Origin: a virus | Length of the DNA stretch: 64,000 nucleotides | Virus record (IMG/VR): IMGVR_UViG_3300025000_000065 | Span: 32,001-96,000 of that record | Direction: 5' to 3' (one strand) | In this document: positions 1 to 64,000 of the stretch, one piece after another | How the letters are laid out: the number at the start of each line of letters is the position of its first letter | Position numbering within the stretch: position 1 is the first letter of the stretch | The notes under the pieces: generated by a model | Told to the model about the DNA's origin: nothing | What the model saw: only the letters and a program-made list of their open reading frames with translations | The model's database searches: none | Made by a program: the position numbers and the translations under genes

Positions 1-2
1 TA

Positions 3-1574
3 AAGGGTTCATATCGAGATATCAAAAGTGTTTTTCAACGATCTCTTAATGAAATCAGTAAAGAAAGTGTTTTAACTGTATTGGAGTTGATTTCTCAGAA
101 TTCCTTATATAAAGGAGAAGAGTGGAAGTCGGTTTTAGAAAAATTTTTAACATTGAAAAAAGAATATGAAAAATTAAATACTGATACAGAAAAAAATAAT
201 TATGCTTGGACAAAATCTATTGATGTTGGAAGTGTCATTGGAAAAATTAGAAATCACAGCATTGGAACTCTTTTAGTTGATATTAGTGAAAATATGGATT
301 TAGATCAAGCAGTTAGACGGTATGAACAAATTGTTGCTCCAACAAATTATAAAAGACCTAAAGCAATTTTTACCAAACAAATGTTAGAAGATGCAAAAAA
401 AGAAATTGAGAAATTAGGTTATTTAGAATCTTTAAATCGCAGATATGCAAATTTAGATGACATTACTGTAAACAATATTTTATTTTCTAATAAAGATGCT
501 TCTAAAAGAATCTCTGGAAATGTTTTTGATGACTTAGTTTCTGATGTGGTTATTAGTCCAAAAAAGTTTTCAAAAATAGAAGAAGTTCCCGTAAATGATT
601 TTATTGAAAATGTTTTGCCAACAGCCAGAGAAATAGAAGTATTCTTTAAGAATAAGCATTCTCCTAATCTTGTGTCATTGATTGCTCCAGAAAATAAAAA
701 ATCACCTTCAATGTTTAAATGGGATAATTCTTTTGGATGGGCATATTCTGGAAACATTACTGATAGTTCAATGAAAGAAAGAGTTAAATCTGCTGGTGGG
801 AATGTAGAAGGAGTCCTGCGATTTTCAATTCAATGGAACGATACTCCGAATTCTCATGATAAAAATGATCTGGATGCTCATTGTCATGAACCACACGGCA
901 ACGTCATATCTTTTAGAAACATGAGCAATTATCGTACAACTGGAGTTTTGGATGTAGACATTAGGTTTCCGAATGAGGGAAGTCCTGCTGTTGAGAATAT
1001 TACATGGTCTAATTTATCTAAAATGGAAAATGGAAAATATGAATTTTTAGTTCATAATTTTGCCAACCGAGGAGGAAAAAACGGATTTAAAGCAGAAATA
1101 GAGTTTGAAGGAAATATTTATTCTTTTGAATATAATAAAGAATTACGACAGGAAGAAAAAGTTTTAGTGGCATATGTGCATCTTGAAAATGGATTATTTA
1201 GAATTGAAGAAAAAATTCCATCTAATTTATCGTCAAAACAGGTATGGAACATAAAAACCAATCAGTTTATTCCAGTTTCCGTTATTATGTTTTCACCTAA
1301 CTATTGGGATCAACAAAATGGAATTGGTCATCGTCATTACTTTTTCATGCTTAAAGATTGTGTAAATTCTGAATCTCCTCATGGATTCTATAATGAATTT
1401 TTGAAAGAAGATTTGATGAAACATAAAAGAGTTTTTGAAGCTCTTGGTGGAAAAATGTCCGTAAGAGAAATTAATGATCAATTATCGGGATTAGGATTTT
1501 CATCAACAAAAAGAAACGAACTGATTGTAAAAATTAAAAATCAATCAGAGAGAATATTAAAAATTAAATTTTAA
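3..1574 (+). CDS. Conserved phage protein with YfaP/DUF2135-like domain, 5'-truncated by window edge
   Basis: Frame open from base 3; motifs DLDAHCHEP, LDVD, AVENITW. Confidence 0.55.
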   Translation, partial: KGSYRDIKSVFQRSLNEISKESVLTVLELISQNSLYKGEEWKSVLEKFLTLKKEYEKLNTDTEKNNYAWTKSIDVGSVIGKIRNHSIGTLLVDISENMDLDQAVRRYEQIVAPTNYKRPKAIFTKQMLEDAKKEIEKLGYLESLNRRYANLDDITVNNILFSNKDASKRISGNVFDDLVSDVVISPKKFSKIEEVPVNDFIENVLPTAREIEVFFKNKHSPNLVSLIAPENKKSPSMFKWDNSFGWAYSGNITDSSMKERVKSAGGNVEGVLRFSIQWNDTPNSHDKNDLDAHCHEPHGNVISFRNMSNYRTTGVLDVDIRFPNEGSPAVENITWSNLSKMENGKYEFLVHNFANRGGKNGFKAEIEFEGNIYSFEYNKELRQEEKVLVAYVHLENGLFRIEEKIPSNLSSKQVWNIKTNQFIPVSVIMFSPNYWDQQNGIGHRHYFFMLKDCVNSESPHGFYNEFLKEDLMKHKRVFEALGGKMSVREINDQLSGLGFSSTKRNELIVKIKNQSERILKIKF

Positions 1575-1587
1575 AAGGAGATAAAAA

Positions 1588-1983
1588 ATGAGTACAAATA
1601 ATAATCAAATGTTTGAAGTAGCAAGTCGTATGAAATTTCGGTTTCAATTTATGGGAGTTTTATCAGTAGAAGATTTATGGGATTTGCCATTAACTTCTTT
1701 AGACAAAATTTTTAAAGAATTAAACTCTCAGGTAAAGCAATCACAAGAAGAAAGTTTGCTTGAAACAAGAACAAAGAGCGATGAAGAATTAGAACACAAA
1801 ATTGAAATTATAAAACATATTGTGTCAGTTCGATTAGAAGAAAACGAAAAGAAACGAAGAGCAAAAGAACGCAAACAACAAAAAGAAAAAATCATGGAAA
1901 TCATGGCAAATAAACAAGATGAAAGTTTGCAGAGTAAATCTTTGGAAGAATTGTCTTCTATGCTCAACGAATTAGAAGGATAA
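1588..1983 (+). CDS. Conserved phage coiled-coil protein
   Basis: AGGAG RBS; LSVEDLWDL motif; helical C-terminus. Confidence 0.6.
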   Translation: MSTNNNQMFEVASRMKFRFQFMGVLSVEDLWDLPLTSLDKIFKELNSQVKQSQEESLLETRTKSDEELEHKIEIIKHIVSVRLEENEKKRRAKERKQQKEKIMEIMANKQDESLQSKSLEELSSMLNELEG

Positions 1984-2000
1984 GAAACAATATAATAAAA

Positions 2001-2038
2001 AATAAATAGAATCAGACTAATCTCTGATTCTATTTATT
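2001..2038 (+). terminator. Intrinsic terminator hairpin
   Basis: AATAAATAGAATCAGA-ctaatc-TCTGATTCTATTTATT, 16-bp inverted repeat after stop. Confidence 0.75.
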
Positions 2039-2039
2039 A

Positions 2040-2059
2040 AATAAAAGAACGATTTTATT
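2040..2059. repeat. Palindrome AATAAAA-N6-TTTTATT, copy 1. Other exact copies start at 6185, 6511, 7963, 19070, 22580, 42313, 58866; 1-mismatch copies at 4806, 6544, 7738, 14327, 38389, 54691
   Basis: aataaaa gaacga ttttatt; copies read directly from the sequence. Confidence 0.85.
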
Positions 2060-2071
2060 ATAAATTCCTTA

Positions 2072-2100
2072 TTGACTTTATTTTATATTAATGCTAAAAT
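2072..2100 (+). promoter_or_regulatory. Sigma70/SigA-type promoter
   Basis: TTGACT-17-TAAAAT with extended -10 TG. Confidence 0.8.
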
Positions 2101-2137
2101 CTTTATATAAAAATAATTAAATGAAAGGAAAAATATT

Positions 2138-2572
2138 ATGGATGATAAAGAAAAAATTGAGTTTTTAGAACGCATTGTACAATCAAAAGATCTTTATTCT
2201 GAGGGACTGAGAAAACAAATAGAATTACAAGAAAAAGACCTTATTGAATTACGTAAAGCTAAAGATCGGGATGCTTTAAAACTTTACGGAGAAGGCATAT
2301 TTAAAGGAACTGAAATAGGGGAAAAAGCTCTTGGAGAATCGTTGTATTTTCATCCTTCTTATCATCATAAAAATAATCTTGGACAAATAGGTTTTCATAC
2401 AATTACCGTTGCTCCAGTAGCAGGAATGGTTTATTTAGGAGGATATGAATCTTATGAAGAAAGAAAACTAACATCTAGTTGTACTAGCTTTTGGTTAACC
2501 AGGGAAGAAACAATGATCTTGATAAAAGGTTTGGCAGAAGCAGTAGAAATGATTGAAAAGGGTGAGGAATAA
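2138..2572 (+). CDS. Hypothetical protein
   Basis: ORF with RBS downstream of promoter. Confidence 0.6.
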   Translation: MDDKEKIEFLERIVQSKDLYSEGLRKQIELQEKDLIELRKAKDRDALKLYGEGIFKGTEIGEKALGESLYFHPSYHHKNNLGQIGFHTITVAPVAGMVYLGGYESYEERKLTSSCTSFWLTREETMILIKGLAEAVEMIEKGEE

Positions 2573-2575
2573 ATT

Positions 2576-2932
2576 ATGAATGATAAATTTGAAAAAGATG
2601 AAATTGTAATAATTGATTATTCACAGTATGGAAGAATGAATTTCAGAAAAGGAAAAATTATTGAAGTTACAAAAGCTGGAAATTATAAGGTTTTAGAAGA
2701 CGGAAAAGAAAAATATGAAATTTTCACTCCGTTTGGAAAACTTCGTGGTGATAAAGATTGGAATTCAACATACATTAGGAAATTTTCTCAAGATTTATGG
2801 GATAAATTTTTAAGGCAACAAGAAAAATTAAATATTATTTATAAAATTCAAAAAGTAGTTTTTAAAAATTTTAATATTGAAGATTTAAGAGAAATAGAAA
2901 AAATTATTAAGAAATATGAAAGTCAAGAATAA
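2576..2932 (+). CDS. Hypothetical protein (small SH3-like beta-barrel)
   Basis: FEKDEIVII..GKIIEVTKAG pattern. Confidence 0.5.
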   Translation: MNDKFEKDEIVIIDYSQYGRMNFRKGKIIEVTKAGNYKVLEDGKEKYEIFTPFGKLRGDKDWNSTYIRKFSQDLWDKFLRQQEKLNIIYKIQKVVFKNFNIEDLREIEKIIKKYESQE

Positions 2933-3067
2933 AATACAAATAAAAATCAAAAGGAGAATAGAAATGCAAAAACTAAAAGATTTAGCTGACATGTATATGG
3001 AGACTATTATCTCAATCGTAATCATAATAATATTTTTTACTTTGATTATTCTTTTTGGAGGATTAAA

Positions 3068-4072
3068 ATGAAAAAGATATTACTAACTGGTGGAGCTGGT
3101 TTTATTGGAAGTCATACAATTGAACATTTTTTACGTAATACAGATATGGAAATATATGTTATTGATAGATTGAGTTATGCAGGTAATCTTAATCGTTTAG
3201 TAGAAATGGATATTTGGGAAAAGGAAAAGACAAGAGTTCACTTTATATATCATGATTTTAGATCTGCCTTTCCGTTTTTTATTAAAAAACAATTGTCTGA
3301 AATAGAATATATTATTCACATGGGAGGCGAAACTCATGTTGCAAATTCTTTTAAATATCCAAAAATATTCCTTGAATCAAATGTTATTGGAACAATGAAC
3401 GTATTAGATTTGGCAAGAGAAATAAATCCGTCTTTATTTGTTTACGTAAGCACCGATGAAGTTTATGGTGCTGTTGTTGGTGATAAGTTACATGTAGAAG
3501 GTGAACCACACAGACCTAGTAATCCTTACTCTGCAAGTAAATCAGGTGGTGAAGCTATTGTTCATTCATATTGGAAATCGTTTGGAGTTCCAATGATTAT
3601 TACCAACACGATGAATAATTTTGGACAAAGACAAGATCCTGAAAAATTTGTACCAAAAACAATGTTGAATATTTTACAAAATAAAACAGTGGATATTCAT
3701 TGCGCCACAGATTCTAAAAATGGAAAAGTAATTGACATTTCTTCTCGATGTTGGTTACACGCTCGTAATCATGCAGATGCATTATTATTTTTATTAGAAC
3801 ATAGTACAATTGGAGAACGCTATAACATTGTAGGTGAACGAAGAAATGTATACGAACTTGCTCAAATGATTGCTACTGCATTAGGAAAAAATAATTTTAA
3901 TTATGATTATGTTCCTTTTCATTCTTATTCTCCAGGTCATGATATGCATTATGGTTTAGATGGTACAAAAATGAAAGAACTTGGTTGGATTCCTCCTGTT
4001 CCATTTGAGAATAGTCTTGAAAAAACCGTACAATGGACTAAAGATAATCCCAAATGGTTGGGATTAGATTAA
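3068..4072 (+). CDS. rfbB: dTDP-glucose 4,6-dehydratase (extended SDR)
   Basis: TGGAGFIG, SYAGN, ETHV, STDEVYG, PYSASK, NNFG.RQ.PEK. Confidence 0.88.
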   Translation: MKKILLTGGAGFIGSHTIEHFLRNTDMEIYVIDRLSYAGNLNRLVEMDIWEKEKTRVHFIYHDFRSAFPFFIKKQLSEIEYIIHMGGETHVANSFKYPKIFLESNVIGTMNVLDLAREINPSLFVYVSTDEVYGAVVGDKLHVEGEPHRPSNPYSASKSGGEAIVHSYWKSFGVPMIITNTMNNFGQRQDPEKFVPKTMLNILQNKTVDIHCATDSKNGKVIDISSRCWLHARNHADALLFLLEHSTIGERYNIVGERRNVYELAQMIATALGKNNFNYDYVPFHSYSPGHDMHYGLDGTKMKELGWIPPVPFENSLEKTVQWTKDNPKWLGLD

Positions 4073-4096
4073 AAATAAATAAGCAAGGATGAAACC

Positions 4097-4345
4097 ATGA
4101 TCAATAAAAATAATAAAACAATATGTGATCGTCATACCAATATCTTAGAGATTGCGGAAGAGTGTGTTAGAATGAAATTTCATGAAGAATCTGCTGAAGA
4201 AGATTTTAATTATTTTATCAATAAAATGGATGATATTCATCGGTTAGCAAGACAAGCTTTAGATGATGGTCAAAATATGGAAGATAGGTTATATGAATAT
4301 AAAACCGCCATTGAGGAATTGGGATTTACAAGGAACAAAAAATAG
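4097..4345 (+). CDS. Hypothetical protein
   Basis: ORF in operon context. Confidence 0.5.
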   Translation: MINKNNKTICDRHTNILEIAEECVRMKFHEESAEEDFNYFINKMDDIHRLARQALDDGQNMEDRLYEYKTAIEELGFTRNKK

Positions 4346-4401
4346 TATATAATACCAATGAAAACAAATATGTCAATGATTTCACTGTGAATGAAATCAT
4401 T
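4325..4401 (+). promoter_or_regulatory. Sigma70 promoter followed by perfect 10-bp inverted repeat (putative operator)
   Basis: TTTACA(4325)-17-TATAAT(4348); AATGATTTCA-7-TGAAATCATT at 4375-4401. Confidence 0.6.
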
Positions 4402-4423
4402 TCCAAAAAAAGGAGAATATGTT

Positions 4424-4810
4424 ATGAGATTATGGCATGAAAGTTTATTAGATAAATTACCAAGACAACAGGTGTTAGGACTTCACAGAGAAATTTGTGC
4501 CCTCAGGGGGAACGGATGGGGAAAGAAACATAGCGTAGTGGATTACGTTTTTGAAAATCCTTATTTGAAATTAGTTGCCTATCATATGCGAGTAATGGCA
4601 GAAATGGAACGAAGAGGATATATTGTTGATTCCGAATGGAAAGAATATACTTATCGAGGCAAGAATTTAAAACATGATAGTTATAATAGTGAGGATGTGG
4701 CTGTCCTACAAGTGTATCTAAAGCGTTTTCCAGTGTATTCTGAGCATAATGAGGCATATTTACAAGAATGCTTGGATAATCTGTCTAAAAAGGGCGCAAA
4801 ATTACTATAA
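4424..4810 (+). CDS. Pyrimidine-dimer DNA glycosylase-like protein (TIGR02328 family)
   Basis: MRLWH..LPRQQVLGLHREICALRGNGWGKKHSVVDYVF..YSEHNEAYLQECLDNL. Confidence 0.8.
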   Translation: MRLWHESLLDKLPRQQVLGLHREICALRGNGWGKKHSVVDYVFENPYLKLVAYHMRVMAEMERRGYIVDSEWKEYTYRGKNLKHDSYNSEDVAVLQVYLKRFPVYSEHNEAYLQECLDNLSKKGAKLL

Positions 4811-4842
4811 AAGCATGATTTTATTAGGAAAGAAGATAACGT

Positions 4843-5289
4843 ATGATCGTTGAATGGATTGAAAAATGCAAAGAATGTAAAGGAACTGGAATCTATGTTG
4901 GAGTAGCTGAAAATTATAGTGACTATGGAGTTATATGTTCTGTATGTAAAGGATCTGGAAAAAGACATAGAAAATTTGAATATGAAGAATTCACTAAAAA
5001 AGAATTTGCCAATGTAAATAAAGTTTTAGAAGTTAATCCAGGAATTATTATTGGAAAAACATGTTGGGATGCTGGTGGAATTCATTATATTGATTGGTAT
5101 AATGGCAAAGAATTTCCTATTGGATCAGAAATGAGAAATTATGTTTGTCCTTCCTGGTGGTTTCAATGTGCTGATTATAGCAAAAAACCAAAATGGAAAA
5201 AATGTGTTTCTGGTAGATTCTCCGATTGTAAACATTTTAAAAACAAAGATCATTGTTGGAAAAAATGGGATGAGGAAAATAAAAAATGA
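4843..5289 (+). CDS. Cys-rich protein with DnaJ-like Zn-finger repeats
   Basis: CKECKGTG and CSVCKGSG (CxxCxGxG). Confidence 0.55.
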   Translation: MIVEWIEKCKECKGTGIYVGVAENYSDYGVICSVCKGSGKRHRKFEYEEFTKKEFANVNKVLEVNPGIIIGKTCWDAGGIHYIDWYNGKEFPIGSEMRNYVCPSWWFQCADYSKKPKWKKCVSGRFSDCKHFKNKDHCWKKWDEENKK

Positions 5290-5492
5290 CATCAAAAGAA
5301 AAGCAAAAATTAATAAAAAAATCACTTAATTATGGTAAAAAAGAATCGGAAATGACTTTACAACAGATTAAAGATAAATATTTCCCCAATAGAAATTTAA
5401 ATGATTTGAGGGGAGTTATAAAAAAAGAAAATCCAATAATGGATAAAATTAATGAAATTATTAAGGAGAAGAAAAATGAAGACTTGTACTGA
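5286..5492 (+). CDS. Hypothetical protein
   Basis: ATGA overlap with previous gene. Confidence 0.45.
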   Translation: MTSKEKQKLIKKSLNYGKKESEMTLQQIKDKYFPNRNLNDLRGVIKKENPIMDKINEIIKEKKNEDLY

Positions 5493-5802
5493 TGAAAATA
5501 AAGGATGGACATACAATGATGGTCGCTGTGAAAAATGTGGAAAACCATTTGTTTATGTCGGAGACGTTCCTCTAGGTGGATTTACTAAAGGTTTAGAACC
5601 CTATTGTACCTGTAATCAAAATGCAATCAGTATAAATTCGGATTTCCTAAGCTTATTTAATAATCAAGGTTGGACTTGTCCTAAATGTGGAAAAGTATTT
5701 TCTCCTAGTATTATTGAATGTATATATTGTAATAGAATAACTGTTACAACTACGAAAACAGATACTTATAATCTTGAAATTCATACAAAAAATCATGACT
5801 GA
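5476..5802 (+). CDS. Zn-ribbon protein
   Basis: AAGGAG RBS; CEKC, GWTCPKCGKVFSP, CIYC. Confidence 0.55.
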   Translation: MKTCTDENKGWTYNDGRCEKCGKPFVYVGDVPLGGFTKGLEPYCTCNQNAISINSDFLSLFNNQGWTCPKCGKVFSPSIIECIYCNRITVTTTKTDTYNLEIHTKNHD

Positions 5803-6076
5803 AAAAATAATAATTGAAAATTTTACTGATGTAATTTGTAAATCATGTGATTCTTGTGGAGTAACTGAGTGTTGCCCACCTTTCCAATGTTTGAAAAAGG
5901 CAGTTCAATTAAATAATAGATGTTCATTTGGGGAAACATATTTAAAAGAAGTTGAATTATATTATTTGTTAGGAAAGACATTGCATGATTTAATTTTGGA
6001 AAAAGGAAATATGAAAAATGTTCGTGTGGTAAAAAATATGTATGATGGTTTACACAAGAAAATATATAATGAATAA
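5795..6076 (+). CDS. Hypothetical Cys-rich protein
   Basis: CKSCDSCG..CCPP..C. Confidence 0.45.
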   Translation: MTEKIIIENFTDVICKSCDSCGVTECCPPFQCLKKAVQLNNRCSFGETYLKEVELYYLLGKTLHDLILEKGNMKNVRVVKNMYDGLHKKIYNE

Positions 6077-6202
6077 AATAAAAAATCCTTATTTAAAATA
6101 TTTTATTGAGCGATATTAAACCAGAAAAGATAAAGAAGAAAAATTTGTTAATTGGGATTATAATAGATTGATGAATAAAACAGTAATAAAAGAAGTGTTT
6201 TA

Positions 6203-6523
6203 TTGGAAAAATTTAAAAGGAGATTCATGAATCAAGATCTATGGTTTTTGAAAGAGCAATATGATTTGCTAGAAGAATCAGCAGATAGGAACTTAGATAT
6301 ATTGCGTAAAATGAATGACTATTTTGGAAAATTCATCATTATGCCACAATTTTTAGCTCTTCTTATTATGAAAAGTAAAAAATATAAAAGGTTAGATAAA
6401 GAATTTGACTTAATATCTGCTAGACATAATAATGAACGAGCAACCCTTAAAATATTACAGAAAATGATTCATGAAATTTTAAATTCATCTATGATAATTG
6501 AAATTAATAAAATAAAATTTTAG
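6203..6523 (+). CDS. Hypothetical protein flanked by two palindromic sites
   Basis: ORF between sites at 6185 and 6511; real start probably the internal ATG after AGGAG. Confidence 0.5.
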   Translation: MEKFKRRFMNQDLWFLKEQYDLLEESADRNLDILRKMNDYFGKFIIMPQFLALLIMKSKKYKRLDKEFDLISARHNNERATLKILQKMIHEILNSSMIIEINKIKF

Positions 6524-6572
6524 TTTTATTAGATTTAAAAACCAATAGAATGATGGTTTTATTAGGAGTAAC

Positions 6573-6776
6573 ATGGGCGATTATATGAAAATGGAAGATT
6601 TTTTAAGATTTGTAGAAAAAGGATATTTAATTGATCATGATGGTTTAGGATATTTATGTTCTTCTGAAAACACGAAAACAGATCCCAAAATTTTAATTTA
6701 TCCTTCTGATGTGAATTATAAATTTGATAAAGAATATTTAAATACATTTCCTGGTGTTATATGGTACAATAGATAA
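6573..6776 (+). CDS. Hypothetical protein
   Basis: AGGAG RBS; LIDHDGLG..VIWYNR. Confidence 0.55.
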   Translation: MGDYMKMEDFLRFVEKGYLIDHDGLGYLCSSENTKTDPKILIYPSDVNYKFDKEYLNTFPGVIWYNR

Positions 6777-6787
6777 AAGGAGAAAAT

Positions 6788-7735
6788 ATGGAAGTTAAAA
6801 AATCGCCAGATAAAGTTTTAGTTACCGGAGGAGCTGGATTTATTGGATCGCACATTGTAGATACATTAATCGAAAACTTTTATGATGTAATTATTGTAGA
6901 TGATTTGAGTAGTGGAAAATTAGAAAACATAAATAAAAAAGCAGATTTTTATCTTTGTGATATTTTTTCTAAAACAATATTACAAAATGTATTTGAAGAA
7001 ACTCATCCTGATTACGTTATTCATCATGCAGCACAATCCACAGTAGTAAAATCTATGAGTGATCCCGTTTCAGATGCTCAAACAAATATTATTGGAACTT
7101 TAAATTTATTAGAATTATCTAAAGAGTTTAAAATTAAAAAATTTATTTATGCTGGTTCTGGTGGAACAGCTTATGGAAATCCAAGCTATCTTCCATGTGA
7201 TGAAAACCATCCAGTAAATCCAATTTCCCCTTATGGTATTTCAAAACATACAGTGGAACATTATTTAAATTTTTATCATAATCAATATGGATTGGAATAT
7301 ATATCTTTTCGTTATCCTAATATTTATGGAGAGAGACAAGATCCATCAACTGAAGCAGGTGTAATATCCATTTTTGCAAAACAAATGTTACAAAATAAAG
7401 AAGTGATTATCTATGGAAATGGCTTACAAAGCAGAGATTTTGTTTATGTAAAAGATATTGCTAGAGCTAATTTATTGGCATTAGAAAACAACAATATTCC
7501 TTCGGGAATTTATAATATAGGATGGGGTCATGGAACTACAATTGATTTAGTTTATGAGACATTAAAAGTTATCACAAGATATAAAAAGAATCCTATCAAT
7601 AAACCAGAAAGAAAAGGCGAGGTTTACAGGACATTTTTAGATGGTGAAAAATTTAGAAAATATACCTGGTGGCAACCTGAAGTTAGTTTATCTCAGGGTT
7701 GTATGTGGGTTGTTGATTGGATGAAAAGAAATTAG
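6788..7735 (+). CDS. NAD-dependent sugar epimerase (UDP-glucose 4-epimerase-like)
   Basis: TGGAGFIGSH, DDLSSG, HHAAQ, SPYGISK, RYPNIYG, RDFVYV. Confidence 0.88.
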   Translation: MEVKKSPDKVLVTGGAGFIGSHIVDTLIENFYDVIIVDDLSSGKLENINKKADFYLCDIFSKTILQNVFEETHPDYVIHHAAQSTVVKSMSDPVSDAQTNIIGTLNLLELSKEFKIKKFIYAGSGGTAYGNPSYLPCDENHPVNPISPYGISKHTVEHYLNFYHNQYGLEYISFRYPNIYGERQDPSTEAGVISIFAKQMLQNKEVIIYGNGLQSRDFVYVKDIARANLLALENNNIPSGIYNIGWGHGTTIDLVYETLKVITRYKKNPINKPERKGEVYRTFLDGEKFRKYTWWQPEVSLSQGCMWVVDWMKRN

Positions 7736-7778
7736 TAAATGAAATATTGGTTTTATTATAAAGAAAGGAATAATTTAA

Positions 7779-7958
7779 ATGACTGAAAATAAAGTTTTTA
7801 TAATTTTTTGTTACTATACTGTTCTTTATATAATTCTAGCATCTATTTTAAAGAGTGTACGTTCAGATATTTCAGACATAAGTTTTGTCATAGGATATTG
7901 TCTTTTTGTTGTATTGGGAATGCTAAAAGATATTATTAATTTTTCCAAAGATTTTTAA
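7779..7958 (+). CDS. Small membrane protein (59 aa, below ORF-track cutoff)
   Basis: AAAGGA RBS; two hydrophobic stretches; bracketed by sites at 7738 and 7963. Confidence 0.55.
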   Translation: MTENKVFIIFCYYTVLYIILASILKSVRSDISDISFVIGYCLFVVLGMLKDIINFSKDF

Positions 7959-7998
7959 ATATAATAAAAAATTGATTTTATTGGAAAGGAAATGAGAA

Positions 7999-8928
7999 TT
8001 GAACAATAACATCATTACATTAATTTTCTCAAAAAATAGATCATTACAATTATCATTACTTTTAGATAGTTTTTACAATCAATGTTTGCAACCAAACGCT
8101 ACTGATATCTATGTGGTTTATGCCTACGATCAAGAATACAGAAATTCATATCATCAATTGATCGAAGAACAAAAAGAAAAAGAAAGAAATAATATTCAGT
8201 TTATTGATGAAAATTGTTTTGTTTCTTTTAAATCATCTTTTGTTTATGAAACAAAAAATTATGAATATATAATGTTTTTAGTGGACGATAATATTTTTAC
8301 TAATAAATTTGATTTATCACAAATTAAAAGTTTATTGGAATATAATATTGATGCTGTTGGATTTAGTTTAAGGTTAGGAAAAAATACAAAAAATTGTTAT
8401 CCATTAAAAAAAGAGCAAGAAATTCCAAAAAGTATTGAACATCGTCATATTATAAATTTTTCTTCTTTGCATTTCATTGAAGAAAAGGGACTATTTAAAG
8501 AAGTTGATTTTGCTACTTTCGCTTTTGATTGGACTAAATCACAGTTGGATTTCAATTATGCTTTAGAGATTAGCTCAAGTATTTATAGAATAAAAGATGT
8601 TCGTGCCTTATTAGAAAATTTTAGATATAAAAATCCTAATGAATTAGAAGCACAGTTATATGCTAATTTGTGGCAATTCTATAATAAACCAAAACTATTG
8701 TCATATTATAGAAGTGTTGCTTTTTGTGCTCCAATGAATAAAGTACAAAATGTAGCCTTAAATAATAGATTTAGCAATATCAATATATACGATTCTAATA
8801 ACATGCTAAAAATGTATGAAAATGGCTTTAGAATTGATTGGAAAAAGTTTGATGGATTTACAAGCAATGGATGTCATCAAGAAGTAGAACTATATACTAT
8901 GGAGGAATTTGAAAAATATGGCATATAA
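7999..8928 (+). CDS. Putative GT-A glycosyltransferase
   Basis: IFSKNR.LQL..LL.S, FLVDD, FSLRLG, PNELE. Confidence 0.65.
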   Translation: MNNNIITLIFSKNRSLQLSLLLDSFYNQCLQPNATDIYVVYAYDQEYRNSYHQLIEEQKEKERNNIQFIDENCFVSFKSSFVYETKNYEYIMFLVDDNIFTNKFDLSQIKSLLEYNIDAVGFSLRLGKNTKNCYPLKKEQEIPKSIEHRHIINFSSLHFIEEKGLFKEVDFATFAFDWTKSQLDFNYALEISSSIYRIKDVRALLENFRYKNPNELEAQLYANLWQFYNKPKLLSYYRSVAFCAPMNKVQNVALNNRFSNINIYDSNNMLKMYENGFRIDWKKFDGFTSNGCHQEVELYTMEEFEKYGI

Positions 8929-9751
8929 AAAGAATTTTGTTTCAATTATTATTCCTTACTATAATTACAGTCAATATATAGATCAATGTTTAGAGAGTAT
9001 TTCAAAACAAACATATAAAAAATTTGAAGTAATTATTGTTGATGATCATAGCAACTTAGAAGAACATCATAAACTTTTAGAAATTAAAGCAAAATATTGG
9101 AAAAAAATGGATGTATCTCTTTATTGGAATATAGAAAATTTAGGATTGACACTTACAAGAAATAAAGGGGTAGAAAACAGTAAGGGAGAATTTATTTTAT
9201 TTTTAGATCCCGATGATAATATTCATGAGGACTACTTATTAAAAACAACCAAAACTTTAAAACAAAATCCCGAAATTGGTTTTGCATATGTAAACACAAG
9301 ATACTTTGGAGGAGAAAATAAAGTATTCTCACAACCAGAATATAACTTTTATAGATTGATTAATGCTGGAAATTTTATTTCTTATTGTAGCTTGATTAGG
9401 AAAAAAGCATTTATAGAATCAGGTGGATTTAATTTAGAGAATTGGTCTTATTTGGAGGACTATGAGTTGATAATCAGGTTATCTCGAAAGGGATGGTATG
9501 GAAAATTAGTTCCAGAAGTTTTATTCAATTATTATGTACACGAAGATTCAGCTATTCATTCTGGTTTTACTGCTGAAGCACAAAAATTATTTTATGCCTA
9601 TTTTATAAAAAAATATCATGAGTTATATCCTGAACAGTTGCAAGCAGAAGCAGATAAAATTTTACAAGATGTTCCTAAAAACTTTATGTCTTTGCCAAAA
9701 TCTGAAAATGAAAGGTGGTGGAATGAGTGGAAAAAGAATCATATCCGTTAG
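8909..9751 (+). CDS. GT2 glycosyltransferase
   Basis: VSIIIPYYN, IVDDHS, RNKG, FLDPDD, EDYE. Confidence 0.9.
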   Translation: MKNMAYKKNFVSIIIPYYNYSQYIDQCLESISKQTYKKFEVIIVDDHSNLEEHHKLLEIKAKYWKKMDVSLYWNIENLGLTLTRNKGVENSKGEFILFLDPDDNIHEDYLLKTTKTLKQNPEIGFAYVNTRYFGGENKVFSQPEYNFYRLINAGNFISYCSLIRKKAFIESGGFNLENWSYLEDYELIIRLSRKGWYGKLVPEVLFNYYVHEDSAIHSGFTAEAQKLFYAYFIKKYHELYPEQLQAEADKILQDVPKNFMSLPKSENERWWNEWKKNHIR

Positions 9752-10554
9752 TATCCGTAATAGTTCCTACTTATAATAGAAACAACTTTCTAAAAAAATG
9801 TATTCAATCAATATTAAATTCTACTTATGAAAATTTTGAGATAGTCATTATTCAAGATGGAGGCGAAGAAAGTGCAAAAGATGTTATTGATTTATTTAAT
9901 GATAAAAGAATTAAATTGTTTGTGAAAAAAAACGGTGGTCTTGCATCTGCTAGAAATCATGGAATAAAAAAAGCACAGGGAAAATATATTTCATTTATAG
10001 ATAGTGATGATGGTGTTTATCCAAGCTTTATTGAAACGATGGTTAATTTATTAGAAAACAAAAAATCGGAATTTAAAATCTCATATTGTGATTCTGTAAG
10101 AATACATCAAAGAAAAAATAATAATGGAGAATATGAAAATTTTTGGAGAGACATTCCTTATTCACATGATTTTAATAGAGATTTATTGTTAGTTATGAAT
10201 ATTTCTCCGGTAAATTGTTTTATGATAAATCGCGAATGTTTTAATAATGTTCCACTATTTGACGAAACTGTTTCCGTATATGAAGATTATTTGATGAATT
10301 TAGAATTATCTTTAAAATATGATTTTTATCATTATCCTGTTCCTTTGGTATGGCATACTTGGAGAGAAGATGGCTCTACCATGTCAAGTAGTAGAGATTT
10401 TACAACTCCAATTCCAGGAATATATAAAAAATATTTTCAACATGCAAAAGATCAAATTTGGGTTGCAACTGCTATGAATAATGTATTGGTACAACGAGGA
10501 CTTCAACCACTTTTCAATATTCAATATAAGGAGGAACAAAATGAAAAAAAATAG
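9727..10554 (+). CDS. GT2 glycosyltransferase
   Basis: VSVIVPTYN, NGGLASARN, FIDSDD, EDY. Confidence 0.9.
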   Translation: MEKESYPLVSVIVPTYNRNNFLKKCIQSILNSTYENFEIVIIQDGGEESAKDVIDLFNDKRIKLFVKKNGGLASARNHGIKKAQGKYISFIDSDDGVYPSFIETMVNLLENKKSEFKISYCDSVRIHQRKNNNGEYENFWRDIPYSHDFNRDLLLVMNISPVNCFMINRECFNNVPLFDETVSVYEDYLMNLELSLKYDFYHYPVPLVWHTWREDGSTMSSSRDFTTPIPGIYKKYFQHAKDQIWVATAMNNVLVQRGLQPLFNIQYKEEQNEKK

Positions 10555-10768
10555 AACCAATATTAAAGAATTATTAAAAGATTTTGACGTTTCTACTGAA
10601 GATGAACTTCAAGAAAAACTAATGAATGAATCTACCATAGTAAAATGTACAACTGAAAATTGTTTTAATATGGTAGACTTATTGGATGGACAATTTATTA
10701 ATGGAGATCCTGTTTGTAAAAGATGTTATAGAGAATATTATAGCGAAAGAAAAGATTATGATTTATAG
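10541..10768 (+). CDS. Small Zn-finger protein
   Basis: GGAGG RBS; C..C / CKRC. Confidence 0.45.
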   Translation: MKKNRTNIKELLKDFDVSTEDELQEKLMNESTIVKCTTENCFNMVDLLDGQFINGDPVCKRCYREYYSERKDYDL

Positions 10769-10964
10769 TTTTGTTTGTGATGATTGTGGAAAATATTTTG
10801 AGATCAACTCTCAGCCATTTGTAATTAGCAACAATCAGATTTGTCCCAATTGTAGATCTAAAAATATTCATAGAAAATATAATTTAAATTCCATTCATTA
10901 TAAGGGAAAAGGTTTTACTAAAAAAATTAAAGGAGATGAGGAGAATTCCCCTTGGAAGAGTTAA
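10758..10964 (+). CDS. FmdB-family zinc-ribbon protein
   Basis: MIYSFVCDDCG..FE..CPNC..YKGKGF. Confidence 0.65.
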   Translation: MIYSFVCDDCGKYFEINSQPFVISNNQICPNCRSKNIHRKYNLNSIHYKGKGFTKKIKGDEENSPWKS

Positions 10965-12172
10965 AAGATAACCAACACAACGAAAAACTCCCATTAAATA
11001 TTTCTTTTGTATATGCTGATAAACCAGGCGAATTAAATACTTCAATTTACAGATGTGTAATTCCATATTTAGCATTAAAAAATGCAGGTCATCATGTTTC
11101 ATTGATTCCGGTTCATTTATTTGAACAAAATACAATTGAGGCTAATAATGCTTTAGAGAAATCCGATATTATTGTAATAGAAAGAAATTTCTTTGGAGAT
11201 GTTTTAACTAGAATTGCATATTGGATTGTTAGAGGAAAAATCGTAATTGCTAATTATGATGATTATTATGAAGGAATTGAAGAAACAAATGCTTCTTATT
11301 CTTTTTGGAATAAGGGAGAAGTAGATATTGAAAAAACTGATTATATTAAAGAACCTAGATCTTATGTTTATTCAGATAAATATTATAAGATTAAAAACGA
11401 AACAATAAAAGAAGTTAAAGAAAGACTAAAAAGAATAGGTTATCCTCATCCATTATGGCAATTTAAAATGGGATTGAAAATGGTATATGCTCAAATTATG
11501 CCTAGTAAGTATATGATGAAAAAATATAAAAATCTATCTCCAACATACTATATTCCAAATTATTTTGTAACACAAAATTATATTCATATTCCAAAAACTC
11601 CAAGAGATTTTAAAATAATAGGTTGGGGAGGTAGTTTATCACATCTTCAATCTTTTAAGGATAGTGGTGTCATCCAGGCATTAGAAAATATTATCAATTC
11701 CAGAAACGATGTAAAACTTTTGATTTGTGGTGATCAGAGATTATTGCCATTAATAAAAATTTCAGATGATAAAAAATTGTTTCAACCCTATGTAAAAAAT
11801 GAAGATTGGGGAAAAGTGGTATCATCTTTATTTGATATTGGTATTGCTCCATTAGAAGGAGAATATGATAAATATCGTTCTATGATTAAACCGATAGAAT
11901 TTATGTTAACAAAAACTCCATTTGTTGCATCTTATGGAGAAGCATATAAAGAATTGTTTCAAATTGGAGGTCTTGGAAGTTTTATAAAAAATTCTGCCGT
12001 AAATTGGGAACAAAAACTTTTATATATTTTAGATAATTATGAATCAGAAAAAGAAATAATGAACGGTAAACCGTTTGAATATGCTTTGACTTGGGACTAT
12101 ATGAATGGTGTTGATTACATGGTTGAAACATATAGAAAAATTGCCAGAGAATTAGCAAACAGGGATTTATAA
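10952..12172 (+). CDS. GT-B (GT4-like) glycosyltransferase
   Basis: YRCVIP, YDDY, IPNY, IGWGGS.SH, DIGIAPL, KPIEF..TP.VAS. Confidence 0.8.
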   Translation: MEELKDNQHNEKLPLNISFVYADKPGELNTSIYRCVIPYLALKNAGHHVSLIPVHLFEQNTIEANNALEKSDIIVIERNFFGDVLTRIAYWIVRGKIVIANYDDYYEGIEETNASYSFWNKGEVDIEKTDYIKEPRSYVYSDKYYKIKNETIKEVKERLKRIGYPHPLWQFKMGLKMVYAQIMPSKYMMKKYKNLSPTYYIPNYFVTQNYIHIPKTPRDFKIIGWGGSLSHLQSFKDSGVIQALENIINSRNDVKLLICGDQRLLPLIKISDDKKLFQPYVKNEDWGKVVSSLFDIGIAPLEGEYDKYRSMIKPIEFMLTKTPFVASYGEAYKELFQIGGLGSFIKNSAVNWEQKLLYILDNYESEKEIMNGKPFEYALTWDYMNGVDYMVETYRKIARELANRDL

Positions 12173-12189
12173 TTATAAAAAATTGGTAC

Positions 12190-12218
12190 TTGACAATGAG
12201 TATTCTTTTTGATAAAAT
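12190..12218 (+). promoter_or_regulatory. Sigma70 promoter of recombinase gene
   Basis: TTGACA-17-TAAAAT with extended -10. Confidence 0.8.
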
Positions 12219-12247
12219 AAGAACAGATAAATAAAAAAGGAGAAAAA

Positions 12248-13138
12248 ATGTACATATCAAAATATAATAATTTAGATTTCGTAAAAGAATATTCATTAGT
12301 TCTGTCTTTAGATAAAGATGAAAAAACAATTCAAAGTTATTTAAGTTCTATTGATCGATTTTTTGATTTTTTAAAAATTCAATCTAATGAAGACATTTTT
12401 AAAATTTCACCATTAGAGGGAAGAGAATATCAACAACATTTAAAAGATCATGCCCTTTCTAATAATTCAATAAACACTTACCTTCTGTTCTTAAAAGTGT
12501 TTTTTAATTGGTTAGTCAATGAAGAAAAAATTGAAAAATCCCCTTTGACAAAAGTAAAAAACTTAAAAGCAAATGAAATCAATAGGGCTTTCTTCAGTGA
12601 AGAAGAAGTAAAAAAGTTTTTTGAACACTGTAAAACAAATGAAGAATTTGCCATGTTTGGAATTTATTTTACAACTGGATTACGAAGATCAGAATTAATT
12701 AACATAAAATTAAATCAATTAGATGGATATACTATTCATAATGTAATTGTAAAACGAGGTAAAACCAGGGATATTTATATTCCAGATGATGTTTTAGTAT
12801 ATTTGGCAAAATATCTTCGAGAAAGAAACAGAAAATATCCCAATAATGAATATCTGTTTGTTTCCAATTGGGGTAAAAAGTTTTCTGGTGAAGGAATTAG
12901 ATATAAGTTTAATTCTATTTTAGAACGTGCTGGATTTCCAATAGAAAGAATTAACGAACTCCATGTACATTCTACGAGACATACTTTCGCAACAAATTTA
13001 TTGAGTAATGGAGAAAATATGAAAACCACTCAGGAAAGTTTAGGTCATTCAGATATTCAAACAACTCAGAAAATTTATGCTCATATACATAAAAATCGTG
13101 TATCAGAAGCAATGAGAAATCAATCTATTTTATCTTAA
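12248..13138 (+). CDS. XerC/D-like tyrosine recombinase
   Basis: TGLRRSE, HSTRHTFAT, LGHS, catalytic Y in IYAH; N-terminal SAM-like domain. Confidence 0.92.
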   Translation: MYISKYNNLDFVKEYSLVLSLDKDEKTIQSYLSSIDRFFDFLKIQSNEDIFKISPLEGREYQQHLKDHALSNNSINTYLLFLKVFFNWLVNEEKIEKSPLTKVKNLKANEINRAFFSEEEVKKFFEHCKTNEEFAMFGIYFTTGLRRSELINIKLNQLDGYTIHNVIVKRGKTRDIYIPDDVLVYLAKYLRERNRKYPNNEYLFVSNWGKKFSGEGIRYKFNSILERAGFPIERINELHVHSTRHTFATNLLSNGENMKTTQESLGHSDIQTTQKIYAHIHKNRVSEAMRNQSILS

Positions 13139-13154
13139 CGGAATAGGATTCAAT

Positions 13155-13385
13155 ATGTGCAGAAAATGTTTTTTAAGAGGTAAAAAGGCAAAACTTTCAA
13201 AAGGTAAAATAAATTTTTTTGCTCATGAATTATTAAAAGGTCATGGAATTCCAATGTTTTCATATTCGCCAAATAATTATGCAATCGAAGGTAGAGTATG
13301 GCAAATTGAAAGAGAAAAAACAAAGAAAAATAAATATTATAATAAAGCAAGAAGAAAAATTAATAAAGAATTTGAAACTTATTGA
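13155..13385 (+). CDS. Hypothetical basic protein
   Basis: ORF in operon. Confidence 0.4.
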   Translation: MCRKCFLRGKKAKLSKGKINFFAHELLKGHGIPMFSYSPNNYAIEGRVWQIEREKTKKNKYYNKARRKINKEFETY

Positions 13386-13401
13386 AAGGAGAAAATAAAT
13401 T

Positions 13402-13692
13402 ATGAAAATGCAAGAAATGATCAAAGAAATGCGAAGCGTTATGGGTGAAGATAAAGATATATCGATTAAACTATATGATAATGAAATATCTTTTTATTTA
13501 TTTGAAAAAGAAATTGGAATTTATTTAAATAAATATAATTATAATTATCATCCATATATTGACCTTGAGGGATGTGATGGTGTACATGCTCGTTTAGGAT
13601 TTAAAGAAATACGGGTTATTCTTATTGTAATGGCAATAATTGAAAATAACTTAAAGGAAATTTTAAGTTGGATCAATGTTGATTCTCAATAA
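13402..13692 (+). CDS. Hypothetical protein
   Basis: AAAGGAG RBS. Confidence 0.5.
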   Translation: MKMQEMIKEMRSVMGEDKDISIKLYDNEISFYLFEKEIGIYLNKYNYNYHPYIDLEGCDGVHARLGFKEIRVILIVMAIIENNLKEILSWINVDSQ

Positions 13693-13718
13693 TTTTATAA
13701 AAAGAAAGGACTGATAAA

Positions 13719-14033
13719 ATGCAATATCATTATATTCTTCAAATAGATTTAGGCAATGGAGCATATTCTGTAACCGATGGATATTTAGATGTGAATGATT
13801 ATCTTGATTTGAGTTTTGCAAACCAACAATTAAAACCAGAAAAAATTATATTTCAAAGTAATCATGCTACAATTGTTTATTGGAATGATGGTACAAAAAC
13901 AGTTGTAAAGAGAGCCGATGAAGATGATAAATTTATTCCCGAAGTAGGATTTGCTATGGCTTTAGTAAAAAGAATATATGGAAATAGATCAGAAGTTTTA
14001 AGATGGATTGAAAATGCTGAGATAAGGGAGTAA
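13719..14033 (+). CDS. Conserved phage protein
   Basis: KIIF..ATIVYWNDGTKTVVK..EVGFAMA motif. Confidence 0.6.
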   Translation: MQYHYILQIDLGNGAYSVTDGYLDVNDYLDLSFANQQLKPEKIIFQSNHATIVYWNDGTKTVVKRADEDDKFIPEVGFAMALVKRIYGNRSEVLRWIENAEIRE

Positions 14034-14038
14034 TAAAA

Positions 14039-14338
14039 ATGTCTGATAATAAAAATAAGGAAATCTTAAATAAATCTTTACCAGAATATCTTCCAGAATT
14101 TTTTGAAGAATTAACAAAACGAATTATTGAAAAAAACGAACAATACGGAGACGCATGGATAGAACGTGGATTAATTTATAATGGTCTTACTCAAGAACTA
14201 AGATTTAGTAATTGGAGTGATGATAAGTTTTTTAATCATTTTTGGTTAGATGAAAAATTACCCTGGTTAGACTTTGCTGGAGAAGCATTTATTGGATTCA
14301 TTCGTGAAAAGTATTTGAAAAACGATGATAAAATCTAG
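14039..14338 (+). CDS. Possible MazG-fold / nucleotide-modification-associated (Nmad1/DUF1599-like) protein
   Basis: EKNEQYGDAW resembles the KNxxYGDS motif. Confidence 0.35.
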   Translation: MSDNKNKEILNKSLPEYLPEFFEELTKRIIEKNEQYGDAWIERGLIYNGLTQELRFSNWSDDKFFNHFWLDEKLPWLDFAGEAFIGFIREKYLKNDDKI

Positions 14339-14360
14339 GTTTTATTTGAAAGGAAAATAT

Positions 14361-14663
14361 ATGAAACTAATTTCACACGAAGAAGTAATCAAGGAATCTT
14401 TAAAAGATCCAGAATTTAATATTGCATATAAAAAGATTTATTATCAAAGTGATATTGCAATTGCTGTTTATAGAATTCGAAAAAATAAAAAATTAACACA
14501 AAAACAATTTTCTAAAAAATATAAAATTAAGTTAAAGAAATTAAAAGATGTAGAAAATGGAATGATTGGAGATATGACATTAGATCAGTTAGAAAACATA
14601 TTGGAAAAATTAGGATTATATATATCAATTAAATTAAAAAATTTTAGTGAAGATTTAGATTAG
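14361..14663 (+). CDS. XRE-family HTH regulator
   Basis: AAAGGA RBS; RIRKNKKLTQKQFS..VENG..MTLDQLENI. Confidence 0.75.
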   Translation: MKLISHEEVIKESLKDPEFNIAYKKIYYQSDIAIAVYRIRKNKKLTQKQFSKKYKIKLKKLKDVENGMIGDMTLDQLENILEKLGLYISIKLKNFSEDLD

Positions 14664-14676
14664 GAGGATTAATTAA

Positions 14677-15417
14677 TTGGATAAATATTTATGTTTATTT
14701 GCTGAAGGAACGCAATATGAAGCGGTAATGATTCATCAAAATGAATTAATGGAAAAGCATTTCAAGACTATTTTTAATTACAATGGAAGATGGTTGAACG
14801 ATGCTGGCTTTTATGATTTACCTAATGCTAAATATATTCTTGAACACTCAAATACTGGACACGGTTTTGCCAGTTGGAAGCCATTTATAATGTTACAAAC
14901 AATGCCACACATTAAAGATGGTGATTTATTGTTTTATTTAGACGTAACAGATTATGTTTATAATGATGGATTTTACAATTGGGTTGAGCATTTAGTAAAA
15001 ACTGAATTAGATGGATCTTTCTTTAATATTAATTATTATAGACATGGTGATTGGACTACCAAAAAGTGTCAAGAAATAATGGGTTGTGATAATAAGTTTT
15101 ATTATGAACAGAGGCAATTAGAATGTGGAACAATTGCTCTAGTAAAAAATAAAAAGAATATTGCCTTACTTGAAGAATGGTTGCAGTGGTGTCTTACTCC
15201 TGATGCTATTCTAAAAGATAGAAATCCAAAAGAAGAAAACGATCCTGGTTTTATTGATCATCGTACGGATCAATCGATTCTTACTAACCTGTTTTATAAG
15301 TATGGTTTAAAGGGAGTTGGTATGGAATATGTTAGTCCTGCTCCACATGGTTATATTGTTTATAATTATTTTGAACGTGGAATGACTGGTTTAGAGAATA
15401 AACATAAATACGATTAA
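14677..15417 (+). CDS. Putative nucleotide-diphosphosugar transferase
   Basis: GFASWKP, LFYLD, WTTKKC, DHRTDQSILT. Confidence 0.6.
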   Translation: MDKYLCLFAEGTQYEAVMIHQNELMEKHFKTIFNYNGRWLNDAGFYDLPNAKYILEHSNTGHGFASWKPFIMLQTMPHIKDGDLLFYLDVTDYVYNDGFYNWVEHLVKTELDGSFFNINYYRHGDWTTKKCQEIMGCDNKFYYEQRQLECGTIALVKNKKNIALLEEWLQWCLTPDAILKDRNPKEENDPGFIDHRTDQSILTNLFYKYGLKGVGMEYVSPAPHGYIVYNYFERGMTGLENKHKYD

Positions 15418-15428
15418 TTGGAGGATTA

Positions 15429-16055
15429 TTGAAAACATTATATGATTTAGCAAATAAGTATGGAACAGATAAAAGAGAACAAGATCATAATTATGTAAGA
15501 ATGTATGAGGAATTATTGTCTAATAGAAAAATTGATAACCTCTTGGAAATTGGTTTAGGCTCTGGTGCTTCAGCTTTAATGTGGTCAGAAGCACTTCCTA
15601 ATTCCAATATTCATATTATGGAATATTTTGATAAAGAACACGTTGAAGTTTGGAACAGTCCTCAAATTTCTGCTCCAAATTTAATGATTCATCCTGGAGA
15701 TTCTACCAAACATGAATCATGGGCTAATATTCCTTATGGATTTGATGTTATTATTGATGATGGAAGTCACTATCCGAAAGATCAAATTGAAACATTTAAT
15801 TTGGCGTTTTCACATTTAATAAGAGGAGGTTTGTATTTTATTGAAGATACTCATTGTAATTTTGAACAAAAATATACTGAGGGGAAAGATATTATATATA
15901 ATTGGGCTTTAAACTTAGTTTTTAATCAGCAACTTCCACTTTTAGGAAACACAAATGGAAATTTTTATCAGCTAAGAAATCTAATGCCTATTCCAATTCG
16001 AGATATTTATTCTTATCATTTTTATAAATCTGTAATTGTGTTCGAGAAAGCATAA
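15429..16055 (+). CDS. SAM-dependent sugar O-methyltransferase-like (MycE/TylE-like)
   Basis: YGTDK..HNY, LLEIG, DVIIDDGSH, GGLYFIED. Confidence 0.75.
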   Translation: MKTLYDLANKYGTDKREQDHNYVRMYEELLSNRKIDNLLEIGLGSGASALMWSEALPNSNIHIMEYFDKEHVEVWNSPQISAPNLMIHPGDSTKHESWANIPYGFDVIIDDGSHYPKDQIETFNLAFSHLIRGGLYFIEDTHCNFEQKYTEGKDIIYNWALNLVFNQQLPLLGNTNGNFYQLRNLMPIPIRDIYSYHFYKSVIVFEKA

Positions 16056-16056
16056 T

Positions 16057-16857
16057 ATGAATAATGATATATCTATTGTAATGCCAATTCATAATCAAGA
16101 ATCAATTATCTTTAAAATTTTAATGGGAATTTATAAAAATTCTTCGGAGTATGTCAAAGAATTAATTTTAATTTTGGATGGATGCACTGATCATACTCAA
16201 GAAATTGTGGAAAAATTTTTAAATACTTATAATAAAGATAATAGATTTGATGCAAAAATTTTTATAACCCCAAATATTTTCGAAGTACAATCTTGTAATA
16301 TTGGATTTAAAAACGCTACTTGTTCCTGGATTATCAACATGCAAGACGATATAGAAATTACAGAAAGACATTTTGATAAAAGATTAATGAAGCCATTTTT
16401 AAGAATACATAATCTTTTGGGTGTTACAGGTAGAGATGCTGCAAATGTTTACCTGAATACAAAATATGAAATTGAGTTTCTTGATTTAGCAGGAAGGGAT
16501 GCAAAATTTCCTTTTTTAAAGGAAAGAAACAAATTTTATATCCGTGATATAATTAATCGTGCTCCAATTTTATTCAATCATGAAAAGTTAAAAGAATTAA
16601 ATTATTTAGATGAAGATTTTGCTCCAATTTGCCAGGATGATACAGATTTATTTTTAAGAGCGTATAAAAAATTTGGTTACACTTGCGGATCTTATTTAAT
16701 AGAGTATAATTCTCCCCTAGAGTGGGGAGGAACTAGAAAGAGTGTTGAAGTTAGTAATTTTGTTCATTGGTCTGAGCAAAAAAACATGCAATTATTGAAA
16801 GAAAGACATTTACACTTGATCTTAGGAGAAAAACATAATTTTGAAATCAATATATAA
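16057..16857 (+). CDS. GT2 glycosyltransferase
   Basis: ISIVMPIHNQ, LDGCTD, MQDD, LDEDF..DDTD. Confidence 0.82.
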   Translation: MNNDISIVMPIHNQESIIFKILMGIYKNSSEYVKELILILDGCTDHTQEIVEKFLNTYNKDNRFDAKIFITPNIFEVQSCNIGFKNATCSWIINMQDDIEITERHFDKRLMKPFLRIHNLLGVTGRDAANVYLNTKYEIEFLDLAGRDAKFPFLKERNKFYIRDIINRAPILFNHEKLKELNYLDEDFAPICQDDTDLFLRAYKKFGYTCGSYLIEYNSPLEWGGTRKSVEVSNFVHWSEQKNMQLLKERHLHLILGEKHNFEINI

Positions 16858-16866
16858 AGGAGAAAA

Positions 16867-17406
16867 ATGAATTTTCAAGAATATTCACAAAAATATTTTA
16901 CACTACCAATTGACTGTGATCCCATAGATAGAGCACTCAAAGGATTGAAGTATTGTATAAAAAATAATATTTTAATTATTGTTGCTGGAAATGGTGGATC
17001 TGGCTATACCGGAAGTCATTTTGTACAGGATTTAATAAAAGCCTGTCATGCTAATGCCAAATCTTTAAATGATAATACAGGATTATACTCTGCTTTATCT
17101 AATGATGTTAGACATGATGATGTTTTTATTGAACAATTATTTAGAATAAATGGAAAGTATCTGTTTGTTCCCATTAGTTTTTCTGGCAATTCCAATAATA
17201 TAATTAAAGCATCAGATTATGTTAGGAATGTTCAAAAATTACCAGTTTTAAGTTTTACTGGCAATGATGGTGGAAAACTAAAAAAAATATCTAGTTTGAA
17301 TATTAATATTGAAACAAGCAACATTTATGTTGGTGAGGGTTTTCATTCTTTGATCTTACATTATTTAGTTGATGAGTTAGCAAAGTCAATTTCTCAATTA
17401 GATTAA
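16867..17406 (+). CDS. gmhA: Phosphoheptose isomerase (SIS domain)
   Basis: GNGGSG..SHF, ALSND..F.EQ, SFSGNS.N, FTGNDGGKL, EGFH. Confidence 0.82.
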   Translation: MNFQEYSQKYFTLPIDCDPIDRALKGLKYCIKNNILIIVAGNGGSGYTGSHFVQDLIKACHANAKSLNDNTGLYSALSNDVRHDDVFIEQLFRINGKYLFVPISFSGNSNNIIKASDYVRNVQKLPVLSFTGNDGGKLKKISSLNINIETSNIYVGEGFHSLILHYLVDELAKSISQLD

Positions 17407-17410
17407 ATCC

Positions 17411-17439
17411 TTGACTTTTTTATTGAAATATAGTAAACT
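17411..17439 (+). promoter_or_regulatory. Sigma70 promoter
   Basis: TTGACT-17-TAAACT. Confidence 0.65.
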
Positions 17440-17474
17440 ATTGTTTAATATAGAATTGAAATAAGGAGAATAAA

Positions 17475-18464
17475 TTGATTATAGCAAAAACTCCACTTAG
17501 AATAAGCCTTTTTGGTGGTGGCACTGATTTTCCAGATTATTTTAAAGATAACCCTGGTCAAGTTTTATCAACCGCTATTGATAAATATACATATGTCATT
17601 TTAAATAAAAGACCCTTTGATGAAAAAATAAGATTGGGATATTCTAAAACCGAACTTGTAAATTATGTTTTTGAGTTAGATCATGAATTAGCAAGGGAAG
17701 CCATTAAGTTATTTAGTGCTTCTGGAATAGAAATGTCAACAATCTCAGATGTTCCAGGAGGGGTCGGTTTAGCAACAAGCAGTTCTATTCTTGTAGGAAT
17801 GTTGAATGCCTTAGCAACATATTCTAATGTGGAGTTTGATGTTTCTCATTTGATTGATTGGGCTATAAACATTGAGGTAAATAAATTAAATAAGCCTATT
17901 GGATATCAAGATCAAATTATTGTTGCTAAAGGTGGCTTTCAAAATATACATTTTAGTTCTTTATATCAGAAGCCATATAATTTTGTATACAATTTCAAAC
18001 AAACCACAATAGATCAATTGGAAAGTTGTTTAAATTTATTTTATTTTGGAGGTCAAAGAAATTCTTCAGACATATTATTAGAACAAACTAAAAACATTGA
18101 AAAAAATAATGATACCCTAAGACAAATGTATAATATTTGTGATAATGCTTATGATGAACTATCTAAGGGAAATGTTTATGAAATCGGAAACATGTTGGAT
18201 GAATCATGGAAATTAAAAAAGACTCTTGCATCAAATATCAGTAATACTGAAATTGATTATGTTTATGAAAAAGCCTTGCAAAATGGATCAAATGGTGGTA
18301 AACTTTTAGGTGCTGGAGGAAATGGATTTTTATTATTTTTTACAAAGGATTATGAAAGTAAAGAAAACTTGCTTAGATTTATGAAATATCATATGCTACG
18401 AATTAAACATGTTCCATTCAAGTTTGATAAACACGGTTCGAGAATAATTTTCAATAATGAATAA
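17475..18464 (+). CDS. hddA: D-glycero-alpha-D-manno-heptose-7-phosphate kinase (GHMP family)
   Basis: TPLRISLFGGGTD, AIDKY, PGGVGLATSSS, GYQDQ, GGKLLGAGGNGF. Confidence 0.85.
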   Translation: MIIAKTPLRISLFGGGTDFPDYFKDNPGQVLSTAIDKYTYVILNKRPFDEKIRLGYSKTELVNYVFELDHELAREAIKLFSASGIEMSTISDVPGGVGLATSSSILVGMLNALATYSNVEFDVSHLIDWAINIEVNKLNKPIGYQDQIIVAKGGFQNIHFSSLYQKPYNFVYNFKQTTIDQLESCLNLFYFGGQRNSSDILLEQTKNIEKNNDTLRQMYNICDNAYDELSKGNVYEIGNMLDESWKLKKTLASNISNTEIDYVYEKALQNGSNGGKLLGAGGNGFLLFFTKDYESKENLLRFMKYHMLRIKHVPFKFDKHGSRIIFNNE

Positions 18465-18473
18465 GGAGATAGT

Positions 18474-19067
18474 TTGAACATAAATATAATTTATACACCT
18501 ACTGAAGAAGATTGGCTGAGAGTTAGAAATAATGCTCTTACAACTCAGCGAAAACAATCTGATAAAGTACCATCTCCTGAATTAAAAAAGAAAATGATTA
18601 TTTCAGAGCATTCTCCAATTAGAGATTTAAAAGCTGTTTGGGAGTGGATTGATTTACCTTATTATGTTAGCGTACATTTTACCAGACATAAAATTGGAAT
18701 TGAGCATTATGTATCGTCTCAAAGGAACGATATTCAAAAAGAATTTGATAGAAAAAATGCACCTCAATCAAATCCCGTTACACATCGTTGCTCTGCTAAT
18801 TTTCAAGCAATATTAAATATAAGTCGTGCTAGATTATGTTTAAACGCATCTCCAGAAACAACAAAAGCCTGGAAATTATTTCTATCAAGACTTTATAATT
18901 ATGAACCAGAGTTGGTACAATTGTGTGTAAAGCCTTGTATTTATAGAAATGGAATTTGTCCAGAAGTTTTTAAACAATGTGGTTATAATAAGACAAATCA
19001 TTATCATATAGTTCAAAAAGGTTATAATTATTATATTGGTTTTACGAAGGAGGATGATTTGACATAA
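18474..19067 (+). CDS. thyX: Flavin-dependent thymidylate synthase-like
   Basis: EHSPIR, HFTRH..SSQR, RLC..A, C.YR.G.CPE. Confidence 0.75.
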   Translation: MNINIIYTPTEEDWLRVRNNALTTQRKQSDKVPSPELKKKMIISEHSPIRDLKAVWEWIDLPYYVSVHFTRHKIGIEHYVSSQRNDIQKEFDRKNAPQSNPVTHRCSANFQAILNISRARLCLNASPETTKAWKLFLSRLYNYEPELVQLCVKPCIYRNGICPEVFKQCGYNKTNHYHIVQKGYNYYIGFTKEDDLT

Positions 19068-19136
19068 TAAATAAAATTATTGTTTTATTGAGTTTATTTA
19101 TTGTTTAAAATTTTATTAAATTAAAGGAGAAATTGT

Positions 19137-20189
19137 ATGGCAAAAACGCATGAAAGTTTTGGTGATTTAGAACAAACCGATGGATCATTCGCCTTAAAAG
19201 GCGTGATTACTGGAGTGGCAAAACCAACATTTTACCAGGAAAAAAATGATAAAAATGGTAAACCATTTCGAATGATTAATTTCGGTGTTCAGGTTTCAAA
19301 GGATTGGGTTCATTATTTATCAATCAATGGAATGACTCAGGAAAAAGTATATTTCTATTCAAAAGACGATAAGAAAACACTTAGCCAGGATTGGAAATCT
19401 CGTAATTCTTTCCGCAAAGAAGGATATCGACTAATTGGAATGAACTTGGGTCTTGAAAAAACCAAAGATGAAAAAGGAAATGATGTAAACGATAAGAAAA
19501 ATCTTGTTCCTTTTGATGCTTGTGGATATATTTATGAAAATTTAAAAGATGGAATGTCAGTGTTTGTTCGTGGAAAGCTAGAATATTCTAGTTTCAACAA
19601 TAATAGCGGTGAACTGCAACGAAGTGTCAAACTTGTTCCTAACCAAATTTCTTTATGTAAAGACGTTGATTTTGATGAAAAAGATTTTGATGTTCAATCA
19701 GATTTTACTCAAACATTTGTCTTTATGGATATGGAAATGGTCAAGGATGGCGAAGAAATTCTTGGGGCAAATGTTCATGGAAGCATTATAAATTACAATA
19801 GCATTGAACAAGCTGAATTCTTTATTCGAGATTCCGCATTAGGAAAGAATTTCAAAACATTAAAACCCTATACTTTCATTAAAACATGGGGCAACCTAGA
19901 AACCGAACGCAATAAAGAAGAAGTTGCATCCGAAGATGTTTGGGGTTCAAGTAACACTATGGAATCTGTTCGTTCACCTTATAAGAAATTGTTTGTTATT
20001 ACGGGTGCAGATCCAAAATCAATGAACCGTGAAGATTATAGTGAATTAAAAATGGATAAAGCATTGCAAGCAATGAAAAAATCACAATCAGAAAAAGAAG
20101 AATTTAAAACACAGAATACTTCTACTGCTGGAATTACCGAATGGGGAAATACTACACCCGTTGAAGATGAAGAAGAAACTGGTTGGTAA
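19137..20189 (+). CDS. Putative ssDNA-binding protein (SPbeta YorF-like position)
   Basis: OB-like strands; acidic tail EDEEETGW; heads the replication block. Confidence 0.55.
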   Translation: MAKTHESFGDLEQTDGSFALKGVITGVAKPTFYQEKNDKNGKPFRMINFGVQVSKDWVHYLSINGMTQEKVYFYSKDDKKTLSQDWKSRNSFRKEGYRLIGMNLGLEKTKDEKGNDVNDKKNLVPFDACGYIYENLKDGMSVFVRGKLEYSSFNNNSGELQRSVKLVPNQISLCKDVDFDEKDFDVQSDFTQTFVFMDMEMVKDGEEILGANVHGSIINYNSIEQAEFFIRDSALGKNFKTLKPYTFIKTWGNLETERNKEEVASEDVWGSSNTMESVRSPYKKLFVITGADPKSMNREDYSELKMDKALQAMKKSQSEKEEFKTQNTSTAGITEWGNTTPVEDEEETGW

Positions 20190-20202
20190 TTATTATTAAA
20201 AA

Positions 20203-20230
20203 TAGGTGGAATTGAAATATATTCCACCTA
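20203..20230 (+). terminator. Hairpin, probable terminator
   Basis: TAGGTGGAAT-8-ATTCCACCTA. Confidence 0.55.
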
Positions 20231-20248
20231 AATAAAATAGGAGATTTT

Positions 20249-20464
20249 ATGAGAGAATTAAAAACCGTAAAAATGAGCGCAGTTGACGAACTCAGTAATG
20301 TAACAGTAAAACTTGATAGGAAAAATTTACCTGATGAGGAAACCGAAGATATTCAAATGATCACAGAAAATTTCGTTGAACTTCTACGAAAATTACATTA
20401 TAATCCTTCGGATATTCGTAATGCTGTACGTGATGTTTTAGAAAACTATGATTTTGAAGATTAA
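20249..20464 (+). CDS. Hypothetical protein
   Basis: AGGAG RBS. Confidence 0.5.
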   Translation: MRELKTVKMSAVDELSNVTVKLDRKNLPDEETEDIQMITENFVELLRKLHYNPSDIRNAVRDVLENYDFED

Positions 20465-20474
20465 GGAGTAATTA

Positions 20475-22568
20475 ATGAAATATGTTTTAAATGAGCCAAA
20501 GGTTGCGTTAGAAAGTTTTCGACATTATTTACGTGGAACTAAAAAGGTTGGTAAAGCACAACCACTATATTCAAAAATTCAAACTCCTTATGGCGAAAAA
20601 ACAATGGGAGAAATGAATGTTGGAGATGAAATTTTTACTATTGATGGAACTGTAACAAAAATCACTGATGTTTTTCCCCAAGGTGTTAAAGATATTTATG
20701 AAGTTACCTTTTCTGATGGAAGCAAAACAAGATGTTCGGAAGATCATTTGTGGTCTGTTAGAACTAAAAAAATGAAGATCCTCGGAAAGGGATTTAATCG
20801 AATTATGACTTTAGGAGAAATTAAAAAAGATTATTTTTCTTTGGAGAAAGACGGCTATAGACATCCTAAATTTGAAATTCCCATTGCAAGTGCCGTAGAA
20901 TTTGAAAAAAGAGAAATTCCATTAGATCCCTATTTGCTAGGATTATTGTTGGGAGATGGATATATCTGTGGAAGAGTTGTTGGATTTTCCAATACAGAAG
21001 AAGATGTTTTAGAGAAAATTGAAAAAATATCTTTTGAAAAATATGGATGTGGTTTTGTTAAAAATTCAGAGCATAATTGCACGCATCATATAAAAAAACC
21101 AGATGGAGAATACAGAAATCCAATTCGAACAAAATTATCAGAATTGGGATTATTGGGATTAAAATCAAAAGATAAATTTATTCCCCAAGAATATTTATAC
21201 AATGATTATTCAACAAGATTATCTATATTACAAGGATTAATGGATACAGATGGACACATTAGTCAAGAGGGACAAGTTAATTTTTCTTCAACATCTTTAC
21301 AATTAATTGAAAATGTAAAGTGGTTAGTTCATTCCTTGGGAGGTCTTGCCACAATTCATGAAGATGCTAGAATTGGAAAAGAATCTTATTACTTAATTAT
21401 TAGAGCAAATGGATTTGTACCCGTCACATCAGAAAAACATTCTCCAAAATTTGAAAAACATAATCCAAATTTAACTAGATTTATTTCCAATATTGAATAC
21501 ATTGGTAAAGAAGAATGTCAATGTATTAAAGTTGAAGATGATTCAGAATTATATTTAACAGATGAGTTTATTGTTACCCATAATAGCACGTTGTTCCGAG
21601 ATTTAATTGTCGAATATTATGGAGATCCAAAATATGGATTAATGATTGCTCCAGGCAATGAAACAGGTTTTAAAGCCTTAGATAATCTGTATGCTATGGA
21701 AGCTCAAACATGGGAAGATTTCTGCGAAATTGTTAATGATTTAGTATTGAATAAGGCAGACAATGAATTTAAGATTATAGCAATTGATACCGTGGATGAA
21801 CTAATTGCAATTGCAGAAGAAAAAGTATTGAAAATTCATTATCAACGAAAAGGCGAAAAGGCAACTTCTATCAATGCTGCTTTAGGTGGATATGGAGCAG
21901 GAAAGAAAATGCTTCGTAAACTCATCAATGATAAAATCAAAGAAGTTGAAAATGCAGGTTATACCTGGTTTTTCGTTGGACATACGAAAGTTCGTGATAT
22001 TAAAGAAAAGGGACAAGAGGAATCATATCAACAATTAACTTCCAATCTTGAGTTTGATTATGATGCATTATTTACAGATAAAGCAGACATTATTGCCTCT
22101 TGTTACATAGAAAGAAACGTAAAAGATAATTCTTTAGAATCAACTACACGATACATTTATTTTCGCCCTAATGGTTTTGTTGATGCAGGAAGTCGTTTCA
22201 AAGATATGCCAGAGCGTGTTCCTATGACTGCACGTGATTACATTAGTGCTTTTGAACAAGGTGCAAAAGGAACTTATACAAAACCATTGACGAAAAAAGA
22301 ATTGGATAAACGAAAGAAACAAGAAGAAACAGAACGTCAAGAACAAGCTCAAAAATTTACTGAAGCCAAAAAATCTAATTTTGAAGGATTAGAAACAGTT
22401 GAAGATTATCACAAAAAGATTCAGGAAATGAAAGAAGCATTGGACTCTGAGACTGCACGTGAAAAAGGTGAGCAATTAAAAGAAGCTGGATTGCCTCTAA
22501 GATTTAAAGAAATTGAAGATCTCGAACAACTAAAATTATTCTTAAAAATCGTTTCTTCAGACGATTAA
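20475..22568 (+). CDS. AAA_24/Sak4-like P-loop ATPase containing an intein
   Basis: Walker A GTKKVGK|S split by intein; Walker B IAIDT; GGYGAG, VGH, AGSRF. Confidence 0.85.
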   Translation: MKYVLNEPKVALESFRHYLRGTKKVGKAQPLYSKIQTPYGEKTMGEMNVGDEIFTIDGTVTKITDVFPQGVKDIYEVTFSDGSKTRCSEDHLWSVRTKKMKILGKGFNRIMTLGEIKKDYFSLEKDGYRHPKFEIPIASAVEFEKREIPLDPYLLGLLLGDGYICGRVVGFSNTEEDVLEKIEKISFEKYGCGFVKNSEHNCTHHIKKPDGEYRNPIRTKLSELGLLGLKSKDKFIPQEYLYNDYSTRLSILQGLMDTDGHISQEGQVNFSSTSLQLIENVKWLVHSLGGLATIHEDARIGKESYYLIIRANGFVPVTSEKHSPKFEKHNPNLTRFISNIEYIGKEECQCIKVEDDSELYLTDEFIVTHNSTLFRDLIVEYYGDPKYGLMIAPGNETGFKALDNLYAMEAQTWEDFCEIVNDLVLNKADNEFKIIAIDTVDELIAIAEEKVLKIHYQRKGEKATSINAALGGYGAGKKMLRKLINDKIKEVENAGYTWFFVGHTKVRDIKEKGQEESYQQLTSNLEFDYDALFTDKADIIASCYIERNVKDNSLESTTRYIYFRPNGFVDAGSRFKDMPERVPMTARDYISAFEQGAKGTYTKPLTKKELDKRKKQEETERQEQAQKFTEAKKSNFEGLETVEDYHKKIQEMKEALDSETAREKGEQLKEAGLPLRFKEIEDLEQLKLFLKIVSSDD
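20556..21584 (+). mobile_element. Intein (343 aa, Ala-initiated, class 3 signature) with LAGLIDADG endonuclease
   Basis: AQPLYSKIQTP..SEDHLW..LLGLLLGDG..LQGLMDTDG..ECQCIKV..IVTHN|S. Confidence 0.92.
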
Positions 22569-22652
22569 TTCGAATAAAAAATAAAATGTTCATTTTATTG
22601 GTTTTAGAAGGCTATTAGAGGCATGTTTTAGGCGATTTGGAACGTTTTTAAT

Positions 22653-22696
22653 GGTATATTATCAGTAGACAGCTTTATAGGTATATTATCGGTAGA
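22653..22696. repeat. 17-bp direct repeat x2, 27-bp period
   Basis: GGTATATTATC(A/G)GTAGA at 22653 and 22680. Confidence 0.7.
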
Positions 22697-22703
22697 ATTC
22701 AAT

Positions 22704-22739
22704 AAAATAGGGAAGAAAAATAAAATTCTTCCCTATTTT
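22704..22739 (+). terminator. Intrinsic terminator
   Basis: AAAATAGGGAAGAA...TTCTTCCCTATTTT. Confidence 0.7.
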
Positions 22740-22779
22740 AAAACAATAATACAAAATAAAAATTACTTCGGGAGGTACA

Positions 22780-23424
22780 ATGATTATCACCACTCGGAAG
22801 TGTGGATTGTGTAAAGAAAACATAGAATTAGAAAAAGAGAAAAAAACAGTTCTTCAAAGTAAAAAATATTATCATTATGATTGTTTTATAGAAAAAGAGA
22901 TAAATAAAAAACGCAATGTTTTAACTAAAGAAAAAATAGAAAATTTAGCAAATCAACTTATAGAAGAAAATAAAGATTTTATAAATGAAATAATTAATAA
23001 AAATCATTTATATTTATGGTTACAAAAAAAATATAATTTAATAATTATTCCAACTTATGTATATCAGAAATTAGCAGATATATATAATGGAACTTGGAAA
23101 GACATTAATATAAAAATTCCTCCAGAAGATATTCTGGATATGTTTAAAAGACAATGGCATAATCTAGAGCAAATCAATATTAGCAATATTAATAAAGGAA
23201 AAAAATTAAGTCCAGAAAATAGGTTGAATTATGACTTAAGTGTTATAATAAATAAATCAAGTAGTTATTATGAATGGAGGAAAAAACAGGAAGAGCAACA
23301 AATAGAAATGATGCAATCCATAGAATCTTCACAAGCAACTAATAATTTTAGAAGCTCTATGGGGATTGAACAAAATATTACAAGCAATGAAAACGACTTA
23401 TCTCAATATTTAGAGGAGATTTAA
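22780..23424 (+). CDS. Replication protein with N-terminal Zn finger (YorH-like position; possible helicase loader)
   Basis: KCGLC..YYHYDC; directly upstream of helicase. Confidence 0.55.
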   Translation: MIITTRKCGLCKENIELEKEKKTVLQSKKYYHYDCFIEKEINKKRNVLTKEKIENLANQLIEENKDFINEIINKNHLYLWLQKKYNLIIIPTYVYQKLADIYNGTWKDINIKIPPEDILDMFKRQWHNLEQINISNINKGKKLSPENRLNYDLSVIINKSSSYYEWRKKQEEQQIEMMQSIESSQATNNFRSSMGIEQNITSNENDLSQYLEEI

Positions 23425-23427
23425 AAA

Positions 23428-24954
23428 TTGATAGAACAAAAAGACTTAGAAAACATTCCAAATGAAATAGCGTTAGTTGGAGCATTTTATAAAAATCCAG
23501 AATTATATATTTCATATGGATCATCAATTAAATCAAAGTATGATTTTTCAGGAGAGGTATCAAAATTTTTATACGATTGTTTTGAGCTAATATATCAAAC
23601 CATATCTCAAAAAATAAATGAAACAAAAGTCAATTCGTTTATGATCATGGATGATAAAAGATTACAATTATATAAAAAATATGGGGGATATAAAACAATA
23701 GATGATTGGATGAATTTATCTGATCCAGAAGATTTTGATAATTATTTTGGAATATTAAAAAAATATTCTTTGCTAAGAGAATTTTATAGAAGTGGATATA
23801 ATGTTGAAAAACTTATCACTCATAAAAAATTTGATGTTTGGAGCGCACAAGATATTTTCAAAATGTTGCGATCTAAAGTTGATAAGATTCACACTGTTAT
23901 TCTTTCCAATCAAGAAAGTGTTATCTTAAATGAAAACGCAGAGAAAGACATTAAATCGTATGTAATAAAACCACAAGCAGGATTATCTTATCCCTGGATT
24001 GTTATTGATGAAATGTTTAAAGGAATGAGATTAGGAAAAGCTGTATTAACTGGATTCCTTAGCAATGAAGGAAAAACCAGAAATCTTATTATGCTCATGA
24101 GTTATATAGCATTAGTAAAAAATAAACCCGTTTTAATTATGTCAAATGAAATGGATGATGAAGATTTAAAATCCTGCTTGATTACTACAATTGTAAACAA
24201 TGAATGCTTCCAAGAATTACATGGTGTCAAAATGAAGAAAATGGAAGGGGAAATTGTTTTAGGAAAATATAGAGATCAAAGAGGAGCAATTATTCAAAGA
24301 GAAAAAGATGAAAATGATATCTATACCGAAAGGGAAGAAGACTTCATTAACAGACTAGAAAGAGACTCCGAAGAATACAGAAACATAATAAAAATTGGTC
24401 AATGGATTGATAGCAGAAAAGAAAAACTTATATTTTTCAAAAATGTTGGAACAGATTATTCCGATCAAACACTAGAATTTGAAATTCGAAAACATAAACT
24501 TTTATATGGTGTTGATTATGTTGCCTATGACACTATGAAGGGCTATCGAACAGATGATTGGATGACGGTAAAACAATCATTTACTAAGTTAAAAGAATTG
24601 ATGAGTGAATTGAATATTTGGGGATGGTTTGTATTTCAATTAGCTGACCAGGCAGTTCACATGGATATTTTCGATATGAGTAGTAATGAAATTGCCAATG
24701 CCAAACAGATTAAACATCCTGTAGACCACATGCTATTAGGAAAAAGAATTTATCCCTCAGAATATCATAAATATAAATATATTCCAAACTATCAATGGGG
24801 AGATCCTAGACCAATTCCATTAGACCTTTCTAAAAAATATATGGCTTTAAAAGTTGAAAAAAATAGAAGTGGTAACAAAGCAAATTATCCATTATTTGAA
24901 TATGATTTAGATTATAATACTTGGGACAATGTTGGAAGTTTAGTTAGAGCATAA
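23428..24954 (+). CDS. DnaB-like replicative helicase
   Basis: SNEGKTR, SNEM, YDTMK, FQL, KNRSG. Confidence 0.85.
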   Translation: MIEQKDLENIPNEIALVGAFYKNPELYISYGSSIKSKYDFSGEVSKFLYDCFELIYQTISQKINETKVNSFMIMDDKRLQLYKKYGGYKTIDDWMNLSDPEDFDNYFGILKKYSLLREFYRSGYNVEKLITHKKFDVWSAQDIFKMLRSKVDKIHTVILSNQESVILNENAEKDIKSYVIKPQAGLSYPWIVIDEMFKGMRLGKAVLTGFLSNEGKTRNLIMLMSYIALVKNKPVLIMSNEMDDEDLKSCLITTIVNNECFQELHGVKMKKMEGEIVLGKYRDQRGAIIQREKDENDIYTEREEDFINRLERDSEEYRNIIKIGQWIDSRKEKLIFFKNVGTDYSDQTLEFEIRKHKLLYGVDYVAYDTMKGYRTDDWMTVKQSFTKLKELMSELNIWGWFVFQLADQAVHMDIFDMSSNEIANAKQIKHPVDHMLLGKRIYPSEYHKYKYIPNYQWGDPRPIPLDLSKKYMALKVEKNRSGNKANYPLFEYDLDYNTWDNVGSLVRA

Positions 24955-24955
24955 T

Positions 24956-25975
24956 ATGGATATCAAGGAATTGAAAAAATATATTATCGAAAACGATAAA
25001 GTAGAATATATTTTAGAAAATTTAGATTGCCAAAAAATAAAATTTCATAATTCTGGTTATTGGACTTGTGGTAATCCTCCTCCATCAGATAATCCTAATG
25101 CTGTTACAATATATAAAGATAATTTAAAAGTAATTAATTACACAAAAGATATGTCAGAACCATCAGACATATTTACATTGATTGAATATTATAAGAACAT
25201 AAATTTCTTTGAATCTTTAAAATGGATTTGTGATTTATTAGAAATTGATTTCTATAAAGATTCCAATGAAGAACTACCAAAAGAGTTATTGATCACAAAA
25301 CAATTAATTAGTATGCGAACTGGATCAAAGAGAGAGGATGATGATGATACTCCAATAAAACCACTATCAGAAGAAATAATAAAATATTATCCAGCAATTG
25401 GGAATACAATGTTTTTTGATGATGGAATAGATTATCAGACTCAATATGAATTTGGCTTATCATATGATAATGAAAGTAATCGAATATTAATTCCCGTACA
25501 TTCTGAAATAGGAGATTTGGTATCTTATAAAGGAAGATTGTTTAAATATAAATTAAATAAGGACGAACAAAAATATATTTATTTATATCCTTGTCCTAGA
25601 AATAAACTCTTATTCGGATATAATAAAACACATTTGTATATTAAAAAAGAAAATTGGGTTTGGGTTGGAGAAGCTGAGAAATTTGTGTTACAATTATGGT
25701 CTTACGGTTATTATAATTCTATCGCTACAGGTGGTACAAAAATAGGACAGACACAAATAGATAAAATAAGTAGATTGGGAGTTCCAATTTGTTTTTGTTT
25801 TGATAAAGATATAAAAAAAGAAACTATAGAAAAAATATCTGAAAGGTTTACTGATGGAATTGATATTTATGCTATTTTCGATGAAGATAATTTGTTGAAA
25901 GAAAAAGAATCGCCTAGTGATCAAAAAGAAATTTGGGAATTATTGGTTAAAAATAATGTTTACAAAATAAAATAA
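24956..25975 (+). CDS. DnaG-like primase
   Basis: RILIP..G..YKGR, KY, Toprim EAEK..ATGG..FDKD. Confidence 0.85.
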   Translation: MDIKELKKYIIENDKVEYILENLDCQKIKFHNSGYWTCGNPPPSDNPNAVTIYKDNLKVINYTKDMSEPSDIFTLIEYYKNINFFESLKWICDLLEIDFYKDSNEELPKELLITKQLISMRTGSKREDDDDTPIKPLSEEIIKYYPAIGNTMFFDDGIDYQTQYEFGLSYDNESNRILIPVHSEIGDLVSYKGRLFKYKLNKDEQKYIYLYPCPRNKLLFGYNKTHLYIKKENWVWVGEAEKFVLQLWSYGYYNSIATGGTKIGQTQIDKISRLGVPICFCFDKDIKKETIEKISERFTDGIDIYAIFDEDNLLKEKESPSDQKEIWELLVKNNVYKIK

Positions 25976-25987
25976 ATATGATAGAAT
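25959..25987 (+). promoter_or_regulatory. Sigma70 promoter of the methyltransferase gene
   Basis: TTTACA-17-TAGAAT with extended -10. Confidence 0.6.
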
Positions 25988-26018
25988 AGAAAAATAAATT
26001 ATTAAAGGAGAAAATTAA

Positions 26019-26717
26019 TTGAAAAAAGAATTCAATAAAGTTTATAACATTGATTTCTTTGAAGGAATGTCTTCTATAAAAAATGATTTTATAGATTTAT
26101 TACTTACAGATCCTCCATATGGAATAAACTTAACTCCTCAAAGACGAAATAGTAAATTTAAAAATACCAAAATAAAAAATGATAATAATTTAGATTGGTT
26201 AGAATCTTTTGTCAATGAATCTTATAGGATTATGAAAAATGCTGGATTTATTTTTTGTAATTGGCAAAAATATGATATTTTCAAACAAGCATTTGAAAAA
26301 AAATTTATTATCAAAAACCTTATAGTTTGGGATAAGATGTGGTTTGGAATGGGAAATAACTTTAGACCCAATCATGAATTTATTATGCTTATATGTAAAA
26401 CAAATATTACAATAAAATCAAATAATTTATCTAATATTTTATCTTTTAGAAGACTTCATCCATCTAAAATGATTCATTCCTGCGAAAAGCCAGTTCCATT
26501 ATTGCAATTATTAATTAATGAAACAACTAACGAAGAAGATATTATTTTAGATCCCTTTGCTGGAAGTGGAAGTTGTCTAGAGGCAAGCTTAAAAACAAAA
26601 AGAAAATTTATTGGATTTGATAATGGCAAAAATGAAAAAACCAATGAACATTGGGCTGATATAGCAAATCAAAGATGTCTTAATGTAAAAATAAAAGGAG
26701 AAACAAATGAATTATAA
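26019..26717 (+). CDS. N6-adenine/N4-cytosine DNA methyltransferase (beta class), orphan
   Basis: TDPPY precedes HSCEKP and DPFAGSGS. Confidence 0.9.
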   Translation: MKKEFNKVYNIDFFEGMSSIKNDFIDLLLTDPPYGINLTPQRRNSKFKNTKIKNDNNLDWLESFVNESYRIMKNAGFIFCNWQKYDIFKQAFEKKFIIKNLIVWDKMWFGMGNNFRPNHEFIMLICKTNITIKSNNLSNILSFRRLHPSKMIHSCEKPVPLLQLLINETTNEEDIILDPFAGSGSCLEASLKTKRKFIGFDNGKNEKTNEHWADIANQRCLNVKIKGETNEL

Positions 26718-28428
26718 ATTGCTAAATAAAAATTATAAAGAAGAGTTAGAAAATAAAACAATTAAGGAATTTATTTTATCTAACAGAAATATTGAAAATC
26801 CAAGTATCTATTTATCTCTTACAAAAGACAATGTTCATCATTATTCTTTATTAGAAAATATTGATAAAGCAAAAAATGTCTTGTTAGAAACAATAAAGAA
26901 TAAAGGAAAAATCGGAATTATTGTGGATGTAGATGTAGACGGATTCTCTTCGGCATCTATTCTATATCAATATCTTGCAAGAAATTATGATCAATCAAAA
27001 TTGTCTTATTTTATTCATACTAAAAAACAACATGGTATTTCAGATTTGTTATCTCAAATATTAAAATCAAAAATTAATCTTTTAATTGTTCCAGATGCAG
27101 GAACAAACGACACTAAGGAATGTAAAATTCTTCAAGAAAAAAATATTCAAGTAATTGTATTAGACCATCACCAGGTAGAAGAAGAAAATCCATATGCTAT
27201 TGTTGTAAATAATCAACTTGGAAATTATCCCAATAAATATCTCAGTGGAGCAGGCGTAACTAAAAAATTCCTAGAAAGTTTAGATGATGAATTATGGGAT
27301 GATTCAAGTGACTTTGATGATCTAGTTGCTATATCAATTATTGCAGATTCCATGTCCATATTAGAATATGAAAACCGTTATCTGGTTACAAAGGGTTTAA
27401 AAAATATTAGAAATAAATTTATTCAAGCAATTATAGAAAAACAATCTTATTCAATTGGCAACACAGATAATATCAATGTTAATATAGTTGCATTTTATAT
27501 TTCTCCATTAATCAATGCTTTAATTAGATCGGGTTCTTTAGAAGAAAAAGAATTAATGTTCAGAGCTTTTATTAATGATCCAGAAACTTTTCCATATAAA
27601 AAACGAAGCGGAGAAGAAATTCAGGAAACAATGCAAGAAATGGTTGCCAGATTAGCAACTAATTTAAAAGCCAAACAGAATAGAGAAATTGATAAGTCTT
27701 TAGAATATTTACGTGGATTAATTGATAAGAACGAATGGAATAAAAACAAGATTTTATTTGTTGATGCTGATGGAGTGGATTATAGTTTCACAGGATTAAC
27801 AGCAATGAAACTTGCTTCAGAATATCAAAAGCCTTGTCTATTAATTAGAAAAAATAGGGACAATGTTTTTGCTGGATCTGCGAGAAATTATGGAAATCAA
27901 ATTGAAAACCTTAAAGATTATTTATTGGAAACAGGGTATTTTGAATATGCTCAAGGGCATCCATCGAGTTTCGGATTAGGAATAAAAATTGAAAATATAA
28001 AACCTGCACTAGAAAAATTAAATGAACAATTGAAAGACATTAACTTTGGAGAATTTATTCATTATATTGATTTTGAAATTAGCATAGAAAATTTAAGCGT
28101 TGAAATAATTAAAGATATGAATGAACTTTATGACTATTATGGAAATGGAATTGAAGAAAGTTTAGTGTTAGTAAAAAATATTCCAGTAAATACAACTAAT
28201 ATTGAACTTATGGGAAAAACAGAAGACACATGGAAATTCCTGTATAATAATGAAATTCAATTTATCAAATTTAAAAACAATAAAGATGATGCTATTATGA
28301 AAGCAAGACAAAACGATTGGTCTGGAGCAAATTTAAAAATTAATGCTATCTGTAAATTAAGCATGAACGAATATGGTGGAGTTAGAATTCCTCAATGTAT
28401 TGTTGTTGATTATGAAAGTATAGAATAG
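26707..28428 (+). CDS. recJ: RecJ-like ssDNA exonuclease (DHH)
   Basis: DVDVDG, LDHH, LSGAGV, GSAR, QGH. Confidence 0.88.
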   Translation: MNYKLLNKNYKEELENKTIKEFILSNRNIENPSIYLSLTKDNVHHYSLLENIDKAKNVLLETIKNKGKIGIIVDVDVDGFSSASILYQYLARNYDQSKLSYFIHTKKQHGISDLLSQILKSKINLLIVPDAGTNDTKECKILQEKNIQVIVLDHHQVEEENPYAIVVNNQLGNYPNKYLSGAGVTKKFLESLDDELWDDSSDFDDLVAISIIADSMSILEYENRYLVTKGLKNIRNKFIQAIIEKQSYSIGNTDNINVNIVAFYISPLINALIRSGSLEEKELMFRAFINDPETFPYKKRSGEEIQETMQEMVARLATNLKAKQNREIDKSLEYLRGLIDKNEWNKNKILFVDADGVDYSFTGLTAMKLASEYQKPCLLIRKNRDNVFAGSARNYGNQIENLKDYLLETGYFEYAQGHPSSFGLGIKIENIKPALEKLNEQLKDINFGEFIHYIDFEISIENLSVEIIKDMNELYDYYGNGIEESLVLVKNIPVNTTNIELMGKTEDTWKFLYNNEIQFIKFKNNKDDAIMKARQNDWSGANLKINAICKLSMNEYGGVRIPQCIVVDYESIE

Positions 28429-28435
28429 AATAAAT

Positions 28436-31039
28436 ATGATTACTAATTTTGAAAAAAAATATGTTTATGATATTGAAGTATTTCCTAATTTTTTTTCTTC
28501 CATATTTTTAGATATAGATACTCAAGAAAAAGAAACTTTTATTATATTTCAAAAGAGAAATGATACTAAAGAATTATTCAATTTTTTAAACAGAAATATT
28601 CAAATAATAGGTTATAATAATATTTATTATGATGGTGCTATTTTATATTATATTCTTGAAAACATGGAATTATCAATAGAAGATTTACTAACTAATATAT
28701 TTAGAATATCTAGCAAATTAGTTTCTGATGATTTTAGATTTGATAAAGAGATTAGAGAATTACAATTTCCAGGAAAAGAGTTACCTTATTATCAATTGGA
28801 TTTGATGAAGATACTCGCTTTTGATAAGTTAGGTATAAGTTTAAAGCAAACATCCATTAACTTAAAATGGCATAAGGTACAAGATCTTCCTTTAGAATAT
28901 GATACCCTGATAAAAAAAGAACAAATTAACATTATACTAGATTATAACTTCAATGATGTTTTAATTACTTTCGAGTTATATAAAAAAATATTACCCTTAA
29001 TCAATTTAAGAAAAGATTTAGGAGAAATATTTAAGGTTGATTTAAATAACGCTAGCGATAGCAAAATGGCTAATGTTTTATTAGAAGAGATTTATTCTAA
29101 AGAATTAAATTTAGATATAAATACCATTAAAAATTTACGAACAAAGAGAGATCAATTCATGTTATCTGAATGTATATCAGATAAAATAGAGTTTAAGACA
29201 AATAAATTAAAGAAAATAAAACTAGAAATAGAGAATACTCTTGTTCGTAAAGACACTAATTATAGATATAAAAAGCAAATAGAATTCGCAGGATGTAAAT
29301 ACGAATTAGGTATTGGAGGATTGCATAGTGTAGATGATGCTAGATTGTTTGAAACAGATGATAACTATCTAATACAAGACTGTGATGTTTCTAGTTATTA
29401 TCCTAATATTATATTGAATGAAAAAATTATTCCTGAGCATTTAGATGAAGGATTTCTAAAGGTATTAGACAAAATAACTAAGGAAAGATTAGAAGCTAAA
29501 CACACAGGAGATAAAGTTAAAGCTGATGGTTTAAAAATCACAATCAATTCTATTTTTGGAAAATTAGGAAGTAATACTTTCTGGTTGGAAGATGCTAAAG
29601 CTATGATCAGTGTTACTTTATCTGGTCAATTATATTTATTAAGTTTAATAGAATCTCTAGTTTTAGAAGGAATACCTACCATATCTGCTAATACAGATGG
29701 TATAATTTGTAAAATACCAAAAAATCTAGAAAAAAAATATTATGAAGTATGTAAGCAATGGGAAAAAAGAACAAATTTTGAATTAGAGTACACTCCATAT
29801 TCTTTATATATTAGGTCGGATGTTAATAATTATATTAGCAAAAAGACAGATAATGAAACAAAAGAAAAAGGAAGATATACAAAAGAGATAAGTATTAAAA
29901 AGGGCTATAAATATCCTATTGTTGCTGTAGCAATGTATGAATATTTTATTAATAAAAAACCAATTTTAGAAACGTATAAGGAATCTACTGATATTTTAGA
30001 TTTTTGTATATCTCAAAAAGCTGGGGGAGATTTTCAAGTAGAATTTCATAAAAATGATAATATTGAATTTTTACAAAAAAATAATAGATTTTTTATTAGT
30101 AAAGATGGTGGAAAATTAATAAAAAGAAGAAAGTCAGATAATACTACAATTGGATTATTTGTAGATCAGCTAACTACAGTCATAAATGATTACGATAAAA
30201 ATATATCAATTGATACTTATAATATAGATTATGACTTTTACGTAGAAGAAGCTTACAAATATATTAACGATATTGAACTTAATAAAGATACAAAAATAGA
30301 TTTTTCTATTAATGATATTAGTGAAGACGAAATTAAAATAGAAAAACCTGATCCCGAAATAGAAAAAATATTAAATAAACTAAACAAAATAAAAGGTTTG
30401 AGTACTGGAGTAGTTCAAAATTTGCTAATCATTCATAATAAGTTTAAATCTGGAAGTTTTTTAGACTTATTAGTATTCGCAGAAGACAACTCTTATCTAT
30501 CTACCAAATTTGAAGATCTAATAAAAATAAGATATTTTGAAGAATTTGGAAAAAACAAAAAACTATATGAATTTTATCAAGAATTTACTTCTGGTAAAAA
30601 CAGATATTCCAAAACACACACAGATAAAACAAAAGAAAAAAGGATTTCTGAACTACAAAAAATATGGAATGACATTCCCAATAAAAATTATTCAATTCAA
30701 GAACAAATAAAAAACGAATTAGAAATCTTAAACGAAATTCAAACTAACTTTCCAGTAAACAAAAACTATGCAGTAGCAATAGAATTAGATTTAAAATATT
30801 CTCCAAAAATAGAATTTCAAAATCTCTTGACAGGAGAAAGAAAAACGTTTAAAATAAAGAGTAAGATTTATAATGAATTTTCTATAAATAAAGGTGACAT
30901 TTTATTGTTTAAAAAGGTTATAAAAAAGAATTCTATGACTAAAAACGAAGAAGGTAAATGGGTTCAAATAGAAGATAAATTTGATTTATGGCTAGATGTA
31001 TATTATATTATTAAAGAAAATGATAAATTATCGAAGTAA
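28436..31039 (+). CDS. Family B-type DNA polymerase with 3'-5' exonuclease and about 220-aa C-terminal extension resembling phage DnaE C-termini
   Basis: YDIE, GYNN..YD, YNFND; DVSSYYPN, KITINSIFGK, NTDG; tail LNKIKGL..LIKIRYFEEFG..KYSPKI. Confidence 0.85.
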   Translation: MITNFEKKYVYDIEVFPNFFSSIFLDIDTQEKETFIIFQKRNDTKELFNFLNRNIQIIGYNNIYYDGAILYYILENMELSIEDLLTNIFRISSKLVSDDFRFDKEIRELQFPGKELPYYQLDLMKILAFDKLGISLKQTSINLKWHKVQDLPLEYDTLIKKEQINIILDYNFNDVLITFELYKKILPLINLRKDLGEIFKVDLNNASDSKMANVLLEEIYSKELNLDINTIKNLRTKRDQFMLSECISDKIEFKTNKLKKIKLEIENTLVRKDTNYRYKKQIEFAGCKYELGIGGLHSVDDARLFETDDNYLIQDCDVSSYYPNIILNEKIIPEHLDEGFLKVLDKITKERLEAKHTGDKVKADGLKITINSIFGKLGSNTFWLEDAKAMISVTLSGQLYLLSLIESLVLEGIPTISANTDGIICKIPKNLEKKYYEVCKQWEKRTNFELEYTPYSLYIRSDVNNYISKKTDNETKEKGRYTKEISIKKGYKYPIVAVAMYEYFINKKPILETYKESTDILDFCISQKAGGDFQVEFHKNDNIEFLQKNNRFFISKDGGKLIKRRKSDNTTIGLFVDQLTTVINDYDKNISIDTYNIDYDFYVEEAYKYINDIELNKDTKIDFSINDISEDEIKIEKPDPEIEKILNKLNKIKGLSTGVVQNLLIIHNKFKSGSFLDLLVFAEDNSYLSTKFEDLIKIRYFEEFGKNKKLYEFYQEFTSGKNRYSKTHTDKTKEKRISELQKIWNDIPNKNYSIQEQIKNELEILNEIQTNFPVNKNYAVAIELDLKYSPKIEFQNLLTGERKTFKIKSKIYNEFSINKGDILLFKKVIKKNSMTKNEEGKWVQIEDKFDLWLDVYYIIKENDKLSK

Positions 31040-31065
31040 GACTGATATAGAAACGGAGATAATTC

Positions 31066-33411
31066 TTGAAAGAATTCAAAATAAAACACTACAAGGAAGA
31101 AGAGGATTTATTGTCTGTGATTTACAATAATAAAAAATCGGATTTACCAATAGATTTTGATCAAGTATATGAATTTACAGGATTTTCAACTCATGAAAGA
31201 TTTTATTCTGATGATTCATCATGGGGTGTTTATACTTTTAATTCAGAAATAGAACTGCCTACTTCCATTATTATTAATGATATAAATATTTTTTCTACAA
31301 AAGAAGATGACAAAATTCTATATCAGGTAACTCTACGTGGAAAAATGCAACAATTAGATCCTTTTTCTAATGTTCCATATAAAGTAAAAGCTAAGTTATC
31401 CAATCATTCAAAATGGGGATATGGATTTGAAGTTATCAGTATTTCTCAAGATACTCCAAAAACCGTTGAAGATACTGGACTATTTTTAAAATCAATTTTA
31501 ACAGAAAATCAAACCAATATACTTTTAGAGATTTATCCTGATATTGTAGATATGGTTATAAATAATCCTAATGTTGATTCAGAAATTGATTTGAATAAAC
31601 TCAATGGAATTAAAGAATTTACCTGGAAAATTATAAAAAATAAAATTTTAGATAATTATTTAATGGCAGATGTATTATCACTTTTATCACCATATGGTAT
31701 TTCACAAAAAAGAATTAAACAACTTTTCAATGAAGAGGCAAACCCATATTTATTAAAAGAAAAATTATTGAACGATCCATATATAATTACTGAAATAGAT
31801 GGTATTGGATTTAAAACTGCTGATGCAATTTCATTAAAAATAAATCCAAGTTTATTGATTTCCGAACAAAGAACAAGAGGATTTGTTAAAGATTATTTAA
31901 AAAATATTGGAGAAGAAAGAGGCGATACCTGGATTTATTTAAGTGAATTAGATTCCGCTATTAAAGAAAATGTTCTTGAGACAGAAATATTGTATAACGA
32001 ATTTATCGAATCTGAAAAACAACATGAAACCATTCTCCACATTGAAAAAGATGAAGAAAAAAATGATTATAAAGTAGGCTTTCATTATTACTATTGGATT
32101 GAAAGTGAAATATGGGATAAAATAATTGCTTCTAATAAAGAAGAACCTTTATGGATCAACCAAGAACATATTGATAATGGAATTAAAGAAGCAGAAAAAG
32201 AACAAGGTTTTACTTTTACTGAAGAACAAAAACAAGCAATTATAAACATGACTAAAAATAATTTTAATACTTTGTCATCTCCGGCAGGTTGTGGAAAATC
32301 AACCATATCTAGGGGTATATTAAAAATATATCAAAAGGCAGGATATTCTATAAATTGTGCTACGCTATCCGCAAAAGCAGCGATTAGATTAAATGAAACA
32401 ACTGGATTTCCAAGTCAAACAATACATCGACTTTTAGAAGCCCGACCAGGAGGAGTATTCGGGCGCAATCGTAATTTAAAGCTATCAGAAGGAGTGTTCT
32501 TAATTGATGAATGCTCAATGATTAATTCTTATTTATTCAAAAAATTATTTGAAGCAATTTCAGAAAATTCTAAAATTATTCTTGTAGGAGATAACTACCA
32601 GGTCAGCCCAATAGGGTATGGAAATACTTTTGAAGATATACTAAAAAAAGATTTTTTACAAAACAATAAATTAACTAAAATACTTAGACAGGCTGCAAAA
32701 AGTGGAATTATTAGTGATTCCAATAAAATAAGACAAGGAATATCGCCTTTTATAAAAAAAGAACCCAAAATGGTCAGGGGAGAATTACAAGATATTTTTT
32801 ATATATTTAGAGACAATCGAGAATCATTAAATAAAATAGCCATCAATAGTTTTATGAAATCTTTAGAAGAAGGGAGATCCATTGATGACATCGTTATTTT
32901 AGTTCCAAGAAAAAAAGATGTAATCAATTCCACTCAAGAAATAAATAAAAAAATACAATCTATATTAATGAAAAATGAAACAAGATTTATTGATTATGGA
33001 AATTCAAAATATTATTTTGGAGATAAGGTAATTCATATAAAAAATAATTATGATAAAAATGTAATGAATGGAGAAATGGGAAGAATAATATCTATTTATA
33101 AAAACAATGATAAGCAAGATTGTATCTTGGTGGATTTTGGGGATAAAGAAATTGAATATACAAAAAGAGATATGAAAGAATTAGATTTAGGTTATTCTCT
33201 CACAGCATATAAATTCCAAGGATCACAATCTTTAGATGTTATTACAATTATTGATAATACTCATTTTATGTTATTAAGTAAAAACTATCTCTACACCGCA
33301 ATAACCAGATCAATCAGCCGTTGTTTACTTCTCGCAGAACCATATGCATTTGATATGTGTATAAAAACAGATAGAACATCAACTAGAAACACTTGGATGA
33401 AAGGATTTTAA
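31066..33411 (+). CDS. RecD2-like SF1 helicase
   Basis: GIGFKTAD (HhH), AGCGKS, TIHRLL, IDECSM, GD..Q, RQ, KFQGSQ, YTAITR. Confidence 0.9.
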   Translation: MKEFKIKHYKEEEDLLSVIYNNKKSDLPIDFDQVYEFTGFSTHERFYSDDSSWGVYTFNSEIELPTSIIINDINIFSTKEDDKILYQVTLRGKMQQLDPFSNVPYKVKAKLSNHSKWGYGFEVISISQDTPKTVEDTGLFLKSILTENQTNILLEIYPDIVDMVINNPNVDSEIDLNKLNGIKEFTWKIIKNKILDNYLMADVLSLLSPYGISQKRIKQLFNEEANPYLLKEKLLNDPYIITEIDGIGFKTADAISLKINPSLLISEQRTRGFVKDYLKNIGEERGDTWIYLSELDSAIKENVLETEILYNEFIESEKQHETILHIEKDEEKNDYKVGFHYYYWIESEIWDKIIASNKEEPLWINQEHIDNGIKEAEKEQGFTFTEEQKQAIINMTKNNFNTLSSPAGCGKSTISRGILKIYQKAGYSINCATLSAKAAIRLNETTGFPSQTIHRLLEARPGGVFGRNRNLKLSEGVFLIDECSMINSYLFKKLFEAISENSKIILVGDNYQVSPIGYGNTFEDILKKDFLQNNKLTKILRQAAKSGIISDSNKIRQGISPFIKKEPKMVRGELQDIFYIFRDNRESLNKIAINSFMKSLEEGRSIDDIVILVPRKKDVINSTQEINKKIQSILMKNETRFIDYGNSKYYFGDKVIHIKNNYDKNVMNGEMGRIISIYKNNDKQDCILVDFGDKEIEYTKRDMKELDLGYSLTAYKFQGSQSLDVITIIDNTHFMLLSKNYLYTAITRSISRCLLLAEPYAFDMCIKTDRTSTRNTWMKGF

Positions 33412-33474
33412 GTTTTCTTTAACATTTCAAACCTTAAAAAACATAAAACTTAAAGAAATTTTAACATTCAAACA

Positions 33475-33503
33475 TTGACTAAAATAAACTTACGTGATAA
33501 AAT
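33475..33503 (+). promoter_or_regulatory. Sigma70 promoter of nucleotide-metabolism operon
   Basis: TTGACT-17-TAAAAT with extended -10. Confidence 0.8.
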
Positions 33504-33544
33504 AAAATTCCATTTGCCAAACAAAGGAGATACTATATAAATAA

Positions 33545-34543
33545 ATGATTATAAAATCAGAATTAGAACCACTAGACTATGATGATGTTTTATTAGTACC
33601 AGAACAATCATGTATTAAAAGTAGAAAAGATGTAAATATTTTTGTTACAGATAAAAAATATATGCCTATTTTTTCTGCCCCAATGAAAGGAATTAGCAGT
33701 GTTCCATTCATAAAGGAATTGAGTAAATTAGGTGGAATTGGCATACTTCATAGATTCTTTTCTACTGAAGCTGAAAGATTAGAATCGATCATACAACTAA
33801 AAGAAACTAAAAATTACGGTATTGCCATTGGAATAAATCAATGGAAAAAAGAACTTACTTATGTTAAATTGGCAATTGGCAATGGAGCAAGATTTATTTG
33901 TATTGATACTGCTACTGGTCATATGCAAAGAACCATAGATTCTGTTTATTCATTAAATGAATATAGAAAAGAAAGTGGATTAAATTTTGAAATTATTTCT
34001 GGAAATGTTGCCACATATGAGGGATCTTTTCATTTAGCTAAAGCAGGTAGTGATTTTATTAGAGTTGGCATCGGTTCAGGGGGAGTTTGTGCCACTCGCA
34101 ATGTCACATCTGTAGGAGTTCCAGATTTAACAGCAATTCAAGATTGTTCCAGTATAAAAAATCTTTATCCAAATGTAAAAATTATTGCTGATGGTGGGAT
34201 AAAAAATTCTGGAAACGTAATAAAGGCTTTTGTGTTTGGTGCTGACTATGTAATGATAGGAAGTTTATTTGGGAAAAGTAAGGAATCTAATAATGGAGGT
34301 ATATTACATGGAATGAGTTCTTATAAATTGCAAAATGAAATGGGGAAACACTTAAAATCCAATGAGGGATTAGTAATACAAATACCCCAAGAAGAAATTA
34401 GACCATTGAAAGAAATATATGAAGAGTTTATATGGGGAGTTAAATCTGGTTTGTCATATCTTGATTGTTCAGATATTAATGAGTTACATAATCAAGAAGT
34501 GACATATATTAAAACAGGAAATGGAACTTTAAAAAAATTATGA
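33545..34543 (+). CDS. GMP reductase / IMP dehydrogenase family (no CBS domains)
   Basis: LDYDDVLLVP, SAPM, GNVAT, VGIGSGGVCATR, IADGGI, GMSS. Confidence 0.85.
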   Translation: MIIKSELEPLDYDDVLLVPEQSCIKSRKDVNIFVTDKKYMPIFSAPMKGISSVPFIKELSKLGGIGILHRFFSTEAERLESIIQLKETKNYGIAIGINQWKKELTYVKLAIGNGARFICIDTATGHMQRTIDSVYSLNEYRKESGLNFEIISGNVATYEGSFHLAKAGSDFIRVGIGSGGVCATRNVTSVGVPDLTAIQDCSSIKNLYPNVKIIADGGIKNSGNVIKAFVFGADYVMIGSLFGKSKESNNGGILHGMSSYKLQNEMGKHLKSNEGLVIQIPQEEIRPLKEIYEEFIWGVKSGLSYLDCSDINELHNQEVTYIKTGNGTLKKL

Positions 34544-35145
34544 CAGAAAAAGAAATAATTATTGGAGTTGATTGTGATGATGTTGTTATCAATTTAGTTC
34601 CTAATTGGGTTAAAATGTATAATGAAGATTATGATGATAATTTGGATATTCAAAATATAACCGAATGGAAAATTGATAAGTTTGTAAAATGTGGTAATGA
34701 TATTTATGATTATATTCATCCAACACCAGAATTCCTATTTAATATTTATGATTATTGTGAACCAATTGAAGGAGCACTTGATGGGATAAAGTCTCTAAGA
34801 AAAATTGGATTTAGAATCATATATGTTACAGCAAGCAATAAAATGGATTTTAAATATCAATGGTTAGAAAAATACGGATTCTTAGATAAACGAGAAAACT
34901 TCGTTCAGGCTTTTGATAAAAATTTAATTAATATAAATTTTCTTATTGATGACAGTTGGGAAAACGTTCAAAGTTTTATTAAAAATCCTAATAAAAGCGC
35001 AATTTTATTTAATGCACCCTGGAATACTTCAAAACAAGATAATTATAAAGAGGTCGATCATAGATATACTAGAATGAATAATTGGTATGAAATTGTAGAT
35101 AGTTTTACCTGGTTGAGCAAACAAATAGAAGGAATTTTAGGATGA
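34540..35145 (+). CDS. 5'(3')-deoxyribonucleotidase (HAD)
   Basis: VDCDDV, VTA, K..WL, LIDD, APWN. Confidence 0.82.
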   Translation: MTEKEIIIGVDCDDVVINLVPNWVKMYNEDYDDNLDIQNITEWKIDKFVKCGNDIYDYIHPTPEFLFNIYDYCEPIEGALDGIKSLRKIGFRIIYVTASNKMDFKYQWLEKYGFLDKRENFVQAFDKNLININFLIDDSWENVQSFIKNPNKSAILFNAPWNTSKQDNYKEVDHRYTRMNNWYEIVDSFTWLSKQIEGILG

Positions 35146-35681
35146 AAGTAATAACTTTTTCTGGAAAAGCACAACATGGAAAAGACACGACAGCAAAATA
35201 TGTAAAAGAAGTTCTTGAATCTTATGGCAAAAGAGTTGTTATTTTACATTTTGCAGATTATTTAAAGTATGTTTGTAAAGAATATTTCAATTGGAATGGA
35301 ATTAAGGATGAAAAAGGAAGAACCATTTTACAAAGGGTGGGAACTGATTTAGCCAGAAAAAATAATCCTGATATTTGGGTTAATGTAATATTAGATTTTA
35401 TACTTGCTTTTAAAACAGAATTTGATTATTTTTTAGTTCCAGATTGTAGATTTCCAAATGAAATAAATTTGCTAAAAGTAAAATATTATTCAACCTATTC
35501 AGTGATAGTTAAAAGAACTAATTTTGATAATGGGTTAACAGAATTACAAAAATCACATCCTTCTGAAACCGCTTTAGATAACTATAGATTTGACATTATG
35601 ATTTTAAATGAAGAAGGATTGGATTGTGTAAAAAAGAACGCCATAGAAATTTCTAGAATAATGGAATTACGTTCTGAGTAA
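35142..35681 (+). CDS. Deoxynucleoside monophosphate kinase
   Basis: SGKAQHGKDT, FAD.LK, R.ILQ.VGT, DCRFPNE, HPSE. Confidence 0.85.
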   Translation: MKVITFSGKAQHGKDTTAKYVKEVLESYGKRVVILHFADYLKYVCKEYFNWNGIKDEKGRTILQRVGTDLARKNNPDIWVNVILDFILAFKTEFDYFLVPDCRFPNEINLLKVKYYSTYSVIVKRTNFDNGLTELQKSHPSETALDNYRFDIMILNEEGLDCVKKNAIEISRIMELRSE

Positions 35682-35736
35682 GAATTAGAACATGGATTTT
35701 TTTAATATTAATATTATTTTATTTAAGGAGGTATGA

Positions 35737-37650
35737 TTGGCAGAACTTAATGAAAAGGCAAAGAAAATTTTCGCATTAAAATATTCGAAAAATAAAACAA
35801 AAATTTGGAGTGAAAAATGTAGAACGATTGCAAAACAAATAGCTGAAGCAGGAAAAAATTATGGATTAACAGATGAACAAATATTAGAAGTCGAAGAAGA
35901 ATATTATAAAGTCATATATGATCTACTGATTCTTCCTGGTGGAAGAATAATTGCAAATGCTGGAACAGGAATAAAAAATCTTGCAAACTGTTTTGTTTTA
36001 GCTATTCAAGATTCTAGAAGTTCCATATATGAAGCGTTAAAAGATGCTGCAGAAGTTTTTGCTATGGGTGGAGGGGTAGGATATTCTTTTTCCAATATTC
36101 GAGAAAAAGGTGCTTTAATTAATTCTACTGGCGGTGAAGCTTCTGGCGCTTTGAGTTTTATGACATTGTTTGATCAAACAGGAGAAGTAATTCAACAAGC
36201 ATCTAGGAGAGGAGCTCAGTTAGGATCTTTAATTGTTTCACATCCCGATATTGAAAATTTTATTGAATTTAAATCTAATTTAGATGTGAGAAATTCAAGA
36301 TTAATGGAAGAGTATGATCGTAATTTAAAATCTTTTGATGGGAGATTAAAAAATACAAAATATGAAAAAGTTTTAGAAAAAACTCTTTTGGATGATCAAT
36401 TAACTCATTTCAATATTTCAGTTCTACTCACAGATGATTTTATGAATGCAGTAAAAGAAAATCGTAATTGGGATTTGATTTCTCCTGCAACAGGAAAAGT
36501 TATAAAAACAGTAAATGCAAAAGATTTATTATTACGAATGGCAACTCAAGCTTGGGAATCGGGAGATCCAGGGGAATTATTTTATGATCGAATAAATGAA
36601 GATAATATGGTGAAATTTTTAGAATTAATTTATGCAACCAACCCTTGTGGTGAAGTCCCCTTATTGTCTAACGAAAGTTGTATTCTGGCTTCAATTGTTC
36701 TTTTATATATTTTTGATCAAAAAACAAAACAAATTAATTGGGATTTATTAAAGACACTTATAAAAACATTGATTAGATTTTTAGATGATGTTACAGAAGT
36801 AACAGAAGCTCCATTAGATAAAATAAACATTGTTACAAAATCATTGAGACGCTTAGGCGGTGGAGTAATGGGTTTTGCAGATTTATTAGTAGAAATGAAC
36901 ATTCCATATGATTCAGATGAAGCAGTTGAATTATCGGAATATCTTTCATGGTTTATTAATTTCCATGCTTGGGAAGAATCATTTAAATTAGCTAAAGAAC
37001 GTGGTGCTTTTGCTTACTATGATTCGGAAAAAGTCGATCTCCACGTAGTTGAAAAAGTTTTATATGATAACCCTTATGAAAAATCATATATTAATCGAGA
37101 AGAATTAAGACAAATTGGCGTTAGAAACGTTGCCTGCATCAGTCTTGCACCTACGGGGTCTATTGCTATTATTGGTGGCGTAAATAGCGCAATTGAGCCA
37201 TTTTTTGCCCTTGCCTATAAACGCAACATCACAGAGGGGGTGGGAAATATTGCTAAAGATTCTATCTTTGAAGTGAATCCTGCATTAGAAAGAAAATTAA
37301 AAGAATTTGGATATGATAAAGAGAAAATAAATAATATATTGGAATACGCTTCTTCGACAGGAACATTAACCGGATGCAAATTAGTGTCTGAGGAAGTACA
37401 AAAATTATTCAAAACATCTAATGAGATTCCTTGGAAAAGGCATGTAGATATTCAAGCTGCATGGCAAAAATATACAAGTAATGCTATATCTAAAACCATT
37501 AATATTCCTGAAGAAGCTACTGTTCAAGATATTTTTGATATTTATCTCTATATGTGGGAAAAAAGATTAAAAGGCGGAACTATTTATAGAAACAATAGCA
37601 AATCATTTCAAATCTTAGAGAAACCAGAAAATATACAAAAGGAAAAATAA
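35737..37650 (+). CDS. nrdJ: Class II (B12-dependent) ribonucleotide reductase
   Basis: PGGRI, NCFV, RRGA, TNPCGE, SCIL, APTGS, ISKTIN; no nrdB seen in window. Confidence 0.85.
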   Translation: MAELNEKAKKIFALKYSKNKTKIWSEKCRTIAKQIAEAGKNYGLTDEQILEVEEEYYKVIYDLLILPGGRIIANAGTGIKNLANCFVLAIQDSRSSIYEALKDAAEVFAMGGGVGYSFSNIREKGALINSTGGEASGALSFMTLFDQTGEVIQQASRRGAQLGSLIVSHPDIENFIEFKSNLDVRNSRLMEEYDRNLKSFDGRLKNTKYEKVLEKTLLDDQLTHFNISVLLTDDFMNAVKENRNWDLISPATGKVIKTVNAKDLLLRMATQAWESGDPGELFYDRINEDNMVKFLELIYATNPCGEVPLLSNESCILASIVLLYIFDQKTKQINWDLLKTLIKTLIRFLDDVTEVTEAPLDKINIVTKSLRRLGGGVMGFADLLVEMNIPYDSDEAVELSEYLSWFINFHAWEESFKLAKERGAFAYYDSEKVDLHVVEKVLYDNPYEKSYINREELRQIGVRNVACISLAPTGSIAIIGGVNSAIEPFFALAYKRNITEGVGNIAKDSIFEVNPALERKLKEFGYDKEKINNILEYASSTGTLTGCKLVSEEVQKLFKTSNEIPWKRHVDIQAAWQKYTSNAISKTINIPEEATVQDIFDIYLYMWEKRLKGGTIYRNNSKSFQILEKPENIQKEK

Positions 37651-37653
37651 AAA

Positions 37654-38007
37654 ATGAATATTAACGAATATTGTGAATTAGCAAACAGAACAAACGCCAA
37701 TCTTGAAACTGAAGTCTTAAATACTCTCCACATGCTTATGGGAATGCAAACGGAAATTGGAGAATTAACAGATCCATTTAAAAAACAATTAGCATATAAT
37801 AAACCTGTTGATTGGATAAATGTAAAAGAAGAAATTGGTGATTTAATGTGGTACATAGGAAATTTATGTTACATGTTAAACTTCGACTTAGAAAAAATAT
37901 TAGAAAAAAATATTGAAAAATTAAAAACCCGTTATCCAGATAAATTTGATTCAGGATATGCCATACAAAGAAATCTCAACAAAGAACGAAGCATTTTAGA
38001 ATCATAA
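37654..38007 (+). CDS. MazG-like NTP pyrophosphohydrolase
   Basis: GMQTEIGE, EEIGDLMWY, NIEKLKTRYP. Confidence 0.85.
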   Translation: MNINEYCELANRTNANLETEVLNTLHMLMGMQTEIGELTDPFKKQLAYNKPVDWINVKEEIGDLMWYIGNLCYMLNFDLEKILEKNIEKLKTRYPDKFDSGYAIQRNLNKERSILES

Positions 38008-38050
38008 TAATCCTAATTATAATAATCATGATTATATAAAAATCCAAAAA

Positions 38051-38080
38051 AAAATAACTCCTATTTTTAGGAGTTATTTT
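38051..38080 (+). terminator. Intrinsic terminator
   Basis: AAAATAACTCCTA-tttt-TAGGAGTTATTTT. Confidence 0.8.
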
Positions 38081-38091
38081 AATATTGATAC

Positions 38092-38120
38092 TTGACAACA
38101 AATAAGAAAAGGTGTAAAAT
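38092..38120 (+). promoter_or_regulatory. Sigma70 promoter
   Basis: TTGACA-17-TAAAAT. Confidence 0.8.
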
Positions 38121-38162
38121 ATTTTATATCAATAAAAATTTTATAATAAGAAAGGAAAAATT

Positions 38163-38390
38163 ATGAAATATGAAAATTTAGAAAAAGCAAGTGCATTATA
38201 TGATAAAATTAATCAAGTAAAAAACGTTATAAGAAACATGGAAGAAGAAATGAATCAAAACAATGACATCACCAAATATATCAATATAGGTGAAGAACAA
38301 TTTCAAATGGAACAAAAATTCTTTTTAGAAATATTAAATTGTATGATTTCTTATGATGAGTTTTTAATAAAAAAATTAGAAGAACTGTAA
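38163..38390 (+). CDS. Hypothetical protein
   Basis: AAAGGA RBS; stop overlaps palindromic site 38389. Confidence 0.55.
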   Translation: MKYENLEKASALYDKINQVKNVIRNMEEEMNQNNDITKYINIGEEQFQMEQKFFLEILNCMISYDEFLIKKLEEL

Positions 38391-38428
38391 TAAAACAAAC
38401 ATTTCATTAGGAATAAAGGAGACTAAAT

Positions 38429-38674
38429 ATGACTAAAAAACTTTCTGGAAGATATTGTTTTGAAGAAGATGGTTATAATCAAATGTACTGCATTCCCATA
38501 GAATTACAAAATAAATTTAATGAACTTTTTGATTATATAGTAATGTTAAAACAAGATGGTTCAACTAAACAATTAGAACAAATAGAATTGTTTAATTCTA
38601 TTTTTGCAGGTTATCGCTTAAATAAAGATCTTAATAAATATAGTTTTACCGATCTTCAAGAAATAGAGGAATAA
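38429..38674 (+). CDS. Hypothetical protein
   Basis: AAAGGAG RBS. Confidence 0.5.
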   Translation: MTKKLSGRYCFEEDGYNQMYCIPIELQNKFNELFDYIVMLKQDGSTKQLEQIELFNSIFAGYRLNKDLNKYSFTDLQEIEE

Positions 38675-38679
38675 TAAAA

Positions 38680-38901
38680 ATGTCCACTCAACACACATTA
38701 GGATTTAAATTTACTCATGGAGGATTCATTAATGAAACAATAGAACAATCACACAGCTTTGATGAATCCGAAGAAGGATTATTAGTTGATATGATACGAC
38801 AATACATGCATTTTCTAATTGCAGTTGGCTTTCATCCACAGTCAGTCGAAGATGTTATGGAAGAAATAGTGCAAGAAAAATCTTGGTCTGGTGGAAAATG
38901 A
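38680..38901 (+). CDS. Hypothetical protein
   Basis: GAGG RBS; FL.AVGF motif. Confidence 0.5.
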   Translation: MSTQHTLGFKFTHGGFINETIEQSHSFDESEEGLLVDMIRQYMHFLIAVGFHPQSVEDVMEEIVQEKSWSGGK

Positions 38902-39170
38902 ATAAACTAACACAACCAATAAAAAATATAGCCAAATGTTTGTTATGTGGAGATATCATAGAATCAAAACACAGACATGATTTTGTTACCTGTAAATGTG
39001 GAAATTTATCAGTAGATGGAGGACATGACTATTTTAAAAGAAGTATTGTTCATGGTCTTGATTCCTATAAAGAATTAAATCTCCTAAAAGATGAAGAAGA
39101 TAGAGAATCTGATTATTGCGAAAATTGTGATTTAGATAATCCAAGTTGTGATAAGTGCATAGGTTCATAA
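38898..39170 (+). CDS. Conserved Zn-binding phage protein
   Basis: CLLCGDIIESKHRHDFVTCKCG..VDGG. Confidence 0.7.
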   Translation: MNKLTQPIKNIAKCLLCGDIIESKHRHDFVTCKCGNLSVDGGHDYFKRSIVHGLDSYKELNLLKDEEDRESDYCENCDLDNPSCDKCIGS

Positions 39171-39343
39171 TATGCAATATTTTACATATAAGGAATAATA
39201 AAAATGAAGATAGAAAAATGGATGATAATTTATTGGATAGGCGCTATTTGTGCGTTTTGTGGATATTGTCTTGAGGATTTCGCTATTATACTTGGAGGAT
39301 TATTAATTTTATTAATAGGAACTATTAAAGGAATGACAAAACA

Positions 39344-39724
39344 ATGAAAATTTATTTAGCAGGTGGACTAAGAAATCCTTGGAGAAAAACCGTAAAAATA
39401 AATGCAAGTTATCCAGATATTAAATATCTTGATCCAAATGAACACGAATTAAACATTCCATCACAATATACTAATCTAGATCTAAATATGATCGATCATT
39501 CTGATTTGGTATTTGGATATTTAGAAGAGGATAATCCAGGTGGATATAATACCTTATTCGAATTGGGATATGCAATAGGAAAAGGAATACCCATTATTTT
39601 TATAAATGAAAAACCCGATTGGGATAAATATGTGGGAATGATAAAAGAGAGTTCCTTATTTTATACAGACATATTCGAAGAAGGGGCAATGTTTCTCAGG
39701 AAGTATTTGAGGATAATAAGATAA
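39344..39724 (+). CDS. Nucleoside 2-deoxyribosyltransferase-like protein
   Basis: KIYLAG, WR, DL.MI..SD, ELGYA..KG.P. Confidence 0.8.
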   Translation: MKIYLAGGLRNPWRKTVKINASYPDIKYLDPNEHELNIPSQYTNLDLNMIDHSDLVFGYLEEDNPGGYNTLFELGYAIGKGIPIIFINEKPDWDKYVGMIKESSLFYTDIFEEGAMFLRKYLRIIR

Positions 39725-40111
39725 ATGAAACAAGAATTAGAAGAAAAACTAAGAAAAGAATTTAATTTCTACAATGGATTTTGGGATAATGGACTTCCAT
39801 TTGAATGTGGAGATGGATGGTTTAATATTTTATACGATTTATCTAAGGAAATACAAAAATTAATAGATAATAAAAAAATAAGCAAAGATTTCAATGTTTA
39901 TCAAGTAAAAGAAAAATTTGCTTTTTTACACTACTATACAAATTTTTCAACCGATGAATTAGATGACCTGATAACTCAAGCAGAAGAAAAATCTATGACA
40001 ACATGTGAACAATGTAGTCAACTAGGAGAAACAAGAAATATTGGACACTGGTATGTTACCTTATGCGATAATTGTTTGAATGAAAGAAATAAAGAAAGAA
40101 ATTCAATATGA
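39725..40111 (+). CDS. Conserved phage protein
   Basis: ECGDGW, QVKEKF..L.YY, CEQC..TLC. Confidence 0.65.
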   Translation: MKQELEEKLRKEFNFYNGFWDNGLPFECGDGWFNILYDLSKEIQKLIDNKKISKDFNVYQVKEKFAFLHYYTNFSTDELDDLITQAEEKSMTTCEQCSQLGETRNIGHWYVTLCDNCLNERNKERNSI

Positions 40112-40617
40112 AATATTGGCTCACTACTGATACACATTTTGGTCATTCAAAAATGATGGAATATTGTAACCGACCTGAAGATTTTTCTGAAATAATATTG
40201 AAAAATCTTCGTCACTCTGTTAAACATGATGATATCTTAATACATCTAGGAGACATTTGTATTTATAATGATGTGATATGGCATTTACAACTTCTTACTG
40301 TTCCTGGTAGACATTGGTTAATTCGAGGAAACCACGATAAAAAATCTAACTCGTGGTATTTAGAAAATGGATGGAGCATGGTATGTGATCAATTTCAAGA
40401 TAAAATATTTGGAAAAACTATTATGTTTTCTCATAAGCCTGTAATCTGGAATGGAGAATATGATATAAATATTCATGGTCACTTTCATAATGTAGATCCA
40501 AACAGACACGAGAAAGAATTAGTTGCTATTAAAAACGTGTCTCAAAAATTGTTAGCTTTAGAATATACAAATTATATGCCTGTTACTTTGGAAAAATTCA
40601 TTGTTGGAAAAGCATAA
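40108..40617 (+). CDS. Calcineurin-like metallophosphoesterase
   Basis: TDTHFGH, HLGD, RGNHD, SHKP, IHGHFH. Confidence 0.88.
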   Translation: MKYWLTTDTHFGHSKMMEYCNRPEDFSEIILKNLRHSVKHDDILIHLGDICIYNDVIWHLQLLTVPGRHWLIRGNHDKKSNSWYLENGWSMVCDQFQDKIFGKTIMFSHKPVIWNGEYDINIHGHFHNVDPNRHEKELVAIKNVSQKLLALEYTNYMPVTLEKFIVGKA

Positions 40618-40648
40618 ATTAAAACCATTTTATTTTTAAGGAGAAAAA

Positions 40649-40846
40649 ATGAAAAAAGCAATATTTACTATTTATAATGAAGTATTCGTAATGAAGTTTG
40701 AGCATAATGAAAAGTTTAGTAATAAAAAGAAAAGAAAAATAGCCAAAAAAATATTAAAAATATTCGATGCAGAAGCAGAAATAAACGAAATCTTTGGATT
40801 AGATGATTTAATTATTGAAGATAAAAGAACCTCGAAAAATATTTGA
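40649..40846 (+). CDS. Hypothetical protein
   Basis: AAGGAG RBS. Confidence 0.45.
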   Translation: MKKAIFTIYNEVFVMKFEHNEKFSNKKKRKIAKKILKIFDAEAEINEIFGLDDLIIEDKRTSKNI

Positions 40847-40871
40847 CAATAAAATGATTATCGATTAGAAT
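40843..40871 (+). promoter_or_regulatory. Sigma70 promoter with no credible downstream CDS
   Basis: TTGACA-17-TAGAAT. Confidence 0.7.
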
Positions 40872-40872
40872 A

Positions 40873-41215
40873 CTACTAACAGTACCTAGAACGCCTCTAC
40901 CTAGTAAGCGTACCGATCTTGTTTTATAAAATAGGGAATTATTTTATAAAGCACGGACACCAATTATGTCTGAGGTCATACTCAATAAGGGTTGGATTGG
41001 CAACTCTTATTGTCTTGTTAGTAGAACAAAACTGGTTGTATTTCATCTTACTGGTAAGACACTACACATTTTACAAAGGAGTTTTGTGTATTTTCACACA
41101 TTTTACATATAAAAAATGTGTAATTTAGGTCACATAACCTTTAGGTTATACAACCTATTTAATAGGTAAAATCATAAAAAAATAGACCATAGAAATTAAT
41201 CCATAGTCTATTTTT
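40873..41215 (+). ncRNA. Candidate structured non-coding RNA
   Basis: Nested helices (40873-81/41016-24; 40920-33/40940-53; 40983-94/41001-12) between promoter and terminator. Confidence 0.45.
41176..41215. terminator. Probable bidirectional terminator between converging arms
   Basis: AAAAAAATAGAC...GTCTATTTTT. Confidence 0.6.
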
Positions 41216-41238
41216 AATTTATAAATATTTATTATTTA

Positions 41239-42234
41239 TTATTCAATTCTTTTTAAATATTGCTTTCCAGCATGTTTTTCTGCAACCCATCCAATATTCT
41301 TATCAAAGATCCAATTTTCATAAGGAGCAAAAGAATTATCAAATTCTACTATGTTTCCTTTTAATAATTTTTTCCCCGTAAATGTATTTGCAGAAACTCT
41401 TGGTTGTGTCCTAATATTTAATTCATCTGAAACAACCTCAAATTTTATTGTTTTACCGTCATCAATAGGATCAGTTGGATCTACAGGAGGGGGTTCAACA
41501 GGAGGTTTTGGAACAGTTGGGACTTTAAATTGAGCACAAAGTTGTTCAAAAGATCCTTTATAGTAATTCATATCTAACCCAAGACTTTCAGCACCAAAAG
41601 CTAGTCCATCCCCTTTATCACTCCACTGCCAAAATGTAAACGTATCCCAAGGTGTAAGTCTTTTCACATTATCTTCCATATAAGATTGATTGGTATAAGA
41701 AGCAATCCATAATGGATAGTTTTTCCATACGTCCGCATCTGTACCATGCTCAGCCCAAAAAAAAGCACCAGTATATATAATTGGTTTTTTACCAGAAAGT
41801 CTTTCCATCTCTACTACATAGTTCCATAAAATATCATATGCTTTTGGAGGTGGTGGATTCCAATACTCAAAGTCAATAACGGGTGGCAATTCACCAGGAT
41901 CATTTTGAATAATCGACCATGCGTATTGCGCCTGTTTTTTTGGATCAGCAATCCAATCGAGAAAATGATAAGCTCCTCTTAATAGCCCTGCCTGTTTTGA
42001 AGATTTCCAGTTATACAAAATATCTTCATCAGTCCATAAAGCTTGAGAAGATTTAATAAATACAAATTTAGCCCCCATTGCAACTGACTTTGTAAAGTCC
42101 ATTTGTTGAGCGGTGGAATTATTGTCCTGCCATTTTGAAACATCAATGCCAAGTGTATAAGCCATAGATTCCTCCATTGTTTTCCAATCATTCATAATCA
42201 ACGGTAAAAATACTGTTGTTATTTCAGTTTCCAT
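41239..42234 (-). CDS. Endolysin: GH25 muramidase, Pro-rich linker, SH3b-like domain (alternative start 42165)
   Basis: GIDVSKWQ, FVFIK, GAYHF, DFE, IYT, LWIASY, FWQWS; PKPPVEPPPVDP; LNIRTQP..GWV. Confidence 0.9.
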   Translation of the reverse strand: METEITTVFLPLIMNDWKTMEESMAYTLGIDVSKWQDNNSTAQQMDFTKSVAMGAKFVFIKSSQALWTDEDILYNWKSSKQAGLLRGAYHFLDWIADPKKQAQYAWSIIQNDPGELPPVIDFEYWNPPPPKAYDILWNYVVEMERLSGKKPIIYTGAFFWAEHGTDADVWKNYPLWIASYTNQSYMEDNVKRLTPWDTFTFWQWSDKGDGLAFGAESLGLDMNYYKGSFEQLCAQFKVPTVPKPPVEPPPVDPTDPIDDGKTIKFEVVSDELNIRTQPRVSANTFTGKKLLKGNIVEFDNSFAPYENWIFDKNIGWVAEKHAGKQYLKRIE

Positions 42235-42255
42235 TTCATTACTCCATTTTATATA

Positions 42256-42302
42256 CCCCCACATATGGGGTATATCACATCACGATACACCATATATGGG
42301 GG
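42256..42302. promoter_or_regulatory. Two NrdR-box-like 16-bp palindromes, 31 bp apart
   Basis: CCCCCACATATGGGGT (42256), ACACCATATATGGGGG (42287). Confidence 0.65.
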
Positions 42303-42344
42303 TTAAAAACCAAATAAAATCAACATTTTATTTAAAATAAAATT

Positions 42345-43121
42345 TTATCCAAAACCATATAATGAAAGTAAAGTTCCTGCTCTAAAATTGTATCGAGTTG
42401 AATATGTTCCACCTGTTATATACGCTCTAATCCTAGTTATAGGAACAGTGTTTTTCCAAACACCATTTATAATAGAAGATTGTCCAGAAACACTTGAAAA
42501 AATAGAGGATGAAAATCCCATTGCTGTTTTGTACAATCCACCAGAAGCTGAGTAATTAGGAATAATTCCAAATACGCTGCCGCTATCAGTTGCTAGATAA
42601 TTAGGAACACTTCCTATTATAACTCCTCCATTGGTATAAACTTGCAATGTATTGAGTCCTATTAAATCTCGTAACCATTGAGAAGCAATATAGTTTCCAC
42701 TATTAGCATCTCCATTAAAATCCAATCCTACATCTGCAAAAGTTCCATTTGTTCCTGCTGCTAATCCCATAATTATTAAATGTTTGAAATCTTGAGGAAT
42801 ATCAGTGAAATCAGCCTGACCCAATCCTTCAAATTCATCTATTTTTTGTAATTTTAAATTTAAGGTATCAACAGCAGAACTTAAAGTAGAAATCGAAGAA
42901 GTTATTGTGGATATATCCGAATTAATAGCGGTTATAGAACCACTAATTTGACTTCTAGCGTCCGTTAAAGAACCACTAATATCTCCTGCAAATGTATCAA
43001 TTATAGTCATATTACTAACTGATGATCCTGCTACATCATTAGTCCAACTAATAAAACTTCCACTTTGATCAGTTGTAGCGTTATACAGAATCAATCCTAA
43101 ATTTGTACTTGTAGTTGTCAT
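42345..43121 (-). CDS. Tail fibre/receptor-binding-like protein (paralog of neighbour)
   Basis: Position after Tal; Ser/Thr-rich stalk; shared C-domain ending TRYNF..GT..LYG. Confidence 0.6.
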   Translation of the reverse strand: MTTTSTNLGLILYNATTDQSGSFISWTNDVAGSSVSNMTIIDTFAGDISGSLTDARSQISGSITAINSDISTITSSISTLSSAVDTLNLKLQKIDEFEGLGQADFTDIPQDFKHLIIMGLAAGTNGTFADVGLDFNGDANSGNYIASQWLRDLIGLNTLQVYTNGGVIIGSVPNYLATDSGSVFGIIPNYSASGGLYKTAMGFSSSIFSSVSGQSSIINGVWKNTVPITRIRAYITGGTYSTRYNFRAGTLLSLYGFG

Positions 43122-43131
43122 ATTTTATTCC

Positions 43132-43920
43132 TTATTCTACACCATAAAGAGTTATTTCAGTTCCATCGACAAAATTATATCGTGTTGTATCTGATCCGCT
43201 CGAACCAAAAATTCTTATTCTGTCTATAGGACTAGCTGATTGCCAAACACCACCCGATATATTACTCTTTCTCCAAACATCCTGTGTTACAGAGCCAAAT
43301 CCAAGTGCTGATTTTTTTAAAACTTGACTTCCAGAATAATTTGGTATAACTCCAAAAACAGAACCACCATATCCATAATTATCACTTCCAGAAACACTAC
43401 TTAAAATTAAATGACCATTAACATCATAATAAGAAAGTGTTTCAGTAGGTGCTGGTATTGTAGAGCCTGATCTTTCCCAATTTACACTTATGTAACTTGA
43501 AGATGTTGAGACTCCATTAAAATCGATTCCGATAAAAGAAAACATTCCTGGACTTTGAGATGCAGCATTTCCCATTAAGATTAAATGTTTATAATCTTGA
43601 GAAATTGAACTGAAATCGGCTTGTCCAGATCCACTAAAAATACCAAGTATTTCAAATCTGCTAACGGTATCAGTTATTTGAGATCCACTTGCTTCGACTT
43701 GAGCAGAGGCACTTGTTATAGAACCCGATATAGACAAATCAGAACCCGAATAGCCGGTAATTAAATTAGTAATATTTAATACTAATTGTCCTGAAAAAAT
43801 ATCAATTTTGGTCATATTACTATCGAATATTCCATTCATCTGTTTTCTTAGTTCATCAAACCCTATATCTCCATCGGATTTTATATTATATGTAAATAAA
43901 TTTAAATTAGTTGTAGACAT
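43132..43920 (-). CDS. Tail fibre/receptor-binding-like protein
   Basis: Paralogous to 42345; 8 SGS motifs. Confidence 0.6.
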   Translation of the reverse strand: MSTTNLNLFTYNIKSDGDIGFDELRKQMNGIFDSNMTKIDIFSGQLVLNITNLITGYSGSDLSISGSITSASAQVEASGSQITDTVSRFEILGIFSGSGQADFSSISQDYKHLILMGNAASQSPGMFSFIGIDFNGVSTSSSYISVNWERSGSTIPAPTETLSYYDVNGHLILSSVSGSDNYGYGGSVFGVIPNYSGSQVLKKSALGFGSVTQDVWRKSNISGGVWQSASPIDRIRIFGSSGSDTTRYNFVDGTEITLYGVE

Positions 43921-43921
43921 A

Positions 43922-44371
43922 TTAAACTCCACTTTCAATTATTAAGTCAAATGTTATAAAATTTATTCCTTCAGGTAAAATTCCAGATGATGGACTTCCG
44001 CTAGGCAATGTGTGATTTACAACATTTAAATCAGATAAAATTTTTAATGATAAATTAGAAAACATTAATGGATCATAGTATTTTAAAATTCCGGTTCTAA
44101 CAACATGATCCTTTCCATAAAAATATAGAGTATTATTGCTACAAGCCGATATGTCAAAAAATAACCTTTCTAAATCTTCTGGCTGATCAATTAACAACGT
44201 ACTTCCGCTAGGCAATGTATGGTTTATGGTGCTTAATGCAGCAAGGGTTTTTAATGATAAATTAGAAAACATCAATGGATCATAATATTTTAAAATTCCA
44301 GTTCTAACAACATGATCAGTTAAGGAAATATATAAATTCATACTCGCAGAAGTAGAAATTGGAGTAGCCAT
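43922..44371 (-). CDS. Small tail-associated protein with internal 39-aa duplication
   Basis: DHVVRTGILKYYDPLMFSNLSLK..NHTLPSGS occurs twice. Confidence 0.6.
   Translation of the reverse strand: MATPISTSASMNLYISLTDHVVRTGILKYYDPLMFSNLSLKTLAALSTINHTLPSGSTLLIDQPEDLERLFFDISACSNNTLYFYGKDHVVRTGILKYYDPLMFSNLSLKILSDLNVVNHTLPSGSPSSGILPEGINFITFDLIIESGV
43994..44317. repeat. 117-bp imperfect direct repeat, period 207 bp
   Basis: 43994-44110 and 44201-44317. Confidence 0.85.
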
Positions 44372-44372
44372 A

Positions 44373-44720
44373 TTATCTTATCCTTTTTGTTATAACTAAA
44401 ATTCCTTGTGCTGGAACTACTTCAACACCATCTTCAAAAACAATAGTTAATTGATGAGTATATTTTCCATCAGATAAATTTTTTGTATCAACTGAAGAAA
44501 GAATAATTTCAAAACTGTTTGTAGTAATTATATTTGCTGTTTTTGTTAATATTGCATAATCCGTACCAAATGGAGCTAAATTCCACGTACAATCAGCGGC
44601 GCTAATATCTATTGGATCGCCATCTTCATCATAAATTACAAATTCTAAAGTATATGTTGTTCCAGCAACAAAACTAATTTCAGATACATTATTTAAATTT
44701 GAAAAAGTAACATAATTCAT
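44373..44720 (-). CDS. Baseplate upper protein (BppU N-terminal-like)
   Basis: AGTT..LEF..DEDGDPIDIS..DTKNL..GKYTHQ. Confidence 0.55.
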   Translation of the reverse strand: MNYVTFSNLNNVSEISFVAGTTYTLEFVIYDEDGDPIDISAADCTWNLAPFGTDYAILTKTANIITTNSFEIILSSVDTKNLSDGKYTHQLTIVFEDGVEVVPAQGILVITKRIR

Positions 44721-44732
44721 TTTTTCACCTTT

Positions 44733-46853
44733 CTAAGTTATCAATGGAACATATTCAAACAACACGCCATCTCCAACTTGAATTTCATCAATCATAGTTG
44801 CGCCACTAGAAGAAACTTCAGTATAATGAACATCTTTAATTTGGGTAATTCCATTTACATAAATTCTACTTGAATTTGTTATATAATTTCCACTTATAGA
44901 AATATAACTTCCAGATTGACCAGTTAAATCTTCAATGACTGTTACAGAACTTCCTTCGGCTAAACCACTACCACTAATGAAAACTCCGTTTCTAAAAGAA
45001 ACAACGCCTCCTCCAGCAGTAACAATATCTCTACTAATACCAACACCACCATCTATGGTATATATTGTAGGTTCTCGTAAAACAACACCTTCTTGATTTA
45101 AAATAAAATTTGACGAACCCGTTGTAGAATTTATATTTGTTATATTCAAAGTAGGAGTTGCTGTAATTGCTCCTTTAATATTTTCAGCAACTATTCCATA
45201 AGAAGAAATTCCAGATGGAGTCACTACATTATCTATAATAATAGGTTTATTTGTGCTCCAATCATTATAAGCATCTTTTGTAAAGCTAACATCCGAAGCA
45301 ACTTTTAAAGTTTTCTGAATATAATCAGATAAAATAAAACTAGAATCATTTATTCTTTGTTTATTTGAAATAACTATTGAGAAATCAGTTGGATCTTCAT
45401 AATTAAAACTATATTCTAAAAGTGTAGCAGACAACAATAAATTTTCATCTGTTTCTATAGTTATTTGATCTCCTAAAACAAACTGACCTGTTATAGAAGA
45501 AAATTCAAAAATTGTAGGAAAGTTTATTGTATTAAGCGTAATTTGATATCTAGGAACAGCCATTTTACTAAGAACAACACTGGCAGCATTATACAATTCT
45601 AAACTTTGAGCATTAATTTCTGCATTACTCATTAAACTTGTAATGATTATGTTTTCATTTTTATACGTATTTTCATATATAAAATTTGAAAGTTTTAAAT
45701 ATTGATCTGTTGTAAAATTTGATGTATTGGTAAAAGATAATTCATCATTAATATTACTCATAATCAACGTTGTAGAAGAAATATTGTTTTGTATATTGAT
45801 AATAACGAGATTTTGATTGTTTATTAAAATTTCTTGTTGATCAATTAACGCTTCTATTTCTGTGGTATCTAATCCTTGTTCACTTCTTACGTCATAAGTT
45901 TGTTGATAAGCCGCCAATTGTGATTGAAGTTCTACTAATGTAGTTTGTTCTGTTGCTAATTCAGTTTGATAATCGGTCAATAAAACAGAATATGCAAAAT
46001 AATCAGTTTCATATAATGTAATTTTATTCTCCCATGCGGTTATTGCATCTACTAAATCTTGAGACATCCAATTAGAATTTTTATAATAAGAAAAATCATA
46101 TATCTTATTTGTTCCTAAAGGATTCACATTTCTAATAGTTAAATTTCCACCACCGTAACAGTATAATGCGGTTGTTATTTCTTCACTAATTTCATTATAA
46201 TCCTGATCTTTTATTAAATTATCAAAGGACAAATAAATATCCGTTGCCGTTATGTCTCTTTCAACATCCAATATTTTTATCGATCTATTTAAAAAATCAA
46301 AAATAAAAAAACAATTATAAGCAGTTGAAGCATCTGATGTAAGAAATTGATACAAATTTGTATCTGTAACATTAAACGTTCTGTATAAATCAATTAATGT
46401 TGAATCTATTTGAGAAACACTCCAATTTGGAGCATAAAAAAGAATCAATCCTACCAATGTATCGGTACTTGTTGGATCATCTACATCATATAATTTATAC
46501 GTTCCCGTCAATGTATTTATTCTCTTAAAAACAAGTTCAGATTCTCTGCTAAATCCTTTAATATGCTTAATGGGAGTTCCCCCATCGTCACTTTTTTCAG
46601 GATCTACAATTATAAAATATCCTATTCCATCTAACAAAACAAGTCTCTTAGATTGAAGATAATCAAAACCTGGAAGTTCAACTCCATCAATATATTTTGG
46701 AAAATCAAATTCTATTTCACTTTGAGCATTAAATCTTAGTATTGGTCTAACGTTATAAGCAGATTCCAAAGAATAAAGTTGTTCCTCATCTGGATTACAT
46801 AAAACAATTGATGGACGTTCAGACTGATTATAAACATCAAATGATACCTGCAT
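44733..46853 (-). CDS. Baseplate hub / Tal-like tail tip protein
   Basis: Follows Dit; RFNAQSEIEF, IRNVNPLGT..IYDFSYY; coiled coil. Confidence 0.7.
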   Translation of the reverse strand: MQVSFDVYNQSERPSIVLCNPDEEQLYSLESAYNVRPILRFNAQSEIEFDFPKYIDGVELPGFDYLQSKRLVLLDGIGYFIIVDPEKSDDGGTPIKHIKGFSRESELVFKRINTLTGTYKLYDVDDPTSTDTLVGLILFYAPNWSVSQIDSTLIDLYRTFNVTDTNLYQFLTSDASTAYNCFFIFDFLNRSIKILDVERDITATDIYLSFDNLIKDQDYNEISEEITTALYCYGGGNLTIRNVNPLGTNKIYDFSYYKNSNWMSQDLVDAITAWENKITLYETDYFAYSVLLTDYQTELATEQTTLVELQSQLAAYQQTYDVRSEQGLDTTEIEALIDQQEILINNQNLVIINIQNNISSTTLIMSNINDELSFTNTSNFTTDQYLKLSNFIYENTYKNENIIITSLMSNAEINAQSLELYNAASVVLSKMAVPRYQITLNTINFPTIFEFSSITGQFVLGDQITIETDENLLLSATLLEYSFNYEDPTDFSIVISNKQRINDSSFILSDYIQKTLKVASDVSFTKDAYNDWSTNKPIIIDNVVTPSGISSYGIVAENIKGAITATPTLNITNINSTTGSSNFILNQEGVVLREPTIYTIDGGVGISRDIVTAGGGVVSFRNGVFISGSGLAEGSSVTVIEDLTGQSGSYISISGNYITNSSRIYVNGITQIKDVHYTEVSSSGATMIDEIQVGDGVLFEYVPLIT

Positions 46854-46854
46854 A

Positions 46855-47646
46855 CTATCCTCCTAAACGTCTGATAAATTGATATGTAATGTTTAATTGT
46901 GTTATATCGCCTGTAAGTTCAAGATTGTTCAACCCATCTTTAAATCTCATAAAATTTTTATTAAAATTAGACAGTCTTCGATATCCTAAATTTGATTCAA
47001 TAATTCCTAAGTCAGAATTTACGGTTATTACTTCATATGGAGATAAACTTGTAAATTCAAATTCTCTATCAGAATCGCTCGCATTAACAATAGAAATATC
47101 GCCACCAGAAGCATTCATTGTAAAAGAAATGTTAGGCTTATTGTATCCCTCATAATGTGAATTATTATAAAAAACAATAGAACTCCCTGAAGGAGCACTT
47201 GTATAATTATATGTTGTTGTTCTAGGGTATGTTCTAACCCATTGAGAATCACAAATACATGTTCCAGAAAATCCCCTTATCAAATTTCCAGATTTTATAA
47301 TCTGTGGATTTGTAAAAATTGCTCTAAAATAAATTCCTTCCATATCTGGTTGAGCTATTGCTAAATCTTTATAGTTCAATGACCCAAACAACCATTTTTG
47401 AATATAACTTGCATCTAAAGCAGTTATTTCATCTGGAGAAAAAAAAGTTACAGGAAAAGATAAACTGGAACTATATTTTACACCATAAAAATATGGAACA
47501 GGTTTTCTAAAAATAAAATCTTGAATTATTTCTACAGTTCCACTTCCGTTTGAACTTATTGTTCCAACGTCACTTGATGCAATCTGAAGATTATAAGATT
47601 CACTTACTTCTCCACCATACACAAAATTTTTTGCATAAAAACCCAT
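46855..47646 (-). CDS. Distal tail protein (Dit)
   Basis: Immediately downstream of TMP; WLF, NFNKNF.RF.DG.N.L. Confidence 0.7.
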   Translation of the reverse strand: MGFYAKNFVYGGEVSESYNLQIASSDVGTISSNGSGTVEIIQDFIFRKPVPYFYGVKYSSSLSFPVTFFSPDEITALDASYIQKWLFGSLNYKDLAIAQPDMEGIYFRAIFTNPQIIKSGNLIRGFSGTCICDSQWVRTYPRTTTYNYTSAPSGSSIVFYNNSHYEGYNKPNISFTMNASGGDISIVNASDSDREFEFTSLSPYEVITVNSDLGIIESNLGYRRLSNFNKNFMRFKDGLNNLELTGDITQLNITYQFIRRLGG

Positions 47647-47707
47647 ACTAATTTTCCTCCTTTCTTAATTATTAGGGGAGATTTTCTCTCCCCTATTTTT
47701 TAAACCA

Positions 47708-50401
47708 TTAACCATAAATTGATGCGACATCTCTCACGCTTCCTTGTCTAACAAGAGTAGAATTGATTTCTTTTATAACATCTCTAGCAATGTCTTTTAT
47801 TTTTGGAATTGTTTTTTCAATTACATCACCTTGAACCGTAATTAAACTTTCAATATTTAAACCTCCAGAACCTTGAGCCTTATTAATAATGTTAGCAACA
47901 CGAGGAATCATCTTTAAGGTTTTCAATATATCATTGTTATTCATTACCTCTTCACCAACAAGAAGTTTAGAAAGAATTTCACCTGGTAATGTTCTAACTC
48001 CACCTACTGCACCAGAAGATAAACCACTATGATGAGTAGGAAGTGTTTCTGTAGATACAACTGGGGAAACTCCACCATATAATGCATCTGCTAAATTTCC
48101 GTATTTTAATAATGCATCATAAGCTTCATTCCATGCTTCGACAACATCTGTTACAATTCCAGATCCATATTCAGAATTCCAATCTATTAATGATTGATAT
48201 AAATCAGGAGCTTGTTCCCCAATTCTATCTAATGCATCTTGAGCAATTTGACCAGTTTTATCTAAGTATTCATCAATAGCAGAAACAGCCTCTTCAATTA
48301 TTGCAATTTGAGAATCGATGTTTTCTTTATATAGCTCATATTCTTGATCCAGTGCTTCTTCCTGCAAATCATAAGATCTATCTCTTTGAGTTTGTTCTAA
48401 GTCTTTTTGAGCATCTGCTAATTCTTCAGCGAGTTCTAACTGTCTTGCTTTAGACTCAGCGGAAGTATCAAGTGCCAAAATTGCCATTTCAGATTGAATC
48501 TGAGCAATAGTTTTAGTTTTATCCTCTAGTTCTTCTTGATATTCTACGGATTCTTGTTCTGCTCTTAAGATTTCTTTTTTGGCATCTATAATTTCTTCAT
48601 AAGCGTCAAGTTGTGCTTCTAATCCATCTATTTGATCTTTTAAAGCATCTTTTCTTGCGTTTTGCTCCGCTTTAATTAAACTAATGACTAGATTGTGAAG
48701 ATCTTTAAGTGTTTTTATTTCTTCTTTTGCAGCAGCAGAAGATCCACCACCGCCACCGCCTCCAGCACCACCACCTGAATATCCAGGAAAAGCAGATCGA
48801 GTTGGAACATTTGTAGGAGGTGGATTGAACGGCAAAGAAACGCCATTTAGAATATCATCACCCATTGGTTCTGTACTTTGATTAGAAATAACATTTCCAC
48901 TTGTAGTAACAACAAAATTTAAATAATAATCTCCACTTATCGCATTTGCAGCATTTCCAATATTTAAAATGTTACCAATTGCTATTGCAGCAGCTTCATA
49001 AGATCCATTTGCTAAATCAATCATGGCTTGATCCATTGAACCCAATACTCTTACAGTTTCCGATCCCATGAATCCCCAAGCTGTCATCATATCAGCAGCC
49101 ATAGTATAGGCTACATTTTTAGCTTCATTGCCTAAAGTAGATAATTGTATTCTTTGAATAAATGTACTAACGATAGATGCCTGAAGAGATTTCTCATAAG
49201 CATCAGCGGTTTTTAAAATATCCTGTTCAACATTATATAATTCATATTGTAGATCACCCAATTGAGTTAATTGCTCATCTGATAATGTTGGTTGTTCTGA
49301 AAGTAATCGTATTTCTTCTCTTAATTCTGCCGCTTGAATTCCTGCTTTTTCTTGTTTTTCGTGATAAGAATCAAATGCTTTTCCAAATGAATCATCGAGT
49401 ATATATTGCAGATTATCAAATGCTTGAGATAATTCTTCTGTGCTATCAAAGATTTGACCATGCGCACGTCTCCAAGCTGTTACCCAAGTATCTAATTCTG
49501 CTTTCGTAGCATTAAATAAACCGAGTTCAGCATCAGTAAGAGTTCCAAAATCTTCAGCGGTTTTTACTATAACCTTTCCTCCGCTGCTTACAACTCTTAT
49601 TAACTCACCGTTTTCACCGATGGTATATCCAGCAATTTCCGCTGCTCTTTCTACTGCTTCAATATAATCATTATAATTACCTGTTGTATCTTTTAGTGTG
49701 GAAATTACTTCTTTCAATCCTTGATCAAGTATTTTTTGTTTATTTACAAAAAGATCAGCTATAATTCCTGCTCTATTATGAGCTTCATTAACGGAATCCA
49801 CCATTTTTTTGTATTCACCCATTACTTGTTCGGTGGTCTTAATTTCTTCACCTAAATTTTTAAAAGCATTAGACCAAGCATTAGTTGTATTTTCTAATCC
49901 TAAATCTTGCTGTTTCTTAACTGTTTGTTGATATGTTATAATTACAGCAGTTAAAGCAACAATTGCGATTTGAAAAATTGAAACCCAAGATATAGTTGTT
50001 TTTAATAAAAGTTGCAAACTAACTAATGAAAAAGAAAATCCTTGTATAGCCGTAGTTGCACCCATAATTTTAATAATAAAATTTGCCATTGCTTGGGCAC
50101 TTAAAACTCCAACCAAACCAATAAGAGATTCTAAAATAGGAATTAGTCCACCCATAGAATCAATTGCTTCAACAGAAGAAATTCCTAAGTCTAAAAAGAA
50201 TTTAATGACATCATCATCGATTGCTTTTTGCCATAGGTTTTCCATTGCTGCCTTTAATGTATTTGCTTTTCCCTCTATGGAATCCATGTAAATTTTATAT
50301 CGTTCTGTAGCCAATCCAACAGAATGAAGTTGTTGTTCTTGAGCTTCTAGTACCTGGTTGTAGTTTTCCATCAAAATTAAAAAATTTTCGCGTTGCCGAA
50401 C
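47708..50401 (-). CDS. Tape measure protein, exon 2
   Basis: Frame resumes VRQRENFLILMENY; hydrophobic segments, long helices, Gly-rich linker, HHSG. Confidence 0.85.
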   Translation of the reverse strand, partial: VRQRENFLILMENYNQVLEAQEQQLHSVGLATERYKIYMDSIEGKANTLKAAMENLWQKAIDDDVIKFFLDLGISSVEAIDSMGGLIPILESLIGLVGVLSAQAMANFIIKIMGATTAIQGFSFSLVSLQLLLKTTISWVSIFQIAIVALTAVIITYQQTVKKQQDLGLENTTNAWSNAFKNLGEEIKTTEQVMGEYKKMVDSVNEAHNRAGIIADLFVNKQKILDQGLKEVISTLKDTTGNYNDYIEAVERAAEIAGYTIGENGELIRVVSSGGKVIVKTAEDFGTLTDAELGLFNATKAELDTWVTAWRRAHGQIFDSTEELSQAFDNLQYILDDSFGKAFDSYHEKQEKAGIQAAELREEIRLLSEQPTLSDEQLTQLGDLQYELYNVEQDILKTADAYEKSLQASIVSTFIQRIQLSTLGNEAKNVAYTMAADMMTAWGFMGSETVRVLGSMDQAMIDLANGSYEAAAIAIGNILNIGNAANAISGDYYLNFVVTTSGNVISNQSTEPMGDDILNGVSLPFNPPPTNVPTRSAFPGYSGGGAGGGGGGGSSAAAKEEIKTLKDLHNLVISLIKAEQNARKDALKDQIDGLEAQLDAYEEIIDAKKEILRAEQESVEYQEELEDKTKTIAQIQSEMAILALDTSAESKARQLELAEELADAQKDLEQTQRDRSYDLQEEALDQEYELYKENIDSQIAIIEEAVSAIDEYLDKTGQIAQDALDRIGEQAPDLYQSLIDWNSEYGSGIVTDVVEAWNEAYDALLKYGNLADALYGGVSPVVSTETLPTHHSGLSSGAVGGVRTLPGEILSKLLVGEEVMNNNDILKTLKMIPRVANIINKAQGSGGLNIESLITVQGDVIEKTIPKIKDIARDVIKEINSTLVRQGSVRDVASIYG

Positions 50402-51910
50402 TTTTCTGTTGCTTTCACACCGCGAAGCATGTTACTGACCATTTTACAATGGCGATTAAGTATTTCTACTTAATTCTGCAATTTCTTTTTGTTATAGTTG
50501 CAGAGCAGACCATATCTTTTTCTTGTTTTATACAAGAAAGATGACGCGGGAATTTATGTCACCACAAACACCCAATTGGTCGTTACGGATTCTCAAAAAT
50601 TATAAATAATGACTAAAAATTGTGTGTAGTTTAGTCAAATCTTTTCTAAAAATTTCTATTAATTTAATATTATTATCTTTACAAATATTTCTTTTTTCTT
50701 TCATTCTCTCAAAATAAAAAATTTTTTCTGGCATTCCAAAAAATTCTACAAATATATTTTTTTCAATTACCCAATCAACTCGTTTTAATCCACATCTATC
50801 ATCTTCACAATACTTATTATACATTTCCTCTTTTTTATAATTTATATCATTATCTATTAAAAAATTTGTTATTGTCAATTCAGACTTGGAAAAACATAAA
50901 TCTTTATTTGTAGAATAATATGTATTAGATTCTCCAAATAAAGAAGAATTTGAATCTAAATTAGCTAACCCACATGCATTTCGATATCCATCAAATCGTC
51001 TTTCAAATGTTTTTACAGATGGCAATCCATAAAGAACAAGTTCGCTACCATAAGGAGTTCTTCCTAAATATTCTCCTAATTCTTTTAGTTGTTCTATCAT
51101 TTGATCTGCATCATACCATTTAACACTTTTTTCTTTAGTTTTATGAAATCCTAATTTAAGTGCCATAGTTCTTATGCTTTCCGGTTTTCTATTAAGAAAA
51201 TATTTTTCACTCAAGTATTTATTAGTATAATGAGGATAAACGGTTTTTAATAATTTTATATCTTCGTTTGTCCAAGTTTTATTTACTTTCAATCTTAAAT
51301 TATTTATTTTTGCATAAACACCAGATAAAGTTCGATTTAATTTTTTAGCAATTTCTTCATAAGATAATGTATCATAATTTTTTATTAAAAAATCAATTTC
51401 ATCAGGTGAATAATCTCTGTTTTTTTCAACAATTATATTCAACTCAGAAGATTTATGACGAATTGAATCAATATTATTATTTTCTAAATTTTTCATTAAT
51501 AACTCATAATTTCCACTAGGATATAATTCTTTTAATATTTTAATCCTATCATCCGTCCACTGATATCTTCCAATTCCCCAAGAAGAAATTAAATTTAATA
51601 TTGTTGAAGAACATCTATTTACTTTTTTACATATTTCGTTTAATGGAATCTTATTATAATTATCTTTAATATAATCTAATTCATTAGGCGTCAATGGTTT
51701 CTTTTTCATACTGTTTAATTATCCTTTTAAAAATATTCGCTACACATCAAATATTTTTTAATAATTTATTTTTTTTTATAATTTTTGAGTCTTTCCTCGG
51801 AATTGTCTGCTTCCAGAGTTTTTCCGATATGGTCATCTTCTGAGATTTTTATTCTAATTATAGAAAATGCAATCTCTATATGTTACCATATATTCTGGCA
51901 TTCTATTTTT
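50402..51910 (-). mobile_element. Group I intron in tape measure gene with ORF in the P6a loop
   Basis: P1 CUGGU/GCCAG with U.G; P3 AGAUGAC/GUCAUCU; P4 UCGGAA/UUCCGA; P6a CUCAAAAAU/AUUUUUGAG; P7 GACCA/UGGUC with AAGAUA; P9 hairpins. Confidence 0.9.
50600..51709 (-). CDS. Intron-encoded putative homing endonuclease (helical repeats plus PD-(D/E)XK/Vsr-like nuclease)
   Basis: Repeats WTDDRIKILK / YSPDEIDFL / WTNEDIKLLK; LGRTP; SKSE..VDW..FVEFFG. Confidence 0.7.
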   Translation of the reverse strand: MKKKPLTPNELDYIKDNYNKIPLNEICKKVNRCSSTILNLISSWGIGRYQWTDDRIKILKELYPSGNYELLMKNLENNNIDSIRHKSSELNIIVEKNRDYSPDEIDFLIKNYDTLSYEEIAKKLNRTLSGVYAKINNLRLKVNKTWTNEDIKLLKTVYPHYTNKYLSEKYFLNRKPESIRTMALKLGFHKTKEKSVKWYDADQMIEQLKELGEYLGRTPYGSELVLYGLPSVKTFERRFDGYRNACGLANLDSNSSLFGESNTYYSTNKDLCFSKSELTITNFLIDNDINYKKEEMYNKYCEDDRCGLKRVDWVIEKNIFVEFFGMPEKIFYFERMKEKRNICKDNNIKLIEIFRKDLTKLHTIFSHYL

Positions 51911-53095
51911 ACCAGCAATAGCATTTGCAACCGCACTTTGCTCTATTTCATTCATCGTAGACCATTTTTCAGCAATTTCATCCATTACATCACCCATAGG
52001 TCTAAATGAAGTAGCGGTATCTCTTAATCTGATATTGACTAAACCCAATGCTCTTTCAACATCGTTAATATTTGTTTTATCATCTTCAAACATTTTTCCA
52101 AGTTTAATGTTTTCTAAACGAGCGAACATCGTCTTCATACTTTGACCTATCGACTCAGCGGAGCGGCGTGAAACGCTCGAAATCGTAGCAATGTAACTTG
52201 TCAACTCATCAAAACTAACTCCTGCTTGTTGAGCAGAAGCAGCAGAATATTGTAGTGCTGTGGCAATTTCATTAGCCGAGGTTGCCATCCGATTATCCAA
52301 ATCGATTATTTTATCAACAACCAAACTAGCATCCTCAGCCTCTAACTTAAATCCATTCAAAGTAGCTGTTAGTTTTTCAGTTGAATCTGCGGATTCCATG
52401 TTTCCTAACTTACTCAACATCAAAGTTGACTTCATTAATTCAGAGGTTTCTTCAATTGTCTTTCCTTGCCTGAACCATTCGAGGCTTCCCTGTGCCACCT
52501 GAATTGTTGTAGCACCCATTTCTTTTGCAAGTTTATTATATTCAACCGCTAATCTGTCAACTTCATCGGCAGTCATTCCCGTAACAATTTGAACATTTGT
52601 TAACTCTTTGTTCAAATCTTTAATATATTGTATTCCTTCTTCTATTTTTCGAAGACTTCCATAAATAGCTTGTGTTGCAAGAAACCATATTGCAACTTTT
52701 TTAATAGCAACTTCAAGCATGGATGTAAATCCATAACCATCTTTAGTCGTATTTTTCATAGAAGCACCGACTTTAGTAACAGAAGTTCTTAAATCATCAA
52801 AACTTCCCCTTACGTCTTGAATAGAAGCACCACCCCTTTGAGAAAAACTAGTAATGTTATCTTGAAGAACCTTTAACGATGCTTGAACGTCTGCGTTATT
52901 AAAAATATCTGGAGATTTAAATTGCATTCTTGCAATTTGATTATTCCACTGTTTAACATAAGAATCAATATCTTTCTGCCCCATATTGATACTTGTTGTT
53001 ATTTTAATATTTTTAGTTTTTCTATCTAATTTATCTTGAAGACCTGTAACATCAGGTTCAATGCCAACTATAATATTATAACCACCATTAGCCAT
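51911..53095 (-). CDS. Tape measure protein, exon 1 (TP901-type core)
   Basis: GGAGG RBS; LTNVQIVTG, EWFRQG, LTATLNGF, IGQSMKTMFAR; ends AIAG. Confidence 0.88.
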
Positions 53096-53133
53096 TAATA
53101 ACCCTCCTTTCAACCTCTAGAAAAGAGGCAATT

Positions 53134-54129
53134 TCATAAACCAAACATTTTATCTATAATTTCGTCTGTATGATCTTTTGAATAATCTAAAGTAGTTTTT
53201 GGATCGGAATGATGAAGATAGACTTGAACTTGTTCCAAACTAAATTTTTTAGGAACTCCATCTTTATCTAAAATTCTTTTATCTTCTCCTTGTAATAAAC
53301 ATTCACATCTCGAATGTCGATAACTATGGGGAAAAATATTCATTTGCTTTCCTTCAATTTCACTCAAAATTTCTCTTATTTTTAAAACCCAATCATAAAT
53401 CATTTCATAAGAGGCTTCTCTTTTTTTATCACCACTACCAACAATCCATAAAGATTCAACATTATCTTCTCCACGTTTATCCAACCAAAGTCTTATTAAT
53501 TCCTTGGTATCGTCTAGGTAAATTAATGGAAATATCTTTCCTCTTTTTCCTATGACTGCGTTAGTCTTATTACTATTTAAAAGATTGTATTTTTTTATTT
53601 GAGCAATTTCATTTCTTCTTGCTCCACTATCAAACATCATCATATGGAGTAAAGCAAGTTGAATTTCCCCCATTTCCAATAACTTTTCTTTTACCCTTAT
53701 GATTTGATCAAAAGTCATAAAAAAAGAATCTTCATCAGTTCTAACAGGCTCTTTCGGTAGTCCTTTTATTTTTTGAGCCTGATTAATATCATATTCATAT
53801 TCATCAGAATCTTCAATATAAGAAAGCATACTTCTACAACAACTCATTACTCTATTTACTCTAGCATTTGACATTTTTAAATCATCACTTAACCAAATGC
53901 TAAGTTTTCTAAAATCTCTTTTTCCTAATTCTAATAAATTTCTATTTCCGCAAAATCTTTTTACAAAAATATTAATTATTCTGAGATCATTTTCATATTG
54001 TTTTATTGTACTTGCTTTCATTTTTCGTTGCTGATATTCTTCTAAGAAGTCCTGAACAATATCTTTGTTTTCTATATTTATGTGGGAATATTCTTCATCT
54101 GTGTATATTCTATTATATACTCTGCTCAC
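53134..54129 (-). CDS. Tyrosine recombinase within the tail operon
   Basis: SGARRNE, GKRGK, HSYRHS, LHHSD..TT.DY. Confidence 0.88.
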   Translation of the reverse strand: MSRVYNRIYTDEEYSHINIENKDIVQDFLEEYQQRKMKASTIKQYENDLRIINIFVKRFCGNRNLLELGKRDFRKLSIWLSDDLKMSNARVNRVMSCCRSMLSYIEDSDEYEYDINQAQKIKGLPKEPVRTDEDSFFMTFDQIIRVKEKLLEMGEIQLALLHMMMFDSGARRNEIAQIKKYNLLNSNKTNAVIGKRGKIFPLIYLDDTKELIRLWLDKRGEDNVESLWIVGSGDKKREASYEMIYDWVLKIREILSEIEGKQMNIFPHSYRHSRCECLLQGEDKRILDKDGVPKKFSLEQVQVYLHHSDPKTTLDYSKDHTDEIIDKMFGL

Positions 54130-54138
54130 ATTCCCTCC

Positions 54139-54594
54139 TTATAAAATTCCTTGCTGTTTGAAATAAGTTAATCCAACAGCTAAAGAATCAGATTCATCAT
54201 CATTATTAATTACTACATCTTTCCATTGTTTTAAAACAGATTTTTTAACTTGTTCTTTATCTGCTTTACCACTTCCTGTAACGGTTTTTTTTACTGTAGT
54301 TGCAGGAATATAAATTTGTTCAGACTTCCATAATAAACAATTTATTACACCAACACATCGATAGATCTGTTGGGTAACTGTCCCAAACTTGGAAAACCCC
54401 TTTTCGATAATGACTAAATCAAATTCATATCGTTTTTTTAAATTAATAAAGAAATCTGCAATTTTTTTTAATCTAATTTGTGTTAAATCTTTTGGTGAAG
54501 TGGGAACACTAAAAACTTCAATTACATTTCCCTTTTCATCAAAAATAGATCCACCAGTATTCACCAATGAAATATCTAATGCTAAAATATACAT
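54139..54594 (-). CDS. ruvC: RuvC-like Holliday junction resolvase
   Basis: LALDISLVNTG, IIEKG, VKK.VTGSGKADKEQV, DESDSLAV. Confidence 0.85.
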   Translation of the reverse strand: MYILALDISLVNTGGSIFDEKGNVIEVFSVPTSPKDLTQIRLKKIADFFINLKKRYEFDLVIIEKGFSKFGTVTQQIYRCVGVINCLLWKSEQIYIPATTVKKTVTGSGKADKEQVKKSVLKQWKDVVINNDDESDSLAVGLTYFKQQGIL

Positions 54595-54602
54595 TTTTTA
54601 TA

Positions 54603-54680
54603 CTCCCATATATGCCGATATACATCACACATACCCCCATATATAGGGGTATAAAATTTCTTGACCCCCATATGTGGGGG
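54603..54680. promoter_or_regulatory. Three NrdR-box-like palindromes, 31-bp period
   Basis: CTCCCATATATGCCGA (54603), CCCCCATATATAGGGG (54634), CCCCCATATGTGGGGG (54665). Confidence 0.65.
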
Positions 54681-54722
54681 TATAAAATCCAATAAAATGT
54701 GAATTTCATTATTTCTAAAAAA

Positions 54723-54757
54723 ATAGAACACGCTCGGAGATCCGAAACGTGTTCTAT
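54723..54757 (-). terminator. Intrinsic terminator after holin
   Basis: ATAGAACACG..TCGGA/TCCGA..CGTGTTCTAT followed by U-tract on - strand. Confidence 0.65.
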
Positions 54758-54775
54758 ATCCAATGTTTTCGTCTA

Positions 54776-55084
54776 TTATGCGCTATTGTTTTTATCAACA
54801 ATATGAAAAGCTTTAGTTCCTAAAACATAAGTAATTACAGTTACGACAACCATAAAATACGGAGAAGCCTGTGCAATAAGCTCCTGAGGAACAAAAGTTG
54901 TAATTGCTAAAGCCCCAATACCTAATAGAGAAGGAATGACAATCATTAAAAATTGTTTTACTTTAGCTGTTTGTGCTTGAAACCAATCCCATCTTTCAGC
55001 TAAAAATGAAACTAATAAAGCCCCACCGCCACCAGTCAACCAAATTAAAAACCCACCTAAATCTTGAAATTTTTCTTCAGCCAT
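54776..55084 (-). CDS. Putative holin
   Basis: 102 aa; three hydrophobic segments; short polar C-terminus; late operon. Confidence 0.6.
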   Translation of the reverse strand: MAEEKFQDLGGFLIWLTGGGGALLVSFLAERWDWFQAQTAKVKQFLMIVIPSLLGIGALAITTFVPQELIAQASPYFMVVVTVITYVLGTKAFHIVDKNNSA

Positions 55085-55097
55085 CTTTATATTTCTC

Positions 55098-55592
55098 CTA
55101 AAATATTCTAATAAATTTTATTTTATGTTTTCTAAAAGCCTTTTCAATTATTTGATTTATTTTACCATCATCTAATTCATCTATTAAAGGATGCCAAAAA
55201 TCTCTAGGCTTTCTCCATTCTCCATCACCAAAAAGATCACCACTTTTTCCTTCAATTACAATGTACGCAAGCATATCTCTTATATCATTTTGATACCAAA
55301 ATCTACTTCCATGTTGAAAGTCGTCTTCATTTAGAATTAATCTTTCTGGTTTTTCTTTTACTTCACCAATAACTTTTCCATTTACAATTTTCGCTCTTTC
55401 TTCTTCCCATAAATCTCTAAGACCACCATTGTCCCCTAATCTTTCATAAGTGGAAGGAGAAAAAGAATTATAAACCTTTTTATCAATGTTTTTTTTTAAT
55501 AATTCTAAAATTTCATCGACAACCATATCCATGACAGATTTCATTTGACTTAATATTATAAGTTTTAATTGGGTTTCATTTTGAATTTTCAT
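55098..55592 (-). CDS. Tail completion/neck protein (HK97 gp10-like)
   Basis: VY..FSP..YER, KPRDF. Confidence 0.5.
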   Translation of the reverse strand: MKIQNETQLKLIILSQMKSVMDMVVDEILELLKKNIDKKVYNSFSPSTYERLGDNGGLRDLWEEERAKIVNGKVIGEVKEKPERLILNEDDFQHGSRFWYQNDIRDMLAYIVIEGKSGDLFGDGEWRKPRDFWHPLIDELDDGKINQIIEKAFRKHKIKFIRIF

Positions 55593-55614
55593 GTATCACC
55601 ATCCTTATATTAAA

Positions 55615-55824
55615 TCATTGAAAATCTTCTTGATATCGCTCCTTATGTTTTTTATCTCTAAATATTTCTAAACATTCACATGAGGAACAAAAAATATATT
55701 TTTCTGGATATATAATTCCATCTATTTCTTTATTTTTTAAAATTAAATACGTTTCTTTTGATTCACAATCTGAACAAGGTTTCCCCAATCGTTTCAACGT
55801 TTTATTTTTACCATGTTTAATCAT
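55615..55824 (-). CDS. Small Zn-ribbon protein
   Basis: CSDC..CSSC. Confidence 0.45.
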   Translation of the reverse strand: MIKHGKNKTLKRLGKPCSDCESKETYLILKNKEIDGIIYPEKYIFCSSCECLEIFRDKKHKERYQEDFQ

Positions 55825-55827
55825 ATT

Positions 55828-56451
55828 CTACTCTAATTTTTTAGGTCTACCTGGTTTTTTCTTTGGTTCTTCCGATTTTTTTTCCAACAATCCAGGAACT
55901 CTATTATTCAATTCTTCTAAAGAACTATTGAATCCGTTTATCACATTTTTTAAATCTTCAACATCCAAATCTTTAAAATGATCAATTAATTTTACAATAG
56001 TATCTCTAACAATATCAACACTGTCATTTATATTTTTTGATAATTCATTGAATCCGTTCATTGCTTCATTTAAAATTTCTTCAATAGCAGATAATGACAA
56101 TTGACCTTTTTGAATAAGAGAAATAACCTCATCTAAATGAAATCTAAAATTATCATAATTATCTATTCGATCTCTTATATCTTTCCAAATATATTGTTCA
56201 ACAAAATTAGAGTTAAACTCGTCTCCTATTTCAATGTTTGTTAAATCTGCAACAATGTGAGACATCAAAACTTTTTCCGCTACAATGTATCCATCTGCAA
56301 AATGAGGATACTTATTTAGATTTTCTATGTATTCTTTAATATACTTTATTTCTTTTTCATAATCAATAAAATCTTGAATAACTATTTTTTGATTTAAAAA
56401 ATAAAATATTTTTGGTTCTAATTCGGGAAAATTTATTTTTACCTTATCCAT
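55828..56451 (-). CDS. Hypothetical protein (possible tail assembly chaperone)
   Basis: Between tail tube and TMP; C-terminal KKKPGRPKK. Confidence 0.45.
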   Translation of the reverse strand: MDKVKINFPELEPKIFYFLNQKIVIQDFIDYEKEIKYIKEYIENLNKYPHFADGYIVAEKVLMSHIVADLTNIEIGDEFNSNFVEQYIWKDIRDRIDNYDNFRFHLDEVISLIQKGQLSLSAIEEILNEAMNGFNELSKNINDSVDIVRDTIVKLIDHFKDLDVEDLKNVINGFNSSLEELNNRVPGLLEKKSEEPKKKPGRPKKLE

Positions 56452-56463
56452 TATATAAAATCC

Positions 56464-56919
56464 TTATTTTAAATTATTAAAAAAAGTAACTATCATTTCT
56501 TTATTTTCAATCACCCATTTTGTAAAACTAATAAGTGATGTTCCAATAATTGATATCACAGCACCAGGAACAAATAAATGAGAGTTCTTATCTATAAAAG
56601 ATTTGAAAACATCTCTAAAATCTAATTGAAATTTTTTTTCAGAACTTTCAAATTTTGTTTTTAATTCGTTGGTCGTATTTGATAAATCAATAATTTTTGA
56701 AGATTGATCTTTTATTTCAAATGTCATACGAGTTAGTGTATCATCAACACCTTCAATGACGCTTGTATTTTTATTAAATGCAACTTCAAGTTTTTCTAAT
56801 AATACCTCCGTAATGGCACTACGTTTATCTACATCTTGAATCCAGCCTTCCATCTTTTCAACTCTCTTTGTTAAATCGTTAATTTGTTGGCAAGGATTAT
56901 TATGATTTTCTGCTGTCAT
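56464..56919 (-). CDS. Coiled-coil protein with C-terminal membrane anchor (holin-associated-like)
   Basis: GGAGG RBS; heptad repeats; hydrophobic tail. Confidence 0.5.
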   Translation of the reverse strand: MTAENHNNPCQQINDLTKRVEKMEGWIQDVDKRSAITEVLLEKLEVAFNKNTSVIEGVDDTLTRMTFEIKDQSSKIIDLSNTTNELKTKFESSEKKFQLDFRDVFKSFIDKNSHLFVPGAVISIIGTSLISFTKWVIENKEMIVTFFNNLK

Positions 56920-57014
56920 GTAATAACTCCTCCTATAAAATTTTTAGGGGAGATTAAACCCCCATATATTGAGAGAGATTTATTTCTCTCTCAATATACA
57001 TGTTATTATCAAAA

Positions 57015-64000: not shown

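What the first reader, a model, noticed from the sequence alone, without database searches (positions are those of the whole stretch)
28436..31039. Apparent chimeric replicase: PolB core fused to a DnaE-type C-terminus at the slot where SPbeta has DnaE
Seen: the first ~610 aa carry a full exonuclease and family-B motif set (DVSSYYPN, KITINSIFGK, NTDG). After an acidic linker, about 220 aa from ~30380 begin with an HhH-like LNKIKGL, then LIKIRYFEEFG and an OB-like end (KYSPKI..TG..KIK..KGDIL..W). Known: the SPbeta block runs ATPase, helicase, primase, RecJ, then a DnaE-type polymerase (YorL). My recollection is that DnaE enzymes of such phages end in a similar HhH+OB tail. Inference: in-situ polymerase swap that replaced the catalytic core but kept the ancestral tail for replisome contacts.
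Basis: partly seen in the sequence, partly recalled or inferred. Interest (0 to 1): 0.72.

Follow-up and report, generated by a model that had tools for sequence, protein, structure and literature searches.

The report
PolB polymerase on a DnaE tail
This groundwater phage's only DNA polymerase is a natural hybrid, a family B enzyme ending in the DNA-binding tail of the unrelated bacterial-type (DnaE) polymerase, and near-identical sister phages carry a true DnaE core on the same tail, so the catalytic core is exchanged as a cassette.

Summary
ORF 28436-31039 (867 aa) is intact. Residues 1-615 are a complete family B polymerase: DEDDy exonuclease, motifs A, B and C, and a PolB fold. Residues 629-867 are the tandem-HhH plus OB end of phage DnaE-type polymerases. 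This is not an assembly chimera. The exact protein lies on 8 contigs, at least 87 clusters share the architecture, and a Logan contig bridges the junction.

New here: a sister phage (L086) is 97.6% nt identical across orf22780, helicase and primase (DnaB-like 100% aa). After RecJ it carries a genuine DnaE. That DnaE (P0274) ends in a tail 96.9% identical to this PolB's aa 676-867. A second pair (P0288/P0002) shares 99%. Contigs from another study match the window up to the RecJ stop and again from nt 30476.

On a tree of the shared tail segment, core type changes at least 7 times (14 by parsimony). Tail-less relatives end in the clamp-binding peptide QL[ST]LF.

The boundary lies inside the HhH domain, not in the acidic linker. 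The direction of the swap and the tail's partner are unresolved. I found no paper describing this. The scan met the same chimera in other genomes.

The parts
28436..31039 (+). Whole chimeric polymerase gene (867 aa plus stop). It is the only DNA polymerase detected in the 112-kb virus record.
   Evidence: No PF07733 (DnaE core) or PF00476 (PolA) in the own genome. Full-length AF2 model pLDDT 90.6.
28436..30280 (+). Family B polymerase core, aa 1-615: DEDDy 3'-5' exonuclease (D12, E14, N61/D66, Y170/D174) plus palm, fingers and thumb.
   Evidence: phrog_1252 E 7e-143. Residues invariant in 80 relatives. Foldseek to Tgo/KOD/9N/Pol II/Pol alpha, E 3.5e-13, prob 1.0. About 30% identity to annotated PolBs of Seurat/CAjan-like and other phages.
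29384..29407 (+). PolB motif A, DVSSYYPN (catalytic D317).
   Evidence: Sequence. D317, S320 and Y322 invariant.
29534..29563 (+). PolB motif B, KITINSIFGK.
   Evidence: Sequence. K367, N371 and G375 invariant. Aligns to Pol II KIIMNAFYG.
29690..29701 (+). PolB motif C in the family-specific form NTDG (first Asp of DTD is Asn).
   Evidence: Aligns to DTDS of E. coli Pol II. NTDG occurs in 177 of 179 family members, tailed or not.
30290..30316 (+). Linker relic (TKIDFSIND) at the place where tail-less relatives end in the beta-clamp-binding peptide QL[ST]LF. Possible degenerate clamp motif (inference).
   Evidence: Alignments of C-termini.
30320..30460 (+). First HhH of the tail (aa 629-675, ..LNKIKGLS..). 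It is homologous to the DnaE HhH but allele-specific: it travels with the PolB core.
   Evidence: Pfam HHH_6 aa 629-709, E 0.009. Only weak identity to P0274 aa 814-872. dN/dS 0.08-0.17.
30461..31036 (+). Shared tail, aa 676-867: second HhH, helical region with the conserved basic loop GKNRYSKTHTDKTKEKR, and the OB fold (aa ~777-858). It is shared at 97-99% aa identity with DnaE-type polymerases of sister phages.
   Evidence: P0274 96.9%, P0288/P0002 99.0%. A contig of another study matches only from 30476 onward. AF2 pLDDT 93. The two-domain model superposes on Pol III alpha: 2hpi 877-1125 Z 7.0, 7pu7 846-1099 Z 6.6, 5fku 818-1074 Z 6.2. dN/dS 0.075-0.097.
26707..28428 (+). RecJ-like exonuclease. 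Its stop codon is the left border of the exchangeable polymerase cassette.
   Evidence: Pfam DHH + RecJ_OB. The DNA alignment with L086 breaks at the stop. A 698-nt contig of runs X5/X6 matches 28192-28427 and then diverges.
20475..25975 (+). Upstream replication module: AAA_24/Sak4-like ATPase with intein, orf22780, DnaB-like helicase and primase. Collinear with SPbeta yorG-yorJ and Geobacillus virus E3 GP103-GP98.
   Evidence: Identity to E3: helicase 40.4%, primase 36.6%, RecJ 40.4%.
31066..33411 (+). RecD2-like helicase downstream. It is contiguous with the shared tail in the contig of the other study.
   Evidence: Pfam AAA_30, SH3_13, HHH_RecD2. X5 record 23 spans 30476-31391 with 14 differences.

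Best explanation
The gene encodes a working replicative family B DNA polymerase with proofreading exonuclease and polymerase. Its C-terminus is the last ~240 residues of a phage DnaE-type (family C) polymerase: a tandem helix-hairpin-helix domain (the 'beta-binding domain' of Pol III alpha) plus an OB fold.

Tail-less members of the same PolB family end in the bacterial clamp-binding peptide QL[ST]LF. In the chimera that peptide has decayed to a relic in the linker, and the DnaE module follows it.

The architecture is old and widespread in uncultured phages. In this phage lineage the polymerase locus is polymorphic. Closely related phages carry either a PolB core or a PHP-palm-fingers DnaE core, each with its own first HhH. 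Both sit on the same final 192 residues, between the same RecJ and RecD2-like genes.

The RecJ side and the shared tail act as homology arms, so homologous recombination exchanges the catalytic core as a cassette. This has happened repeatedly.

Shown: the chimeric architecture, the homology of both halves, intact catalytic residues, purifying selection on the tail, the sister-phage alleles and their DNA borders, and the repeated reassortment.

Inferred: the tail supplies duplex and single-strand DNA contacts and/or docks the core to a replisome partner, so that non-homologous cores can be interchanged. The direction of the latest exchange is not known.
For: Core is PolB:
- phrog_1252 E 7e-143.
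- Invariant DEDDy residues and motifs A/B/C.
- Foldseek to solved PolBs, E 3.5e-13.

Tail is a DnaE C-terminus:
- tblastn hits only the ends of phage Pol III alpha genes.
- The tail HMM scores E3 DnaE aa 787-1013 at E 8e-77.
- Of 1.84 billion representatives, 374 hit. The tail is C-terminal in nearly all of the 150 listed, and every listed hit whose N-terminal part could be typed has a DnaE or PolB N-part.
- Relatives pass the Pfam HHH_6 cut-off.
- The only two-domain structural matches are Pol III alpha residues ~820-1125.

Not a chimeric assembly:
- At least 87 of the 120 best clusters are full-length fusions, down to 40% identity.
- The exact protein is on 8 contigs.
- A 2502-nt Logan contig spans 28129-30630 with 0 differences.

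Cassette swap:
- L086 is 97.6% nt identical over 22776-26020 (DnaB-like 100% aa). Similarity ends at the RecJ stop, where a PHP N-terminus begins.
- P0274 is 100% identical to that N-terminus. It has the PHP, pol3_alpha and finger domains, and it shares aa 873-1064 with the window's aa 676-867 at 96.9%.
- P0288 (DnaE) and P0002 (PolB) share tails at 99.0%.
- X5/X6 contigs from another study show the same two borders.
- On the tree of the shared segment (91 PolB, 43 DnaE) the core type needs 14 changes, at least 7 forced by starred branches.

Ancestral clamp peptide: about 50 tail-less relatives end in QLSLF, QLTLF or QLKLF.

Tail is functional: dN/dS 0.075-0.097, against 0.056-0.058 for the core.
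Against:
- Direction is unresolved. PolB-bearing relatives L005 and L009 sit at the ordinary ~87% backbone identity, so PolB may be the resident allele and DnaE the newcomer in L086.
- The same fused PolB also sits in different modules (primase-helicase plus Cas4-like exonuclease, with no RecJ). The tail therefore cannot be specific for the RecJ, helicase or primase of this module.
- No clamp-binding motif was identified inside the tail, and no phage clamp was found.
- Structural Z-scores to Pol III alpha are modest (6.2-7.0).
- Own Pfam HHH_6 score is below the cut-off (16.6 vs 25.6 bits).
Confidence: 0.85

Rival explanations
1. Whole-gene arrival. The PolB-plus-tail gene was created once, long ago and elsewhere. 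It entered this SPbeta/E3-like module as a complete gene replacing DnaE. On this view the tail is not a retained resident piece, and the shared 192 aa in sister DnaEs come from later gene conversion from PolB into DnaE.
For: - The fusion is ancient and diverse.
- It occurs in unrelated replication modules.
- The first HhH is PolB-allele-specific.
- Tails of fused PolBs from non-E3 modules are more similar to the E3 DnaE tail (41-44%) than the window's tail is (37%). The 'equal divergence with neighbours' argument therefore fails.
- PolB-bearing L005 and L009 show backbone-level identity throughout.
Against: - DnaE relatives at every depth (51-91% core identity) carry tails that diverge in step with them and interleave with PolB tails. 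The tail behaves as backbone for both cores.
- Whichever core came first, today's gene pairs differ only upstream of aa ~676. That is a partial swap.
Confidence: 0.3
2. Assembly or binning artefact. PolB and the DnaE tail come from two co-occurring phages and were joined by the assembler.
For: - Both alleles seem to co-exist in the same groundwater communities.
- X1 contigs break at the RecJ/polymerase border.
- One 1.9-kb ENA contig (P0122) does look chimeric.
Against: - The exact 867-aa protein is on 8 contigs from JGI, Logan and ENA.
- At least 87 clusters down to 40% identity keep the same architecture in one frame.
- An independent contig bridges 28129-30630 without a difference.
- Core and tail diverge together and are both under purifying selection.
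Confidence: 0.02
3. The C-terminal extension is an ordinary, native feature of this PolB clade (a generic HhH/OB DNA-binding add-on) and only convergently resembles DnaE.
For: - HhH and OB folds are common. OB matches to SSB/RPA/PriB score as high as those to Pol III alpha.
- The C-terminus of this PolB family carries other add-ons too: Zn ribbons, and a shorter OB-only tail.
Against: - Sequence identity of 97-99% to tails of bona fide DnaE proteins.
- 39% identity over 190 aa to cultured-phage DnaE.
- The outgroup PolBs lack the tail and end in QLxLF.
Confidence: 0.01

Closest known systems
In-situ DNA polymerase swapping in Caudoviricetes (Yutin et al. 2024, Virol J, PMC11348598), including PolC-to-PolA swaps in the SPbeta clade
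   Same: Closely related phages carry non-homologous polymerases at the same locus with unchanged flanking genes. The module is the same one (DnaB-like helicase, primase, RecJ-like exonuclease, polymerase).
   Different: That paper describes replacement of whole genes or blocks, between A/B or A/C families. Its text has no hit for 'C-terminal', 'fusion' or 'DnaE'. Here the exchange is between families B and C and is partial. The last 192 residues stay and are shared by both cores, giving a B/C chimera.
Phage DnaE-type DNA polymerase III alpha (SPbeta YorL, Geobacillus virus E3 GP96, phiCD211, Tsamsa-like phages)
   Same: Same genomic slot after RecJ. The C-terminal HhH + OB module is homologous (39% to E3, up to 97-99% to uncultured sister phages). 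Like the phage enzymes, it ends at the OB fold without a tau-binding domain.
   Different: The PHP, palm (Pol-beta-like nucleotidyltransferase), thumb and finger domains are absent, with no PF02811, PF07733 or PF17657 hit. Catalysis is by an unrelated PolB core.
Tail-less phage PolBs of PHROG 1252 (Seurat/CAjan-like, Acinetobacter IMEAB3, 'Rudgehvirus') and E. coli Pol II
   Same: Same exonuclease and polymerase motif set and fold. The family-wide NTDG motif C. Relatives end in a C-terminal QLxLF clamp-binding peptide, as Pol II does.
   Different: Those enzymes stop at the clamp peptide (about 610-650 aa). This one has a decayed peptide followed by 240 aa of DnaE origin.
Proposed origin of eukaryotic replicative PolBs: the PolB catalytic part replaced that of PolD DP2 while the DP2 C-terminal domain was kept (Tahirov 2009; Koonin 2020; discussed in PMC7544198)
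   Same: The same logic applies. A non-homologous catalytic core is put onto the retained C-terminal domain of the previous replicase.
   Different: That is an ancient, inferred event involving a Zn-binding CTD that binds the B-subunit. Here the event is recent and recurrent, is seen in sister genomes, and involves an HhH/OB module.

Membership tests
Family B DNA polymerase (PolB) | DEDDy 3'-5' exonuclease motifs ExoI (DxE), ExoII (NxxxYD) and ExoIII (YxxxD) | tested here: met
   D12/E14, N61/Y65/D66 and Y170/D174 are present and invariant or nearly so in 80 relatives.
Family B DNA polymerase (PolB) | Polymerase motifs A (DxxSLYPS), B (KxxxNSxYG) and C (DTD) | tested here: met
   DVSSYYPN and KITINSIFGK are present. 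Motif C reads NTDG: the second, metal-binding Asp is kept and the first is Asn. This is so in 177 of 179 family members. Whether Asn affects chemistry was not testable.
Family B DNA polymerase (PolB) | PolB fold (exonuclease, palm, fingers, thumb) | tested here: met
   AF2 pLDDT 90.6. Foldseek to Tgo, KOD, 9N, Pol II and Pol alpha, E 3.5e-13 to 5e-11, prob 1.0.
Family B DNA polymerase (PolB) | Curated sequence profile | tested here: inconclusive
   No Pfam PF00136 hit. NCBIfam Pol II hits are far below the cut-off (27.9 bits). PHROG 1252 'DNA polymerase' matches at E 7e-143. This is a divergent phage clade.
C-terminal module of phage DnaE-type Pol III alpha (HhH beta-binding domain + OB) | Sequence homology to the C-terminus of proteins that carry PHP + pol3_alpha + finger domains | tested here: met
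   E3 DnaE 38.8% identity, E 2e-24, at its last 190 aa. P0274 96.9% over 192 aa. The tail HMM scores E3 at E 8e-77.
C-terminal module of phage DnaE-type Pol III alpha (HhH beta-binding domain + OB) | Pfam HHH_6 (PF14579) over the gathering score | tested here: inconclusive
   Own score is 16.6 bits against a cut-off of 25.6. Fused relatives P0035 and P0117 score 34.8-34.9 bits.
C-terminal module of phage DnaE-type Pol III alpha (HhH beta-binding domain + OB) | Two-domain fold superposable on Pol III alpha beta-binding + OB domains | tested here: met
   2hpi 877-1125 Z 7.0 (173 aa aligned), 7pu7 846-1099 Z 6.6 (185 aa), 5fku 818-1074 Z 6.2 (188 aa). These are the only matches covering both domains. 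The Z-scores are modest.
C-terminal module of phage DnaE-type Pol III alpha (HhH beta-binding domain + OB) | Internal beta-clamp-binding motif (QxxLF) between HhH and OB, as in E. coli alpha 920-924 | tested here: inconclusive
   No such motif was seen by eye at the corresponding place. There is only a relic (..DFSIND) in the linker upstream. No residue-level structural alignment was available.
Family C polymerase (DnaE/PolC) as a whole | PHP domain, Pol-beta-like palm (PF07733) and fingers (PF17657) | tested here: not met
   No hit in the protein or anywhere in the 112-kb genome. Sister alleles P0274 and P0275 have all three.
In-situ polymerase swap (sense of Yutin et al. 2024) | Closely related genomes, same locus and flanks, polymerases of different families | tested here: met
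   L086 against the window: 97.6% nt over helicase and primase, with DnaE against PolB after RecJ. L094 and L095 have the same module with DnaE between RecJ and RecD2.
In-situ polymerase swap (sense of Yutin et al. 2024) | The whole polymerase gene is replaced | tested here: not met
   Only the part upstream of aa ~676 (nt ~30461-30476) differs. The last 192 codons are shared.

The most novel reading that the evidence does not exclude
The HhH-OB tail is a lineage-specific replisome adaptor that makes non-homologous catalytic cores (family B and family C) plug-compatible. A phage population can then keep both cores as a balanced polymorphism and reshuffle them by homologous recombination, perhaps under pressure from host defences or inhibitors that target one polymerase type. 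This would be a present-day, experimentally tractable counterpart of the 'new core on the old C-terminal domain' step proposed for the origin of eukaryotic replicative polymerases from PolD.
Probability: 0.35. Interest if true: 0.9.

Novelty: new variant of a known kind. Interest (0 to 1): 0.8.

Why it matters
Replicative polymerases of families B and C are unrelated in fold. Swaps between polymerase families in phages have been described as whole-gene replacements. Here two unrelated catalytic engines are mounted on one and the same C-terminal module in sister phages.

This shows three things. The DnaE C-terminal HhH/OB region is an autonomous, transferable unit. Replicase evolution can proceed by exchanging only the catalytic core. 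A shared tail together with the upstream gene can serve as recombination arms for such a cassette.

It gives a testable system for asking what the DnaE C-terminus does apart from catalysis, for example clamp, DNA or partner binding. It can also be used to ask what selects for polymerase replacement. It is a living analogue of the scenario in which eukaryotic PolBs kept the PolD C-terminal domain.

For annotation, these 860-950 aa proteins are currently unnamed 'hypothetical proteins' with no Pfam polymerase domain.

Tried and rejected
- Complex prediction of the tail (A1) with the phage DnaB-like helicase (A5) gave no verdict, score 0.14 under the mark. This is neither for nor against binding.
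The contigs of P0274, P0275, P0122 and the tail-less PolBs could therefore not be fetched.
- The search for related loci with P0075, P0274 and P0122 in viral contigs returned nothing new.
- Phage-encoded sliding clamp: PF00712 found none. PF02768 gave only a 16-bit hit in a 96-aa ORF outside the window, too small for a clamp.
- A PDB sequence search with the tail gave nothing significant. Foldseek on the tail gave only E 4e-3 to Mtb DnaE1.
- I first argued that the tail was retained in place because it is as diverged from E3 (39%) as the neighbouring genes are (37-40%). I dropped this argument. Tails of fused PolBs that sit in unrelated modules are even closer to the E3 tail (41-44%).
- A separate tail gene next to tail-less PolBs was not found within 9 kb in about 60 loci.
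- The core tree could not settle single against multiple origin of the fusion. With outgroups, all tailed forms fall in one 124-row clade (99*), but with a tail-less CBM subclade and a ~750-aa partial-tail class nested inside at weak support.
- P0122, a GT2-like N-terminus joined to tail aa 669-867, lies on one 1.9-kb contig. I treat it as a possible chimeric contig, not as evidence.
- Literature searches found no description of a PolB/DnaE-tail chimera. The library is not exhaustive.
Full report
**What is there**

Window 28436-31039 (+) is one uninterrupted ORF of 867 aa. The window is bases 32001-96000 of a 111,969-bp IMG/VR virus record, which CheckV rates 93% complete. GC is about 28%. Public runs that hold the stretch are groundwater metagenomes. 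The genome has no DnaE core (PF07733) and no PolA (PF00476), so this ORF is the only polymerase detected.

**N-terminal 615 residues: a family B polymerase**

- Pfam gives no PolB hit, and NCBIfam gives only weak Pol II hits.
- PHROG 1252 'DNA polymerase' matches aa 4-618 at E 7e-143.
- tblastn finds about 30% identity to annotated PolBs of about 990 phage records. None of these covers the last 240 aa.
- In an alignment of 80 full-length relatives the catalytic residues are invariant or nearly so: ExoI D12/E14, ExoII N61/D66, ExoIII Y170/D174, motif A D317, motif B K367/N371/G375, and motif C N419-T-D-G.
- The NTDG form of motif C is a hallmark of the whole family, with or without a tail.
- The full-length AlphaFold model (pLDDT 90.6) matches solved PolBs at Foldseek E 3.5e-13.

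**C-terminal 240 residues: the end of a DnaE-type polymerase**

- Alone, aa 629-867 hit only the extreme C-termini of phage genes annotated DNA polymerase III alpha: Geobacillus virus E3 at 38.8% and E 2e-24, Tsamsa-like Bacillus phages, phiCD211, and lactococcal phages.
- In E3 the match is the last 190 aa of the 1014-aa DnaE. It follows that protein's PHP, pol3_alpha, finger and HHH_6 domains.
- A phmmer scan of 1.84 billion representatives found 374 relatives. In nearly all of the 150 listed hits the tail lies at the C-terminus. Every listed hit whose N-terminal part could be typed has a DnaE-type part (full-length, intein-bearing or split) or a PolB part. About 55 short fragments and a few longer hits (for example P0137, P0147, P0252) could not be typed.
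- The tail model (pLDDT 93) is seven helices followed by an OB barrel.
- The only solved chains that align over both domains are Pol III alpha: Taq 877-1125 (Z 7.0), M. tuberculosis DnaE1 846-1099 (Z 6.6) and E. coli 818-1074 (Z 6.2). That region is the beta-binding HhH domain plus the OB domain. There is no tau-binding end, as in the phage DnaEs.

**Not an artefact**

- At least 87 of the 120 best clusters are full-length fusions of 853-953 aa, from JGI, ENA, Logan and NCBI, on contigs up to 139 kb and down to 40% identity.
- The exact protein is on 8 contigs.
- A 2502-nt Logan contig covers 28129-30630 without a difference.
- dN/dS against two relatives is 0.056-0.058 for the core and 0.075-0.097 for the tail.

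**What the family looked like before the fusion**

More distant members (30-42% identity, about 50 loci) are 600-650 aa. They end, right after the last core helix, in QLSLF, QLTLF or QLKLF, the bacterial beta-clamp-binding pentapeptide. Nearer tail-less forms keep Q-x-S-L-F-D. Others add Zn ribbons, a canonical DnaE OB domain (P0057, PF01336), or a shorter partial tail (the ~750-aa class).

In the fused forms only a relic stands at that place..FSFID....IPFVD.., and here ..DFSIND... No separate tail gene lies near tail-less PolBs. No phage clamp was found.

**The decisive comparison**

Searching IMG/VR with a RecJ alignment returned the same module (AAA_24, orf22780, DnaB-like, primase, RecJ, polymerase, RecD2-like) with either polymerase type in the slot.

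- Contig L086 is 97.6% nt identical to the window over 22776-26020. The DnaB-like helicase is 100% aa identical, the primase 99% and RecJ 92%.
- Similarity stops exactly at the RecJ stop codon. There an ORF begins MNYINYHSHSQYS.., a PHP-domain N-terminus.
- The full-length protein with a 100% identical N-terminus, P0274 (1064 aa), has PHP 6-168, pol3_alpha 294-563 and fingers 574-726.
- Its last 192 residues are 96.9% identical to aa 676-867 of the window's PolB. Upstream, only the HhH hairpin motif is recognisable.
- A second pair shares 99.0%: P0288 (DnaE with intein) and P0002 (PolB). Several further DnaEs share 86-91%.
- In all four pairs that I aligned (P0274/P0001, P0288/P0002, P0279/P0002, P0277/P0001) identity starts at the same place, FL(D/N)LL.
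- Independently, in runs of another study (X5/X6), one contig matches the window only from 30476 to 31391 (14 differences, running into the RecD2-like gene), with 929 unlike bases before it. Another contig matches 28192-28427 and then diverges.

So the exchangeable unit is the core plus linker plus first HhH. It is bounded by the RecJ stop (28428) and nt ~30461-30476.

**How often**

On a maximum-likelihood tree of the shared segment (192 columns, 91 PolB and 43 DnaE proteins) the two core types interleave. Parsimony needs 14 changes, and at least 7 are forced by branches with SH-aLRT of 95 or more. The window's tail sits in a starred 4-row clade with P0274. The tail therefore follows the phage backbone, and the cores are reassorted against it.

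**What is not settled**

1. Direction. PolB-bearing relatives L005 and L009 are ~87% identical to the window everywhere, PolB included. PolB may therefore be resident here and DnaE the newcomer in L086, or the reverse.
2. Origin of the architecture. With outgroups, all tailed forms fall in one 124-row clade (99*). A tail-less subclade and the partial-tail class nest inside it at weak support.
3. Other contexts. Fused PolBs also occur in other module types (primase-helicase, Cas4-like exonuclease, no RecJ), so the chimera itself also moves as a whole gene.
4. Function of the tail. By analogy with Pol III alpha, which is established structural knowledge, the HhH domain contacts duplex DNA next to the clamp and the OB domain contacts single-stranded template. 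A conserved basic loop (GKxxYxKxxxxKTKxKR) might bind an acidic partner tail. None of this was tested. A predicted complex with the helicase gave no verdict.

**Comparison with the literature**

- Yutin et al. 2024 (PMC11348598) describe in-situ polymerase swapping. This includes PolC-to-PolA swaps in the SPbeta clade, with the helicase, primase and RecJ sometimes travelling along. They do not describe B/C chimeras or partial swaps.
- Surveys of PolB (PMC7544198), bacterial polymerases (PMC12926913) and jumbo phages (PMC7824862) do not mention a PolB with a DnaE tail.
- The closest concept is the proposed replacement of the PolD DP2 catalytic part by PolB, with retention of the DP2 C-terminal domain, on the way to the eukaryotic polymerases.
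- Earlier follow-ups of this scan reported the same chimera in other genomes. What is added here is the sister-allele evidence, the DNA borders, the count of exchanges and the ancestral clamp peptide.

**Verdict**

This is a new variant of a known kind.

Noticed in passing
window 20475-22568: The AAA_24 (Sak4/YorG-like) ATPase is interrupted by an intein with a LAGLIDADG homing endonuclease (Pfam LAGLIDADG_3 E 2.6e-13; weak Hom_end and Intein_splicing hits). Several sister DnaE alleles also carry inteins, e.g. P0288, 1493 aa, PF14890.
   Followed up: no
window 26019-26717: The N6/N4 DNA methylase gene between primase and RecJ is absent from the 97.6%-identical relative L086. In L005, L007, L009, L089 and L090 the methylases at that place are only 24-44% identical. 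This looks like a second variable slot in the module.
   Followed up: partly
L009 196-1746 versus window 23428-24954: In a relative whose RecJ, polymerase and nucleotide-metabolism genes are 87-94% identical, the DnaB-like helicase is only 35% identical and the RecD2-like helicase 65%. Other replisome genes of the module are therefore swapped as well.
   Followed up: partly
P0122 (1.9-kb ENA contig): A 303-aa ORF joins about 104 aa of a GT2-glycosyltransferase-like N-terminus to tail aa 669-867 (94% identity). It is either a chimeric short contig or a recombination scar at nearly the same breakpoint.
   Followed up: partly
L013, L014, L016, L020 and proteins P0101-P0115: A ~750-aa PolB class keeps a clear clamp peptide (PQLSLF..) and then a shorter tail. 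In L013 and L014 (and P0112) that tail matches only the middle and OB part of the DnaE tail model (E 1e-9). In L020 it matches model positions 128-236 (E 2e-24). L016 gave no tail-model hit. P0057 carries a canonical DnaE OB (PF01336) plus a long Pro-rich end. P0063 and P0076 carry Zn ribbons. The C-terminus of this PolB family is a hot spot for add-ons.
   Followed up: partly
L111 7728-10370: A much more divergent PolB (28% identity to the window core, Pfam PF00136 hit) also carries the tail (E 9e-21) and also sits between RecJ and a RecD-like gene. This may be an independent capture.
   Followed up: no
L094 7669-12246 and L095 7735-10938: In the same AAA_24...RecJ-[pol]-RecD2 module (RecJ 43-46% identical), L095's DnaE has a canonical bacterial-type HHH_6 (73 bits) plus a weak tRNA_anti-codon OB hit. 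Neither DnaE is hit by the phage-tail model. L094's DnaE was not scanned against Pfam. There are at least two tail types among DnaEs of this module.
   Followed up: no
window 28417-28436 in run X1: A 10,955-nt contig of the likely source sample ends at 28417, just before the polymerase start. This is as expected if both alleles co-exist and the assembly graph branches there. It is only a weak hint.
   Followed up: no

Follow-up and report, generated by a model that had tools for sequence, protein, structure and literature searches.

The window, i.e. the whole stretch of 64,000 nucleotides under study, comprises bases 32001-96000 of a virus record of 111,969 bp (93 % complete according to CheckV), derived from an uncultured phage of groundwater origin with a G+C content of 28 %. 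Genes on the plus strand, up to approximately 41.1 kb, serve replication and nucleotide metabolism, the latter being represented by nrdJ, dNMP kinase, 5'-nucleotidase, a GMP-reductase-like protein and MazG; nrdJ encodes a class II ribonucleotide reductase (35737-37650, plus strand; PF02867, 4.2e-126). The structural block lies on the minus strand, between 64 and 41.2 kb, and ends with the gene for a GH25 endolysin (41239-42234, minus strand; Pfam PF01183, 7.1e-32; phrog_291, 2.6e-31). The tail genes (tape-measure, Dit-like and others; 42345-53113, minus strand) are closely packed behind an integrase-family (tyrosine recombinase-like) gene (53134-54129, minus strand; PF00589, 1.1e-8; phrog_1, 1.7e-29), and because of this close packing they probably form one unit with it. 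The recombinase gene is preceded by a gene for a RuvC-like Holliday-junction resolvase (54139-54594, minus strand; PF02075, 1.1e-9; phrog_159, 6.5e-29).

Several minor features of this region were recorded. The tape-measure gene is interrupted by an intron carrying an HNH(-repeat) gene, and within 50402-54594 the resolvase and integrase-like genes stand between the tail-chaperone region and a tape-measure gene. No tRNA genes were found in the window. Sequencing runs recorded as containing this stretch are four DNA runs, all of groundwater and from a single study, which may be the origin of the record, and no RNA run is among them. A simple hydrophobicity scan of 40600-42350 recognised no holin beside the endolysin, and the hydrophobic small frames near this gene occur only on the opposite strand (39204-39347 and 40919-41128). 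Two hairpins and a half box, CCCCCATATATTGAGA (plus strand, 56959), follow the major capsid gene at 56920-57014 and are probably an attenuator or terminator rather than an operator.

Two clusters of phased palindromes

Two 16-bp palindromes, CCCCCACATATGGGGT (proximal, 42256-42271) and ACACCATATATGGGGG (distal, 42287-42302), lie in front of the endolysin gene, 31 bp apart from start to start and separated by a 15-bp linker (42272-42286). The proximal box ends 21 nt upstream of the endolysin ATG (42234), and the ribosome-binding site GGAG (42242-42245) is placed 7 nt before the ATG. The two boxes of this pair, called here cluster A, are mutually inverted copies with 19-nt arms, 89 % complementary. 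An earlier note on this DNA had described the pair as exactly 31 bp apart with the nearer palindrome about 20 bp from the endolysin start, had credited both palindromes with the positions C4, A6, A8, T9, T11 and G13 of the NrdR box, and had seen no such box upstream of nrdJ. The coordinates and the spacing were confirmed, all six core positions are present in each box, and nrdJ proved to be boxless on its upstream side, the nearest six-of-six boxes being intragenic (32300 and 37545).

A perfect copy of another palindrome, AATAAAA-N6-TTTTATT (42313-42332), invariant in three relatives, is located 10 bp upstream of the distal box in the sense of transcription. The record contains approximately 30 dispersed copies of this element, most of which coincide with gene boundaries, and a ribosome-binding site often follows at a distance of 10-35 nt (examples by window position: 6185, 7963, 22580, 42313, 58866, 69639 and 74554), and such placement ahead of gene starts would also fit a transcription signal. 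The second cluster of boxes, described below, has a degenerate copy at the equivalent place. Only two copies of the AATAAAA palindrome have boxes between them and the ribosome-binding site, which would agree with a standard module of gene starts to which an operator has been added.

The second cluster, cluster B, was absent from the earlier note and consists of three boxes in front of the resolvase gene, at 54603, 54634 and 54665, each 31 bp from the next. The middle box CCCCCATATATAGGGG (54634-54649) and the distal box CCCCCATATGTGGGGG (54665-54680) retain six of six core positions. The proximal box, TCGGCATATATGGGAG on the minus strand (54603-54618), is degenerate: it retains five of six, being devoid of one of the critical C4/G13 pair, and it overlaps the ribosome-binding site GGGAG. 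Clusters A and B are homologous beyond the boxes, as the linker, 15 bp in both, and approximately 20 bp upstream are similar. The core 16-mer consensus of the boxes is CCCCCATATATGGGGG and the extended consensus is tATACCCCCATATATGGGGGTATa. Since cluster B heads the RuvC-like/recombinase/tail unit, the coupling to the host dNTP sensor that the earlier note suggested for lysis, if real, is wider than lysis; the interpretation of the palindromes as NrdR boxes given in the earlier note was borne out on every sequence test run.

Just upstream of cluster B an intrinsic terminator, a long hairpin followed by T7 (54719-54761, minus strand), closes the head-gene unit. Its fold of -20.3 kcal/mol (z -5.23) was equalled in 0 of 200 shuffles, and it is kept in the relatives L049-L051. 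The boxes themselves were considered as intrinsic terminators and rejected: nothing resembling a terminator was seen at cluster A on the minus strand, and the only flagged box of cluster B is flagged on the non-coding strand, the real terminator being separate. On the coding strand, the search for sigma-70-type promoters was negative at both clusters, as were attempts to place -35 and -10 hexamers by hand, so the boxes cannot be positioned relative to a promoter.

The earlier note had suggested checking the conservation of position in relatives, and the boxes with their 31-bp period are indeed kept there. Cluster A is present, with the 31-bp period, in L126 and in L001 and L003, the endolysins of the latter two being only 56 and 43 % identical, respectively; in each of the three the proximal box is kept. 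L002 starts within the endolysin gene and was left out of this comparison. In alignment A1 the boxes and a 45-bp AT-rich stretch upstream, to which the AATAAAA palindrome belongs, are invariant, and the 15-bp linker has diverged. In the metagenome contig L181 the boxes are again followed by a GH25 gene. L003 carries a GIY-YIG homing-endonuclease-like gene (2240-2983) between the tandem boxes and the endolysin gene; having been inserted after the boxes, it would share the boxed control region.

Cluster B has three boxes in L049 and two each in L050 and L051, and it is not present in L052, whose resolvase is 43 % identical. The 31-bp period is kept in L049, L050 and L051 as well, and the degenerate proximal box is invariant in these three. 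The three-box and two-box forms differ by an indel of exactly 31 bp: the segment 54650-54680, containing the distal box, is shared by the window and L049 and missing in L050 and L051, where the degenerate proximal box makes up half of the sole pair. The segment converts a good-plus-weak pair to a good-plus-good pair with a spare box.

The boxes also stand out statistically. The word CCATATATGG with up to 1 mismatch has 10 matches against 1.97 ± 1.49 expected (0 of 100 shuffles reached 10), and the 19-mer ACCCCCAYATATGGKGTAT with up to 3 mismatches has 4 against 0.02 expected. With 300 dinucleotide-preserving shuffles of the record as the null model for core 16-mers and their pairs, single 16-mers with the six core positions were at the chance level in the 111,969-bp record (45 vs 38.1 ± 6.4), and six-core pairs 30-33 bp apart numbered 2 in the whole record, with 0.073 expected and 2 of 300 shuffles reaching 2. 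These two tandems, the only ones in the record, are clusters A and B. Their C5 and G5 runs are conspicuous against the background of 28 % G+C.

Resemblance to NrdR operators of cells and to boxes of other viruses

NrdR is a zinc-ribbon and ATP-cone repressor, a sensor of DNA building blocks whose tetramer occupies two boxes spaced by about three turns of the helix, and has been described as specific to ribonucleotide reductase genes. According to two studies (PMC12051234, PMC13584703), its site is composed of two boxes of 16 bp each, joined by a 15-16-bp linker (14-17 bp being tolerated), the conserved box positions are C4, A6, A8, T9, T11 and G13, the critical ones among them being C4 and G13, and the tetramer with ATP and dATP binds DNA, in contrast to the oligomers formed with ATP alone. 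The second of them (PMC13584703) adds that native boxes are 63-100 % AT between C4 and G13 and that C5 with G12 in both boxes lowers the affinity ten-fold for the S. coelicolor NrdR and five-fold for the E. coli NrdR. According to another study (bioRxiv 10.1101/2025.03.28.645925), paired boxes in E. coli and P. aeruginosa occur only at reductase operons; single NrdR-like boxes at dnaA (Shewanella) and topA (Pseudomonas) are quoted there from Rodionov and Gelfand 2005, and topA did not respond to the loss of nrdR.

The phage sites share with the operators of S. coelicolor (nrdRJ, nrdAB), E. coli (nrdAB, nrdHIEF, nrdDG) and L. monocytogenes the box length, the core and the AT-rich centre. They are paired 16-bp boxes with a 15-bp linker, and the six core positions are complete in four of the five boxes; positions 5-12 of the consensus read C-ATATAT-G, 6 of 8 being A/T, at the low end of the published AT range. 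Unlike in these model operators, positions 3, 5, 12 and 14 are C or G, a choice that lowers the affinity of two model NrdRs, and one phage cluster has three phased boxes. Unlike at bacterial reductase operators, the genes downstream are those for the GH25 endolysin and for the RuvC-like resolvase with its recombinase and tail unit, not a reductase gene or nrdR. As nrdJ is also boxless, the phage sites are not canonical members of the regulon, but would rather be the same kind of site with new targets. The Shewanella dnaA and Pseudomonas topA boxes are likewise outside reductase promoters and near genes of DNA metabolism, but they are single, whereas the phage boxes are paired or tripled in phase, the arrangement that the tetramer needs. 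No description of NrdR operators on late or lysis genes of phages was found in the literature searched.

The earlier note had also proposed scoring the boxes against nrd promoters of Chloroflexota. A matrix was built from 30 nrdR-adjacent boxes of Anaerolineae, picked by the six core positions and spacing only, and the four good phage boxes took ranks 1-4 of 111,954 positions: the distal and middle boxes of cluster B were first and second, and the proximal and distal boxes of cluster A third and fourth. Their scores, 16.8-20.0, compare with a training median of 18.7; the degenerate box of cluster B had rank 116.

The same word was then sought in cellular genomes with a strict tandem pattern (CCCC-N-AYATRT-N-GGG, 16-18 bp, CCC-N-AYATRT-N-GGG) in one genome for each of 185,579 species. 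It gave 25 loci, 21 of them labelled Chloroflexota, mostly Anaerolineae, against a chance expectation of approximately 0.1 by rough arithmetic. In 7 of the 25 loci nrdR, encoding the zinc ribbon and ATP-cone, directly adjoins the boxes, and in 6 of these 7 it is followed by a class II or III reductase gene. In genomes G001, G002 and G004 every letter of the box before nrdR agrees with CCCCCATATATGGGGG, so this word is the NrdR operator of some Chloroflexota. The Chloroflexota nrdR-nrdJ and nrdR-nrdD operators (L029, L030, L031, L035, L037, L038 and L043) have this word or 1-2 changes from it with a period of 31-32 bp and, like the phage sites, lie just upstream of the ribosome-binding site; they belong to cellular genomes of 46-66 % G+C and precede nrdR, whereas the phage has 28 % G+C. 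Taken together, sequence, spacing, conservation and identity with real operators give good support to the reading of the phage palindromes as NrdR-type operators.

Of 151 sampled Chloroflexota genomes, 142 have NrdR itself, a tally that includes the unpublished G149, used solely for this count. Strict palindromic tandems were almost absent upstream of nrdR in 29 phylum-level and 30 class-level loci, because both boxes had to be 6/8 symmetric, and this test was replaced by the six-core one, which found tandems in 14 of 30 Anaerolineae loci vs 1 of 29 loci sampled across the phylum. The Anaerolineae nrdR-box consensus, CCACAATATATTGTGG, is unlike the phage word at positions 3, 5, 12 and 14, and the boxes in this promoter sample are mostly CCAC...GTGG, not CCCC...GGGG. 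The exact CCCC...GGGG dialect therefore belongs to some of the lineages and not to the whole class.

Genomes with CCCC-type nrdR operators have further tandems before dnaA (L117, L119) and near DnaA-box-like repeats ahead of a GAF histidine kinase gene (L117, L118). These sites, seen in Chloroflexota genomes, are at 1944-1990 and 4170-4731 in L117, 1708-2020 in L118, 1879-1926 in L119 and 2502-2723 in L151; they include tandems on the flanks of arrays in which a ATGTTCATAAC-like word is repeated, ahead of the GAF histidine kinase gene. Their position suggests NrdR-type sites at or near replication-control regions. Other tandems precede genes for a MazG fusion (L120), transaldolase (L123), Ham1 (L192), and formate-tetrahydrofolate ligase and PolA (L028, L048). 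In the groundwater Chloroflexota genome G001 a single CCCCCAGATATGGGGG box (L121, 1929-1944) was seen approximately 250 bp upstream of a muramidase-SH3 gene (2197-3339), an arrangement comparable, on the cellular or prophage side, to the endolysin with its boxes in the phage.

The dialect also occurs in mobile elements, where tandems accompany ParM-like genes (L041, L140, L144), an integrase gene by a tRNA (L032), a serine recombinase gene (L142) and capsid and scaffold genes (L016); a protein-primed polymerase is also among the contexts. Among the 59 metagenome loci hit by the strict pattern, nrdR or a reductase gene is nearby in 3 and dnaA in 1, and 55 have none of these. Thirteen metagenome loci have a G+C content of up to 40 % (17 with up to 42 %) and mostly resemble relatives of this phage group. 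One metagenome contig carries an array of CCCCACATGTTGGG every 15 bp (L138, 1066-1140), a related word in a different arrangement. Exact 16-mer matches in viral contigs (20) were discarded as evidence, being close to the chance estimate for a collection of this size (rough arithmetic), and only multi-copy loci were used. NrdR may have a wide regulon in these lineages that is widely exploited by mobile elements; alternatively, the mobile elements may possess a factor whose site looks like that of NrdR. The former reading is favoured because tandems in the classical dialect were found in viral contigs.

These tandems were obtained by scanning viral contigs for ACAC...GTG present twice, 15-19 bp apart, which gave 106 stretches of the classical dialect (ACAC...GTGT) from unrelated contigs. 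In the 80 stretches inspected out of the 106 (L194-L273), a reductase gene lay within 2 kb in 1 case, and nrdR or nrdD within 2 kb in none, with nrdJ of the window as the positive control. The 64 frames first met next to the boxes, in 44 of the 80 loci, include those for MazG (4), P22-type portal, large terminase, scaffold protein, NAD-dependent ligase, Cro/CI-type regulators and head protease, and no reductase was among them. Candidate paired NrdR-type boxes at non-reductase genes are, judged by their sequence, common in viral contigs, and differences between host NrdRs would explain why unrelated phages carry such pairs in different dialects. Approximately 30 of the classical-dialect stretches are one family with a 14-bp linker.

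Other readings of the boxes

The boxes could also be operators of a late regulator, activating or repressing, whose gene belongs to the phage or to mobile elements, the NrdR-like sequence and three-turn phasing being only a resemblance. This is unlikely, though it is the strongest of the rivals. Most dialect tandems are away from reductase genes and accompany genes of phage-like or plasmid-like character, in 55 of the 59 metagenome loci and in 10 of 10 viral loci, their neighbours include the ParM-like, serine recombinase, protein-primed polymerase, and capsid and scaffold genes mentioned above, and the window itself encodes one HTH protein and small zinc-ribbon proteins. Such a regulator would, however, need a site that by chance duplicates the six core positions of NrdR boxes, their length of 16 bp, their linker of 15 bp and the very 16-mer that precedes nrdR in Chloroflexota, and no candidate gene was found travelling with the boxes. 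The classical host dialect carried by unrelated viral contigs is also a better fit to host NrdR than to one phage factor.

Another explanation is that the palindromes act in RNA, as hairpins of the 5' leader that stabilise messages, provide processing sites or mask the ribosome-binding site. The leaders do fold well (cluster A -29.1 kcal/mol, z -3.67; cluster B -36.9 kcal/mol, z -2.51), and the fold of cluster B pairs GGGAG, but any pair of palindromic operators folds in this way. The differences between box copies break pairs without compensation (C5 opposite A12, C7 opposite A10), which favours a protein site read on DNA and argues against an RNA helix. In addition, the 31-bp indel alters the fold yet preserves the phase on DNA, and the same words are found, in either orientation, ahead of nrdR genes and next to replication genes. 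A role in RNA is regarded as very improbable.

Rated marginally lower still is the proposal that the boxes are recombination sites for the integrase-family protein encoded nearby, acting with the RuvC-like resolvase, with 9-bp inverted arms and an ATATAT spacer. The extended consensus, tATACCCCC-ATATAT-GGGGGTATa, is shaped like the core site of a tyrosine recombinase, cluster B is directly upstream of the RuvC-like and integrase-family genes, and in L032 and L142, too, tandems are followed by integrase or recombinase genes. Core sites of this type have inverted arms around an asymmetric spacer of 6-8 bp and are used singly. Recombination between clusters A and B would, however, delete or invert the 12-kb tail module, the symmetric spacer gives no direction, and phased tandems with free linkers would not be expected of a core site. 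Moreover, the same sites precede nrdR, dnaA, MazG and Ham1 genes with no adjoining recombinase.

Chance resemblance in an AT-rich genome, with which the number of single six-of-six cores would agree, is refuted by the excess of tandems, by C5/G5 runs at 28 % G+C and by conservation in several relatives.

A possible role of host NrdR in late expression

Neither an ATP-cone nor an NrdR zinc ribbon is encoded in the 93 %-complete phage record, so it would be host NrdR that reads the sites. The explanation that we consider fairly probable, starting from the sites and the genes behind them, is that host NrdR with ATP and dATP represses both late units until dATP falls. The phage would in this way probably tie its last steps to the nucleotide supply of the host. 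As long as dATP is plentiful, NrdR would occupy the sites just upstream of the ribosome-binding sites and either keep both units off or block read-through; the first unit, behind the terminator, would comprise the resolvase, recombinase and tail genes and the second the endolysin gene. Phage DNA synthesis would then drain dATP and NrdR would leave the DNA, as it does at host reductase promoters, its release being followed by junction resolution, tail production and lysis. The phage nrdJ, having no box, would escape the NrdR feedback. Hundreds of copies of the phage genome with two operators each may also titrate NrdR so that the host reductase genes are derepressed; the idea of decoys put forward in the earlier note is compatible with the repression model and not an alternative to it.

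Data on another phage are relevant here. During infection of pneumococcus, as reported in PMC6755750, host operons with NrdR sites are up from 10 min and are the most induced host genes at 50 and 90 min, which suggests that NrdR comes off its sites as lytic infection proceeds.

Several observations were counted against the NrdR model, namely the C5/G12 dialect, the degenerate box of cluster B, the lack of a recognisable promoter, the CCAC...GTGG form of most boxes in the Anaerolineae promoter sample, the distance of most dialect tandems from reductase genes and the restriction of pairs to reductase operons in E. coli and P. aeruginosa, the two species studied best. The same applies to base composition, since the phage has 28 % G+C vs 44-66 % in genomes with this dialect, a gap of at least 16 points. 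A host among the Chloroflexota is also opposed by the nearest isolated relatives of the phage, which infect Bacillota. A search of 401 Chloroflexota genomes for the phage capsid protein was negative, had no positive control and is uninformative, and a protein-cluster search with nrdJ returned mixed bacterial and viral clusters with no host signal.

Host repressors are known to read the state of the cell on phage promoters, as in prophage genes controlled by LexA. Compared with LexA-type control, the signal for the phage described here would be the dATP/ATP state perceived through NrdR and not DNA damage. In a broader form, the proposal would be that phages widely use host NrdR as a clock or checkpoint, boxes in the host dialect holding late units until dATP is drawn down; this we put forward tentatively, as possible but rather doubtful. 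If true, completion of virions and lysis would be timed by exhaustion of DNA precursors, late genes and lysis thus being set by precursor supply and not only by holin clocks or phage regulators, and the amplified sites would strip NrdR from host reductase genes. NrdR control of the lysis gene and of the resolvase and tail unit would also mean that a phage can make use of this sensor to gauge the dNTP state of the infected cell. Further cases of such a checkpoint would be the viral contigs, numbering more than 100, in which classical boxes are paired at MazG, portal, terminase, scaffold, ligase and Cro-like genes, and their non-reductase pairs suggest a general layer of phage-host wiring, undescribed in the literature searched. 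The box dialect may in addition serve as a host-prediction mark for uncultured phages, and in this phage it points to Chloroflexota.
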